The translations under genes and the position numbers were made by a program. The notes under the pieces were generated by a model, which saw only the letters and a program-made list of their open reading frames with translations, was not told the DNA's origin and did no database searches. Source: Mytilus edulis (Eukaryota). Taken from it: a stretch of DNA of 64,000 bases. Numbering within the stretch: position 1 is the stretch's first letter; each line of letters opens with the position of its first letter. The stretch lies in contig NC_092347.1 in the NCBI RefSeq assembly GCF_963676685.1, positions 34,348,001 through 34,412,000 of the forward strand, given 5' to 3'. Below are positions 1 through 64,000 of the stretch, in pieces.

Positions 1-197
1 ATGACCATTTTGATGTATACTCATATAATGTATCAAACATATTGTGTAACCCTAAAACAGATTCTGAGAAAATCACCATATCATCAGCATACATAAGTAG
101 AAATAAATTCAATGCTTTCATCTCATATGGTATGGCATTACTATTAATTATATATAACATGTCCCTTCCCGGGTTCCGTACTTATCACTACTAAGTT

Positions 198-805
198 CAG
201 GCGGCAACCCTGTTGATATAGAACAAAAGAATCGAAGTTCTTTGTTAGAGAAGGCGATAAATGCTTACTGTAATGTTTAATATAGTAACACAAAAAAGTT
301 AATAGAAACAAATAAAATGACAATTTTCTTCTCAATTACGAAGTGTTCTATTATAAAAACACCATTTGCATAAGGTTTCAATTTATCTATTATATAATTA
401 AGCAGAATAATTAGATATCAAGTCGACGACTTGGGTATCTATCAAGTTGGATGTAGAAAATGCATAACATCCAATTTTTTTGAAAAAAATACCACGAACG
501 GAGAACATATCAATCTATTAGTTCAGTAATTTTCGTGTCTGCCCTTCCATCATGTGACTCAAGAAAAAAATCTAAAAAATGGGTAACAATTGTATCTAAA
601 AGAAAAAATCGAGTGCACCTTTTATGTTAGGGCGTGTTTGAGTTGAATATTTTGTCTTGAAAACGTACAAAGCAAGAATATTTGATACATCATCTCGCTT
701 CAGATTCTTTCATTTTTATGTATCAAACCTACAGGTTAACTTTATAACATAAAAAATCACTGTATTAAAAGATGAAATATATGGGTCAAGTGAGATATCT
801 ATCTA
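198..805 (+). repeat. Dispersed repeat (~600 bp), diverged inverted copy at 16099-16711; probable DNA-transposon remnant
   Basis: CAGGCGGCAACCCTGTTGATATAGAACAAAAGAATCGAAG... through ATGGGTCAAGTGAGATATCTATCTA matches the reverse complement of 16099-16711 along its length. Confidence 0.75.
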
Positions 806-1392
806 ATGAATCATAAAAACAGAGTAGGTGTGTGCGAATAGCAATGTTTTACTAAAAGTACTTGACGACAGTCTTTCAAGTTGGATGATGAAAATGGATA
901 TCTTCGAAAAAAAATATTTTTTTGTGTGTGATAACTCAAGGTTTATAGTCTTCAACCACTAAAAAAAATCTAGTCTGCCCTTCCACGAAATATTTAATTG
1001 GAATTTTTTTTAAATGTTTATGAATTTTCAAAAATTCCACCTGACAACCGATTAGACAATAGTTTTAAGTTGAATCAATACAGACAAGTTTATAAACTGA
1101 TTCTCATTAGCTAGTAGATATATTTGTCTTTTAAAATAAAACTGACATATGAGGATCGGAGTTGTGCTACGAGGATAAATTTATCGGTTTTCAAGAGCAA
1201 AATTGGCAGCGCGTCATCCCTACAATGGCTTCCATTTTTACGATTGTGAAAATAAACTAGCGTAATGGGGAGATAATTTTGACGAAGTAGAATCCTGACT
1301 GAGTTATTCTATTTAGAAAATGTTTTTATTTTTCTTTAAATAAATGATTAGTTAAGGGCTTTAATCAAAAATATTTCACTTAAGTCCCTTAA

Positions 1393-1974
1393 AGGAGTAG
1401 GTCCAGTAAGAACCCTTTTTGGCCCCTAAATATATCAGTTTTTTTTCAAAATTGTTAAAATGTAAACTTTTAGCTATTAATTGGAAAGTAGAATACTTCT
1501 GCTACATAAATATGGGCTGTTTTTGACAATATAATGCATATATATCGGGTACTAGCATCATTAAGTCATGCTAAATTACTGAAATCCTCAAATTGTTTGC
1601 ATTTTGGTTAATTTTTAGACGGTTTCCGTTTGAAATGGAAGTGGCCGCATTTGTGTTCATTCTTAATATTTATATGTAAGTTGTATTTGATGATAATACA
1701 TAACATATATAAAGATTGAGAATGAACACGGATGCGACCACTTTCATTTTTGACAAAAACCATCTGAAAAGAGCATATTATGGCATATTTGATAGATTTT
1801 TTATATTTAAGCTTGAATTGGAGCGTTTTTAGTGGCTCAATCAGTTAAAATCTTTCACATGTACTAATTGATTCGACTACAGTAGACATTTAAGTTTTTA
1901 AAAAATGTCCAAAATCTTTCATCAGATGAACCTGAAATTTGACGTCAAAATCGGCTCTTACCGGACCTACTCCT
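1393..1974. mobile_element. Non-autonomous TIR element (Kolobok-like MITE)
   Basis: TIR AGGAGTAGGTCC(A/G)GTAAG at both ends; TTAA/TTAC flanks; second family member in opposite orientation at 35893-37566. Confidence 0.8.
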
Positions 1975-3279
1975 TTACAGGAGGAGTCCAGCAGTTTTGA
2001 CTATATAAATGCTTCTTTATGAATTTGATTTAATCTGATTTATGTTTTTCGAATTAATTCTTGCTAGGTAAGATAGAGGCAACAAAAAGATAAAATGTTA
2101 TCTACCTAGCACCACTATACGCGGGACTGTTCTAATATTTGAAGCGTTTTGCCAAAATAACAAAAATAAATGTTCTTCAATTGAGTTATAATTATAACAG
2201 TTATGGTTATATTAATTAGAATTAAATTCTATCAGTTTTTATTAAAGCACTGTATCGTGTTAAATAGCTATGTCAGCTATCCCGATCATAACGGTTATTT
2301 AAACTGGTATGAATACAGTATTTTTTTCCGTTTGGATGATTTTATGTATTCTACCCAAGTGAGTTATTTATAGTAACGGCACTCATGTATAACATATAGA
2401 AACGGAACTTTAATATGGAAAATGCAACGTGGATTTTTTTTAACAAAGACTGTCTGAATCACTGATAAGGTAATACATTTACTTTAAGGATAATAATGCA
2501 AAATTGACAATAGCTTTCATAGTATCCGTACTCATTTCAATCAATTCTGATATCATTTTCAACCATTACTTTTGAAGACACAATTGGCAATCGATCACTG
2601 TACTTCTATGAACATGTTTCAGATGATTCAAAGTGAATTTAAACGGAGTCTACTTTTGTCTCTCGCTCTGATTTGTAAAAACAAATGGAACAGGTACTAA
2701 ACCATAGGAGACTGGAACTGTTTCTTTTCTATGTCAAGACGAAGTGTTAATAAATCGGTATTCATTCAGTTGGTACAGAATAACATTGTAGGCCAAAGTA
2801 GGCCCCGCCCATAGACCGGATGACTGACGAACACTAAACAGTTTAAATGAAAATTTTAATCATCAAAGTGCATTTTCTGACGCCCAACACTCGAAACAAG
2901 GAACGTGTTTTTTTTAATTTGATAGATGCTTTTTGTGTTTTCTGTATATATGTTTGTTTGTCTTGAGATTGTAACACAGTGATGACTACTGTAACCATAC
3001 TTTGACTATTTTACCGATTATGTCTGTTTTGTTCACGCATCGTTGTAAAAATAACGGAATTTGATGCGACTGTCCTAAAAGTGAGAGGTTTAACGCTATA
3101 AAACCAGGTTCAATCAGGGCCACCATTTTCTACATTTGAAAAAGTCAGGAATATGACAGTTGTTGTCCATTCGTTTGATATGTTTTATCCGTTGGTTTTG
3201 CATTTGATTAGGGACTTTCCGTTTTGAATTTTCCTCGGAGTTCAGTATTTTTGTGATTTTACTTTATACGTATCACAAG

Positions 3280-3970
3280 TTCTAACGCGTCACAGACAAT
3301 ACGAAACATACATCACACATAGACACGTCACAAATAATATGATTTTTAAAAAACATACGTCACAGACAGACATGTCACATACAATTTGATTTGAAACATA
3401 CATCACACCAGGAACATACTAGTATATATTGTTAGATATACTGTTCCCAGATCACACACGGACACATCACAAACATTATGATCTGAAACATACGTCACAC
3501 ACAGACACGTCACATACAATTTGATTTGAAACCGATGATACGTCACACAGACACGTCACAAACAAATTGATTTGAAACGTACATCAAACACAGACACGTC
3601 ACAAAAAATATGATTTGAAACATACACCACACCAGGAACCTATATATTGTTAGATATACTGTTCCCAGATCACACACAGACATATCACAAACAATATGAT
3701 TTGAACCATACATCACACACAGACACGTCACATACAATATGATTTCAGTGGCGGATTCAGAACTTTTCATAAGGGGGCACTGACTGACCTAAAGGGGCCT
3801 GGTCCAGTCATGCTTCAGTGATTCCCTTTATAACTAACCAAATTTTCCCCATGAAAGGGGGCCGCCCCCTCCCCTGGATCCGCCTATTGATCTGAATAAT
3901 ACATCACACACAGACACGTCACAAACAATATGTTTTGAAACATACATCACACACAAACAATATGATTTGG
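3280..3970 (+). repeat. ~41-bp minisatellite, interrupted by small insertions
   Basis: Repeated CATAC(G/A)TCACACACAGACACGTCACA(T/A)ACAAT(A/T)TGATTTGAAA units; insertions at 3409-3450, 3633-3668 and 3746-3888. Confidence 0.85.
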
Positions 3971-5294
3971 ATCTATTGTGAGTGTGTCCTTCGTCAATCT
4001 GTGTTATCGACTGAGTAAAGATGTGAATGGTGAAGTTTCAATTTTTTTTATTTTCAACTATTTTATACTTTCAGCCAATTCAGGATTAAAAATGTACTTT
4101 GATCTGTTTGAAATTACTGTTTTGATAGTAAAATATTCATTGAAACTAGGGGTGTCAAAAGATATGAAATTTAATACTCGAGTGCTCGGTCATGATACTC
4201 GCGAGAAACCAAATTATAATATGATGACATCGTTTCACATCTTCACGAAAGTCATACGTGTAATTGCAGACATCAAACTGTAGGTCTACAAAATATAACT
4301 TAATCCTTGGTTATGTGTACCGGTCCTCCTTTTTTTGTCAATTGAACAAGATCTAGAAGAACTGACCCTGTTTCTAAGAGTAAATTTGCATGATAGCAAT
4401 TATTTTGTTTGTTCATGTAATGACTCAGAAACCTGCCAATAAAAGCATTAGATATGTTAAAGTCAAGTTCGTATTAATAGCCAATCTGTATCATCTGTTC
4501 CCATGGAGGTAGTAATTTTGATATTACGACTTGTCCCATAATTTGTCAACGAAGTATTTAATTTCAAATTTATTTTATACAAAACGATATCTAATTATAA
4601 ATAAAAGAATAATACAGTTTTTACAAACATTTATCACATTAAATGTACATCTCATTCCAATCACGTGTACAAAAAACTCATAATTAGCAATTAAAGGTAA
4701 GTTTACAGTTAATGTGTTATTGATCCACGAAAGTGTACGTACAAAAACTTTTACAAAAGTTTGAAACATACTTATTGGATCTATTTAATATTTATTATCA
4801 GAATAGAATCGTGTTTCATTAATAAAAGAAGGAGGTGTGCACTTTCATATGCTAATTAAGGTTAGTTGTGGTATGTGAAACTTTAAAAAATGTCGATGGT
4901 CAGTTGAGTTCACTTTGTCCATTTTATTGGGTCATTTTAATCACTCGTATGTCCTGGGCTATATAGTCCCAGTGTATGTCCGAGTAGGGAAATCTATTTG
5001 TTCTTTAAAAATATTCTTTTCGATTGTATTCAATATGACAGAATGCAGACATTTTGATTTATTCACAATCTATCATTTATAATCTGATGTCCATTTGAGG
5101 CTTAATACTCAGCTGCTGTGATAGTCCAGATATGCCGTCTGATATGGGTATATTTTTATTTTGACTTTTTATTGAATTCCACGATCATTGACAGTAAGGC
5201 GTCAAAGCCAAAAAAAAATAACATAGCCTGCCTTGACATCATATTTCATTAAATTACTACTGTATCTGACTGATAATATATAGCCACCTGAATA

Positions 5295-7918
5295 CACTGT
5301 AAATATACCTGACGCCTGACGCGTCCGGACGCGTTCAAAATTTGTACACCGAATGTTCAATATTTTAACGTCATATGTTAATGCTTAGAGACGTGTTCAA
5401 AGTGTTAAAACTACTAACATGTGTGTTCAGACACAGTGAACACCAGTGTTCAAATTCTGATGTAAAAAAAGAAGACAGTCGTTTGTCCGATTTTCTATCC
5501 TTCTAATTGGCAAATTCAAAAAGAAATTCTTTAAAATATATGAATGTATACGCAGGATGATGATCTGTGAATTTTTTACTAATATTTTAGTAATTGGGAA
5601 ATATTAAACTTCCAAGCTGGCATATACAGGATATATGTATAGTTTATGAACTTATTTTATTATTATTACTAGTTTTACTTACAAGTGACAAAATAATGCA
5701 TATCAATTAGGCCTGTTATGATAATATCGTAATAAAAATATGTCGATGTTTATCTTATTTCATGATCCGTTCAGTTTATTAACATTACATGTTCAATCAG
5801 TGTTCAAATCGCTCAAAATTTTGAACACCTCGCGTTAAAAAATATATACCAGGGTACCAAATACCGGAAACAGATATCGGCTGGTGATTTAGGCGGTTTA
5901 ACGAAGAATGGATACACATAAGGAAGAGAACTGGAGAAGGGACTTCTATCCCACATGAACATGAAAGAAGTGAGTAACAAATTAGGATAATCTCCATAGG
6001 TAGTTCGATGGCTTCCTTGTTATTTTCTCATGTCAGATATATATTTGTCAAATATTCATAACTGTTATATCCAAATATTCAACAAAATAAAAGACGAATT
6101 AAAGAACAGGATTTAGATTAAACGTTCATAACAAATGATTTCCTAAACTGATGAATAACCAGTCTGTGATCGTCTGTCTGTTATACAGAATAAATGATGA
6201 TTGTTGCCAAGTTATCCACGTATATTAGCTGAAGATCGCTGAACACTAAGTGTTAAGAACTCTAACATCAAGTGTTCAAAAATGAAACACAAAGGCATTA
6301 AAAACTGAACACCACACATTCAATTGATGAACACTAAGTGTTTAGAACTCTAACATGAAGTGTTCAAAAATGAAACACAAAGGCATTAAAAACTGAACAC
6401 CACATATTCAAATGATGAACACTAAGTGTTAAATAACTCTAACATCAAGTGTTCAAAAATGAAACACAAAGGCATTAAAAACTGAACACTGCACATTAAA
6501 TTGATGAACACTAAGTGTTAAATAACTCTAACATCAAGTGTTCAAAAGTGAAACACAAAGGCATTAAAAACTGAACACCACACATTCAATTGATGAACAC
6601 TAGTGTAAACATTTGGAACACCATTTCAGTTGACTTAGAAAATGCATTCGTTTTTTTTTTATTTGCAGGAATCGTTAGATTGAAATGTTTGAATTAGGAA
6701 CCGGTAGCCAATAATCCCACGAAGGTCATTTCTGCATGCTATAAAGTGTTGGAAAAAAAAGATATAAAAAAAGGTATGACAATATATGTTTATTAATAGC
6801 TTATGTGGGTGTATCATTTCTATATCTGTATACCTTAGGTCAAGAAATCGACTTTTGTAATTTATAATGTCAAAACTTGCATTTCAGTGCCATAGAATAT
6901 CAATTTGTACTCTAGACGTAGTATATATCGAAATTAAAGCATAACAATCATTGCATAATTTGATGTTTTATAAAAAAAAAACTCTCTTCTATTAATTTTA
7001 AATTTTATTTTGCAGGATATATAGGCTCATAGACATTACTTGTTGTGGATGACTTTGACATTTGGAAGTTGATAACAACACATAAAATGCCACTTAGTTG
7101 ATAGCTTTAAGTGAAGATGCACTGAAAAGTGGAGCGTTCATTGTATGTGATCGTACAAGAACTCTTGGAATTTGCAAACTTTTAAACTTTCATTGTGACA
7201 AATATCTATATCATAAACTATCTACTTATCACTTTGACATGCTTTTTCGGTTAGGATACACATGATGTAGCAACTATCTTTTCGTGTAGGGGTAAATACT
7301 TATTTGTGATGTGAAGTCAATTTAAAAACATTATGTATGTGATTTCACTGACTGTTACTTGTGATATCATAAGGTATTCTTGTGTATTTTTTTTACATGT
7401 CTTACATATATGCTCATTTGATTATATAAAGAATTACTTGTTAAAATATGTTTTATTGTTATATTTTGCCTGATTCAATATAGTTTTTATAACAGTTTAA
7501 TTAAGTTTAGTATTTATGGAACATTATGTACGCTTGAAAATAGAACATGTTCTACATTTGAACACCATCACTTTGAACACCTATGTCAACTGTTCTGAAT
7601 GTTAACATCTGGTGTTCTGGATCTTAACATTTCTGGTTTTGAACATGTTCAGTGCGTTCAAAAAGTGTTACATGGCTGTTGAACGCGTCGACGTATTAAG
7701 ATTTTGAACATTCGGACACGTTAAATCGTTGAACACTAATGTTAAGGTCTCTAACATCAAGTGTTCAAAAATGAAACACAAAGGCATTAAAAACTGAACA
7801 CCACACATTCAATTCATTAACACTAGTGTAAACATTTGGAACACCATTACACGTTCAAAAAGTGTTACAAAAAAGCGTTCAAGCAGTGTTCTATTTGTTA
7901 ACACTTAGATTTACAGTG
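5295..7918. mobile_element. Non-autonomous CACTA/EnSpm-like DNA transposon (2.6 kb)
   Basis: TA|CACTGTAAAT ... ATTTACAGTG|TA: 10-bp TIR, CAC..GTG termini, 2-bp TSD; many subterminal GTGTTCAA/TTGAACAC motifs at both ends. Confidence 0.7.
6240..6625 (+). repeat. ~88-bp tandem repeat (4+ copies) inside the CACTA-like element; extra copy at ~7730-7850
   Basis: GAACACTAAGTGTT...AAAATGAAACACAAAGGCATTAAAAACTGAACAC units starting ~6241, 6329, 6417, 6506. Confidence 0.9.
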
Positions 7919-8639
7919 TAGTTTTTCTGTCATTAAACTAGAAAAAAATAATCAAAAGGAGGATTTTTTGTACAATCTGTGTTTTTTTTAGCATTTTTTT
8001 TTGGGGGGGGGACACAATAGTTATAATGAGATAAATTAGATTAAATTTTAACCTACATGTATACTATTTATTGTGTCTCATAAGTCAATTATATGGCTGT
8101 AGATTGAATGTCTTCACTGGTGGTATATATTGTGTATTTTACTCTGTCAATCAATATGAGACACTTTAATAAAATAAATTTATTATTTATATTATTATAA
8201 TTATTAATAATCCTTACTTTATATTCAGGTGTAATGATTGATTTTAACTTTGATTCCATCCCACGAAGAGATTAGATTGCTTTGACCTTTGCATCACTGT
8301 ATTGTGAGGCAAGCATTGAGTTGGGTTTTACAGGTTTTGCTTTCAGTACTCATTTTAGTATTGCCTTTTCTTCATTGTTTTGCTTTTGCTTAACATATTA
8401 TATTATTAAGTTGCTTTCGTTTAGAAACATCTAGTTTTGTACGTAATATATTTTCAAGACATTTTTTCATAATTGACAAGTGTGGACACAAATTAGTGTG
8501 GGCAGTATGTATGAATGTCAGTTGACGATTTACGATTTTTTTTTTACGATTTATTAGAAAACACACATGCATATATAAATGTGTAATATGTGGTCAAATA
8601 TGTAATGCAATTTATGTAAATAACATGACATAAGAATAA

Positions 8640-9690
8640 TTTAACATATTTAAATCAATAAACATAGGTCAGCTCTTAAGCATTAAATAGTGTGAAAGAT
8701 TTGATGAATAAGGATAGCTTTTTGTATAGTTCAGTATTACAATAAGACGGTAAACCTTCAAACTTGATAATGCTCGAATGATCTGTGTAGTACATAGGTA
8801 TGTACTTGTTTCTTAATGACACAATATTTTCAATTTCACTATTGAGCCAACCCATTTGAAGTTTGGTAAAATAGAACTTAATCGAGTCTGGTTCTCGGAT
8901 ATAATATTCAGTTCATTTGCAAAAATATTCAGTCTAGTACTCATTATGGACGTGAAAAGTTTCCCAAGGCAACTGATGAGAGTAATTGCTCTATAGCTAG
9001 GATCAAATTGGCATCACTTGTTTTTGAAAACTTGTTTAATAATTACCAGAAGTATTATACCTGTATTCTAAATGATATTGAACAATTTACAATAAATAGA
9101 TACTAGACTAGGAGGCGAATATTTCAAATATTCGTTCAATATTTTGTCCAAGCCCGGTGTTTTATTATTTTTTAAATATTCGAAGGATTTCAGTACAGTT
9201 ATGACTCCGTTCAAGATCTCTACACAAATTTGGTTATTGCAAACAGCATTTATATCAAAGTCATCCTACTCCTCATCATCACCCACATAGTCACCTGACC
9301 ATCCTTTAATTTTTTGAAATATTCATAAAATGTTTATATATATATATATATATGTCTGTATCTGGATTTTCTATTCGCCTACTAGAATATTTATGTAATG
9401 TTTTCAAGAATGGTTAAGTGTCTTATCTGGATTAAGACTCACTGGAACATCTCTCAGAATAAGCTTGCAAAGTTTTGTTCAGAACTTTTCGGTACTCCTT
9501 TGCTTATCTATTCATGGCGTCTTTAATTTCACTTGTCTTGAGTTTTGAGTAAAAATTCCTGGCTTTCTGAAAATCATTACGCTTTATTTTACAGTCAGTA
9601 TTAAACCATGGTTTACTATCACCTTGTTCTTCTAGCTTTATTTTTCTCGATCCAAAGGCAGAAGATGTGGTATTCACCAATATCATACAG
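8640..9690 (-). mobile_element. Heavily decayed LINE (non-LTR retrotransposon) ORF2 remnant
   Basis: Minus-strand fragments KPWFNTDCKIKR, TPGLDKILNEYLK and YRAITLISCLGKLF are typical motifs just upstream of and at the start of LINE RT; multiple stops and deletions. Confidence 0.7.
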
Positions 9691-9705
9691 TATAAATACC
9701 GTTAA

Positions 9706-10868
9706 GGTTTATGACCCCTTCTGTATCCATGTATCCATATGAATAACGATTTTTCAAACTGCTATAGTATCAAAACAGCAAAGATAATGATTAATAGATA
9801 TGTGCCATTTTATACATATACCAAGGGGAAACTTAGTGCAAAGCATTATTATTAATTAATTGTTTCATAGCATTTAATAGAAAAGAGGAATTTGTGGCAA
9901 ATAAAACCAAGATTTTTGTAGAAAAAAAACTCGTGTTTATCAACTTAGTCAGGCGCACCCTAGAAGGTGTACTTAAAATGGTCAATATTTCCTTGTTTTA
10001 AGGAAATCGTTGCGATCACTGCATGCAATAATCCTCCATCTATCAAGCACCGAATTGCCAAATATGAGAGTACAAGTGAGAAGGCTTTGGATTTTCTATA
10101 AAATTTCTGTGTTTAGCCTTGAATCAACACAAGGGAACATAATCATTAATCTGTTCAGGCGTGACATCCTCAATATTTAATTGATCGAGTACACCGATCA
10201 TCTGTTGTAATGCATGACCTGTGTCATCACTGTGAGCATCTGTTCAAACTCGGTGCCTTTTGAGTGTACCAATTGACGTAAGTATTACCTTTGATTTTAT
10301 TTTGTTCCGTCTGAAGTGCCACTTGAGGTGCACTGTCAATCGAAAAAATCGAAAAATGTAATCAACACTACACATCAGACATTCACAACATGGGATTGAA
10401 TTCAATTACCTCAAAATCTACAATAAATTTGTTTATCATCAAATAAATGCGGAGATATATTTAAATAGTCAACGAGGCTTAACTAGATAAAATTTAGACA
10501 TCAATTTTGATATACTAGTTATTTATTTGAAATAATTTCTTCTTTTCTCCTCTCCTTTTTGTGATTATAAACACATATGTGGCAAAATACTTGACCCAAC
10601 TGGTCAAATCTTGTTTTATTTTAGATCACCAGGTAATACTTTGAAAATTCGTATTGAGGATTTTCTATAAAAATCTTGATTTATTTGCCACAAAGTCCTC
10701 TTTTTCCATCGAATACAATGAAACAGTAAAAAATAATGCTTTGCATCAAGTTTCCCCTTGGAACATGTACTAAATGGCCTATCTCTATTATTTATTATAT
10801 CTTTAGTTTTGATACAATTGAGGTTCGAAAAATTCGTACAAAAATTGCTACAGAAGGGTACATAAACC
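9706..10868. mobile_element. TTAA-flanked element with ~230-bp diverged terminal inverted repeats (Kolobok-like)
   Basis: TTAA|GGTTTATGACCCCTTCTGTA ... TACAGAAGGGTACATAAACC|TTAA; inverted homology 9706-9925 vs 10660-10868. Confidence 0.75.
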
Positions 10869-11071
10869 TTAATATTTGATTAAATTGTGAATTGTATGTT
10901 TTACTATAATCTATCAAAATTTATTCCCTCACACATAACCAATCGAATCGAGTATGCTCATTGTTGTCAATATGTGAAGCAACACTGGAATTTTCTTATG
11001 ACAATACCACCAAAGATTTAATACGTTTCTGGATATGAGGTCATTCAAGAAATGAAACAAAATCAACTTAA

Positions 11072-11471
11072 GGATGTACTTAGGTGAGGTTTTGGAATTC
11101 CTGTCAAATGTTCGGACTCCCTGGTGTTTTTCCATACAATACAAGGTAAAATATTTTGCCCCATAACACCAATTTATTTTTTCATATAAGACATAATAGC
11201 TCATGAAAGATCATTTACCAAAATTTTAGAAGATTCTTGATTTTCTTTCTTTTATTTTGAGACCAAAATTATACCAATGTAAATATAAGGTAAAAGTCCG
11301 AGTCAGCCTTTCACCGCCATATTTTAAATCTCAAATATCTCGAAAAGGAGGTCCATGACCTATCAATATTTTTAGCTTATTTTTATCCTCAAAGAATACT
11401 TTATCAGCCTAAAGTATCAATTTCAAATTCTTAATTTATTAATTTTCACCTAACCTCACCTAAGTACATCC
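11072..11471. mobile_element. 400-bp MITE with perfect 20-bp TIR and TTAA TSD (Kolobok-like, GG termini)
   Basis: TTAA|GGATGTACTTAGGTGAGGTT ... AACCTCACCTAAGTACATCC|TTAA. Confidence 0.88.
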
Positions 11472-11644
11472 TTAAAAGCCCAAGATTGTCCTTAGAGATT
11501 TTACGGTGGTCGTGCCAGAGGCTATCCAGACTTGGATATTCAAACCTCGTCTGGACATGATTTCTTTAAATCAAGGAAAATTTCATACTAGTAAGTTGTA
11601 TTTTATTATATTTCATTCATCGTACTATTACTAATTTATCGTAG

Positions 11645-13955
11645 TATAAGATAAGAATTTTATTAATCTAATCAAGAACCCATAAAGGGCATCATTTTAC
11701 AACACAATATGATTGGAAAAAGCAAAACAGAAAACTAATACATACTATAACCTTTAATAATGTAATTTCCTAGGCACATGAGAGTTGGTAAATGCTCATT
11801 TGTGAACAGCCAGAAATATTTCTTATCATTAGGTAGTTCTTTAAAATTAGTACAAAAAGTTATAACTTTATCAAATAATAATTTCCTCTGTTCATCATAT
11901 AATGGACAATTTACTGTAAAATGGGTCTCATCTTCAATAGAATTTGATCCATGTGATATTTAGCAGTGATGACATAGACGTTGAGTTCTCTCTATGTATT
12001 TTTTATTATATCTATCTTTCTCAATTTTAAGATCATGAGCACTTATTCTCATTTTACATATAGCTCTTCTTATACTAAAATCTTTAATTGATAAATAAGC
12101 CTCCTTTACAAAGTCAGTTTTGAGGTTGAAATAATTCTCTAATTTACTATTACCTTGTGATAAGGTTTCAGATCTTTTGACCAACCAAAATGTTTTGAAA
12201 CTATTACAAAGTTTACATTTTACAAATTTAATTAATTTATTGAGCTTTGTATCTAAATTTTGTATATCAAGTGATTGAAGTACATATTTCATAGATGAAT
12301 ACCAACAATTAATGTTTTCTGCATCTAAAATTTTATTACAAACATAAGCATCATAAAGTAACCCTGTGTCCAACTTGTTAAGCCTGTGTACATATTTTAC
12401 CATAGATATAATGACAGAAAAATAAAGAGGAAATCTTGCAACCTCTGATAACACTGCTAAATTTGAGGCTTTCTTATTTACACCAAGAATATACTTTAAA
12501 TATCTGAAATGTGATTTTTCCAAATAATCATTTATGTAGATTAATTCAAATAGATAATCACTTTTTTCTTGCAAGCAGCAGAGTTAATTTTAAATGAACC
12601 CCAAATTTCACTACAATATAATAAAATTGGTTTTATTGTGTGATCATATAAATGAATTGCAGTATCAATACTTGGATTACAAGCTGACATGGATTTTTGT
12701 AATTTAAATTTTGCCTTTAAGGATTTTTTGAATAGCTCTTCTTTCCCTTGTTGAAAAAGACCACTAGAAGTAAAGACTATCCCTAAATATTTACATTTAT
12801 TAACACATTCTATAGCCTCTTTATCTAAATAAAATGATTCCTTTAAAATTTTTCCAGGCTTGTTAAAAATTAAAACTTTTGTTTTGGACAAGTTTACATC
12901 TCGACACCAGTCAATACAATAAGTATGCTATATATCAAGTCGGTTTTGAAGACCTTTTTTAGTGTTTGATAATACAATAATGTCATCAGCGTACATAAGA
13001 CAATCAATTCTACGCCCATTGATATCAACAGCATCTGGACTTGGCTCAAATTTTGGAGGTAGATCGTTAATGAAAAGCTTAAATAAGTTTGGACTTAGAA
13101 CATCCCCTTGTCTTACCCCAACTAGTGAACTGAAAGATGGTGTTAATACATTGCCCACTTTCACAGACATTTCATTCTTGCTGTACATATCTTTTAAAAT
13201 AGTATAAAATTTTCCAGATATGTCATTTTCCAATAATTTATATTTAATACCACAGTGTATGACCCTGTCGAAAGCCTTTTTAAAGTCCACAAAGCAAGCA
13301 TAGATTTTCCCCCCTTTTTTGTTAGTATATTTATCTAATATGGTTTTTAAAACAAACATATGATCAGATGTTCTACTCTTTTTTGAAAAACCAATCTGAC
13401 ATGGATGAATTATATTATTTTTATCAAGATGAATGTCAAGTCTTTTATTAAGAATACTGTTAAATAATTTTCCAATGCATGAATTTATTGCTATGCCTCT
13501 GTAATTTTCAGGTTTACTAGGACTCCCTGCTTTAAAAATTGGACATAAATAAGATAATGCCCATTTGTGAGGGTATTTTCCAGAGCAGAATACTAAATTA
13601 AAAAGTTTCTGCAAAACAGGTGCAAATATACTTCCCCCAGATTTTAATATCTCATTTGGAATACCATCCAATCCTGCAGCTTTATTATTCTTTAGTTTAT
13701 TTATAGCATCTAAAATTTCTTTTAGGGTTATTTTGTAATCTAGTTCACAAAAAGTTGAATTTTTTTCTAAATTTTTTACTTTTTTACTAATTTCCTCTAA
13801 TCTGTCTTTAAATTTGTCAGAGTTAAAATTTAAAGATTGAAAATATGAAAACCAGACATTACTTTGAATAGATTTTTCTGGACCATCCGAATTGTCTTCT
13901 TTTAATTCTTTAATGAGATTCCAATAACTCTTTGGATTATTATCCCTTAGATTAT
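11645..13955 (-). mobile_element. 5'-truncated LINE (RTE-X/CR1-L2-like) with disrupted reverse transcriptase ORF
   Basis: RT motifs PENYRGIA, QIGF, FVDFKKAFD, GVRQGDVLSPNLF, LMYADD; C-terminal ISAHDLKIEKDRY..R.CHHC..EDETHF..NCPLY; in-frame stops at 12928 and 11960, frameshift near 12570; 3' AATAAA plus short (CTTAT) tail near 11645-11665. Confidence 0.9.
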
Positions 13956-16098
13956 GTAGAACAATCCGAACGTTCGGATATCAGTCAAGAAACCTATTTG
14001 TGAATGTGAAAATGTGAACCAAAAATCTTCCTGTGAAAAAGTGTCCGGTATATTTAAATGTGTCCAATGCGGTGAAAAAGTGTCCATTCAAATATGATGT
14101 CCTTATTATAAGTTGTGTTGAACTGTGATCTTTTGACCGAAGTAGAGAAAATAAGCGATTGATATCCAGTTATTCTACATGTTCTAGAGGATGGCGTGCA
14201 TTTTCAGCAATTTATACCAAGAATAAGTTCTAAAAAGGTCTCCCAACCACATTCGATGATATCCAGATTAACTATTATATATTCTGATTACATTAACTAC
14301 TTCGAGGGCGAACCCTGTTTAAAAAGGGAATTTGGAATGTGCCATGACATTGGTTTTTAAACAACATTTTATTCATTCAATTGTTTTAATGCTTGTTCAT
14401 GGTTTGCATTTATTTTATTATTTTGGAGTTAGTCGTAAAATTAGGCATACGTGTGTTACACTGATTATAATTTATATGTCATAATCTTGGACAAAGGACT
14501 TAACTTTCATTTGATCTATTCATTAAATTATTTATTCTTGTGACAATTTAGACAATAATTTAAAAAGACACTTATTACTCTTTTAATCTATTGTTATTTC
14601 CATCTGACATCTGTTAATCTGCATAATTATTTAATTGCTAATATGTATGTGCTTTATATATATATATTGTTATGGTTTGTATATTACATTACATTTAGTT
14701 TGGAGTTTGTTGTTCGGTTTTGTCGGACTGATAAAAATAAAAGTTTAAGGAGTGAAATATTCCTTCTTGATTTCCATATAGTCGGAACGCCATCTTATCC
14801 GGATATAGTGTGAACGGGGTATTAGAGTTTAAGACCTCTTATGTTTATAGTAAGTTAAAAGATGTAAGTGACACGGGTTGCCGATAAGACAGATCAGGTG
14901 CCTCCAAAGACAAATTGAAACTAATTGTAGATATACTAAAGGTCAAGGTTGGACTATCGTTATAGGCAATACTTACAAGTATGTATACATGTGATAAGTT
15001 ACATTTATAGTCTGGGTGAAAAAATTACTGCGTGTCCATACACTCATCATAGATTTGTACGCCAGACGCGCGTTTTGTCTTCAAAAGTCTAACCAGCTAC
15101 GCTCGAATGAAAAGAACTAAAAGGCAAAATAAAGAACAAAGTTAAAGAGCACTACACTAATTTAATTGAAGCTATGGCCAGTTTATACCTCATTGTATAA
15201 AAAACGCAAAGGCAAGACCAGAGTTACACATTTAGTTAGAGATTGCTAGGGCAGGACCATATATTGACCGTGCTGCAGAAGGTATAACCGTTATCATTTT
15301 CATTTGTTTTTAAAATATCTTTATAAGAACCTAAACTTGTTATGGTTCTGGTCAACCTTTTTAAAATAATATAGATATCTGAATTCGTTATGCTCATAGA
15401 GCACTCGAATTCTGATAAATTTGCATTTTAATCAGATTTTATTCGTGTAATGGGCATTCCAGACTTCAAACAATTATAATCTCCTATACATTAGAATGTG
15501 TAGATATTTTTGTTGCACAGCTGTTAAAAATGACATTAATATACATCCATTATTTGAGTTTTGCATTTTCGATATATTTCAATTTTTGGTATTATTTTTC
15601 TCTTTTAATTGTCAACATTTTTTGGATTATTATCTGTTTTTTATTATTATCATTTGCTTATACATGTAAATGAATACAGCTTTGGGGAAAACTATTTTAC
15701 ATCATAGTTTTTAAGCCTGTTCCTGGGGACATCTGTAAACATTAGGAAGTTTGACTATCCACCACTTTTCTTATAGTATTGGTCTTTCAAACTAAAATGT
15801 ATGGATCGATTTAACTTTTGATTTTTTATATTCCATATTTAACATTAAGGATTGATTTATGGCTGTGCTTTATATATATGGGCCATGTTTAATTCGATCA
15901 AACACTGTAAGTAAGATAATTGTTTTAATCAATGAGACATTGGGGATATTCTTAGAACTGTTTTAATTACTAGTATTGCCTTTCCTTGTCAGCATGAAAC
16001 AATAATTTGTTTTAGAACATTTGAGGAAAGGCTGTACTATAGTAGAAAAAAATGTAAACGCATACCAGTTAGTAGAAAAAAAGGTGTGACCGAGGCTT

Positions 16099-16711
16099 TA
16101 GATAGGTATTTCACTTGACCCATGTATTTCATCTTTTAGTACTGTGATTTTTTTATGTTATAGAGTCAACCTGAAGCTTTGATATATAAAAATGATAGAA
16201 TTTGAAGCGAGACGATGTATGAAATATTCCTACTTTGTGCGATATCAAGACAAAATATTGAACTCAAACACACCCTAACATAAAAAGGCTCGATTTTCTC
16301 TTTTCGATACAATTGTTACCCATTTTTTGGAATTTTTTCTTGAGTAACAAAATGGAAGGGCAAACACGAAAATTACTGAACTAACAGATTGATATGTTTT
16401 CCGTCCGTGGTAAAAAAAAAATAAAAAAATCGGAGGTTATGCATCTTCTACATCCAACTTGAAAGATTCCCATTTCGTCGACTTGATAACTAATTGTTCT
16501 GCTTGACTATGTACTAGATAAATTGAAAACTTATGCAAATGGTGTTTTTAAAACAAAACACTTCGTAATTAAGAAGAAAATTGTCATTTTACTTGTTTCT
16601 TTTAACTGTTAAATTTTTTGTCACTATAGTAAACATTACAGTAAGCATTTATCGCCTTCTCTAACAAAGAGCTTCGATTCTTTTGTTCTATTTCAACCGG
16701 GTTTCCGCCTG
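16099..16711 (-). repeat. Inverted diverged copy of the 198-805 repeat
   Basis: Reverse-complement match to 198-805. Confidence 0.75.
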
Positions 16712-17259
16712 TTAAGGAACGCCGCCAATATCTAATCCTGAAAATCACAACTTTGTAGTTAAACTCTTCACATGAAACATAAAAAAAAACCCAAATAATA
16801 GGAAAAGCTAAACACGTTCTAATAAAACCAGCTGTACTTAAGTGTTTTGAAGTCCTTTTAATCTTTTGATTTTAAAGAATTATCGGGAGGTGAGCATGCT
16901 TAAATTAAACATACGAAAGAAGAGTCACAATGAACCTTATCAAGTTCAAGATATATACTATACACGTAAGTTTACATTGTTTATTACCAAAAAAAATGAA
17001 AATTATAACACTAAAGTAATCTTTTCTAATTATACGATGAAAAATCTTTAAGTGGTATTTGTGCGATGTAAATAAGTATTCTATACTGGATCCAAATATA
17101 AAAACCTGGTAATTATATTTAGATAACCATTATTTATAGTATATGACATCTAAGAGTTGATCTTATCAATACACGACGACAAATGGATGATCGAAGATAA
17201 AACTTTGAATAGCCAGATATTTATATGTTAATGGAAACATGATGGTTCTTCGTTATTTG

Positions 17260-17955
17260 ATTGCCTTGCCTTTCACTTTATTAGTTTAATGTGCTAACGT
17301 TTCACTTTACACGTTAGAGTGTTTGCCTTTCACTTAAGTATGCTTGCCTTTCACTTTAGTGTGTATGCCTTTCACTTTAGTATATATCTTTTCACTTTTG
17401 TGTTCTAACGTTTCATTTAATTGTGCTTGCCTTTCAATTTAGTGTGCTAACGTTTCATTTTAGTATGCTTGTCTTTCACTTTAGTGCGTGTATCCTTTAA
17501 ATGTTTCACATATAGTGTGCTTGTCATTCAATTTAGTGTGTTAACGTTTCATTTTAGTATGCTTGTCTTTCACTTTAGTGCGTGTATCCTTTAAATATTT
17601 CACTATAGTATGCCTGTCATTCACTTTAGTGTGCTTGTCTTTCACTTTAATGTGTTTGCCTTTCACTTTAGTGTGCTCACGTTTCACTTAATAAGCGTGT
17701 TGCCTTTCACTTTAATGTGTTTGCCTTTCACTTAAGTAAGTATGTACTTTGGTTTACCCAGAAATAGAGATATATATACAGATCTTTGTATGCGCTGAAT
17801 ATTTAGAACAGCTTCGACTTGAAACATTTAATGACGAAGAGTGGAAGGCTCGAAAAGTAAAGTGAAAGAAAGGCTAGCACACTAAATTGAAAAGAAAGCA
17901 CACTTAGGTGAAAAGGCAATCACACTAAAGTGAAAGGCAAACACACTAAAGTAAA
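17260..17955. repeat. ~22-bp degenerate minisatellite with inverted copies downstream
   Basis: GTGTGCTTGCCTTTCACTTTA-like units 17260-17740; reverse-complement units CACTAAAGTGAAAGGCAAACAC at 17860-17955. Confidence 0.8.
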
Positions 17956-18179
17956 ATTTTTCTTCAAATCAGGAGTAGTTATTTTAACGTTACGGATAAT
18001 TTGTAGAATTTCATTTGTACCCTGTCTATAACCGTGACCGAATTATTACCAAAACCCAAAATACACATGCACGTACAGTAGTGCCAAGTATGATTCTCAG
18101 TTATTATAACTATTTTTTGCAAATTTTATAAGTGAACTAATTGAACGAGTAACTTTGCTTTTGACTGTTTCAGAAATAT

Positions 18180-19346
18180 ATGGACTGGAAGAGGATTGTC
18201 GTTCCTGTGTTATTTGTTGCATCAATATTCCTCATTATTTACTACCAGAGTACCATTCTAGTTATTGGACAGTTTTTTGCTGACGAAGGAAACTCTACAA
18301 CTTCTTCATTTCAAAAGAAAATTATTGAACCGCCAATCAAAATCGCATGGTATAAACCAATCGAAATCGCATGGCATGGGCGGCCGGTATGGCTGCCACC
18401 TACTTTCAATTTCAGTGGGTGCGAATTTTCAAACTGTATTTTATCAGATAGTAAAACAAAACCATTGGATAATTATCAAGCAGTGTTCTTTCATTATCGA
18501 CGTTTAAGTAAACATGTTCCAGAAAAATCGAAAAATCAAATATGGATAATCTGGACAAATGAAAGTCCTGCGAATGACGGATCTTTAGCAAAACAATGGC
18601 ACAATAAGTTCGATTGGAGTGCTTCTTACAGAGAAGAAAGCGAATTTTCACTTCGCTGGGCAATAAAATTGAGAGAAAACTCTAATAAGATGCAAAGAAA
18701 TTATACCGAGATATTCCGAAGAAAAACAAAACAAGTCTCTTGGGTTGTTAGCAACTGTAATACTCAATCTCAGCGTCGAACATATGTGGAAGAATTAAAG
18801 AAACACATAACCGTTGATATTTATGGAAATTGTGGGAAAAACAAGACTTTTTGCAGAAGGAAAAGTTCAATCGAATGTCATTCGAGTTTGTCAAATGATT
18901 ATAAATTTTACCTTGGTTTTGAGAACAGTATATGCAAAGATTATATTACAGAAAAAGTTTTTAATAATTTTCAAGACCACAATAAAATGGTATATGTCGC
19001 CAGATCAGCTCCAAATTTAAAAAGTGTAATTCCTGCAAAAACGATAGTCAACACAGAGGATTTTGAGTCTCCAAAGGCTCTGGCACAGTATCTTTTGAAA
19101 CTAAGCTCAAATGAGAAAGAATACATTTCTTATCTAAAAGAAAAGGACAAATATTATTTTCCAGATGAACGATTACCGCGAACATTCTGTTCTATATGTG
19201 AGCTACTACATACGTACAAGAATAGAAAATTAAAGTGGTCAGGGAGAAATTTCAATGCTTGGTTCAGAAACGGAGCCTGTATTAAGCCAAATAATGGAAA
19301 AAGATCGATTGGTCATAGTAGACAATTATTGCGTAGTACGTCATAG
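18180..19346 (+). CDS. Alpha-(1,3)-fucosyltransferase (glycosyltransferase family 10), type II membrane protein, single coding exon
   Basis: 388-aa ORF; N-terminal TM (IVVPVLFVASIFLIIYY); WTNESP, VSWVVSNC, VDIYGNCG and the alpha-1,3 motif YKFYLGFENSICKDYITEK; splice acceptor TTTTGACTGTTTCAG ends at 18173; AATAAA at 19593. Confidence 0.95.
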   Translation: MDWKRIVVPVLFVASIFLIIYYQSTILVIGQFFADEGNSTTSSFQKKIIEPPIKIAWYKPIEIAWHGRPVWLPPTFNFSGCEFSNCILSDSKTKPLDNYQAVFFHYRRLSKHVPEKSKNQIWIIWTNESPANDGSLAKQWHNKFDWSASYREESEFSLRWAIKLRENSNKMQRNYTEIFRRKTKQVSWVVSNCNTQSQRRTYVEELKKHITVDIYGNCGKNKTFCRRKSSIECHSSLSNDYKFYLGFENSICKDYITEKVFNNFQDHNKMVYVARSAPNLKSVIPAKTIVNTEDFESPKALAQYLLKLSSNEKEYISYLKEKDKYYFPDERLPRTFCSICELLHTYKNRKLKWSGRNFNAWFRNGACIKPNNGKRSIGHSRQLLRSTS

Positions 19347-22300
19347 AAATTTAAAGTGACTATAGACGACTATAAGAAAGAGAGCAATAGTTGTTCTCTC
19401 TGAAACATAATTTGTTTCTATATCAATTTTCTTCGACGAGTAGAAAGAAAAAGAACAGGAGACGTTTTTCTTCATTTATTTTAGAATTCGTCATGGTAGA
19501 AAATCTCAAAGAAAAACCAAATTAACAAGTAGAGATCAAACAATGTGGCTTGAAGATAAAGTTAGACTTCAAATTGTATGATGTCAGTCAAAAATAAAAG
19601 ACTTGTTTATATTTTTTTCTTACTTTGGTTGAAGATATAAAAATAAGGAGATACAGTATAATTGCCATGGAGATAACTATCGACAAAAGTTCAAATGAAC
19701 TGGATGTAAGCAATTAAAGGCATCCCTTCGGCCTTCAACAATGAGAACAGCCCATACCATATCATGGGTAGTAACCATGGTAGCGTCGTCATATTGAGAA
19801 GCGTTTAGTAAAATGATTTGGTCAAGTCTGTCATGGTTTGTCAAGTCATTCCTCCGAACGACTACCTTAGTTCTCTATACAGTGTACAAATATGCATACA
19901 AAAAAGTAAATAAGTTTGATTCAATGTTTAACACAAATTCAACATTTAGATTGTTACTCTGTGTAAAAGTTTAAAATTTTAATTTTTGGCGAATCATTAA
20001 AGTCACGAAATTCGACAAAATTCCCGAGAGTAAGGAGAATTGTACAAATTTCCGTATAGAAGTTCTTTTAAAAATCTGTCAATGTCTCTTCCTCTGATAT
20101 GCAGTTGCATATAAGCCTATAGTGAGTTATGATCTTTCACGCCATAAAATATTTCACAAATGAGTCTTCTTCGACTTCATAGGAAAATACATTTTTTTGT
20201 TATCAGAAATTAATTCCGTTGGACATTATTTATAATTCATTTGTATTGTATTTGGGTGCTGATGGCATTTGTCTTTGAGAGCAGTAATTAAGTAACAACC
20301 GCATTTCTTAAAAATGTAAAATCGAACCTTGATGGTAGGGATATTTTCTGAAAATGACAGTACTGTAGTTGGACTTGGTCATTTTTGGGTACAAGTTGCA
20401 TAAAGAGAGTGTAGTTTGTCCAGCTATCTCCTCCTACAGTTGTGGGGTACATCTTTAATATTTTGTAGGATGTTCATACACATAATGGAGGTGAGCATGG
20501 CCACATGATTTTGATGTTTTTTAAATATTATGAAAATGACATGTAGTTGGACTGGATTTTGTGGTACAAACTGCATAAAGAGATCGTGGTTTGTCCGGCT
20601 ATCTCCTCTTACAGTTTTGGAGATACAGAAACATTTAGATAGACACTCAATCCTGAAAGTGTAGCATTTAGCATTATAAGAATAAAACATAGATCATCAT
20701 ACATATTGTTAAATTTATAATATATATAGTCAGGCGATGGCATCATTTATGTCTTGTATACAGCGTGAAAATTTCAAGTTGTATGGCAACATCACTATTT
20801 GTCAAATCTAAAATATGTAGAACTATACTCGTGCAAATGGCAGAGCAGAAGGATAATTATGTTTGGTAGGGTTACAAGAGCGCAATTATTTGTTATGTAT
20901 TTTACATAGGATACCAGTTGTGTTCCGTAATCTCTCGAAGACTACTCACAATAGTTCCTGTTACCAGAAATTCCAGTATTTCATAAGAAGAACATATAAT
21001 AAGATGCTCTCGATCTGATAAGCATGTAATATTTGTCACTAGATCACATACCATAACCCACTCAATTTCTTATACCTTACATATGTGTTTTTCTTCTCTA
21101 ATGACAGCAATCAACCTAATGTTCTGATCAGTTTTTATATTTGATTTAAAAAAATTGATATAATTTGTTTTATTTTCTAGAGTAATTATACAGAAAAACT
21201 ATAATAAACAGTAATTTTCTTTCAAACACGGTAGTGATAAGAGCTTGTTTTGTCTTCTTTCTGTGGCTCGTTGACAAAATATTCCAAAATGTTTATCATA
21301 TTTTCCCTGGTTCTATATGTTGCACTTTAATTTTACCTCAATTCTTTGAAGTAACTTTTGTGTGTATGTTTGCTCTTGATTTCAAGACATTTGTGCATAA
21401 GCCATTGTTCTACAGTATGTCAGTTGTTTTGTGCATATAAACCGCTCACTTAATATTAAAATAAAGACTAAATAAACCTCAAACTGATTGTGTGTTAATG
21501 TTGTTGTCTTTTTTCACAGAAATTCTTAATAAAAATGAATGAATGACTTATGTATTTTACAAATTCCCTGAATTTAATCAGTGAATCTGTAAAAAAGATC
21601 TAAATTATTTCAGGGATTTTGTAAAATCACTAGTCAAAATCAGGGATTTTATAAAATCACTAATCAGTTCAGTGATTTTACAAATTCCCTGAAATTTCAG
21701 TGATTTTACAAAATCACTGATTTCACAAATTCCCTGTAACATATACACATTTAAAAAAGTATTGCAACACTTCCATTGAAAACAATGTAAAATGACATGA
21801 TTGTAGAATATGAATAATTTGGGTTTTAACGAATATTTTTAATCGGTTTATGGTTTAAATTTGAACTTGTGTTATTAACTTACATTTCAGACAAACTTAA
21901 GACTAGAGAGACGCATCATTAGAGCTGTACTGACAAAGTTATTTAAGCTTTGTCCTGTCCTCTATACCGACATTTTATAAAAGTAATTTTGAAAGCTAAC
22001 TAAATATCTGATTCAGAAAATGTGTGTTAAACTAGCCATTTCAAACAGTTCTGAATGAGTTTAATGCATACAAAATCTGTATTTTTTGCTGATCGAACCA
22101 ATGTTTTGGGAAAACTTGAATGAGTACTGCAAAATTTGCATTTTTTGTGATAGCTCGAAAAACTATTTCAGTGCAGCTGTTATGTCCTATCCATGTAGCA
22201 TTGGATGAAAAATAAGTTAATACCATGAATTTAATTTTAAACCATAAAGGGATGTCTCAGTGTCAGACAGGGTTCACCTGACCTCTATATCATTTTATGG

Positions 22301-22775
22301 ATCAGTAATTAAGGGTAAAGTTACATGATAAGGTCAGTTTCTCAGATACAATAAGCAGCAGGTCAACTGTATGCGGTATCTGGAATGATTGTATAGGGTC
22401 CATGTCAGTCTTGTCGGTATCATGATCATCTGGCCTTGACCTCATTTTCATGATGCATTGGTCAATAAAAGTGTTTTGTTTTTGGTCAGTTTTCCAAATA
22501 CTTGTAGCAATAGGTCAGCTATTTTTGGTTTATGGAACAATTGTGAGGCGTAAATGTCTATCTAGCAGGTATTATCTGACATTGACCTCATTTTCATGGT
22601 TCATTGATCAATGTTATTGTTAAGTTTTTATGTTTTGGGTCATTTATATTTGGTGTATGGAATGATTGTAAGGTGTACGTGTCTGTATGGGCTGGTTTAT
22701 CTGACCATGAACTCATCATAGAACATTTATAATAGTGTGTGATACTTGTTGTTTTCGAAAATTAATTCACGTTAA

Positions 22776-23495
22776 GCTGGGGTCACACATTCACGATTTT
22801 TACTGCCGTCCTTGACAGGACCATTCCCGATTAAAATTTATCAAAAGTCTGATCAAGATCCTATGAATCGTGGATGTAAATTCAAACTTTAAAAATTTAA
22901 TCACGACAACAATCAGATATTGTTCAGGAAGCGCCGATATTCAACCGTTTCCAAGCGAATTTATCACGATAATCCCGTTCTAAATCCGCTTCTAATCCGA
23001 TTTTTATCTTTCGCCAGGTAAAATTCGACCGAGTCTGTCACGACTGCGTCCCGATTCTACCGAATGTAATCCGACAGAGATCAGATAGTGACAAGACAGT
23101 GAACCGACGCTGACGGAAGTTATCCGTTCGAACAAATTTCTCCAGATCATTCCCGTTCCACAGGACACCGTCCCGAATACACAGAACATTGTTAGGAATT
23201 CGATCCGATACAGCAGAATCTGTCACGACATAGGCACGATTGTAATACGACTAGACAAAATCGGCTGAGTTTCCCCGAATGTTACGGGACGCACCTAACT
23301 GTCGGGGTGCTTTGCCGAACTATTCGGACCCTTCCCGACCAGTAGGAATCTGTTACGAACTTAAACGACTGCGTTCAGACAATAATAGGACATTCCAGAT
23401 AATTGAGGATACTAATCCGACTTTTTCACTTTTCGTGTCGTATCGCTGTCTGATCTCAAACGGGAGTAATAATCGGCAATGTGTGAACCCCGCAT
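22776..23495. mobile_element. Non-autonomous PIF/Harbinger-like element
   Basis: TAA|GCTGGGGTCACACATT ... AATGTGTGAACCCCGCAT|TAA imperfect TIRs with 3-bp TWA-type flanks; CpG-rich interior with repeated CCGA/CACGA motifs. Confidence 0.65.
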
Positions 23496-24364
23496 TAAGC
23501 AAGATATCGAAAATTGGCATGGTTTGGTTAAGATATTGACATGGGTTGGTTAAGTGTTCAAAATTTTGTCACGATGGCTAGTTTAGAAACAAATTGGTTT
23601 TAATAAAATCGAATGCGTTTAAAAAAAACCACTATACATTTTGTTCCTTACCTCTTTTGACTTATAAATTCTAGATTGTTTTTAAAACACCCTGGGAACA
23701 GTATATCATTATCATATACCTTATTGGGGTTTTAACGACCTTGACTGACTATTAAGCCTTCGCACGGTCGGTAAATCAATATAGATCTAAATGTCCCTTT
23801 TTCACCTAAGTATATCCTTTATTATTTATCTCTAGGAGGGGCGGCAAAATGTGAAATTGAAATGGGCAAATATAATTGACTCCCCCTTTTAAAATATGTT
23901 AACAAATTAAGCCCCTCTCCCGTTCAAAAACATATAAACTTTGAGTCCCCTCTTCTATGATTATTATTGAACGGTTTCAAATGGTTCAATCTATATATGT
24001 TGCTTACATTCCTATGTTCTTATTTACAAGTAAAATGTATCAAAGAGACTGAAATTATTAAGGCATTTTAGTAAACATTCATCGAGAAATGCACTGAGGG
24101 CAAAAAACACTTGACATGGATAAAATCCATTTGTTTTTACTGACTTATAATCTAGATAATGCATAGCGAAGTGTGCATTAACTACCTCACATAAACTGCA
24201 CAGTTCAAAAGAACACTGACTTTTAGGGGCGGACCCTGGATTTTGAAAGGTTTGTGAATCCATATAATTAAAAAAATATCACTTGAGAGTATCGAGACTC
24301 AAAACAATTATTGACGATTTTATGCTAAAACATAATAAATTATATATGTTTTCCAATCAAAGGG

Positions 24365-25453
24365 CAGGGGCGTAGCCAGGAGAAAACGATGTGCAAGCAA
24401 CTACCGCCGAGCGGAGCGAGGCGAAAAAAATTTTGGACCCTTTACTGCAGAAAAATGTTTTTTTTTTCGGTTTTCGGTCATAGGACGGTTTAAAGAGGAG
24501 CTACATGTAAATAGGACTTATAAACAATTTATGAACGTAAAACTATTAATACTTGAATCTTCTGAATAGAGACAACACATTTTTGAATTACAGAATTTAC
24601 TCAACATTGACCAAAATCTGCTCTTCGGGTCTAAGCAGAAACGAACTTCTCTATTACTTTGTCAACATTCACACTGAAATCCCGATCAATATGCAGTAAT
24701 GCTAGCGATGATAACCTGACGTTGTTAATTGTTGATCGTACATTTGTTTTCAACAGACTTAATAAACTGATAGATGTGCATGATAGCACTCGCGAGATGT
24801 TATAAACCAGCGTACGTGTTGTCAATCGAGCGACCTCCCGATTGAAATTGTTCGCCAAATACATGCCAGGTCATTTTGTATGTCTCAGACAATGTTGAGA
24901 ATTATTCCTTGGTTATATGTCCTACAACACGAGGAAGCAGATACGACAGAAAGAAGCTATTTTCTGATAATACCAGACACCCTCTACTCTCCAATTCCAT
25001 TATCATATGGTCTACGTGTGTGAACGCAAAATATAATGAGACTTTCCAATGCTCTTTTGGCGTGTTTTCATGGTGATTGGCTCTAATAGTCTTTCGAATA
25101 CATCGCCTCGGCATATTTTCAATAATATCAAAGGGTTTCGATAAATCTCGATTGGTACATCGCATCGCAAACAGATAAGCCGTACTCTGTAAAATGTGCT
25201 CCGAAACTACACGTCTTAGACTGAGTATAATAAATTCAAATCTGGTACTGTCCGATTTTTACATGATCTCCAATAAAACGTTTAATTTGAAATGCCGTTA
25301 TTTAATGAAAGTTCATCAATTAAAAAAGTGACAACATATGTGTTTCCTTTAACCATAATTAATTTATAAATTTTTATTTTGGCATTTTTTTTTTTGCTTG
25401 CCGAATCGATGTGCACGCAACTGCGTGTTAGCGTATATGGAGCTACGCGCCTG
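24365..25453 (-). mobile_element. Non-autonomous hAT element with 5-bp TSD (hAT5-like), copy A, 1089 bp
   Basis: TIR CAGGGGCGTAGC/GCTACGCGCCTG; TSD AAGGG; remnant hAT dimerization-domain peptide LKTNVRSTINNVRLSSLALLHIDRD on minus strand. Confidence 0.88.
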
Positions 25454-25704
25454 AAGGGGGGGAGCATAGTTCAATGCAAATCTTTAAAAAATTCTTTACA
25501 GTCAAACCGGCTATAAAGAAAAAATGTAATTTCTGCTAAAAAAAGAAATGTATTTTAGAATATTATATCGAAATAGCTAAATGAGATTTGGATTAGTTTT
25601 GTGCTCAATGGACTATGCCTTTTTCAAGTAGTGACTATTTTAAGATCGAATTTAGGGGGGGGGGGGGCTGCAGATCAAACATATTTTGTTTAGATGCGAC
25701 TTGT

Positions 25705-27003
25705 CAGGGGCGTAGCTAGAAAGAAACGATGTGGAAGCAATTACTGTCGAGCGGAGCGAGGCGAAAAAATTTTGGGACCCTATTATGCAGAATTTTTTTT
25801 TCTTTCGGTTTTTGGTCATAGGACGGTTAAAAAAGGAGCTATATGTAGATAAAATTTATGAATGTAAAACTATTAATAAAGCTTTTGAATATAGTAATAC
25901 ATAAACAACACATATTTGTGATACAGAATTTACTCAAAATTGTCCAAAATCTGCTCTTCGGGTCGGGGCAGAAACAAACTTCTCTATTACTTTGTCAATA
26001 TTCACACGGAAATCCCGATGAATATGCAGTAATGCTAAGTAACTTTCGTTGTTCATTGTTGATCGTACATTTGTTTTCAATTACATACGTAGTACCGTGA
26101 CTGATTGATCTCAGGGCCATCATGGCATGGTAGCACTCGCGAGATGTTATAAACCAGCGTACGTGTTCGGCATCGAGCGACCTCCCAATTGAATTCGTCT
26201 AAATTACATGCTAAGTCAGTTTCGTATGTTTTAGACAATATTGAGATTTGTTCGTTTGTGATATTTCCTACAACACGATGAAGCAGGTACAGCACAAAGA
26301 AGCGATTTTCTGATAACTTGACGCGACTCCACTCTCCAGTTGCCTTATCATATGGTCTATGAACGCAAAAAATGATGAGACTTTCCAATACTGTTTTGGC
26401 GTGGTTGCAGGGTGATTGGCTCCGGTTAGTCTGTCAACCACGTCGCCTCGGCATATTTTCAACGATATCGAAGGGATCTGATAGTTCTAATGCCGATTGG
26501 TACATCTCATTCCAAACTGATGAACTGTACACTGTAAAATGTGCTCCAAAACTGCATATCTTAGACTGAGTATTACAAATTCAAAAGTAAAAATCTTGTG
26601 AAAGATACAAGTAACCTTCCGATTTTGTCATAATTACCAAATTTTTTTTTTATTTTGAAACCAAATGTCGTTATTTAATGATATTTCATCAATTAAAAAA
26701 AGTGACAACCTAGGTGTTTCCTTTAACATTCAATTTATAAATTTTTATTTTGCCATATTTTGCCATTTCTTTTTTTGCATGCCGAATCAATGTGCACGCA
26801 ACTCTTTTTCTGAATGAACAGCTTTATCAACACTTGTAACTATGTTGTCAAACTAATATCCGGGATAGACGGAAAAGACACCAATAGTCTCCGATTCCGA
26901 TTGACCAACTCATCTCTCTATTCTGCTTTTTTTTTTTTTTTTTTTTTTTTGTGAAACGACGTGGATGCACGTGCTGTCATGCCTCCGGGTAGCTACGCCC
27001 CTG
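25705..27003 (-). mobile_element. Non-autonomous hAT element with 5-bp TSD, diverged sister subfamily, 1299 bp
   Basis: CTTGT|CAGGGGCGTAGC ... GCTACGCCCCTG|CTTGT; collinear with 24365-25453 but with many substitutions and indels. Confidence 0.88.
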
Positions 27004-28450
27004 CTTGTCTTCAAAAATTAATACAGTAGAAAACGAAATTTGGAAAAGGGGGGGGGGGATAAAAATTGAAGAAAAAAAAGTTGACTTAAATTAATAACTT
27101 TAATTTAGGTACATCGCTCCTCGGTTAATCTTCCACTAAGCATATTATTGAGGGAAAGAAAGGCAATTAATCTTTACTCAGTCAATAACTCCTGATTTTT
27201 CATGTAGATGAAATAAGTTTATAATTTATAAACTTGTCGTGATATCCGCTTAAATTGTTCAGTTTGATTATCTCCCTTTATATAAGGACATACACACATA
27301 TATAAATTTATTATAAATTTTAATTGTTTACATTTACAAAACAATAAATTGACATAAAACAACATTTTTCTATTTAATTTACAAATATTAATACAAAAAA
27401 GAGTACATAAAATAGTAATTTTGTAAAACAAATGCTTTAATTTACCCATATCATTTGTGTTTAAATAATAAGTACATAATTAATTTGATTCAAGTCAAAG
27501 TTGCCGCTGCCGGAAAAGCATACCTATGTCGAGCATATTGTATTACACGAGAGTGTCTCGCCTACTTTATGCAATCTTTGCAGCCTCTGGTGAGGCGACA
27601 AACAATTAAAAACAGAAAGTCCGTCCACGTCAACCTTCTACAAGTTAAACACTAACGTTTCATCTACCAAATTGTCTTTATTTACAAAACATCTAACTTC
27701 TATATTGCAACAAACACAATTAACTATACACTCAGATTGGTGTGTTTATTTTGTTTTTTTTATGGTGATCATTTTTGATAATATATAATAAATTAATGAT
27801 TATAATGATTATTTATTTAAAGAGTTTTTACACGGTTATGCGCAAATTTATTGTTTTATTTTTTGGGGCAATTGAAATATAACCGTATGGCGCAAATGAA
27901 AGATGGAATTTTGAAAAAAATATTCGCAAATGCAATGCGCCACCATATAAAACTGTTCGTACTTGGGGAATTTATACAATGTTATTATAGTTTTTAATAT
28001 TTGATACAGAAAAATTAAAAAAAGAAGTAATGTTTCATAAAAATAAATAGCATTAAAGACAAAGCTGTTTTTATTACAGTTTTTGATATTTGGTACAAAT
28101 TAACTATCATGTGCAGCACTTCAGCTTTTATTATTATTTAAATCAAAATTGTTCACATAAATATTCCGGAGCATGTTATATATTGAATACATGGTTTAAT
28201 TTAAGTTGGCCAACTCTATCTTTTACACATATCAGGGGCGGATCCTGTCATTTTCAAAATGGGGTCCCAACCCAGGATAAAAGTGGGATCCACTAGATGT
28301 CCCCATTCAAATGCATGGATCGTCCAAAAAAAGGCGGGTCCAACCCCCGGGACCCTCCCTATGGATCCACCACTGAATAGCATATTGAATGACTTCGTCT
28401 AAAATATCCCACGTAATTCTTCCCTTTGTCCTTGGACTCGGACCAAGGAC

Positions 28451-28545
28451 CACAGACACTTTAGTCTCGTCTCAGAATTTATTTCCCCTATATACCTTTA
28501 TATAACGGTATATAGCGGAAATAAATTATGAGACGAGTGCCTGTG
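28451..28545. mobile_element. 95-bp palindromic MITE with 8-bp TSD (hAT-type); second copy at 47247-47335
   Basis: CCAAGGAC|CACAGACACT ... GAGTGCCTGTG|CCAAGGAC; almost fully self-complementary. Confidence 0.8.
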
Positions 28546-28683
28546 CCAAGGACGAATGTCACCACCTTTTTCTGTACAACTGGCAATTTTGTTGTCATCC
28601 CTTTGACCAGACCATTATACCACGAAAAGCAAGAATAATCGTACCATCATTGTATCAGAGCTGATGTAAAGTCATCCTTGATA

Positions 28684-29442
28684 TCTATAATACTAAAACT
28701 ACGAGGTCCAATTTGTCAGCCGTCATCACGTAAAAACGACGAATCACAGAATTCAACTTTATATATAACTAATATAGTACAAAGGTGTAGATTAAAAATT
28801 ACACCACTCCAGGCCCTTTTGTTTTCCATGTAATTAATATTGCCAATAATGAAGAAGTTCCGGGTCGAGTCCGCTACCGATACCAATAGTATATTCACCT
28901 ATTACCTTATCTGTACGTTCCGCATCTGACCGGCGCACCACCAAACGTTGTATTCAGGATTAATATGCTATATACACGAGTCAAAACCACAGGGTTGACA
29001 CTACTAAATTGTCAAATTGTTACCTATTGTAGTATTTTAATCAGTTAGACTTTCTAAGATAACAATACGAATACTAAAAATCTGAACTAAAAATATGGCG
29101 TATAGGTACAGTTTTCAATTTGTTAGTGGGCATGACGTAAAACAATGAAGCAAAGAATTCAACTTTACTTATAACTTATATAGGACTTAATAAGAATAAT
29201 GCTGTTGATTAGAAAATACTCCATTCCAGGACCTTTTGTTTTCCAAATAATTAATATTACCAATAATTGATAAGTTCCAGTTCGACGGGTTCAAACAGAA
29301 AGACTTGAAAGCAGAGAAAAACTGTGTATCTTATAATCGGCATGACTTTAACAGATGACAATACTAATACCAAAATAAGGCTTGCGCATAGTTATATACT
29401 TTAATTCAGTCACGGACCCGTGATATCACGGGTGTGTTCTAG
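28684..29442 (+). mobile_element. Non-autonomous Helitron
   Basis: A|TCTATAATACTAAA 5' end; 3' hairpin ACCCGTGATATCACGGGT followed by CTAG|T; no TSD; internal diverged direct repeat; isolated 5'-end fragment near 33508-33540. Confidence 0.85.
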
Positions 29443-29689
29443 TAGTATACAAACATTTTACATTTCTATATAAAAATCTCAATCTTGCATTAGCGTTGTT
29501 TATGATATTGGAAACTATTTGTTTACAATTTACATAAACAAATATCAATGTAAACTCCTAAATACTTTGACACAATTTGACGATTAGATAAGGTGATCAT
29601 TTCATTTAATCTGAAAACAAATATTTTACTTTGTCTTCCGGCTTTTTTTTAAAGAGGGAGGGGGGGGGGGCACAAAGCATACATTCATG

Positions 29690-30070
29690 TTTTCCTGGAT
29701 GTAATAACAGTTTATTATCTACTAACCAGTCTTACCATTTTTTCCAGAAATTTTCCCAATTTTGTAGAAATAATATCTGGATTTTTATGAGTATATAAAA
29801 TAGCGCTATCATCAGCGTATCAAATTGTTTAACAGTCTTCATTAATACTGATTGAAATATCATTAATATATGTTAAAAATAACAGCGTTCCAAAGATACT
29901 TCCTTTGGGGACACCACATGTGACTTCCATGGGTTCCGACATAACATGATCTAAAAATACAAAATGAAGTCAATCAGATAAACAATTCTACAGATTGAAC
30001 ACCTATAACTTTAGGTTTTGAACATAAAGTTGTGTGGTTAAACGCTTTTTGCAGATAGCTTGATTATTCG
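29690..30070 (-). mobile_element. Decayed CR1/L2-type reverse transcriptase fragment
   Basis: Minus-strand CGVPKGSIFG and YADDS motifs without an intact frame. Confidence 0.6.
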
Positions 30071-30535
30071 TGTATAAGTACCATTTGAATTATTTGTAAT
30101 TGTATAATTTAATAAATGGTATAGACATTATCAATTGAACCAGAAAATAACAAGAAGACAATACCATGTTGATAATTTCCTCTAAGAACAGCAACAGCTG
30201 ACAGCATTATATTTTATTAACATTTCGTTCAGAGTCCCGTCAATTCCATGAATTTTGACATCTTTCGTCTTGGAAATACATTTCTTACATTTAAAAAAAA
30301 AGAGAAGGGGTCAAAAACCTGGAAACCTCCCCTCGGGATCCGCGACTGATCTTTTACATGTTCTATTGTGTCGAGGAGTATAAAGAAATTATTATATCTA
30401 CCTCTCTATATATGATAATGGTAAGTATAATAGTCATGCGAAATATTGACATCGTCTTCCTTCATTTTTTTTTAAAGTATCAAGATAAATTTCGCAACCA
30501 AAATTTGATGTGAAAGTAGTTTTCCTTTTGAGTCA

Positions 30536-30984
30536 CCATGTATCATCGGTACACGGATATATAGCTATTATATATAGGTACTTCGAAGCGTAAAAAGTTA
30601 TATACCACCGTACAGAAGGTTTGATGTATGAAAGATTTCATTGCCAATTATTAAAACAGCTATTCTTATTACGCACCCACAGTGGCCTTCTATCAGAAAA
30701 AGAGTTGCAATGAATATAGAATCATCGGATGAGAGGATCGCAAACTTCTTTGGCAAGTATTTACACATGTTTTTAGTTAAGAGTTCTTGTTTTGGGAAAA
30801 TTATGAGACTTCTCTAATCATCAGTCTACGACCAAATCATTTCTTCAAACAACAATTATGCTTAGATTGAAGAACACATTGATATTATGAAAACAAAGCA
30901 AATATTGTCTTACCGTGTCAGGTAAAAATCGATCATACCCGCTTGGTTGGTACCTATATCCGCTGTACCGATGATACACGATGG
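30536..30984. mobile_element. ~450-bp MITE with ~30-bp imperfect TIRs
   Basis: CCATGTATCATCGGTACACGGATATA vs TATATCCGCTGTACCGATGATACACGATGG; flanks GAGTCA/GAGTTA (possible 6-bp TSD with one mismatch). Confidence 0.6.
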
Positions 30985-32032
30985 GAGTTATTTTTAAGAT
31001 GTTTTTGCCCAATCTTCCATCATGACATCTGCAACGGATGATTATTTGATTGCCAGTTATTTTGATCTTTAATAAAAGATCTTCAAAGATTGCTTATAAG
31101 TAGGCGAGAACACGGGTTCAGCAAACGTATAAGCGAGACATAGCGATCTACACCGAAAGATAAGAAAACGATGTTTCTATACTTTTTATTTTAATGTCAA
31201 TAGAAAGCTTTATATTGAACAATTATTTTACAAATTTTGTTTGTTTGTTAGTATATTACACTAGATTTATTTTAGTTTAATAAGCATTAAGATTTAATTA
31301 TTAACCTAAAAATGCTATTTGTTGTTGACTGTACAAGTAATGATTATACTTAATGTTTTTACAATTTAAGGGGAGGTAATTCACTTTGCATAAGAAATGT
31401 AAAAATACAATAGAGAAAATATCTCGCACGTTATGTTATGATCTTGAATGAGATGGTCTTAGATATTATATAGACCCACTGCTTGTCTGGCAAAACAGCC
31501 GTTGGACGTCAGAGTAATCTCGGACTTATTGTTGGTATGACCAAACTGTGGAAAGAAATTTTATTTTGCCAAGACTCACTGAGACTAGAACTATTAAAAT
31601 GATTACTATAGAACACACCTGCGAAATCGCTATATACAGCTTGTGTACTATTGTAGGATGATTTTTTGTCAAAGATATTATGTATGGAGAATTTCATAAA
31701 AGATATGAAAAGCTCTCTCCCTTTTTTCAAAGTCCGATATTTGTTTCCTTTCTGTTAAATTCAATTATTTCGTGTTTCTGGCCTCAGACCACAAATATTC
31801 TTCTCCTTTGCTACAATGCTTCTTTTGGTAAAAGTCAAATCAAATTAAAAAATTTGCACCGTTTCAAACATGAAATAAATGTAACTGCTTATATATAGAC
31901 CATTATTAGTCTAATAAAATATGCTTCTAGGACAATCCATCAGTGCTTTTTCTTTTGAGAGCCTTATTAATTAACATGCCAATGGTAGGATATGAATCTT
32001 GTATAAATGACCAAGACCGACTTAGGCTAATT

Positions 32033-32230
32033 TGAGGGGTGGTCGGAGGGGTTCTGATCCCGAAATCCCGGGCTTAAAACCATGAAATCCCAAGATGCAA
32101 ATTTTAAAGAAATTCATATCCCGAAATCCCGAAATCGAAAAAAATATTCCCGGATCACGTAAGGATCAATCCCAAAATCAGGAGCTTAAAAACACCCGAT
32201 CCCGACGCCCCCAAAAAGGTCCTGCCTTTC
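32033..32230 (+). repeat. Dispersed ~200-bp repeat with internal ATCCCGAA motifs; second copy at ~43770-43973
   Basis: Both share CTGATCCCGAAATCCCGG..CTTAAAA.CATGAAATCCC..AAGGATCAATCCC. Confidence 0.7.
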
Positions 32231-32288
32231 TCTAATCTCTACCTTACTTTCATTTTTGCCAAATCACTATTTTCCCTTTCAACAATCA

Positions 32289-32405
32289 ATTTTTATGTCC
32301 CATTTATGGGCATTATGTTTTCTAGTCTGTGCATCCGTGCGTTCGTTCGTTAGGTCGTCCGTCCGTCCGTCTGTCCTGCTTTAGGTTAAAGTTTTTGGTC
32401 GAGGT
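32289..32405 (+). mobile_element. 5' fragment of a Helentron-associated (HINE/DINE-1-like) element
   Basis: TTTTTATGTCCCATTTATGGGCAT start followed by (GTTC/GTCC)n microsatellite; same family as 59860-60135 and 61245-62738. Confidence 0.6.
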
Positions 32406-33074
32406 AGATGACGGAATCATATCCGGACTCCTTTTTTGTCGTTTTTCTCCCAAAATAACTCAATCTGAATAATCGTAAGAATGGATGACAAATGCGACTA
32501 TGCATGTTACCTATAGGACACAGAGGCATAATGATTAATTTATTGTGGAAGGAAGAGAAGCGACACACAAAATGAGGTCTTCTCGTTTAATAGTATAGAT
32601 AAGGAGGAGCGCAAAGGGAGAGGTATCTGCACGGAAGAACGCGAAATAAAATAACCATTACACGATGAACGAACAATTAAAACTGATCTTTTACCGATTT
32701 CACGAAACACGGTGATTAACGAACTTTTTTCACAACTGCACGTGAAATAAAAATGACAAAACACGTTGCACGAAAATAACACTTTACCACCCTCTATAAT
32801 CACTCTTCTTTTCATTTTTTTTTGGCGAAAGCAAATTTACAGATTCAGTGAATAATCCAGAACTTTTCATATATAATCAACCAAATTTTTCCCACGAAAG
32901 GGGGGCGGGCCCCCATCCCCCCGGCCCCCTGGATCCGCCTATGAGATTTAACATTGCTGGGCAGAATGTGAATTCAGCCTTGTGGTGATTTGATGGATAA
33001 AACCTGTCGTAGAGTGAACTTGCTACTGGTTCAGGCGTATATATATATAGATACTAGTAAGTTTATATAATGAA

Positions 33075-33240
33075 GCCCAGGTGGTCGTGTGGTCTAGCGC
33101 GCCGGTTACAGTGCAGGCGATTTGCTGTCACGATAGCTCAGTAGCATGGGTTCGAATCCTGGCTAGGGAAGAACAAATAATTTGCGAAAGCAAATTTACA
33201 GATCTAACATTGTTGGGTTGATAAACGAGTCTAAATTGAA
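33075..33240 (+). mobile_element. tRNA-derived SINE
   Basis: A-box-like TGGTCGTGTGG and B-box GGTTCGAATCC; body GCGAAAGCAAATTTACAGAT..AACATTG also present at 32825-32960, where it is split by a mini-MITE. Confidence 0.7.
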
Positions 33241-33567
33241 AACTACGTTCAAACCAGTTACCTATATGATTGCGTTGGATAAAAATCGCAAGATTTATGA
33301 GTTTGACTGTCCCTTTGGTATCTTTCGTCCCTCTTTTATACGTGTGCATGTAAAACAAATTTCGTTGTAGAAGGGTCTAAATATAGCACAAACAACATTT
33401 TCCAAAAGACCAAAAAAGTGAAAGAAAAATATATATTTAAACAAAACGAATTTGACTAACAGGTCGAACAACTGATGTTCTTTAACCCTGCTGACTATAT
33501 AAATATATCTATAATACTAAAATTAAGAGGTCCAGATGATATGAGAATATAGTTGTTAATGCAAAAC

Positions 33568-35861
33568 TATGGAACGCCGTAGCTGCCTTATGTGTACTTG
33601 TTTTTAGATACGCTTATACTTTTCAATATATGCACATAGTTTTTCTATATATGCACATACTTTTTCTCTATATGCATATAGTTTACTTTATATGCACATA
33701 GTTTACTTTATATGCACATAGTTTTTCTATATATGCACATAGTTTTTCTATATATGCACATAGTTTTACTATATATGCACATACTTTTTCTCTATACGCA
33801 CATACTTGTTCTCTATATGCACATAGTTTACTTTATATGCACATAGTTTTTCTCTATATGCACATCTGTTACTTATTCGTTTTTAATGCGCGGAGTATAC
33901 GGTTGCACTTTGAATTAAATCGTTTTTCAATTGTGTTCATGTCTCTGGTGGTAACAATGTGTTAGTACAGATGAAATGACCCTATAAGCGCGATTGCAAC
34001 CGTTCCAGTGCTCGGTTATTACCCTGTTACTTATTCACTTATAATACGTTTGTTGTACGTTGCACCTTTTAAAAAAAAAATTCAATTGTGCCCATGTCTC
34101 TTGGTGTAACAATGTGTTCTTAGAGATGAAATGACCCTATTAGCGCGCATGTACCCGTTCCAGCGTTCGGTTGACACCCTGTTATCTATTCGTTACCTAT
34201 TCGTTACCTATTCACTTATAATACGTTTGTTGTACGTTGCACCTTTTAGAAAAGGATTTTCAATTGTGTTCATGTCTCTGGTGGTAACAATGTAATCTTA
34301 GAGATTGAATGACCCTATTAGCGCGTATGTACCCGTTCCAGCGCTCGGTTAATACCCTGTTACCTATTTGTTACCTATTCGTTACCTATTCACTTATAAT
34401 ACGTTTGTTGTACATTGCACCTTTTAGAAAAGGATTTTCAATTATGTCCATGTCTCAGGTGGTAACAATGTGTTCTTAGAGATGAAATAACCCTATTACT
34501 GCGTATGTACCCGTTCCAGCGCTCGGTTAATACCCTGTTACCTATTCGTTACTTATTCGCTTATAATACGTTTGTAATACTTTTTATGTGTAGTGTAGTA
34601 TGTTCAGACTTATTTTTGTTTGTACGTTTTGGATGATTTTGTTTAAATATTCCATGTGTAATGGCAGTGTAAACATTCAGAGTTTGAATTTATTAGAATA
34701 GTAAATTTGACATTTAAGAGAAAGCTGTACTTGTCACAAAGCTGCCACCAAAAAATAGGGACATTGCTTTAATCTACAATTTTCTATGACAATGATAAAT
34801 GTTCATTAAGAAGAGCAAATTTTTATCTTTTATTCATCATATTTGATTTTCAACCATATTTGTCAGGGTTCTCCAAGGAAAATATGTGCAAAAGAAGAAA
34901 CATGTAAATACTTTAATTTTATATAACAGGTAACAGGTTATTTACCGAGCGCTGGAACGGGTACTTGCGTGCTAATAGGGTAATTTCATCTCTAAGAACA
35001 CATTGTTACCACAAGAGACATGGACAAAATTGAAAATCCTTTTCTGAAAGGTGCAACGTACAACAAACGTATTAAAAGTGAATAGGTAACATGGTATTAA
35101 CAGAGCGCTGGAACTGGTGCATGCGCGCTAATAGGGTCATATATCTCTTAGAAAACATTATTACCACCAGAGATATGAACTTAATTGAAAATCCTTTTCT
35201 AAAAGGTTCTACGTACGACAAACGTATTATAAGTGAATAGGTAACAGGGTATTAACCGAGCGCTGGAACGGGTACATGCGCGCTAATAGGGTAATTTCAT
35301 TTTTTTTAAAACACATTGTTACCATCAAAGACACGGACACAATTGAAAATCCTTTTTTAAAAGGTGCAACGTACAACAAACGTATTATAAGTGAATAAGT
35401 AACAGGGTATTAACCGAGCACTGGAACGGTTGCAATCGCGCTTATAGGGTCATTTCATCTGTAAGAACACATTGTTACCACCAGAGACATGAACACAATT
35501 GAAAAACGATTTAATTCAAAGTGCAACCGTATACTCCGCGCATTAAAAACGAATAAGTTACAGATGTGCATATAGAGAAAAACTATGTGCATATAAAGTA
35601 AACTATGTGCATATAGAGAACAAGTATGTGCGTATAGAGAAAAAGTATGTGCATATATAGTAAAACTATGTGCATCTATAGAAAAACTATGTGCATATAT
35701 AGAAAAACTATGTGCATATAAAGTAAACTATGTGCATATAAAGTAAACTATATGCATATAGAGAAAAAGTATGTGCATATATAGAAAAACTATGTGCATA
35801 TATTGAAAAGTATAAGCGTATCTAAAAACAAGTACACATAAGGCAGCTACGGCGTTCCATA
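33568..35861. mobile_element. 2.3-kb foldback-like non-autonomous DNA transposon with IS3EU-type termini
   Basis: CAAAAC|TATGGAACGCCGTAGCTGCC ... GGCAGCTACGGCGTTCCATA|CAAAAC (6-bp TSD, TAY..RTA ends); arms of ~0.9-1 kb built from ~21-bp and ~160-180-bp tandem modules around a ~350-bp spacer. Confidence 0.85.
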
Positions 35862-35892
35862 CAAAACAATATAATGTTAATAGAATTCATAA

Positions 35893-37566
35893 AGGAGTAG
35901 GTCCGGTAAGGACTCATTTTGGCCTCAAATTTCAGTTTCAGGCGCGTAGCTCCATATACGCTAACACGCAGTTGCGTGCACATCGATTCGGCAAGCAAAA
36001 AAAAAAATGCCAAAATAAAAATTTATAAATTAATTATGGTTAAAGGAAACACATATGTTGTCACTTTTTTAATTGATGAACTTTCATTAAATAACGGCAT
36101 TTCAAATTAAACGTTTTATTGGAGATCATGTAAAAATCGGACAGTACCAGATTTGAATTTATTATACTCAGTCTAAGACGTGTAGTTTCGGAGCACATTT
36201 TACAGAGTACGGCTTATCTGTTTGCGATGCGATGTACCAATCGAGATTTATCGAAACCCTTTGATATTATTGAAAATATGCCGAGGCGATGTATTCGAAA
36301 GACTATTAGAGCCAATCACCATGAAAACACGCCAAAAGAGCATTGGAAAGTCTCATTATATTTTGCGTTCACACACGTAGACCATATGATAATGGAATTG
36401 GAGAGTAGAGGGTGTCTGGTATTATCAGAAAATAGCTTCTTTCTGTCGTATCTGCTTCCTCGTGTTGTAGGACATATAACCAAGGAATAATTCTCAACAT
36501 TGTCTGAGACATACAAAATGACCTGGCATGTATTTGGCGAACAATTTCAATCGGGAGGTCGCTCGATTGACAACACGTACGCTGGTTTATAACATCTCGC
36601 GAGTGCTACCATGCACATCTATCAGTTTATTAAGTCTGTTGAAAACAAATGTACGATCAACAATTAACAACGTCAGGTTATCATCGCTAGCATTACTGCA
36701 TATTGATCGGGATTTCAGTGTGAATGTTGACAAAGTAATAGAGAAGTTCGTTTCTGCTTAGACCCGAAGAGCAGATTTTGGTCAATGTTGAGTAAATTCT
36801 GTAATTCAAAAATGTGTTGTCTCTATTCAGAAGATTCAAGTATTAATAGTTTTACGTTCATAAATTGTTTATAAGTCCTATTTACATGTAGCTCCTCTTT
36901 AAACCGTCCTATGACCGAAAACCGAAAAAAAAAACATTTTTCTGCAGTAAAGGGTCCAAAAATTTTTTCGCCTCGCTCCGCTCGGCGGTAGTTGCTTGCA
37001 CATCGTTTTCTCCTGGCTACGCCCCTGAGTTTCATCTGACGAAAAGTTTTGACCACTTTTTAAAGACTTAAGTGTCTATTTCACTTGATTTAATTAGTAT
37101 AAGTGAAAGATTTTAACTGATTTAGTCATTAAAAACGATCCGATTCAAGCTCAAATATGAAAAATCTCTCAAATATGCCAAAAAACGTCACTTTTCAGAT
37201 GGTTTTTGGTAAAAATGAAAGTGGCCGCATCCGTGTTCATCCACAACCTTTATATATGTTATGTATTATCATAAAATACAACTTACATTTCAATATTAAG
37301 GATGAACACGAATACGGCCACTTTCGTTTTACAAGGAAACCGTCTAAAATTTACCTAAAATGATAGAATTTTGAAGATTTCAGTAATTTAGCATGACTTA
37401 ATGGTGCTACAACCCGATATATGTGCATTGTATTGTCAAAACCAGCCCATATATTTGTAGCAGAAGCATTCAACTGTCCAATACATAACTAAAAGTTTAC
37501 ATTTTAACAATTTTGTAAAACTGTTATATTTTGGGGCCAAAAAGGGGTCTTACCGGACCTACTCCT
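35893..37566. mobile_element. Kolobok-like MITE (family of 1393-1974) interrupted by a hAT insertion
   Basis: TIR AGGAGTAGGTCCGGTAAG/CTTACCGGACCTACTCCT; interior is the reverse complement of 1393-1974 once 35939-37027 is removed. Confidence 0.85.
35939..37027 (+). mobile_element. Non-autonomous hAT element with 5-bp TSD, copy B (near-identical inverted copy of 24365-25453)
   Basis: AGTTT|CAGGCGCGTAGC ... GCTACGCCCCTG|AGTTT; 1089 bp; I could see only about two differences from copy A. Confidence 0.9.
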
Positions 37567-38950
37567 TTTACAAGCATGACATGTAACAGGAATAAGATAA
37601 GTCCTAAAATTGAGTCGTTTCAAAAATTACTTGTACTTATAATATTCGATGTGTTTAACTAGTCGAGAATAATTATTTTTGTTTATTCATATTTTTAACG
37701 GTTTCTGTTTAATTTATTACAGATTGAATGCTGCCCTCTAGATGTCTTTTATTTGTGTTGTGTGGTTGCTGACTCATTTACATATGCCCCATTCAGTATG
37801 TGAATATCATTTTATACATAACGAAAACGCGTGTGAGTTTCCACATTTGAACTTTATATTGTTGATTGAGAATAAAAATATAACTAGGTCACACTTTGTT
37901 ATATATACCGGGGCTTGATTTAGTTTAACTAATGACAATTGCAGTTTGCGTTTTGTTCAACGTTGAAGGCCTAATAGTGACATGTACTTGTTCACGTTCA
38001 CGTCCCTTTGGTTCTATGATGAATAGTTGTTTACATGACAATGGTATCAAATCATCTTAATTTATATGATAATATTCAATACCATTTTATAAAAAGCTAG
38101 TAAATGGTATTATTCAAAGACTAAAACCTCTGTTTTCTAGCACAACAATATGCTCTGACATGCATATATCCAAAAGAGGCATATGCCTGGCAGAACAATA
38201 TGCAGTCGGTAAATGCATGTTATAAAAGAAAAAAGAAAACGAAATATATAAGGATAAAGGGAGTAAATCTAAAAAGAGGCACAATGACAAAGAACTCCGA
38301 ACATGAAAAAAAAAACAATTAACAAAACTTGATGTGACCTGCATATTATTAATTCATTGAAACTGAACCTATAGTTTCAGGAATTCCGGTCAAACAACCG
38401 GAAAGCTGGTTCAAATTCAATTACAAGTAAAAAATAGATCCTGTTCTCACAGACTTATATCAATTAGTACACATCTTATGGATTTAGTGTAAAGACACGA
38501 TATCTAGAAAAGCATGACTTTAAATCAAGGACTTTTAGCAATGCCATATATAAGCAAGAACGTCTCTTTTAGTATACTAAAACTTATAAAGTTTGTGAAT
38601 GTCGATAATTGTTGGTGGCCGTTGAGTAAACTTATTCACATCTTTTATAGCTTTGAAATTTGATCTTTGGTGAATAGTTACTAGTCACATTGGCAATCAT
38701 ACCATATCTCTAAATTATGTATATATAATATATATACATATCGAAAGTCATTTGCTCTTAAACAATCAATATACGCCTATATCTTATATGAGAATCTCTA
38801 CATAAGTTTTGGTCAAACCAACAAGTTATGCATAGATTCAACAGACAAGCACGAATACGTAAATTCTAATTAAAGAAACATCAGACTTGAATTTCAGAAA
38901 TAAACTAAAATAATAAACAGTTGAACCATTTTTATTTATTAAAACTGAAT

Positions 38951-39402
38951 CTAATGTAGTAGCCACCCAGAAAATGTTGGTTTTCCGTGAACGTTGGTAT
39001 GTATTCTACCATCGCCAGCATATGCTGAATGGTTACGGACATACACCGTATCACCTTTTGACACATGGGCAACAACTGTACCACTAACAGATCCATCATC
39101 TCTACCCTTAGCACGAAGAAATGTGGACCCGTAAACGGAATTGTTAATCATCAGCTCCGTAGAATGTTCGGCTTGATGCACTCGGATGACCCAGACAAAT
39201 ACGTACATCCCTGTTTTTGGACACGTAAAAACTCCAGTTTTGCTGTTGTAGCCGCTTCCTTGATTTGTCTTTGTTACACCAAATACAAGTCTCTAACCAG
39301 TTCTCGGGATCACATTCTTTGACATGTAGGCATGAAAAGCAATAACTCCCGGAATCTCCTTGCTGGCTTCACCTCTAATATTTACAATGACATCATATCC
39401 GC
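38951..39402 (-). pseudogene. C1q-domain-containing gene, exon 2 (globular C1q head) with in-frame TAG
   Basis: Acceptor TTTTGTAG| (phase 1); translation GGYDVIVNIRGEASKEIPGVIAFHAYMSKNVIPRTG*RLVFGVTKTNQGSGYNSKTGVFTCPKTGMYVF...GDTVYV...TFSGWLLH*; premature stop at 39293-39295. Confidence 0.9.
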
Positions 39403-40619
39403 CTACAAAATTCAGTAAGACATTGAGCTTTGGTTTTAAGTATATCTAATGTAGGACAGATATTATATGTTTGCTGTGACAGCGTGCACAAAGTTGACGG
39501 CAACTGTAAAATGCGCTTTTTAAATAGTTCTATACAACCGTGTTTAAAATAGTTTTGAACAAAAATAAGAATAAGAAATTTTTTATGATAAAATAATAAA
39601 TGCATGCCATTAAAATGCACATTAATAGTAAGGTAAATTGAATATTAATCTATAAAGCATGAAACGGACATATAGAATACGGCAAAAATACGGTGTAACT
39701 TGTAACATTAAATAAGCATAAATTAGAGTTTTTGACCTAAAACTTATACAAATGCAACATATTTTCCTGCATTTTCGTATTGCAGAATTGTTCGGATTCG
39801 GACTCTGACATCACACGAATTCATCGCAAAAAAATCAAAAACAATCATGGTAGATAAGTTTGGAATTATCTTCGTTATGTGTAAGAAGTAGTAATTTAGA
39901 AGGACTAATAATCATTAAATACATATAACGTCAGAACACTGAAGTCTACGAAGCGCTACTATAGAATATGAATATCAAACCATATGATTTTTTTTTCATC
40001 ACTGAAATTTAATTATATCACACATTTACCAAAACAAAAGACAAGTCATTGTTTTATTTCATTTTTCGAGTAAAATATTTTTAATAACAAACATGTAAAA
40101 CACTTGACGTTAAGCACGTGACTGTGACAGCACGATGAATATAATTTGAGTCTTTTCCTTCAAATTGCCTGTAACGTTTTGTGCGGTACGTATACGTTTT
40201 AACCTTTTTAGATGAAGACGCTCTTTTATTTTAAAAACCCTGTTAAAAAATACAAAAATCTTAATAAGTATAGAATTATTTCAATGCATATATAAATAAT
40301 AAAACAGATAATGAAAATAATAAAGAAATGTAATGCGTTATTGTTCTCCCTTATATATGTGATATAAGGTCAAGTAACAGTAAATGAACGCCGTCTAGCG
40401 GATACCGCGAAATATTGCGACGTTTTGTACGAATTACGTCCCTTTGACCAGATTTTGCTATGTTAAAATTGCACCCGGCGACTTTTCGATGAGACAACGT
40501 CAACGGTAAATTTCACGGAAAGTATGTTACTTCTAGGAGAATGAACTTGTTTTTCTAAAATTAAAAATTGAAAATGAATATGAAAACAGTCCTGAAGACG
40601 ATCTTCAAAATGAAAATCA

Positions 40620-40862
40620 GGACGTAGCCAGGGTGGTAGAGTTTGTATATCTGCCGACCAGTTAAAACAAGTGTGAAATCTGTTGCTCACTACTATTTCT
40701 ACATAATTGTGATGAGAAAAAACAGTGTGGTCTCGGAAGTATTCTACATGTAGTATGTCAAAACTGTCCTTTCGAAAACCCTATATTCACTGAGAAAAGA
40801 CATCGTTTAGCAGAAAATAAGCAGAAGGGGTGCAAGTTTGGGACATTAATACTAAAGTTAAA
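40620..40862 (+). mobile_element. Decayed Kolobok/Mutator-like transposase N-terminal fragment
   Basis: Frameshifted remnants ending GLGSILHVVCQNCPFENPIFTEKRH ... VWDINTK resemble the zinc-binding N-terminal region of these transposases (recognised from memory). Confidence 0.5.
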
Positions 40863-41436
40863 ACTTAGTAACTGTATTGTACGGTAAGACTATATCTCCC
40901 ATATTTTGAAAGTTATCACACCAGTCGGAACAAGTAAAAATATTTTCAAATTAGAGAAAAAGAAATGAACCACATAAACTAATACTGGTCATAAATTCGC
41001 CGCTGCTGTCAACCAGTCATACATTGGCTAGAGGTATAGGGGGAGGGTTGAGATCTCATAAACATGTTTAACCCCGCCGCAATTTTGCGCCTGTCCCAAG
41101 TCAGGAGCCTCTGGCCTTTGTTAGTCTTGTATGATTTTAAATTTTAGTTTCTTGTGTATAATTCGGAGTTTAGTATGACGTCCATTATCACTGTACTATT
41201 ATGCAATTTCGATGTTAAAAATAGAACACAAATCTTTAAATAGATACATGTACAAATAGTATATGGTTTGAAAATTTATACAGGGCTTAGTATCCTAATA
41301 GTATTGACTCGTATGGTTGTCAATTGTTATATACATATGGGTAAAAATTAACCGAATAAAAAAAATGTACCCTAGCTGAAAGTAGCATCTCAAATACACA
41401 ATAGAACTGTTCTCAATTCTATTTCACTCATAAAAC

Positions 41437-43562
41437 CACGGGGGGGGGGGGGGGGGTAACTTCGATATTTTTTTGGTAGGGGTGTGCCATTTTTGCCAAA
41501 AAAAACGTACCCATTTTAATATAACATTCACTGAAATTCAGTACCTATAGTTATATAAATATTTAAGAAAGAATGACCTATACTTATATATAATATTTAA
41601 AATATGACCTCAAAACGTTATTGAAGATCAAATCAGGAGACAAATTTCCGGGGTTTATTTGGGAACTTATTTGAAAGGTGAACTTTCAAATGAAATGATT
41701 TAATTTAATATAATAATTGACCATTAATAATGTAAGATTCTCAATAGCATATTTATATATGATATGTAGATCCAGGAACATATGTGTTAGATATACTGTT
41801 CCCAGGTTTACATCCCAGCTCCTTTGTTCTAACAGGGGTGATCTGAGTCGGATCACCCCAACCAGATCACCCCAGTTTAAGTTTCTTTGTTATGCATGCT
41901 TTCCTTTGTTCTGTAACATTTTGGCGGGAATGTCAAATCCAGTATAAAACTTAAAACTAAATATACGGTGAAGACTATCTATCAAAATTCACGTAGAAAA
42001 AATCCAATATATATGCTGGGATTCGAACTCAAGACCTTAAGCATATCAAGCCACGACACATACCACTTCACCAGGACGACTGGATACGAACTAATAGAAA
42101 TTTAACATACTTAAAGGAAGCAAGATATTTTTATAACTGGGGCGAGTTGGCAGACCTTTACTCAGTGGTGTTTAAACCCTTTTCGTTTAATAAATGAGTT
42201 GTCAGACTGATTGTTCAATTTGATTTTGCACTTTTTAAAAGTTGGGGGAGTCGGTTACAAGAATGGGGCGATTTTTTAATAAAGTGGCGATATAGTGTGG
42301 GCCGATTGGCCACTGGGCGAGTTGACATTGTTTGATATCTAATCATCGTGCTAGGGGGTCATAAAGGGTATACATCATATAGTAATATTTAAAGTATGTT
42401 ATAATGGTTGTGTGGCGTTCTAAACTAGATTTTATGAATTGTAAATGGTTTTTCGTCTAATCTAAATCAGCTGGGATGTAAAATAGTTATCCCATTCGGA
42501 CTTGGTGTGTCAGTGTAAGACTGATCACCCTCTGGCCTCTGGCCATCGGGATGATCTTACACTGACACCCGGCGTCCTTATGGGATAACTATTAATTACA
42601 TCCCAGCTCCTTTGTTCTAACAGGGGTGATCTGAGTCGGATCACCCCAACCAGATCACCCCAGTTTAAGTTTCTTTGTTATGCATGCTTTCCTTTGTTCT
42701 GTAACATTTTGGCGGGAATGTCAAATCCAGTATAAAACTTATAACTAAATATACGGTGAAGACTATCTATCAAAATTCACGTAGAAAAAATCCAATATAT
42801 ATGCTGGGATTCGAACTCAAGACCTTAAGCATATCAAGCCACGACACATACCACTTCACCAGGACGACTGGATACGAACTAATAGAAATTTAACATACTT
42901 AAAGGAAGCAAGATATTTTTATAACTGGGGCGAGTTGGCAGACCTTTACTCAGTGGTGTTTAAACCCTTTTCGTTTAATAAATGAGTTGTCAGACTGATT
43001 GTTCAATTTGATTTTGCACTTTTTAAAAGTTGGGGGAGTCGGTTACAAGAATGGGGCGATTTTTTAATAAAGTGGCGATATAGTGTGGGCCGATTGGCCA
43101 CTGGGCGAGTTGACATTGTTTGATATCTAATCATCGTGCTAGGGGGTCATAAAGGGTATACATCATATAGTAATATTTAAAGTATGTTATAATGGTTGTG
43201 TGGCGTTCTAAACTAGATTTTATGAATTGTAAATGGTTTTTCGTCTTATCTAAATCAGCTGGGATGTAAAATAGTTATCCCATTCGGACTTGGTGTGTCA
43301 GTGTAAGACTGATCACCCTCTGGCCTCTGGCCATCGGGATGATCTTACACTGACACACCGCGTCCTTATGGGATAACTATTAAAGATCATACCCCAAATC
43401 AATATACAGTTATAATCAATATACAGTTATCAAACGTAAATGCATTTTAATATAGGATGTCATTAAAAAGGAGGGTCATTCTTATATAAAATCTCGCAAA
43501 ATTATGACCCATATTTTTGGCACATCCCCGTATACCCAATAAGAGGAAGTTACCCCTCCGTG
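41437..43562. mobile_element. hAT-type MITE with 8-bp TSD hosting nested insertions
   Basis: CATAAAAC|CACGG(G)nGTAACTT ... AAGTTACCCCTCCGTG|CATAAAAC. Confidence 0.8.
41808..43383. mobile_element. Head-to-tail dimer of a 788-bp non-coding element (tyrosine-recombinase Crypton/DIRS-like, or rolling-circle type)
   Basis: Units 41808-42595 and 42596-43383 differ at about five sites; nested inverted repeats TTACATCCCAGCT/AGCTGGGATGTAA and AATAGTTATCCCA/TGGGATAACTATT; no TSD. Confidence 0.8.
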
Positions 43563-46315
43563 CATAAAACTTGAAGGTCGACCACCTCTATATCATAGTA
43601 CTACTATATATACCGACTGAAAAATATGCACAGTGTCACTGACTTTCAGTACTTAAAGTTAAATGTAAATCCCGTTAGTAGTCAGTATTTCCATAAGACA
43701 GCAACCAGACAACAACACAAGGCCAAAAGAAAATTAAAAAGGAAAAGACATCTTATGATATGCATTTGACTGGGGAGGGGGGGGGGGGTACAGGGGTCCT
43801 GATCCCGAAATCCCGGACTTAAAAACATGAAATCCCGAGGTCCCCAATTTATAGAAATTTCAATCCCGCCATACCGAAATTCGAAAAAAGAATAGCCGGA
43901 TCCATAAAGGATCAATCCCGAAATCCCGTGCTTAAATCACCCGATCCCGGAGTCCCGTTTAAGGTCCCCCTCATTTGTGTAGATGGACTAAATAACAAAA
44001 CACAATATTACCAGTCATGTCTCAGCTTGTGTGCGATTGTTTTTTTCTTTTTTTTTCGGTTGGGGAAGGGGGGTATTTTTGTAGGCATATTAAACATAAA
44101 TATGTGCATCTGTTTTTATGTCATATCTCAACCTCCGTATATTTGGTTTCCTCGGAAATTTTTTTACACGATGTATTTTCTGGAAAATACACTGTACTAC
44201 AAAGACCGTGCAATGTCTTGAGAGAAAGCGAAATTCAGAGAGAGATGCACATTAATTTATTGTCACATATAGTTAGATCTCAAAGGGAGTTGCAGAATAA
44301 CGGATACTGGCGAATGTCAAAATTGAACAAAAAAGTTTGCAAAATTATGAAGAATAATAACGGAAAATAAAATAATTATTTAATATAATAGTGTAGACCA
44401 TGTACAGAATTAAGAAATCATGTCATGATAGAAGAATTTTACCAAATCGTTAATTGAAGATTTTACAAAATCGTTAATTGAAGATTTTACAGAATAAGTG
44501 TTACATTTAAAGATAAAGAACATTTAGGTCAACACTTCATATGGACCCTTAAAAATCGTTGGATTATCTCGGTGTTGCTGGTCAGTAATGAATAAAAAAT
44601 CACTGGTCAATTTAAAGGTTGTTGTAAGTGATGCAATATATTCTTATTTTCCTGTTCCCCTTATGTAACTTCAAGTTTTATTAAAGTTTACATTCATCAA
44701 AGCCTTAGTTTAATTTAGTTTCCTGTCATTACTACCCCCCCCCCCCCTTTTCCCCTTTTTTTTGTCGCATGTTGTGTATCATGTACTGATTCAATATATA
44801 CTTCGAGCATACATATGTACACTTATGGAACAATAACCATTTAGTAAACTTTTTAAAACGTTTTTGTAGACTTGTTTTCTTGTTAACTTGAAGATGTATA
44901 AATAACCACACGACACTCTTTCAAGAATTTGTAGAATCATTGATATAATGTTTGTTTATTTATATATGTTATGTTAAGCAGCAGTATATGGACAGAACAC
45001 GTTCTGTCGTGATGTAGTACCAAAACACAAGCTATTACATGTTCCGCTGCTTTTTTCAAAAATGGCCAAATCATATATCGGAACGGAGAAAAAGTGTAAA
45101 CAGATGACTTACAAGATAGTCTAAGAGATATATGAATCGGTTACCCAAAAATGACAAAGTTCAACTATCTCTCATTAGAGCAAATATTAATAAAAACCCT
45201 GACCACATGCAAACAGGCAGCAAAGTACGTTCTAGGATTCAAACTGTCTAGATGTTTTACGGAATAGCTATAAACTATAATGGGGGACGCACGGAAGGAC
45301 GGGCGGCCAGACGGAATGACAGACGGACAGACGTACAGTGGTAGTTGAGGGGGGAGGGGGGGGGGGGGGCATAAAAAATATAGATTCAAGTACATCTTTT
45401 ATTGCGTCAACTTGTAGACAGTAAACCTGATGATTTCTATTTTAAGTTTTTACCATTTTTGCGTTCATGTACTTACAACGTATTTTTGTCTGAATTAGTA
45501 ATTGTTTTAGATATGTATATTGATAATGGACATACATGTATCACATTTTTTACAACGTATAATTTCTTTTTAAAATGTTCCATAAAAGAGGGTCTGATTG
45601 GGGTTGACGGAATACAGAATAATGGGCAAAAATTGCAGAATAAAATGCAAAAAAGAAAAAAAAAGAAAAAGTGTATAATGGGGTGCTAAAATATAAAGAA
45701 TAAAGAATATTTGTAATACCAAATAAAAATTTATGATAATTATCCAGACTCTTATGAGAAAAAAGAATCTATCAATAAGAAACACATAATCATAGTGCAT
45801 AACCAACACGAAGAACGTTGGAAATTATTAGCATGATAACTTGACGTTACGTAATAACAACTACGACGTCACGAATTTTTATGGGTTTTTTTTGCCAAAA
45901 TGTTGGGTTTGCGTCGCTTCTACAGGGAAAACGAAGTCGGTGACCATATTTTTTTTAATATCATCTAATTCGTAAGACAAAGAGGAAAAAAATATTAATT
46001 TAGAAAAAAAATTCTATGGAGCGGTTCTCGTGATTTATACAAGAAACCGAAAATTGCAGAAGAAAAATACAGATTAACCCTATATATTCAATGTAATTTA
46101 GTACCCTCTCGGACCATTTTAAAAATGGATTTTTCTTGAAAACGAAGTCGGTGACATATACTTTTTTTTACATTTTCTGATGTATGTTTTCAATATCTAA
46201 TTGAGTTCTAAATTTTAAAAAAATCTATGGAGTATGGACTAGTTTATTTACTGATCCTTGACCATAAGTTAACACCCTCCTTAAAATACGTTCTGGGTCT
46301 GTTTTAATTGCTTAC

Positions 46316-46400
46316 CTTTCTTACTTCGACATGAACTTTCAGCATTAACATATACAGTAGCAAAACAGACAAATACCAAGGACACCAACATTTCAATCAT
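46316..46400 (-). CDS. C1q-domain-containing gene, exon 1 (signal peptide)
   Basis: MIEMLVSLVFVCFATVYVNA-ESSCRSKK then G|GTAAGC phase-1 donor, matching the phase-1 acceptor at 39402; intron of ~6.9 kb. Confidence 0.75.
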
Positions 46401-47246
46401 TCAGATGTGTGTTACTACTGTAACACAAACAAAACACCCCGATTCAGGAAAGGGAACAGTTTTATGGGTGTGATTTAAACAAATAATGCCATGTTTGCGT
46501 GTAAACTGCATGAAATCTGATAGTTTAAAAAAAGAAACAGCTTGTCAGGTGTATAACCCGAAATATGTTAGAAGTTGAACTATAGAAAATTCCTTTAGTT
46601 TGTTTGTCATGATTTCCGAAAAAAAGGTGTTCAAAGAATAAATTTACCCGGCAGACTAATACATTTTTTAGCATAACAGATTTTATAGATACCCAATTCA
46701 TTACCCTTTGACCACATTTTCTTTAGTGAACTCATTTTTGAATAGAATTGAAAAGAAGTGAAATTTTAGCATAGTAATCTATTGAAGTTAATTTCAGGTC
46801 AAGTAAGATTTTTACCTCAATTCAATAATTCATGAATGAAGAATTATGCTCCTTGACACTGCTCAAATGAAATTTGGGTTGCAAGGATATTAAGTTGTTT
46901 TTTCCATACTCATATGGAAGGCCTTGTTTATTTTTATTGTGGTAATTCACAGTTTATAGTGAAACATACTCGAAATGTACAAAAACAACCTTTTAGTCTT
47001 TTAGTTTTTATTGGCTTTAAATCTGAATTCATTAACTGAGAGTACTCTTAGACTTATTTTAGAGCTCACATGTCTATTGTTTTTATGATAGTGGGTTTTC
47101 TGCACCATACCGATCTGTTGAGTAAAACCAATTGCAAATAACTGATTTTTATAGTGTGTTTTTTAGTTATGTTGTGCTGTGACATCATTGTCCTAGATAA
47201 GGGGGAGAGTTGAGACTCGCTCACAATCAGACTTACCCTCGTCACA

Positions 47247-47335
47247 AAAAGGCACTTGTCTCAGATTTACTCCCCCTATACACCTTATATAACACGTATA
47301 TCTAGGGAAACAAAATTCTGGGACAAGTGCCTGTG
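47247..47335. mobile_element. Palindromic mini-MITE with 8-bp TSD (family of 28451-28545)
   Basis: TCGTCACA| ... AAGTGCCTGTG|TCGTCACA. Confidence 0.75.
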
Positions 47336-49729
47336 TCGTCACATTCTATATGTGCCTATCTCTAGTCGGCAGCCTGTAGTGCAATGTGTGTGTCGTTGGT
47401 TCACGTCTGCCATGTTTTTTTATTCTTCATAAATTAGGCCATTAGTTATCTCATTGTTCACATATTTTATCCAAGGGTCTTTTAAAGCCGACAATACGGT
47501 ATGGATATTTACAATATGCCGCGTTCTAAATCAACCGGAATATAGGAGAGATGTGAATAAATTTAAAAGAGACTACAAAAGTCGACACTTTATATTCAGT
47601 AAATAAACAACATCAGCGTGATCGTATTTGTTTGGTTCCAACCCAAATGAAAAGAGTCGGTTGAAGTATGTGCATGCACAAGCACCGTTGGAAAAAATAG
47701 CAGGGGCGGATCCAGCCATTTTAAAAAGATTCCAACACCCGAACCCCCCCCCCCCCCCCCCCCCCCCCCTTGATCCGCCACTGACTATTGTCATTTGGCC
47801 AGGGAAAACAATCAATGAGATAAATAATTTTATAGAGAGAAATAAATCACTTCGTTAATCGTTAATATTTTTTTTATTGCATAACTTGACTTTTCAAAAC
47901 ATATCTATAACATTTCAAGTTCCACAATGTAAGGTATAGCACATCTATAATGTGTATGATATTGTGCATGGTAGCAGTAGGATAAAAGATTGAACTTTTT
48001 ACGAATATCTCGATATCATAAAAATTATACTGGTCTCTGTGTTTATTTTCATTAATCGATTATTATCTAATACATTTATTTGTACATGTAATTTGTGTGT
48101 TGATTTATTAAGTGTTTTACAATTAATATCATAATGTATATGTCAATATTATTGCATATAAAAAACAACTAAAACGGCAATAAAATTAATCATTTTTACA
48201 ACTTACAAGAATGATATGGTTTGATCTACAGGCTCAGCTAATTATCATCAAGAAGTATAACCGGTTTCGAAAAAGAAATCAGTTAACTTTGAATAAACTT
48301 ATCCTAAAAAGTTATCAATTTAACCCCGTAGCAAGATCTTAAAGTTTGAATATTATTTTCGTCGGTTCTTATATTGATTTTGTTTTCGACAAAATAAAAC
48401 AGAACATGTATGTGTTGCTATATATTTGTGAAAACTTTAAAGAAACACTTTTTTGCATCATAACCCGTTCAAGGCTGTTTGTTAACTGTTGATGAGCTTG
48501 CGTTATCTTTATTGTCATGCAAGTTGAAATGAATAATCTAAAATGCTCATATGCAGAGAGCATGGAGACAGCTACCCAAAAGTTGTTCGTTACCTTGAGT
48601 ACTACCGTCCGACAGTAAAACCGATGTGTATGAGGTATCCGCTACCTGAATTTCTCCTTTTCGGCAGTAAGATCATTCGCTACACGAGCTTACAAAAATA
48701 ATTAGATAATTATGAGTCAGAAAGAGCGTTGTTACAAGGGCATCTTCTACCTGACCATCTCTTGTCGGACAAGAAAAGCGTTGCTTTAGGGCCGGGTTGT
48801 CTTGGGACTTTTTGATGAAGACTGCTACCGTCTGATAGTTATAGTCTTGACACCACGATACAGTGTCTTTGTTGTCCAATGTATTAATTCCAGTTGGAAA
48901 TGATCATCGTTGTGAATAGTTCATTGACATCGCAGTAACTCATTACTAGATAATGTTTTGGTACAATTTCCTACCTCATGTTCACCCCGAGTCAAAATTT
49001 CATAAACTATGCATTAAGACTAGCAGACTACCAACGTTGAGAGTCTATCTTATCTATGATATAAATTGTATAGTTGTTTTTGTCTTGATTTATACATGAA
49101 ATAGTTGCCGCTGCACGATAAGCAAACTGTGACATTATCAGGCAAGAATTATAAAGATAAATTTTTGATAACCTTAATAAAAAATTTCGAAAGTACTGAA
49201 GAGCTGAGTTCAAAGGTTATTGTTTTTATAATTTAATAGAACCTTTGTTAATTGTATTTAATTGGAACATTCGTTTCGTTTGAATGGCAGTTTTAAATTG
49301 TAGAGGGCACAGCCAAAAGTTCCGCCTTAGTGAAATCCTAGATAACGAGGATGGGTTAAACCTTATGAAAGTCAAATATCTAGTTCGTTTTATTTTGACG
49401 AGCATCTTTTTGTTGTTACAGTTGTGGTCCACATTTATATGAAAATTGCAGATAACACTGAATTTGGTTTAACCTTCAATGCAATTAAAATGTAGATCTC
49501 TGAATTCGTTCTCCCCAACTGAATTTTAATCAGAGTGTGTGACCTTCAATGCACGGTAATGAGTTGTATTTTAACTTAAAATAAAGGAAATTATTAAACT
49601 AAAAACATAACTATCTACTTATATAAGTTATTATAATTCGTGAGAAAAAAAATCATCATGCAAGTATGCAGACAAAAATATTCCAGTTTTTGGAAATATA
49701 AATATCTAACATTCTACTCTTATTGTACG

Positions 49730-49956
49730 GGCCAATGAGATTGATCGGCGAAATAAACAAGGTAGCGATTTATTGTTTGTCAAATGACCATCTTGACATT
49801 TATTGGTCTGATTATAATTTATTACAAAAAAAATAATTAGATAATTATGAGTCAGAGACCAGTGTACTTATTTGATCTACCCTATAAAAGGAATCTAGCC
49901 ATAGCATGATTGATCAAACTCTTCAAAGGACTTAATACAAGCGCACACATTTCAAT
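49730..49956 (+). promoter_or_regulatory. Pol II promoter and non-coding exon 1 of the secreted peptide gene
   Basis: CCAAT at ~49732, AP-1 consensus TGAGTCA 49848-49854, TATAAAAG 49883-49890, Inr-like TCA ~30 nt downstream, donor CAAT|GTAAGT at 49956/49957. Confidence 0.65.
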
Positions 49957-50227
49957 GTAAGTATTAATTTTCTGTGCTCTGGATTATGAGTTCTTTAAAT
50001 GATTTCATTTTTTCATACTTTCATTTCAATTACTCTCTTACACTATCTGAACACACATAAAAAGTAGTTTTAAAAGTATTTTTTAAAGTCAAGTTTACAC
50101 CATAAATTAACTGTCATGAATACGTTTATTTTGTTTGCTACACAAAATGGTATTTTGAATAAGAGATGAATCAAACACTTCTCCTCGGTGTCAAAATTTC
50201 ACTTGAAAACCCATGCCATGATATCAA

Positions 50228-50700
50228 GTGATCCGGAAGGATAAGCAGATCCTGTTCCACATATGACACCTGTCGTGTTACTCTTGTAAGTACAAACATG
50301 TTGATCAGTCAAATTCGGTTGATCACATTCGAAGATAAGATGACCGGATTATGGGTTCAATTCGAACATATCAAATTGAATTCTCATCTGATAAACAGAT
50401 TTTCCATAACTCGTGATGGTGTCAGAGTTTTTTGAAGGAACTCTTTGTTTAATAACTTCATTGAAGGTAGTAACCCTATGTGAAAGAAATCAGATAAAAC
50501 ATGCAAGCACTGGAATATCGCTTTAAATGGAGATATATACATGTTGGCTCTGCTTGAATATTGCTACATAGAAAGTAAAAGATTACAAATATGAAACTGA
50601 AATCATCTCCTGTCGCAAAGTATTATTCCGAACAAGCCATCATTACAATTTCTAGGTGTAAGTCAATGTAATCCTTTGATGAAGACTTGACTGTATCTGT
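50228..50700 (-). mobile_element. Decayed Penelope-like retroelement fragment in intron 1
   Basis: Minus-strand degenerate remnants resembling Penelope RT C-terminal motifs (DDFSF..V..F.CSNI, VYIS...RYS, HHEL). Confidence 0.55.
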
Positions 50701-50783
50701 TGTATCCTTTATTACAAGTTCGGTGGAACTAACATTCAGTGCATTATGTTTCAAATACTTTTATTTTTGTTTGACAGCACATC

Positions 50784-51827
50784 ATGTCGATGGCGAGGAG
50801 ATTGTGTATGCTGGTTCTATTGGTTTTGTTTATAATGTCACTGGCGGATGCCTATGTTATATACAGAAGATACTACGCACCAAGATATTACAGATCATAT
50901 GCTCCTAGGTCCATCATTTACACCGACGATCTAGATGATATAGACCCTGTGTATTTTAGAAAAGGTAGGCTGATAATTTGTTTCTCTCCAACAAATATAA
51001 ATAACTGATCAGTTAAAGGTTCTGGATCGCATTAACAAATTATTTACTGTTAAAATAAGTTATCAATATTTGATGTAACAGTACACAAAATTTAATGGAC
51101 AGAACAACCAACTACATCTTACAAACGGGACTGGCTTTCCAACACCATCACAGCATGAAAGACAATACAAATTGTAAATTAGCCGTTCTAACCGGAAAGT
51201 TCAAATGTAAACTTATAATATGCTCTTCTGTAAATAGAGAGAATGCAATTTCCCTTTACGGCTGGAACTGTGCCAGTTTTAGTATGAAGTTTCGTAAAAA
51301 AATATTTACTTGAATGGAAAGTTGATATGCAGTTGCTATTTTATTCAATTTTTGAAAGTTCAAAACATAGGGATGTGCAGCAAATTTTTAACATTTATAT
51401 GCTCCGAACTTTTAAGTTTAAATTGAATTGAATTTGGTACTACCCTCCCTTCACTTTTGATCTTCCTCAGAATTCAATTTCAATGCTATCAATTTGTTTT
51501 ATACTGGTATCCTTCCCAACTTATGTCTCTATGAGACGAAACATAGATTTCATATCTGAGAATCAGTACGGTAACAAAACAAAATATCTCACCAAAAGAG
51601 GCAAAGTTTGTAAAACAGCCGTATTTACAAAGTGCTATGTTTATAGTAGACGCTGAAGGGGATATATCATTTATATGCATACAAGGCTGAAATAATTGAA
51701 ACTTGTCATTTTACGAATTTGAAGGAACTATTATGGTAACAGCAGAGTGTATTCTATTAAGTTTTAGTGAAGAATAATCTTAACCGATATATAAATGAAT
51801 ATTGATTTTTTTTCATTTGAAGGTTAA
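50784..51827 (+). CDS. Small secreted Tyr/Arg-rich peptide precursor, 61 aa; join(50784..50964,51823..51827)
   Basis: Acceptor TTTGTTTGACAG| at 50777; signal peptide MSMARRLCMLVLLVLFIMSLADA; mature YVIYRRYYAPRYYRSYAPRSIIYTDDLDDIDPVYFRKG; donor G|GTAGGC at 50964; acceptor TTTTTTTCATTTGAAG| at 51822; AATAAA at 51945. Confidence 0.75.
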
Positions 51828-52234
51828 TGGATGAAGAAGACACAGAATAATTCATTATCATGGAACATCTCATCACTCTATCACCTGACAGCTTCGTTCT
51901 TCATCTAGTCATGTAAAGATGAAGATATTTATTTTTTTGTATTAAATAAAAAAAATACCTTCAATTTGTTTGAATTTCATTGAACCAGTATTTTCAGTAT
52001 GAAATTATTATGAATATATAAATATATATCTAGTTGAAAAAAAGAGAAAATGATAGATATAAAAAGGAAGATGTGGTATAATTGCCAAATGAGACAACTA
52101 TCCACAAAAGACCAAAATAACACCGACATTAACTAGTTTAGGAAGAGGGTTATAGGAATCATCCGGTCTGTAAGGTAACTTTAGCTCCTAAATAGATGGA
52201 AAGATATTGATGAAAATTCCTAATGTAGAAGTCG

Positions 52235-53168
52235 AATACTTGTCATTTAACCAAGAAAATCCCCATGCACACAACACTTGTCGTTGGACCAAGAAAACCC
52301 CAATGCTACAACACTTGTCATTGAACCAAGAAAAGCATAATGTTACACTTGTCGATGAACCAAAAAAATCCCCATGCTACAACACTTGTCATTGAACCAA
52401 GAAAACCCCAGGCTACAACTCTTGTCATTAAACCAAGAAAAACCCCATGCTACAACACTTGTCATTTAACCAAAACAATCCCCTTGCTTCAACACTTGTC
52501 AACGAAGAAAGATCGCAACCATGCTACAACACTTGTAATTGAACCAAGAAAAAATCCATGCTACAACACTTGTCATTGAACCACGAAAATCCCCATGCTA
52601 AAACACTTGTCATTGAACTAAGACAATCCCTATGCTACAACACTTGTCATGAACCAAGAAAATCCCCATGCTACAACACTTGTCATGAACCAAGAAAATC
52701 CCCATGCTACAACACTTGTCTTTGAACGAAAACAATCACCATGCTACAATACTTGTCATTGAACCAAGAAGTTCACTATGCTACAACACTTGTCATTGAA
52801 CCAAGAAAACCCTATGCTACAACACTTGTCATTGAACCAAGAAATTCACCATGCTGTAACACTTGTCAATGAAAAAAGAAAATTACCTTGCTCTAAACAC
52901 TTGTCAATGAAATAAGAAAATCACCATGCTACAACACTAATCATTGAACCAAGAAATTCACCATAATACAACACTTGTAAATGAAATAAGAAAGTTTAAT
53001 ACAATGCTACAACACTTGTCATTCGACTAAGAAAAATCATCATGCTACAACACTTTTTAATGAAACAAGAAAATTACCTTGCCCTAAAATTTGTCATTGT
53101 ATCAAGAAGATTGTCATGGTTTATTACTCATCATTGAACCAAGAAAATAACCTTCCTACAACACTTGG
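52235..53168 (+). repeat. ~37-38-bp minisatellite, >20 copies
   Basis: TGCTACAACACTTGTCATTGAACCAAGAAAATCCCCA units, degenerating toward the edges. Confidence 0.92.
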
Positions 53169-54733
53169 TGTTAATAAACTAAATAAATCAGATTATAAGG
53201 CATTCATAGTTAAGCTGATCTAGGCTGTCTTATCTTTCAATATATGGAAGAAAATTTGTCCATATTAACAAGTGCATTCCCAGAAATAAGACAATTTATG
53301 TCACTCAGTTAAAGCAACATCACAGGGAGGTGTTATTATATGAAAATCCTCTTGCATGACCAGTGCAGGGGGAAATTGAAATTAAAGTTTCCTTTTTTGC
53401 TGAATGGTAATTCAAATAAGTAACTGAGCAACATATTTTATCGTCAAAACTTAACCCATACATACCAGTCAGAATTTTTATTTTACTACCAGGGTACTGC
53501 TTGCTTGATCATGGATCCATTATGTTTCAACTGACTTTGGCATTCAGTCTCATCCTAGGATTGGTACAAAATAGGCTAGGTGTGTTTTAGTTATAATTGT
53601 CATTGGATTGATGTATGATCCAGGTTAACCCCTGCAGGATAACTTTTGATGTATGATTCAGGTTACCCCCTGCAAGATAACTTTTGATGTATTCCCCACA
53701 TTTCCATTATTCATAACGAAGTAACAAATGTGAGGATACCAATGACAAAAGGAAAATAGTACAGAAATAAAAAAACTCTTCCTTTTATTACAATTATCAA
53801 TGCTAGATTCTGATAATTGAGTTAGAGAAATGCTTTGGGAAAAAATACGGCAATTAAGGTCAAGATAACCAAGTTACAAAGATAAGACTAAATGATATTT
53901 AAAGAATATTTTGATTTGAAAAGAAATTATCTGTAACAAATTGCTAATCTGGTGAATTAGGGAACTAAATCAAACAGACTATATTATAAAATCACTTAGA
54001 TTTGTTGCTTTACCCTGCTTGGACACATTATTCTGACTCCAATCTGTGTTCTTAATCTTAGAAGACAATGGATTGGAGGAGAATCTGTAAATATCAATTT
54101 TAAAAGTCTTTAATTTTACCAGTCCATGATTGAACCCCTTCTACCATACTTCAGGATTCTTATATCAACATGACATGTTTCAGAGTTGTAACAACAGTCA
54201 AAATATAACTTTATAACATTTTATTTAACATCTTTCAATATACAAAATAATGCAGAAAATGAAGGAACTTTTAAACAAAAAAACAGTATTTATTATTAAC
54301 ACTGTTATATTGAAAATAACAAATTACAAATAAGTTGCATATCGTTGAAAAATGTTCATACAGTAATGAAATGACAAATTTCTCCAACTACAAAGCAGTC
54401 TGGATTAAAGATGCTAGGTCAAATGAAAATGTGTATTTTTAAAACAAAGGTATATTTTATTATTTGAGTTGTATTGCATATATAAGGAGTTTACTGGAAA
54501 AATGTGAAAGTCTGCTGATGCTTAACACTTCAAACAATACACTGTCATTTAACAGATCCACTTCCAATGTACAAATTATTGTAAATACCCAGTACCCATA
54601 TCAAAGTAGAAAGTAATAATTCAAAAATTCATTGCACTTGATCTTTTTTTCTGTTCTAAAACCACTTGCACCATCGCTGAAAAACATCAAGCCTACAAAA
54701 AATTCATGACAAAAACTTGTTATATACAATATA

Positions 54734-55082
54734 TCATTCTGTACATCTTTGTCTCTTTGCTGCTGGCTTCTTCTTAGATTTTCGTTTTCCCCTTTTTCTT
54801 TTTGTTCCTTTCTGTTTTCTCTTTCCTTTTCCCTTAAGCTGTTGTTTTTCAAATCTTTTCTTAGCTTTGTCAAACTGAGTTTTAAACCCCTCATTATCAG
54901 ACTGTTTCCAGATTGGTACAAATGATCGAATTGGAGAATTCTGAAGCTCTTCTAAAGTCCAACCCCCTGGTAACTGATTCTCTTTATTTGTAACCTTGTG
55001 GTTAGGTGGAGTTTTAGCTGGGGACCAGTCATATTCATCACTGTATGAAGATTCTTCAGAACTACTTGTTGATTGATTGGCC
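54734..55082 (-). CDS. UIMC1: BRCA1-A complex subunit RAP80-like, terminal coding exon
   Basis: Acceptor CTATTTCAG| (phase 2); contains LQNSPIRSFVPIW..FKTQF plus a basic tail, resembling the RAP80 C-terminal SPIKSFV motif; full join(-): >64000..63102, 61126..61047, 60358..60268, 59500..59378, 58742..58685, 57419..57202, 56425..56386, 55082..54734 with consistent phases. Confidence 0.82.
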
Positions 55083-55609
55083 CTGAAATAGAATGGTATG
55101 CAGGCATTATAACAATGTACTTTTTCAAGATAAAAAAAACCCAAATAATGGCTTTTATGCATGGTTATTTTACCTAAATTCTTCATGATACTATAAATAA
55201 TTTAAGCATTACATGATTGTCCAATCATTCTTCATGAAACTATAAATGTTTAAAGCATAATATGATCGTCCAATCATTAAGATAGTCTCATAAGTTGGGA
55301 TTTGAGTACTCAGAGAAGAAGTTGTATATTAACCGATTTAAAGACATTTTTTTTTTGCACCTCCATAATTTGTCCATTAAGCAAAATTTGTGGTTTTGTT
55401 GAATTCTATTTATAGACATTTCACAAGGTTTGAATATATTTGCCCATTGCAGTAGGCAACTACTGATCTCCAGAAGTCTTTTTTTGGCATACTTGATCAT
55501 TGCCTAATATCTTTTTAACAGATTATCAGAAATCAGATTTCATTCCATTTAAATATTTGTGCATCAGTGTAAATACCCTAATATCAAAATATAAGAAGCT
55601 AATAATGTA

Positions 55610-56086
55610 CAGTCGACTCTCGTTATCTCGAAGTCAGCCGGACTAGAGAAAAATTTCGAGATACACATAGTTCAACTCAAACGAAAACCGGAAGTTTGAC
55701 AGAACATTTTTCAATTAAATTAAAACATTCTTTTTCTTATAAAAGATAATCTTAGGTAAACACTCGTGGAAATAGCATGTCATAAATCAATACAGTGGTC
55801 AGTGACTGGAAATTTAATTACACGTGTATTGTCAGATTAACTCTTCAATCCATTTAAATGCTGGAGGTCATGTTTTGACATATGTGTACTAGTTCGAGAT
55901 AAATAATGAATTTTTAATGCTTTTGTTAACCTTGGGATCGTAAATTTAGTTTGACTCAACCGCAATTTCGACTCATCAGGAGTCGAATTACATACATTTA
56001 TATGGAACAAATTTCAGGACCACATGAAAACTTCGACTCATCTGAAATTTCGAGTCAACCGAGTTCGAAACAATGAGAGTTAACTG
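55610..56086. mobile_element. Tc1/mariner-pogo-type MITE in intron
   Basis: TA|CAGTCGACTCTCGTTATCTCGAA ... TTCGAAACAATGAGAGTTAACTG|TA. Confidence 0.8.
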
Positions 56087-56385
56087 TACTTCTAGAAATT
56101 CTTGCCCTTAAATTTTAAATGACTCTCCCAACAAGCAAAAGACTTGGGTTTCATTCAAACTATGCAATAAATTTGACTCTAAGCAGCCAAAGAAAATTTG
56201 TGTATTCTAACCCAGGACTAATTTAAAGTTTGCTTATCATAACCCATACTATTACCATGTGAGTATGCTTATTTTACAGGTGCAATGAATGTCTTGTCAG
56301 ATTTTTTTTCTTTTTTAAGCTTTTATATTCTTATCTTTTAAAGTTCAGCTAATTAGCTATTTTACATTTCAATACAACTACTTAC

Positions 56386-56425
56386 TTTATAACATCTCTG
56401 AGAGTAACTTTCTCTTCATCACTGC
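56386..56425 (-). CDS. UIMC1: RAP80-like internal exon (40 nt)
   Basis: ATTACAG| ... |GTAAGT; GSDEEKVTLRDVIK; phase 1 to phase 2. Confidence 0.72.
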
Positions 56426-57006
56426 CTGTAATGATAGGGATAAAATTGTCAAAGTAAAAACAAAGAAAAGTCATTTCTCAAAAGTACTCATCAAATCACT
56501 CAATATATTATTAAATGAAGAAAAAAGCTACTACAAGTTAATACATACTAATGTATAATAAAAAAAAATGTCCATAAGAAATACAACACACTGCAAAAAA
56601 AAAAGTAATTATTTTCAGAGCAAGTTATGTAAATCAACAGACATACAACTGTAATCTTTTTCTTTCCATAAAACTCTTCCCCGTCTATTTTTTCTTATCA
56701 TTTTGGTGAATTTGGTCAGGTGGTTTCATAGATGGGGAACATTGACAACAGATTGAGTGTCAAAACCATCATTTATTAATGGGAAACTCTTATTTCTAGA
56801 AGTACTCAACCGATTGCTTTTGAAAATTAGTAGCTGACCATTTGCAAACTTTCGCTATATAAGGGTTCTTCCATGAAAACATATATTTTGGATGGATGTC
56901 AAATACTTATTTGTACAGTAAAGAAGTTAGTGAAATTATAAATTGCGTCTATAAGTGTTTTTCACCATTTCAAAAGTGCCTTCAAAACAGGTTTACCATG
57001 TATGTT

Positions 57007-57122
57007 CAGTGGCGGATCCAGGGGTTGGAACCCCCCATTTTTTTGGGCGATCAATGCATTTGAATGGAGACATGTAGTTGGAACCCACCACCCATTTTAT
57101 TAAATGGCTGGAATCGCCCCTG
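57007..57122. mobile_element. ~120-bp mini-MITE with CAGKGGCG termini and 5-bp TSD; relatives at 3746-3888, 28233-28375, 32846-32943, 47701-47783
   Basis: ATGTT|CAGTGGCGGATCC ... AATCGCCCCTG|ATGTT; the 32846 copy is flanked by AGATT/AGATT. Confidence 0.75.
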
Positions 57123-57201
57123 ATGTTATTTTTCTGAAAAATCTCTGATAACTGACAATTAATTGTGAACCACCACCGTTTAAAATTTGAATATTTTGAA
57201 C

Positions 57202-57419
57202 CTGATGAGTACCCTTCATTTGGCTCCGTTGTCCGTGCTGATCTGGTCGCACGTTTGCGAGGTGAGATCTCCCCAGGTTCTAATATAGAATCCATTCCTC
57301 TTGTTTCAATCTCATGCTGCATCTGTGTAGCTTCATCCAAACATTTCTCCACATGCTGTTCCAACATTTTCTTATTTCTAAATGACTTGTCACAAATATA
57401 GCATTCCATACTAAAAGAC
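57202..57419 (-). CDS. UIMC1: RAP80-like exon with second UBZ-type zinc finger
   Basis: Acceptor TTTATAG|; CYICDKSFRNKKMLEQHVEKCLDE (C2HC); donor CAG|GTTCAA chosen for phase compatibility, so the 3' boundary is less certain. Confidence 0.82.
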
Positions 57420-57527
57420 CTATAAATGATAAGCTAGCATTTTAATTTTCAAGTTTTCCCAATTTTTTTTTTAAGATGCATCTAAAACTCACAAAGCTGT
57501 ATCAAGAGAGACTCAATAAGATCAATA

Positions 57528-58425
57528 CAGTCGAACCTCGTTGTGTCGAACTCGGTTGTGTCGAAAACTCAGATGAGTAGAAGTAATTTCTCGGTAAAAT
57601 TCCTGTTTGCTCAATGCATAATTATCTCTGATGAGTCGAACTCGGTTGATTCGAATACTCGGTTAAGTCGAGTAAATTTTATAGTCCCGTCAAAGTAAAA
57701 TTAATGTAAATTGACCCCAATGTCTCGAACTTCGAAAGTAAGAATTGTCAAAAGATGCAGACCTAATGATAAAAATTTAAGTCGGATGTATTTCTCATGT
57801 CAACTAATCATTTTCAAAAGAGATTAAAGCTGAGTAAACATACTTGTTTGTATAACAGTTAAAATGACATGTTTATGGTGACCGCTAATTAACACCTTTA
57901 TTGATCGTTCAAGCTGAATGTTAGTGTGTTGAACATTTTGCACCCGAGATAAAAACAAAACGAATTTAAATGACACAAGCCAAGATTAAATGAATTGTGA
58001 GATTTAAAACTCATTAATTACTATAGATAAAAGGATTAGGACAATTATAATAAATTCATGATAATTTAATGTAAAGCAGACGGCCTCATCAGAGACCGTT
58101 CAGAACTTGTTTCGTGCCGCGAATGATTTCATAATTTATAGCGACTGACCTTTGTAAATATTTGTGTAGACTATTGATTTTATGTGTGCATGATTTGTAT
58201 CTGTACTTGGGTTTTTAATTATTACGAAGGACCAAAAATGGAGATTGAATACACAATTATAAAGTGTCATATAGAAAAAAAAAGGCACAGTGTTCATTGT
58301 ATCTAGTTTACACAAATCTCATACCGTATTTCATGCATTCAAAATTTATGACGACACACTCGACCTCGGATGAGTCGAATACTTTGGTCCGATCCCTTCG
58401 ACTTTAACACAACGAGGTTCGACTG
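57528..58425. mobile_element. Tc1/mariner-pogo-type MITE in intron
   Basis: TA|CAGTCGAACCTCGTTGTGT ... ACACAACGAGGTTCGACTG|TA, perfect 19-bp TIR. Confidence 0.88.
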
Positions 58426-58684
58426 TATATAATTTGCCTCCTTTCAGTAACTAGCAACATCTGAAGTGGTTATTTTCTTCTTTTTCAACAAGTCTTAACT
58501 TAAGACGAAGAATACTGTTTACATTAATTAAAAGTGTGTAAATTTCAACTAAAAGTTTTACTGGAGAGCAACACTCTGAACATAGATTATGAATTTTAAC
58601 CAATATTACTAAAATATTAGACTTTGCTGACTCTGTTAAAAAACATGTTAATCTTTTAACAGAACTGAACATTAAAATACTTAC

Positions 58685-58742
58685 TTTCTTGGACTTTCTT
58701 CTTCACTTTCTACATCTTCAACAATGAAATCTGCATCTTGAT
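58685..58742 (-). CDS. UIMC1: RAP80-like internal exon (58 nt)
   Basis: TATTTCAG| ... |GTAAGT; DQDADFIVEDVESEEESPRK. Confidence 0.78.
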
Positions 58743-59377
58743 CTGAAATATGAAAACTTGTAAACAAATTGTCTTAAATATCGTCTCTGAGCTCCAACAT
58801 AACATACTGATTTTCTGAACTTTTCACCAGATTTAATAACAAACAGCTAAATGAAAACTTTTATGAATGAAGTTAGACTAAAATACAAATAGGAATAAGA
58901 ATATGTAGCCTTTTAACTCTTATCACATTCAAATATGCTCCTCTAAGCAAGGACATGAATACTCCTTAAAAAATGTCTGTACAATTTCAATGTCCATGAA
59001 CATTTTCTATAGTTTAAGGGTCTTTGTTCAGGCAAAAGTGATAATCAAACCAGATCTGAAGTCATCAATATACACTATGACATCCAAATATGATCACTAT
59101 CACCAAGTACAAAGTCAGAATAACTGTACAGAATGACGGAAAAATACAAGAACAGGCATAGGTAAAACTGTTTGCCTTAGAACGCAACTGACAGGCATAC
59201 AAATTTATCATCATTTTAAAATTTTTATCGAGTCTTGTTTTAAGAATTAATTGAGCAATTTATTTTTCCAGTATGATACTGTAAGATGACAAGAATCTAA
59301 TATAAAACATTTTGTACAATGTTAAAACTATTTCTCTCTTTTTATGATTGAAGTCATTGCAAGACTGTAAAGTATAC

Positions 59378-59500
59378 CTTGTTTCTTGCTTGCTCTTCCT
59401 TGCCCATGTCTTTGGACACCTGATGTAGATTGCTCTAAGTTTCTACCAGCTTGTATCTCTTGTATTTGAACACTATCTGTGGATTCTCTCGAGTTGTCAT
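59378..59500 (-). CDS. UIMC1: RAP80-like internal exon (123 nt)
   Basis: CTTTTAG| ... AAG|GTATAC; DDNSRESTDSVQIQEIQAGRNLEQSTSGVQRHGQGRASKKQ; symmetric phase 1. Confidence 0.75.
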
Positions 59501-59584
59501 CTAAAAGCATGACGTTGAGACACAATAAAAGATCAATGAAATATGAGGCAAGCACACATGATGGGTTGACATTCTCAGTTTTAA

Positions 59585-59674
59585 AATTATACAAGTTTTT
59601 TAATATTATACAAGTTTTTTAATATTATACAAGTTTTTTAATATTATACAAGTTTTTTAATATTATACAAGTTT
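59585..59674 (+). repeat. ~19-20-bp tandem repeat (4-5 copies)
   Basis: AATATTATACAAGTTTTTT repeated. Confidence 0.85.
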
Positions 59675-59859
59675 AACATCAGATCCAAGTTGACTTTCCA
59701 TTACAGAAATAAATATAAAATATCAAGAAGGAGAATCTTTTACAAATATGAAGTTAAACCTGTCTTTTAAACATATTGCAAATGAATATTTAGGAATTGT
59801 AGATTAAACAGAAAGTATAAACAAAATTTCCAGCTAGTTTAAGAACAAAATATATTCAT

Positions 59860-60135
59860 AACAAGAATGTTTCAATAGTTCACGGATTACCTTCCCACTC
59901 GCATTATCATTTTCTATGTTCAGTGGAAATTGGGGTGAAAACTCCAATTTGGCATTAAATTTAGAACAGATCATATCATAGAAAACATGTGTACTAAGTT
60001 TCAAGTTGATTGGACTTCAACTTCATCAAAAACTACCTTGACCAAAAACTAAACATGAAGAGGGACAGACAGACGGACGAACGAACTACTTATGCAATAA
60101 CCAAAAATATAATGCCTATAAATGGGGCATAAAAA
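59860..60135 (-). mobile_element. Helentron-associated (HINE-like) short element
   Basis: Ends GGGGCATAAAAA after a (GACA/GACG/GAAC)n microsatellite; collinear with 61245-62738 once that copy's insertion is removed. Confidence 0.65.
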
Positions 60136-60267
60136 TCCTGTTACAGGGATCATCAGACACAAAGGTAGGAATTTATATAGATTAGCCATGGGATATATTA
60201 TCAATTAAATCTATTTAATACATTCAAACAATGTACTTTTTAAAAGAAGAACTGGCAGTTAACATAC

Positions 60268-60358
60268 CATCCACAGGACCATTACAATCTGCAGCATGGT
60301 TTTCTATCTGATCCTGAGGAAATTGTTTGTTACACAGAGGACACGGTACTGTTATTAT
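60268..60358 (-). CDS. UIMC1: RAP80-like exon with first UBZ-type zinc finger
   Basis: TTTTGTAG| IITVPCPLCNKQFPQDQIENHAADCNGPVD |GTATGT; matches the RAP80 pattern V.CPLC...FP...IE.HA..CNG; missed by the ORF track. Confidence 0.88.
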
Positions 60359-61046
60359 CTACAAAATGATTAATCTATTGAAGCAAACATGTTATATAAC
60401 TTTTCTGTACAAAGTGCATTTGCAGGACACTGAGGATATAGTTTCAACTGTGAGTTTAATGTTGAGAACCCTTATCAAAAACATAGTACAAATAAATAAG
60501 GTAAAATCTCCTCTTTCATTTTAATACCTAAAATGCATATTTTCTTAAATCTTTTAAAATGTTTAAAACGACTGTTAACCTGTTCATCTGACAAAAATAT
60601 ATCACTTTTCATATTACATTATTACAATAAAATAACAGATAAATATTTATGTAATTTCAACAGTTTGATGTAACTTAATTAAGATTGAAATTAATTTCTA
60701 CTAGGCGTCTGCCTGCAGACCGTTCTTTGTATTCCCCTGCTTCATGGGATATAACCATTCATCACAACAAAGCCGATACGATTAGACATGTTTTACAGTT
60801 AAAAATGTTGTCTTGGTTATGTGACTTTATCTAATGTTTATATTCAAAGTATTGATTTTGGTGATATTTATAAAATTCTGACAATTTTTTGTCAACATGA
60901 TATATATCCTAATGTGCAATTAAAATCAGCACATGGCACTGTCGTGTGGGTATTAAATTTGAACTTTTTAATTGATGTTATGAGGCTGAGGTTATGTGTA
61001 TAGAGTTGGGTAGTCTATGGGTATAAGATATTGTAGAAGAACTTAC

Positions 61047-61126
61047 TTTTGGTTGTTTATTTGGTTCAGTCTCTTCATTAGTTAATTGTCTCTTTCTTCC
61101 TTGCTTCTTGCTGTAAGTTCTGATAC
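61047..61126 (-). CDS. UIMC1: RAP80-like internal exon (80 nt)
   Basis: GTTTTAG| GIRTYSKKQGRKRQLTNEETEPNKQPK |GTAAGT; phase 1 to phase 0. Confidence 0.8.
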
Positions 61127-61334
61127 CTAAAACAATCATCAAAATGTACACTATTCATTTTTAAAAAACTTTAGCTCTCTTCTTACAAACATACCATTCT
61201 AATATTTGTCCAGTCACCTTTGTCTGGATTATACTTTTAGGTAAAACAATAATGTGTCCCAAGTACACGGATGCCCAATCTGCACTATCATTTTCTATGT
61301 TCAGTGGACTATGAAAATGGGGTAAAAACTCTTA

Positions 61335-62546
61335 CCGTAGATACTCGCCTATTAGTCGATCCGACTATAAGTCGGATGCCCTTTTCAGCTCCAAATTCTG
61401 AGGATTTAGTCTTGACCCTCGTATAAGTCGGACAAAATTTGGACATTTTTTTTGCAGCTGACAGTTACTGAACGCCGGTAAAACCAATGCAAATCCAGGA
61501 ATTATATTCATTTTCTGCATGAATGTTTGTTTGGTTTGAATTTAGTTGATGTTGATTATGATAATTTATATAGCTGCTAATAATAAAGATGTATTTATTC
61601 CTGTTGTTTTGTTCACTGTTTGATTACAGATTAGCCATGTGTTGTTTACGTAATGCATCAATGATTTTGTAGGGTATGACTAACAACCTATTGTTTTAGA
61701 AAAGCAAACATAAACCAATATGAACCTGAAAAAATTTAAAGTCAATCAATATTTTTCACAGCATACATAACTCAGTGTTAAAAGAGCATGTACACTTCAT
61801 AATTCTTATCATATTGTGATGATTAAAGGATTAAAAAAATTAATTGAAGCTAATCAACTATATATTGAAATAACTTCCATCTCATTAGTGTCATCTGTTC
61901 ACCTATCACTGATATTTTTCACACCTTTAGTGAATACAACTCTTTGTCTCTTAATTAGGGGTTATCAATGGATTATATTGGCTTGCCAATCAATTTTGTA
62001 ATCTTTTTGTTTACCAGAGACATTTTAATGAATAATATTTTGATCTTGGGAATGAATCTTAAAATTATTTTTGATTATTGTATGATTTATAAGTATTAAA
62101 TTGATATCATGATATCACAATAATGACACAATAACTCCGCTGAATACATCCTTTTACATAGTTGGTACATTGTTATCTCGTTTTCATTTTTGGTTCTTGG
62201 CTCTTTCTTTTGGGTTTATGCACAAACCATTTGACCATGAAAATCAATACACAAACCGGAAACAGTCGAAAATTCAACACAAATTGACAGAAAAAAAGAT
62301 AACAAAGAACAAATAAAACACAAAGACAGTATTGTGGTCATTTATTTTCAACACAAACTTTGTATTCAAGGATTTATGTAGGTTTGGCAATCACCAACGT
62401 AGTTTTGAACAGGAAATTCACTCCTGACCACTTTTCTCAAGCTTGGATTTTTCCTCTGGTCTCGGGATCTCGCTTATAAGTCGGTACCCCTCTCTGGATT
62501 CTGAATTTTACTCCCAAACTTTCGACTTATAAGCGAGTATCTCTGG
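61335..62546. mobile_element. TA-flanked Tc1/mariner-pogo-like non-autonomous element nested in a HINE-like element (61245-62738)
   Basis: TA|CCGTAGATACTCGCCTATTAGTCG ... CGACTTATAAGCGAGTATCTCTGG|TA; host element resumes on both sides. Confidence 0.75.
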
Positions 62547-63101
62547 TACTTTGGCATTAAAACTAGAAAGATCATATCATAGGGAACATGTTAACTAAGT
62601 TTCAAGTTGATCGGACTTCAACTTCATCAAAAACTAACTTGAACAAAAACTTTAACCTGAAACGGGACAAACAGACAAACAGACGAATGGAGGCACAGAC
62701 CAGAAAACATAATAATGCCCATATTTATGGGCATAAAAATTGGAAATTTAATTTTACTTTTTTTATAAATTGAATCAGCTAAGATATTAAATACATTTTA
62801 AATTCTTAGTATCATGTATATCTGCATATAAATATTCCCCTTATATAATGCTAGGGAAGTGGTTTTTTTTCCTGAACTGCTATGCTATGCTGTATTACTA
62901 GGTTACATGTACTGTAAAAAATTTACCAATGAGACCTAAAAAAATACCTGTGTTTCTTCTAACCCTTCCTACCTTATAGATTTCTTTGCTTATTTTTTAA
63001 CAAGCACACTTGAAGTCCAACGGCTTCTTATTTTTAAACCAGACAAAAATGTTAGCAGAAACACAAGTATTGTTTTTCAGGACTAATAAAAGCTAAGTTA
63101 C

Positions 63102-64000
63102 CTCCTGTCTTCATATTGATCTGTTGTATATCATCCACTGTAACATCACTGGTCGGTTGGAATCTGTGTGTTTCTGTATCTAAGTCTTCGTCATCACCAA
63201 AAGATTTATTCCTGATATGTGAACCTTGAGGATCATCGTCATTCTTAATTTTACTACTTGAACTTTTATTGCCTGACCCTAGCTTGAACAAGTCACTCAT
63301 ATGTCCAAACATTCTTGACTTGAGGGTTGACTGCTGCCCTACAGGCTCTACATTCTTCACAGTGCTCTGCGATGGATGGATTACTATTATTTTTGCGGTC
63401 TTTGTCTTGCCAATCTGTTTTTGACTTACTTGACTAGTACTATCCTCCTTTTGTTTTGGTAAGATTGGTCTGAAATTTGATTGTGTAGAAGTGCTTTCAA
63501 CATTGCGAGAAATATTTTGTGAGAGTGTTGCCCTTTCAAGGTTTGATCCGTTTCTTGAATTCTGTGATAGATACTGAACACTGTCATCATCAACTGTATC
63601 CAAATTAAAACTGGACTTACTGACTGGTACCCTAGCTCGTTTTTCTATCATAGAACATAACTGTGTTGAGTACAATTGTCCGTCTGCATCTAATAGCACA
63701 TCTGATTTTTGACTGAGGCCACCAAGGGATAATTCAGGAGATCTACTTAAGGCTTGGTCAGGATTTAACAAATTGTTCATGTCGTCCGACTTGAAACTTT
63801 CCACACTACCTGTGCTTAAGTCACTAGCATGCCTCTTAAGTGATCCTCGTGTAGCTTTCTTTACATTTGTTGTCGGGTCACTGATATTTGACTTATTCCT
63901 TGAACTTTTAGTTTCCAGCTTTTCTGGCACTTCACTATTTCCTTCATTATTCTGCTTTTTTAATTTCATGTTTCTTTTACCTTTTCCAACAAATTTATCA
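63102..64000 (-). CDS. UIMC1: RAP80-like large Ser/Lys/Asp-rich disordered exon (continues beyond window)
   Basis: Frame open from the window edge; low-complexity protein with several SQ/TQ sites; phase-1 donor GAG|GTAACT at 63102/63101 joins the 61126 exon. Confidence 0.75.

What the first reader, a model, noticed from the sequence alone, without database searches (positions are those of the whole stretch)
41808..43383. 788-bp TSD-less element that carries an inverted copy of its own end-to-end junction, caught as a head-to-tail dimer
Seen: each unit begins with A=TTACATCCCAGCT and ends with B=TGGGATAACTATT(AA). Internally, A' and B' sit side by side (AGCTGGGATGTAA-AATAGTTATCCCA, 42469-42494). 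This internal site is the reverse complement of the B-AA-A junction actually present between the two units (42581-42608), minus 2 bp. B'..B also closes a ~112-bp hairpin. The empty site can be reconstructed: the dimer splits the 7-bp duplication GT^AGATC of an older mini-element, so it inserted between T and A with no TSD. Established: an internal region complementary to both joined termini is the ICR architecture of DIRS elements, and TSD-less insertion via circular intermediates is characteristic of tyrosine-recombinase elements (DIRS, Crypton). Inference: a non-autonomous element moving through a circular intermediate, with the dimer preserving the circle junction. TGGGAT-spacer-ATCCCA looks like a recombinase site, and internal-versus-junction recombination could invert segments.
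Basis: partly seen in the sequence, partly recalled or inferred. Interest (0 to 1): 0.8.

Follow-up and report, generated by a model that had tools for sequence, protein, structure and literature searches.

The report
Rolling-circle-type transposon caught as tandem dimer
The two 788-base units are real copies of a common non-coding jumping element whose ends are built like those of Helitron2-type rolling-circle transposons, an already described design, so it is a tidy example and not a new kind of element.

Summary
Window 41808-42595 and 42596-43383 are two 788-bp units that differ at 4 positions. The unit is a dispersed repeat of this 1.37-Gb genome: 496 exact 5' ends and 724 internal sites. 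Its ends are always the same. Three paralogous empty sites show precise insertion between T and A with no target duplication.

The "internal copy of the joined ends" is real. The first 13 nt pair with 662-674, directly followed by a 112-nt hairpin that ends 2 nt before the 3' end. This is the published Helitron2/Helentron/HINE terminal design: a 5' asymmetric terminal inverted repeat (ATIR), a 3' ATIR immediately upstream of the 3' hairpin, a 5' hairpin, no duplication, tandem copies and circular intermediates. It is not a DIRS or Crypton signature.

Head-to-tail joints with exactly the same AA junction occur 14 times in 13 arrays. The 3' flank is strongly biased to W-K-A, which the element's own 5' TTA satisfies.

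Three points count against full membership:
- No RepHel partner with these ends was found.
- The target is not T-rich.
- The hairpin is unusually long.

Verdict: a new member of a known kind. Long-read proof of this particular dimer is still missing.

The parts
41808..42595 (+). unit 1 of the 788-bp non-autonomous element
   Evidence: full-length match 1-788, the same ends as 28 other loci
42596..43383 (+). unit 2, 4 differences from unit 1
41808..41820 (+). 5' terminal inverted repeat (5' ATIR, 'A'), 0 nt from the end; second copy at 42596-42608
   Evidence: (I7, I10), 24: pairs with 42469-42481
41831..41877 (+). 5' hairpin (unit positions 24-70); second copy at 42619-42665
   Evidence: -13.6 kcal/mol, z -4.6, 0 of 200 shuffles as good; I13/I24
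42469..42481 (+). 3' subterminal inverted repeat (3' ATIR, 'A prime'); second copy at 43257-43269
42482..42593 (+). 3' terminal hairpin (B prime ... B), directly after the 3' ATIR and ending 2 nt before the 3' end; second copy at 43270-43381
   Evidence: I4/I2
42581..42608 (+). head-to-tail joint B-AA-A (complete 3' end joined to complete 5' end)
   Evidence: 14 genome hits, control 0; 6 of 6 exact-arm joints have exactly AA
41560..41807 (.). left host flank, part of another repeat family; the insertion point follows T 41807
43384..43386 (+). AGA, the host triplet 3' of the insertion (fits the W-K-A preference)
43384..43560 (.). right host flank of the same host repeat

Best explanation
The 788-bp unit is a non-autonomous rolling-circle transposon of the Helitron2/Helentron type (HINE-like). 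A RepHel (HUH nuclease plus helicase) protein encoded elsewhere would move it as single-stranded DNA.

Shown:
- The ends are fixed.
- Insertion is precise and makes no target duplication.
- The 13-nt 5' end pairs with a subterminal repeat that lies directly upstream of a long 3' hairpin. In the single strand this places the 5' and 3' ends side by side on the internal 26-nt site.
- The host triplet 3' of the element is W-K-A.
- Exact end-to-end tandem joints recur.

Inferred:
- The nuclease cuts 5' of a W-K-A triplet at both boundaries: N^TTA at the 5' end, and TTAA^WKA at the 3' end and in the target.
- The joint TTAA^TTAC in a circle or a dimer therefore acts as both a start site and a stop site.
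- Dimers arise in one of two ways. Termination fails during rolling-circle copying, or a copy is placed exactly in front of a resident copy whose own 5' TTA mimics the target.
- The two units of the window dimer were copied from one another, or homogenised, long after the original insertion.
For: Family and ends:
- 41 scored full-length copies at 93-100% identity, out of 1488 first-look candidates.
- 496 exact 22-nt 5' ends and 724 internal 26-mers with at most 1 mismatch. Controls gave 0.
- 28 of 28 other loci hold single full-length copies with identical ends.
- by my reading of the printed flanks, the left and right flanks share no repeat.

Insertion:
- 3 of 3 paralogous empty sites are uninterrupted at GGT|AGATC.
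- in the right flank, +1 is A/T in 32 of 34, +2 is G/T in 32 of 34 (p = 1e-8) and +3 is A in 31 of 34 (p = 2e-12). The left flank at -1 is unbiased.

Structure:
- folds of the single strand (z = -15, -7.2 and -4.6).
- the termini are better conserved than the interior between subfamilies, at 3-7% against 12-18% divergence.

Tandem arrays:
- 14 joints in 13 arrays, both full and truncated.
- all 6 exact-arm joints carry exactly AA.

Possible partners in the genome:
- 150 Helitron_like_N matches were scored, many in open frames of 2000-3200 aa.
- 3 of 3 tested frames have Helitron_like_N plus PIF1 helicase.

Published definitions:
- PMC3627910, PMC4067079, PMC5148889 and PMC7492417 describe the same design, tandem copies and circular intermediates.
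Against: - No autonomous partner was found. Six RepHel families were fetched (6 of 150 Rep places) and none has these ends, at up to 2 mismatches in the 13-mers or by blastn.
- On contigs C1 and C2, 0 of 26 Rep hits lie within 15 kb of an exact end signature. I compared the lists by eye.
- No other family shares the exact end signals with different neighbouring sequence (1 and 0 hits; from its coordinates, the single hit looks like a shortened family copy).
- The target is N^WKA. It is not the TT or T-rich target published for Helentrons and Helitron2.
- The 3' ATIR lies 114 nt from the 3' end, against a published 20-60 nt.
- The 5' hairpin does not include the ATIR.
- There is no microsatellite and there are no central repeats, unlike the oyster HINEs.
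- No compensatory changes are available (38 of 71 pairs are invariant and the rest show single-sided changes).
- The window dimer shares 29 derived changes and has only 4 private ones, while monomers have a median of 14. A dimer made at insertion explains this only if gene conversion followed.
Confidence: 0.68

Rival explanations
1. A non-autonomous element moved by a tyrosine recombinase (Crypton-like or DIRS-like) through a double-stranded circle. The internal site would act as an ICR or recombination site.
For: There is no target duplication. The internal site is complementary to the joined ends. The hexamers TGGGAT/ATCCCA occur four times in inverted pairs. No RepHel partner was found.
Against: No sequence is shared between the target (GGT|AGA) and the circle joint (TAA|TTA). 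The left flank shows no preference at all, and only the 3' side is constrained. This asymmetry fits single-strand nicking, not a crossover core. The element has no inverted terminal repeats or split direct repeats of the DIRS kind. No inversion between the internal site and the joint was seen in 5 full dimers. No long copy with these ends exists on C1 and C2 apart from one carrying nested insertions. I did not search the genome for tyrosine recombinase genes.
Confidence: 0.07
2. A single-strand transposon of another HUH lineage, or of an undescribed one. One possibility is IS200/IS605-like logic read on the minus strand: insertion 3' of T-M-W, next to a hairpin-bearing left end. It would resemble Helitron2 only by convergence.
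For: The target constraint is one-sided and 3 nt long, and it abuts the hairpin end. There are subterminal hairpins at both ends and no target duplication. No RepHel partner was found.
Against: The ATIR-plus-hairpin geometry is the published defining feature of Helitron2. The genome is full of intact RepHel genes. From recall, not tested here: no Y1-type transposon family is known in animals.
Confidence: 0.15
3. Two abutting MITEs, or an assembly or haplotype duplication of a single unit.
For: No long read or contig spans the dimer. The two units are nearly identical.
Against: 28 of 28 loci carry the whole unit with the same ends. Solo hairpins are essentially absent: 8 hits against 724. Three empty sites lack the whole unit pair. 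The two units differ at 4 positions. Equally precise dimers exist at other loci.
Confidence: 0.03

Closest known systems
Helitron2 group of Helitrons (Bao & Jurka 2013, PMC3627910; passages read)
   Same: The 5' ATIR is short (8-15 bp; here 13) and lies 0-2 bp from the 5' end (here 0). The 3' ATIR is subterminal and immediately upstream of the 3' hairpin. There are hairpins at both ends, the 5' nucleotide is T, there is no target duplication, and non-autonomous copies are about 650-800 bp. That paper already proposes that pairing of the 5' and 3' ATIRs sets the end of rolling-circle copying.
   Different: The 3' ATIR is 114 nt from the end, not 20-30, because the hairpin is 112 nt long and runs to 2 nt from the terminus. 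The 5' hairpin does not contain the ATIR. The target is N^WKA, not TTTT^T/C. No RepHel partner was identified.
Helentron-associated HINEs: DINE-1, mite and mosquito HINEs, oyster Cg_HINE and Pearl (PMC4067079, PMC7492417; passages read)
   Same: They are non-coding and have subterminal inverted repeats plus a 3' palindrome. They make no target duplication and are abundant in bivalves. Partners are often not identifiable; the oyster study also could not link its HINEs to autonomous Helentrons.
   Different: There is no microsatellite and no central satellite-like repeats. There is no oligo-T insertion preference. The 3' hairpin is much longer (39-nt arms against 5-10 bp palindromes).
Fusarium FoHeli non-canonical Helitrons (PMC5148889; passages read)
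   Same: They have ATIRs and joined-end (circle) products. Tandem copies are explained there either by insertion at the 5' end of a resident copy or by rolling-circle copying.
   Different: They are fungal and autonomous, and insert between TNAT and T. Circles were shown there by PCR. Here nothing was shown experimentally.
DIRS1-type retrotransposons (internal complementary region); recalled, not read here
   Same: An internal stretch is complementary to both outer ends, which suggests closure of a single-stranded circle.
   Different: No inverted terminal repeats of hundreds of bp, no reverse transcriptase or tyrosine recombinase partner, and a 112-nt local hairpin in place of a distant ICR.

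Membership tests
Helitron2/Helentron-type (HINE-like) rolling-circle element | No target site duplication, precise ends | tested here: met
   3 of 3 empty sites; 29 insertions printed; no flanking repeat by my reading of the flanks
Helitron2/Helentron-type (HINE-like) rolling-circle element | 5' ATIR of 8-15 bp, 0-2 bp from the 5' end, pairing with a subterminal 3' ATIR | tested here: met
   13 nt at position 1-13 pairs with 662-674
Helitron2/Helentron-type (HINE-like) rolling-circle element | 3' ATIR immediately upstream of a 3' hairpin or palindrome | tested here: met
   0-nt gap. The distance to the 3' end is 114 nt, outside the published 20-60 nt.
Helitron2/Helentron-type (HINE-like) rolling-circle element | 5' hairpin involving part or all of the 5' ATIR | tested here: inconclusive
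   a significant 5' hairpin at 24-70, but it does not include the ATIR
Helitron2/Helentron-type (HINE-like) rolling-circle element | Insertion in TT or T-rich target | tested here: not met
   the target is N^[A/T][G/T]A; GGT^AGA
Helitron2/Helentron-type (HINE-like) rolling-circle element | Autonomous RepHel element sharing the termini | tested here: not met
   6 families fetched of 150 Rep places; 0 of 26 Rep hits on C1 and C2 near exact ends. The search was incomplete.
Helitron2/Helentron-type (HINE-like) rolling-circle element | Tandem head-to-tail copies, some truncated | tested here: met
Crypton / DIRS (tyrosine recombinase elements) | Tyrosine recombinase (and, for DIRS, reverse transcriptase) encoded by long copies with the same ends | tested here: inconclusive
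   No long copy with exact ends on C1 and C2, except one with a nested reverse-transcriptase-bearing insertion inside a normal unit. No genome-wide search for the recombinase was made.
Crypton / DIRS (tyrosine recombinase elements) | Short sequence shared by target and element ends (crossover core) or DIRS-type terminal repeats | tested here: not met
MITE of a DDE (cut-and-paste) superfamily | Terminal inverted repeats at both extreme ends and a target site duplication | tested here: not met
   the ends share only TTA and a displaced ATCCCA; there is no duplication

The most novel reading that the evidence does not exclude
The family may belong to an undescribed lineage of duplication-free single-strand transposons, or to an unusual Helitron2 offshoot.

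In this reading the internal 26-nt site works as a built-in splint. It base-pairs with both termini and holds the 5' and 3' ends side by side for circle closure.

The target triplet (W-K-A) mimics the element's own 5' TTA. Resident copies then become preferred targets and grow into exact head-to-tail arrays in situ.

Two results fit this reading. No RepHel partner has these ends. In 4 arrays the sister units are far younger than their insertion.
Probability: 0.13. Interest if true: 0.55.

Novelty: new member of a known kind. Interest (0 to 1): 0.3.

Why it matters
The locus is a clean natural example of the Helitron2-type end design. The 3' hairpin runs to the terminus, so the internal site is a perfect complement of the circle joint. 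It also comes with three empty sites, a sharply one-sided target triplet and 13 exact tandem arrays.

This makes two open points about non-canonical Helitrons testable with short oligonucleotides:
- what the asymmetric inverted repeat does
- how the stop site is recognised

It also shows how whole-element tandem copies, which can seed satellite DNA in bivalves, may start. It does not reveal a new class of element.

Tried and rejected
Partner search:
- I then fetched six RepHel families in smaller requests. None showed similarity to the unit's ends.
- Looking for ATIR-like inverted repeats around three of these genes gave only noise.
- I compared, by eye, the listed places of exact 5' ends and internal sites with the Rep places on C1 and C2. 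Only one long candidate emerged, of 6.4 kb. It is a normal unit interrupted by two nested insertions, one with a reverse transcriptase.
- The 1515-bp variant unit in the C7 array carries 958 bp of non-coding filler.
- "Not-this-base" patterns beside the end signals found no second family.

Other tests that gave nothing useful:
- Covariation: the copies are too alike to be informative.
- tRNA and Rfam: nothing was found in the unit, although the minus strand of 42015-42090 looks tRNA-like.
- Reads: only short contigs and 150-nt reads were available and no piece spans the dimer. The empty-form joint 41807>43384 was seen in 3 of 4 runs, but it may come from the paralogues.
- One search was badly designed. 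A gap of 0 matches the reverse complement of every internal site (521 hits). One search repeated it with a gap of 1-20.
- C2:28973832/28973940 looked like a joint without AA. It is a truncated copy with a fold-back inverted duplication centred on the hairpin.

Literature and earlier notes:
- A full-text search for three 13-mers of the element found only unrelated primers.
- I did not ask for supplementary files. Tables of HINE and Helentron end sequences in PMC4067079 and PMC7492417 could contain a family with these ends.
- Repbase and Dfam could not be searched, so "not yet described as a family" is untested.
- Earlier scan notes held nothing on this element.

Full report
WHAT IS THERE. Window 41808-42595 and 42596-43383 are two head-to-tail units of 788 bp. 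They differ at 4 positions. Each unit begins TTACATCCCAGCT (A) and ends TGGGATAACTATTAA (B plus AA). At 42469-42494, and again at 43257-43282, the complements of A and B lie side by side. This 26-mer is the exact reverse complement of the joint B-AA-A at 42581-42608, without the AA. B' and B close a hairpin at 42482-42593, with 39-nt arms that are 85% complementary and a 34-nt loop.

IT IS A MOBILE FAMILY WITH FIXED ENDS.
- The unit is dispersed through the window's own genome, which has 1.37 Gb in 2368 contigs.
- One search returned 41 full-length matches at 93-100% identity from 1488 first-look candidates.
- The exact 22-nt 5' end occurs 496 times.
- The internal 26-mer occurs 724 times with at most 1 mismatch. 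Reversed-pattern controls gave 0.
- All 28 other loci fetched hold one complete unit with the same first and last bases.
- Main-family copies differ from their consensus at a median of 14 positions.
- Between subfamilies, the ends (3-7% divergence) are better conserved than positions 281-480 (12-18%).
- The hairpin half does not exist as a separate element. Only 8 hits have its arm without A' in front. At least one of these is the opposite arm of a normal copy; the other 7 were not examined.

INSERTION IS PRECISE AND LEAVES NO DUPLICATION.
- The flanks of the dimer belong to another repeat family.
- Three paralogous copies read ...CTGTTCCCAGGT|AGATCATACCCC... without interruption. The dimer therefore entered between T 41807 and A 43384, with nothing duplicated or lost.
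- Across 34 non-redundant right flanks, the three host bases after the element are [A/T] (32 of 34), [G/T] (32 of 34, p = 1e-8) and A (31 of 34, p = 2e-12).
- The 37 left flanks show no preference at -1. T at -9 (23 of 37) and A at -8 (21 of 37) are weak enrichments that I do not interpret.
- The element's own first three bases, TTA, fit the W-K-A rule.

STRUCTURE OF THE SINGLE STRAND.
- Folded as DNA, the monomer pairs its first 13 nt with 662-674. Positions 675-786 form the hairpin (-108 kcal/mol, z = -7.2).
- The two helices abut. [quoted passage not shown]
- The joint region of the dimer forms one continuous helix with an AA bulge (-52 kcal/mol, z = -15).
- A second hairpin lies at unit positions 24-70 (z = -4.6).
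- No compensatory changes exist to test these pairings. Of 71 pairs, 38 are invariant and the rest change on one side only.

WHAT KIND OF ELEMENT. The design is published.
- Bao and Jurka define Helitron2 by three features: a short ATIR 0-2 bp from the 5' end, a 3' ATIR that is subterminal and immediately upstream of the 3' hairpin, and hairpins at both ends. Such elements start with T and make no duplication. The authors propose that 5'/3' ATIR pairing marks the end of rolling-circle copying (PMC3627910, passages).
- Helentrons and their non-autonomous HINEs, including bivalve Pearl and Cg_HINE elements, share subterminal inverted repeats plus a 3' palindrome (PMC4067079; PMC7492417).
- Joined-end circles and tandem copies are reported for such elements (PMC5148889).
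- The genome holds many candidate helpers. One search scored 150 Helitron_like_N matches, many in open frames of 2000-3200 aa. Three of three tested frames carry Helitron_like_N plus PIF1 helicase, with OTU or Herpes_teg_N protease-like domains.

The "ICR-like" site is therefore the Helitron2 ATIR-plus-hairpin arrangement. Here it is extreme because the hairpin stem runs to 2 nt from the terminus.

WHAT DOES NOT FIT.
- No partner was found. Six RepHel families (6 of 150 Rep places) lack these ends.
- On C1 and C2, none of 26 Rep hits lies within 15 kb of an exact end signature (lists, compared by eye).
- The only long copy on those contigs is a normal unit with nested insertions.
- No other family shares the end signals.
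- The target is not T-rich.
- The 3' ATIR is 114 nt from the end, against a published 20-60 nt.
- The 5' hairpin does not contain the ATIR.
- There is no microsatellite and there are no central repeats.

For these reasons I hold the Helitron2-type reading at about two in three. The oyster study likewise could not link its HINEs to autonomous elements.

THE DIMER.
- The joint B-AA-A occurs 14 times with at most 2 mismatches (control 0). These fall in 13 arrays, or 12 if two similar arrays 30 kb apart on C7 are one duplication.
- With exact 12-nt arms and any spacer of 1-20 nt, all 6 true joints have exactly AA. The other 5 hits are internal sites with a lengthened T run or a local duplication.
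- The arrays include 5 full dimers, one trimer made of a 788-bp unit and a 1515-bp variant, and several with truncated members.
- In 4 dimers the two units are 99.1-99.9% identical but 5-9% from other loci. In one dimer (L037) they are only 87.6% alike.
- The window pair shares 29 changes from the family consensus and differs at 4.
- So most dimers were copied from one template, or homogenised by gene conversion, well after the lineage diverged. At least two arrays join unlike units.
- As a rough inference, about a thousand insertions spread over some 10^8 W-K-A sites would hit a resident 5' end far less than once. Twelve or more exact joints therefore need a mechanism.
- Three mechanisms are possible: failure to stop during rolling-circle copying, insertion directed to the 5' TTA of a resident copy, or both. 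I cannot separate these.

WHY NOT A TYROSINE RECOMBINASE. Target and joint share no core (GGT|AGA against TAA|TTA). Only the 3' side of the target is constrained. There are no DIRS-type terminal repeats. No inversion between the internal site and the joint was seen in 5 full dimers. I did not search for recombinase genes, so this rival is lowered but not excluded.

WHAT REMAINS UNSHOWN.
- The dimer at this locus has no independent read support. Twenty rows in 11 studies hold parts of the stretch, but the four runs laid gave only short pieces.
- The empty joint 41807>43384 appears in 3 of 4 runs (2 reads in X24, 1 contig each in X15 and X1, none in X11). It may stem from the paralogues.
- Circles, the enzyme and the cleavage sites are all inferred.
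- Repbase and Dfam could not be consulted, and I did not ask for the papers' supplements.

VERDICT. The finding is real and carefully observed, and its anatomy is right. The family assignment needs correcting: this is a new member of the known Helitron2/Helentron-like non-autonomous elements. It has a neat splint-like end geometry, a distinctive N^WKA target and recurrent exact tandem arrays. Interest is modest.

Noticed in passing
window 41438-41807 and 43384-43560: The dimer sits inside another repeat family, with 380-472 first-look candidates. Its ends look like G-run/C-run inverted repeats (GGGGGGGTAACTTC / GAAGTTACCCC). It is probably a MITE-like element.
   Followed up: partly
window 43397-43430: A perfect 17-bp tandem duplication (AATCAATATACAGTTAT x2) is private to this copy of the host repeat. 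All three paralogues have one copy.
   Followed up: yes
window 42015-42090, minus strand (and 42803-42878): The unit contains a tRNA-like stretch with a B-box-like GAGTTCGAATCCC; the box consensus is recalled. ARAGORN and Rfam find nothing. It may be a captured SINE or tRNA fragment. Its ATCCCAGC also occurs in the element's 5' end.
   Followed up: partly
L054 (G000:C2:28972900-28974900), about 617-1194: A truncated copy (unit 357-786) is followed by its own inverted copy back to position 533. The result is a fold-back palindrome centred on the 3' hairpin loop.
   Followed up: yes
L055 (G000:C2:86350050-86356750): One copy is split by two nested insertions. One of 1.7 kb shows a 5-bp overlap of unit positions 28-32. 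The other, of 3.7 kb, carries an RVT_1 reverse transcriptase frame.
   Followed up: yes
L033/L034 (G000:C7:32438472-32443011): A three-member array joins a standard 788-bp unit to a 1515-bp variant in which about 230 bp are replaced by 958 bp of non-coding sequence holding its own ~165-nt inverted repeat.
   Followed up: partly
L045, L047, L057 (RepHel loci on C1, C14, C12): Intact frames of 2494-2687 aa combine Helitron_like_N, PIF1 helicase, DUF6570 and an N-terminal OTU or Herpes_teg_N protease-like domain. Several families have many copies with identical Rep scores, suggesting recent activity.
   Followed up: partly
left flanks of 37 copies, positions -9 and -8: There is weak enrichment of T at -9 (23 of 37) and A at -8 (21 of 37) upstream of the insertion point. 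It may be chance given 24 positions examined.
   Followed up: no

Follow-up and report, generated by a model that had tools for sequence, protein, structure and literature searches.

A predicted single-copy gene for a small secreted Tyr/Asp peptide of an unnamed conserved family in Mytilus edulis

The peptide gene and its surroundings

The window (the whole stretch of M. edulis DNA that was analysed, 64,000 nt of contig NC_092347.1) was found to carry, between 49732 and 51965 on its + strand, a compact predicted gene for a small secreted peptide with the following features.

49732-49736, + strand: CCAAT box, putative promoter element from a motif scan, absent from the list of the preliminary description
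49829-49856, + strand: 28-nt element with an AP-1-type site, TGAGTCA (49848-49854), putative regulatory role
49883-49889, + strand: TATA box, TATAAAA, read in the sequence
49915-49956, + strand: predicted non-coding exon 1, start placed by TATA spacing and an initiator-like motif at 49913
49957-50777, + strand: intron 1, GT..AG, donor GT at 49957-49958 (GTAAGT), acceptor AG at 50776-50777
50778-50964, + strand: exon 2, with 6 nt of 5' UTR, the ATG at 50784 and the entire precursor minus its last Gly
50784-50852, + strand: predicted signal peptide of 23 residues, read from the sequence and kept in 4 of 4 relatives
50853-50963, + strand: exon-2 part of the predicted mature peptide, a Tyr-rich N-half followed by an Asp patch and a last part with Tyr and the terminal residues
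50965-51822, + strand: intron 2, phase 1, donor GT at 50965-50966, acceptor AG at 51821-51822, containing repeats and haplotype-variable stretches
51469-51470, + strand: strong cryptic acceptor by sequence scoring, inside a haplotype-variable repeat
51823-51965, + strand: exon 3, completing the Gly codon, with TAA at 51825-51827 and the 3' UTR, end putative
51945-51950, + strand: polyadenylation signal AATAAA, read in the sequence

The anatomy proposed in the preliminary description (TATA box, non-coding exon, coding exon, terminal exon and AATAAA) was recovered with every motif in place, and under the modelled splice the last exon does add just a Gly and the stop. The 28-nt promoter element has an exact second copy at 48694-48721, 1135 nt apart and upstream of the promoter; a decayed upstream paralogue at 48.7 kb was considered and rejected, the match being confined to the 28-nt element.

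Splice sites were scored with weights taken from general knowledge. The intron 2 donor ranked in the top 0.23% of 3513 GT dinucleotides on the + strand and the intron 2 acceptor in the top 3.1% of 3075 AG dinucleotides, and the cryptic acceptor at 51469-51470 outscored the modelled one (8.7 vs 2.4); its use was computed to place 29 residues where the terminal Gly would stand. Both strands of the window were then scanned for an acceptor followed by an ATG, a signal-like N-terminus and a frame open to a donor. Exon 2 was the single hit, and the same scan gave 1 hit in 40 x 128 kb (5.12 Mb) of composition-matched order-4 Markov sequence; the scan thresholds were fixed after the exon had been seen, so this chance estimate is a rough control. 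Directly after the stop, exon 3 holds an acidic run in another frame (51824-51850), which may be chance in a GA-rich UTR or a relic of an anionic extension.

The predicted precursor has 61 residues, a 23-residue signal peptide followed by 38 further residues (37 from exon 2 plus the Gly), with cleavage after residue 23 judged by eye and from conservation in the family. The counts given earlier for the mature part (38 residues, 9 Tyr, 6 Arg, no Cys) were reproduced in the translation, which also has 5 Asp and contains the YAPR repeat as well as the DDLDDID patch. The N-terminal 19 mature residues have a pI of 10.1 and a charge of about +5, two conserved Y-R-x-Y units lie in the Tyr-rich N-half, and the 37-mer has 0 Gly (0-2 internal Gly across the family). 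There is no dibasic site between the basic and the acidic part; the acidic patch precedes an RK, after which one residue follows. In an AlphaFold model of mean pLDDT 67 the signal helix and a short extension were confident and residues 35-55 fell below 50, and the mature peptide is predicted to be disordered. A terminal Gly is the established amidation signal for PAM. A precursor ending in Gly is seen under the modelled splice and in the relative P0002 (described below), with the cryptic acceptor as competitor, and C-terminal amidation through this Gly is probable.

Exon 2, exon 3 and the promoter DNA were each searched against the 1.37-Gb genome (G000), where each matched only its own locus. 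With protein queries (the window peptide and the relatives P0003 and P0004) the same locus was the sole match at a significant E-value. The gene is single-copy in this genome. Weak matches at four other loci (L002, L003, L008, L009) were set aside as chance, lacking either a start codon ahead of the hydrophobic stretch or any family motif. No paralogue was found in 100 kb on each side, with a best E of 0.16 for the family profile, and a relaxed signal-exon scan of the same flanks gave 1 unrelated hit; this scanner missed one C1q signal exon and is not fully sensitive. The other features of the window were as follows.

11960-13980, - strand: broken reverse-transcriptase-like frames in three pieces, LINE-type by eye
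18165-19346, + strand: glycosyltransferase family 10 (fucosyltransferase) in a single ORF, both Pfam domains above cut-off
38951-39292, - strand: C1q-domain exon, identified by Pfam
54734-64000, - strand, continuing into L021: convergent multi-exon gene with two zinc-finger-like exons and a basic tail, weak zf-C2H2 and zf-C2HC/UBZ matches below cut-off

A second secreted C1q-like gene was seen by eye just upstream of the window (L020, about 3260-4550, + strand). The convergent zinc-finger gene is one that we take to resemble RAP80/UIMC1, an identity for which a PDB search gave no confirmation. Exons in the flanks (L011-L019, L028) presumably resemble huntingtin, peptide N-glycanase, alpha-methylacyl-CoA racemase and DNA polymerase gamma, and by these names, taken from the translations, the neighbourhood resembles an ordinary housekeeping-type one. 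A 1.09-kb element is present in inverted copies (24365-25455 and 35937-37027, 99.8% alike) and in a third, diverged copy (25705-26803), and a 37-nt tandem array of about 25 copies (52238-53167) lies just downstream of the peptide gene. Rfam gave 0 matches over 48000-55000.

Relatives and what they conserve

Three relatives were recovered with HMMER at E<=0.001 among 1,835,955,588 representative sequences, and a fourth was obtained by profile search from 3 candidates. A word-index protein search with the 60-mer returned no candidate, and a search for longer forms, with 457 candidates, gave only P0001 and P0002, which had been found before. The family rests on these four relatives, and only P0002 has a named species.

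P0002 (VDI49699.1; UniRef100_A0A8B6FIB2) is a 'Hypothetical predicted protein' of Mytilus galloprovincialis in a record which we take to stem from the genome annotation project of that species. It is identical to the window translation at 54 of 60 aligned residues and, judged from this alignment, is the orthologue of the window gene. The alignment begins exactly at 50778, the predicted exon start at the intron 1 acceptor, and runs to the exon-end Gly, where P0002 stops; exon 2 and the terminal Gly were thus drawn in the same way by an independent annotation. The gene models of that genome combine transcript and ab initio evidence, according to the accessible part of PMC7653742. The P0002 model is not reliable throughout: it has 141 residues, with about 78 foreign residues ahead of the signal, and a small secreted peptide is therefore not recognisable from the record.

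P0001 is a read-through frame without a name, with 92-93% identity to the window, and P0003 and P0004 have 41-55% identity, depending on the method. All three lose similarity at that same Gly, as would be expected if the frames read on into an intron at a shared position; for P0003 and P0004 this reading is drawn from the proteins. Mismatches between P0001 and the window were counted at 5 of 61 positions in the exon and 17 of 84 in the flanking intron frames (Fisher p 0.06, two-sided), which weakly suggests purifying selection on exon 2. In the protein collections searched, the gene is represented only by a single hypothetical model, wrongly fused, and by three read-through frames without names, and tissue and proteomic studies that rely on annotation would therefore be likely to miss it.

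Of the columns in the four-way alignment, 22 are invariant, and 15 of these belong to the mature part. Both distant relatives (P0003 and P0004) have an aromatic residue at 8 of the 9 mature Tyr positions of the window and keep 4 of its 5 Asp, and each of them keeps 2 of its 6 Arg. Tyr counts in the four aligned sequences are 9, 9, 9 and 8, net side-chain charges +2, +1, +1 and -1, and mature pI values 9.06, 8.21, 8.25 and 5.36, with P0004 last and lowest in charge and pI. The mature N-half is conserved at least as well as the signal (10/18 vs 8-11/21). None of the 4 relatives has the RK that precedes the Gly, and a convertase site there was rejected as a processing site of the family because it is not conserved. 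A 9-residue period was nominally significant in 1 of the 4 sequences (p 0.027, uncorrected).

The second half of the earlier label 'Tyr/Arg-rich' is true of the window allele; the family is one of Tyr and Asp. The signal, the cleavage site and the exon-end Gly are kept in the relatives, supporting a real secreted-peptide gene as far as sequence can, and we consider it very likely that the gene is real and belongs to an unnamed conserved family of small secreted Tyr/Asp peptides.

Domain, structure and literature collections were also searched. Pfam gave for the window peptide only Coleoptericin (E 0.028, below cut-off and mostly over the signal) and for P0002-P0004 nothing above cut-off, and PDB sequences gave 0 matches at E<=10. 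The best scores in the ESM Atlas (0.83 and 0.84) were to unnamed clusters and are leads only, and 273 pattern matches in JGI metagenomes yielded none that was confirmed. Full-text searches for motifs, accessions and composition found no description, their one listing being a paper on an ant hormone and most subscription journals and several supplements being outside the search, and the peptide motifs had 0 occurrences in supplements of PMC7971044 (5 files), PMC5577615 (1 file) and PMC3896809 (9 of 16 files).

Possible roles of the peptide

Our preferred reading, to which we assign a probability of roughly 0.4, is that the product, disordered and probably amidated, serves as a small Tyr/Asp linker or matrix peptide in some extracellular material, for instance shell matrix, periostracum or byssus. 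A building material is likelier than an antibiotic peptide because the distant relatives keep the Tyr and the acidic patch and not the positive charge. In the mechanism proposed, the three exons would be spliced, the signal would be cleaved after residue 23, and PAM would remove the terminal Gly to leave an amide. Release would be as a single uncut chain of 34-37 residues, a step suggested by the lack of a conserved dibasic site. Tyrosinase would then convert the regularly spaced Tyr to DOPA or cross-link them, the YR units would attach to an organic scaffold or to one another, by stacking or by binding, calcium or mineral would be bound by the Asp patch, and the opposite halves would favour condensation before secretion. 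The DOPA-type adhesive role suggested in the preliminary description survives in this general form because Tyr is what the family conserves, and falls as a likeness to mfp-3.

A precedent for bipartite linkers with a basic and a Tyr-rich part is provided by the KRMP shell proteins (accessible part of PMC3120837), and in the M. edulis mantle many genes induced by repair are unannotated, secreted or disordered, as given in the part of PMC8194122 consulted. Known Tyr-rich matrix and foot proteins of mussels and oysters are Gly-rich in the accessible parts of PMC7018726 and PMC3896809, and the near absence of internal Gly (0-2) would by this comparison count against a matrix role. A 35-residue, Cys-free, nearly Gly-free Tyr/Asp peptide that keeps 41-55% identity is easy to synthesise, and would show whether cross-linking of the DOPA type, or binding of mineral, can do without the Gly-rich scaffold that known mussel materials have. 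Should the product instead be a hormone or a sister of the myticalins, the bivalves would gain a new peptide family; secreted orphan peptides are frequent in mussels, and this limits the surprise of another one.

Conserved Tyr beside Asp suits sulfotyrosine signalling or inhibitor peptides equally. The product may also be read as a conserved amidated hormone or paracrine peptide of 34-37 residues, possibly Tyr-sulfated beside the Asp patch and acting on a receptor. Its sulfation context and size suit a hormone, and a single copy among housekeeping-type genes, a mature part conserved as much as the signal, and a terminal Gly with Tyr beside Asp in all relatives speak for such a role. In amidated neuropeptides, however, the C-terminal residues are usually the most conserved, whereas in this family they vary most (FRK in the window, VIK in P0002, then YIV and YIM before the Gly), and 4 of the 6 differences from P0002 fall in the C-half. 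No such peptide appears in the accessible part of an oyster neuropeptide survey (PMC8398477). Taken together, a signalling role seems unlikely.

The preliminary description had also put forward an antimicrobial candidate. Under this reading the product would be a linear Pro/Arg/Tyr antimicrobial or mucosal defence peptide like myticalin A, its basic N-half acting on microbes and its acidic half masking that activity until cut off. The basic N-terminal 19 residues, 19/19 identical to P0002, would suit this, as would the AP-1-type site in the promoter and a gene layout as in myticalins (accessible parts of PMC5577615 and PMC12294457). The reading is weakened because the cationic character is not conserved, Arg being kept at 2 of 6 positions and the net charge falling to -1 in P0004. 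Further points against it are that no dibasic site precedes the acidic part, that there is no 35-75-residue anionic extension, that the RK before the Gly is absent in the relatives, that the signal is unlike the published myticalin consensus, and that no paralogue was found within 100 kb on either side, whereas myticalins are clustered. We regard an antimicrobial role as doubtful.

Of 24 runs listed, the contigs of four were compared with the locus: X1 and X6 (RNA by guess), X8 (on record as RNA) and X9 (organism B). These runs have the larger word shares, favouring RNA that holds introns; for an mRNA that is purely spliced a word share of about 0.135 is expected, and the shares of 0.13-0.14 in X11-X14 come close to that value, a likeness that is no evidence of splicing. 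Unspliced contigs from two studies ran through both ends of exon 2 (X1, 50252-51427; X6, 50252-51249; strand not given by the contigs), pieces of X8 mapped to exon 2 and both introns, and an X9 contig joined 51326 to 51572, skipping the stretch with the cryptic acceptor. None of the contigs listed for the four runs has a joint at the predicted junctions or covers exon 1 or exon 3, which is no evidence against splicing because contigs show presence, not absence, and a filter drops records. The unspliced contigs count against a simple three-exon model in those samples, and three-exon splicing of the gene is predicted. The RNA over 50252-51427 may be antisense (e.g., read-through from the convergent gene), sense RNA with retained introns, or DNA. 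TTTATT at 50125 would read as a poly(A) signal on the minus strand, and antisense RNA over the peptide gene is possible.

A gene that is silent or decaying in this lineage, or differently spliced (giving RNA that is unspliced or antisense, or joined at the cryptic acceptor), would not yield the amidated 37-mer. Such an outcome would agree with the unspliced X1 and X6 contigs, the higher score of the cryptic acceptor, the convergent zinc-finger gene that ends at 54734 on the minus strand, and the 6 of 60 aligned residues that differ from P0002. We nevertheless hold it to be improbable: the frame and signals are intact, substitutions and two indels are listed for the introns but no difference for exon 2 in X1, X6 or X8, the P0002 model likewise stops at this Gly, and the cryptic acceptor sits in the stretch that the X9 contig skips. 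A disordered, Cys-free protease inhibitor binding through an acidic sulfotyrosine tail, by analogy to known inhibitors with such tails, would suit the predicted disorder and the conserved Tyr flanking the Asp patch, and is very improbable given no Pfam match above cut-off and no PDB sequence match at E<=10.

Comparison with named families

In the accessible parts of PMC5577615 and PMC12294457, myticalins have three exons, a non-coding exon 1, the ATG at the start of exon 2 and a phase-1 second intron. Three exons, a non-coding exon 1 and a phase-1 intron 2 are thus common to myticalins and the window gene, whose structure is predicted, and a Cys-free chain, Pro/Arg/Tyr content (as in myticalin A) and a putative amidation Gly are shared with myticalins and modiocalins. 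As far as the same accounts go, the differences are several. The signal of the window peptide, compared by eye, is unlike the published consensus (PMC5577615); myticalins have a Lys-Arg site followed by a 35-75-residue anionic extension, whereas the window peptide has neither and carries its acidic patch inside the mature chain; and the mature pI is above 11 in myticalins and 5.4-9.1 in the window family. Myticalins are clustered and hypervariable, the window gene is single-copy and conserved, and a mature N-half conserved as much as the signal or more is the reverse of the myticalin pattern in these sources. No paralogue or similar signal exon of the kind expected in a tandem myticalin cluster was found in the window or in 200 kb of flanks with the not fully sensitive scanner, and no myticalin was among the protein-search matches.

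It would be a long shot that the gene is a single-copy sister of the myticalin ancestor, sharing its layout and Pro/Arg/Tyr core, with the acidic piece kept in an uncut amidated peptide and the Tyr switched by DOPA formation or sulfation. If this were true, the linear antimicrobial peptides of mussels and a structural or signalling peptide would go back to one origin, and the acidic run of exon 3 would be left over from an anionic extension since lost. Small secreted genes often have a non-coding first exon, and an intron can have any of three phases, of which phase 1 is one.

According to the accessible part of PMC7018726, mfp-3 has 15-22% Gly, is Tyr-rich, occurs in many variants and has no charge cluster; its role is described in PMC12817120, also consulted in part. 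On these accounts the window peptide is like mfp-3 in being small, secreted and Tyr-rich, and differs from it in its 0-2 internal Gly, its clustered Asp (5) and its single copy. No named mfp was among the sequence-search matches. The earlier statement that the peptide could be assigned neither to the myticalins nor to mfp-3 agrees with these comparisons, in which signal, dibasic site and extension, pI and clustering separate it from the former, and Gly content and charge, sequence similarity and gene number from the latter. Judged from its sequence, it is a member of none of the myticalins, mfp-3 and the KRMP/shematrin proteins.

Prismalin-14, with PIYR repeats and Asp-rich ends, is likewise a small secreted block protein and a possible analogue. 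KRMPs and shematrins have Gly/Tyr repeats and a basic tail (accessible part of PMC3896809); compared with them as described there, the window peptide is much shorter and is without the Gly/Tyr repeats, the Lys/Trp domain, an RKKKY-type end or sequence similarity. The likeness to KRMPs and shematrins is one of plan, these being, in the accessible parts of PMC3120837 and PMC3896809, small secreted block proteins that combine a Tyr-rich cross-linking part with a charged part and are proposed to link organic frame and mineral.
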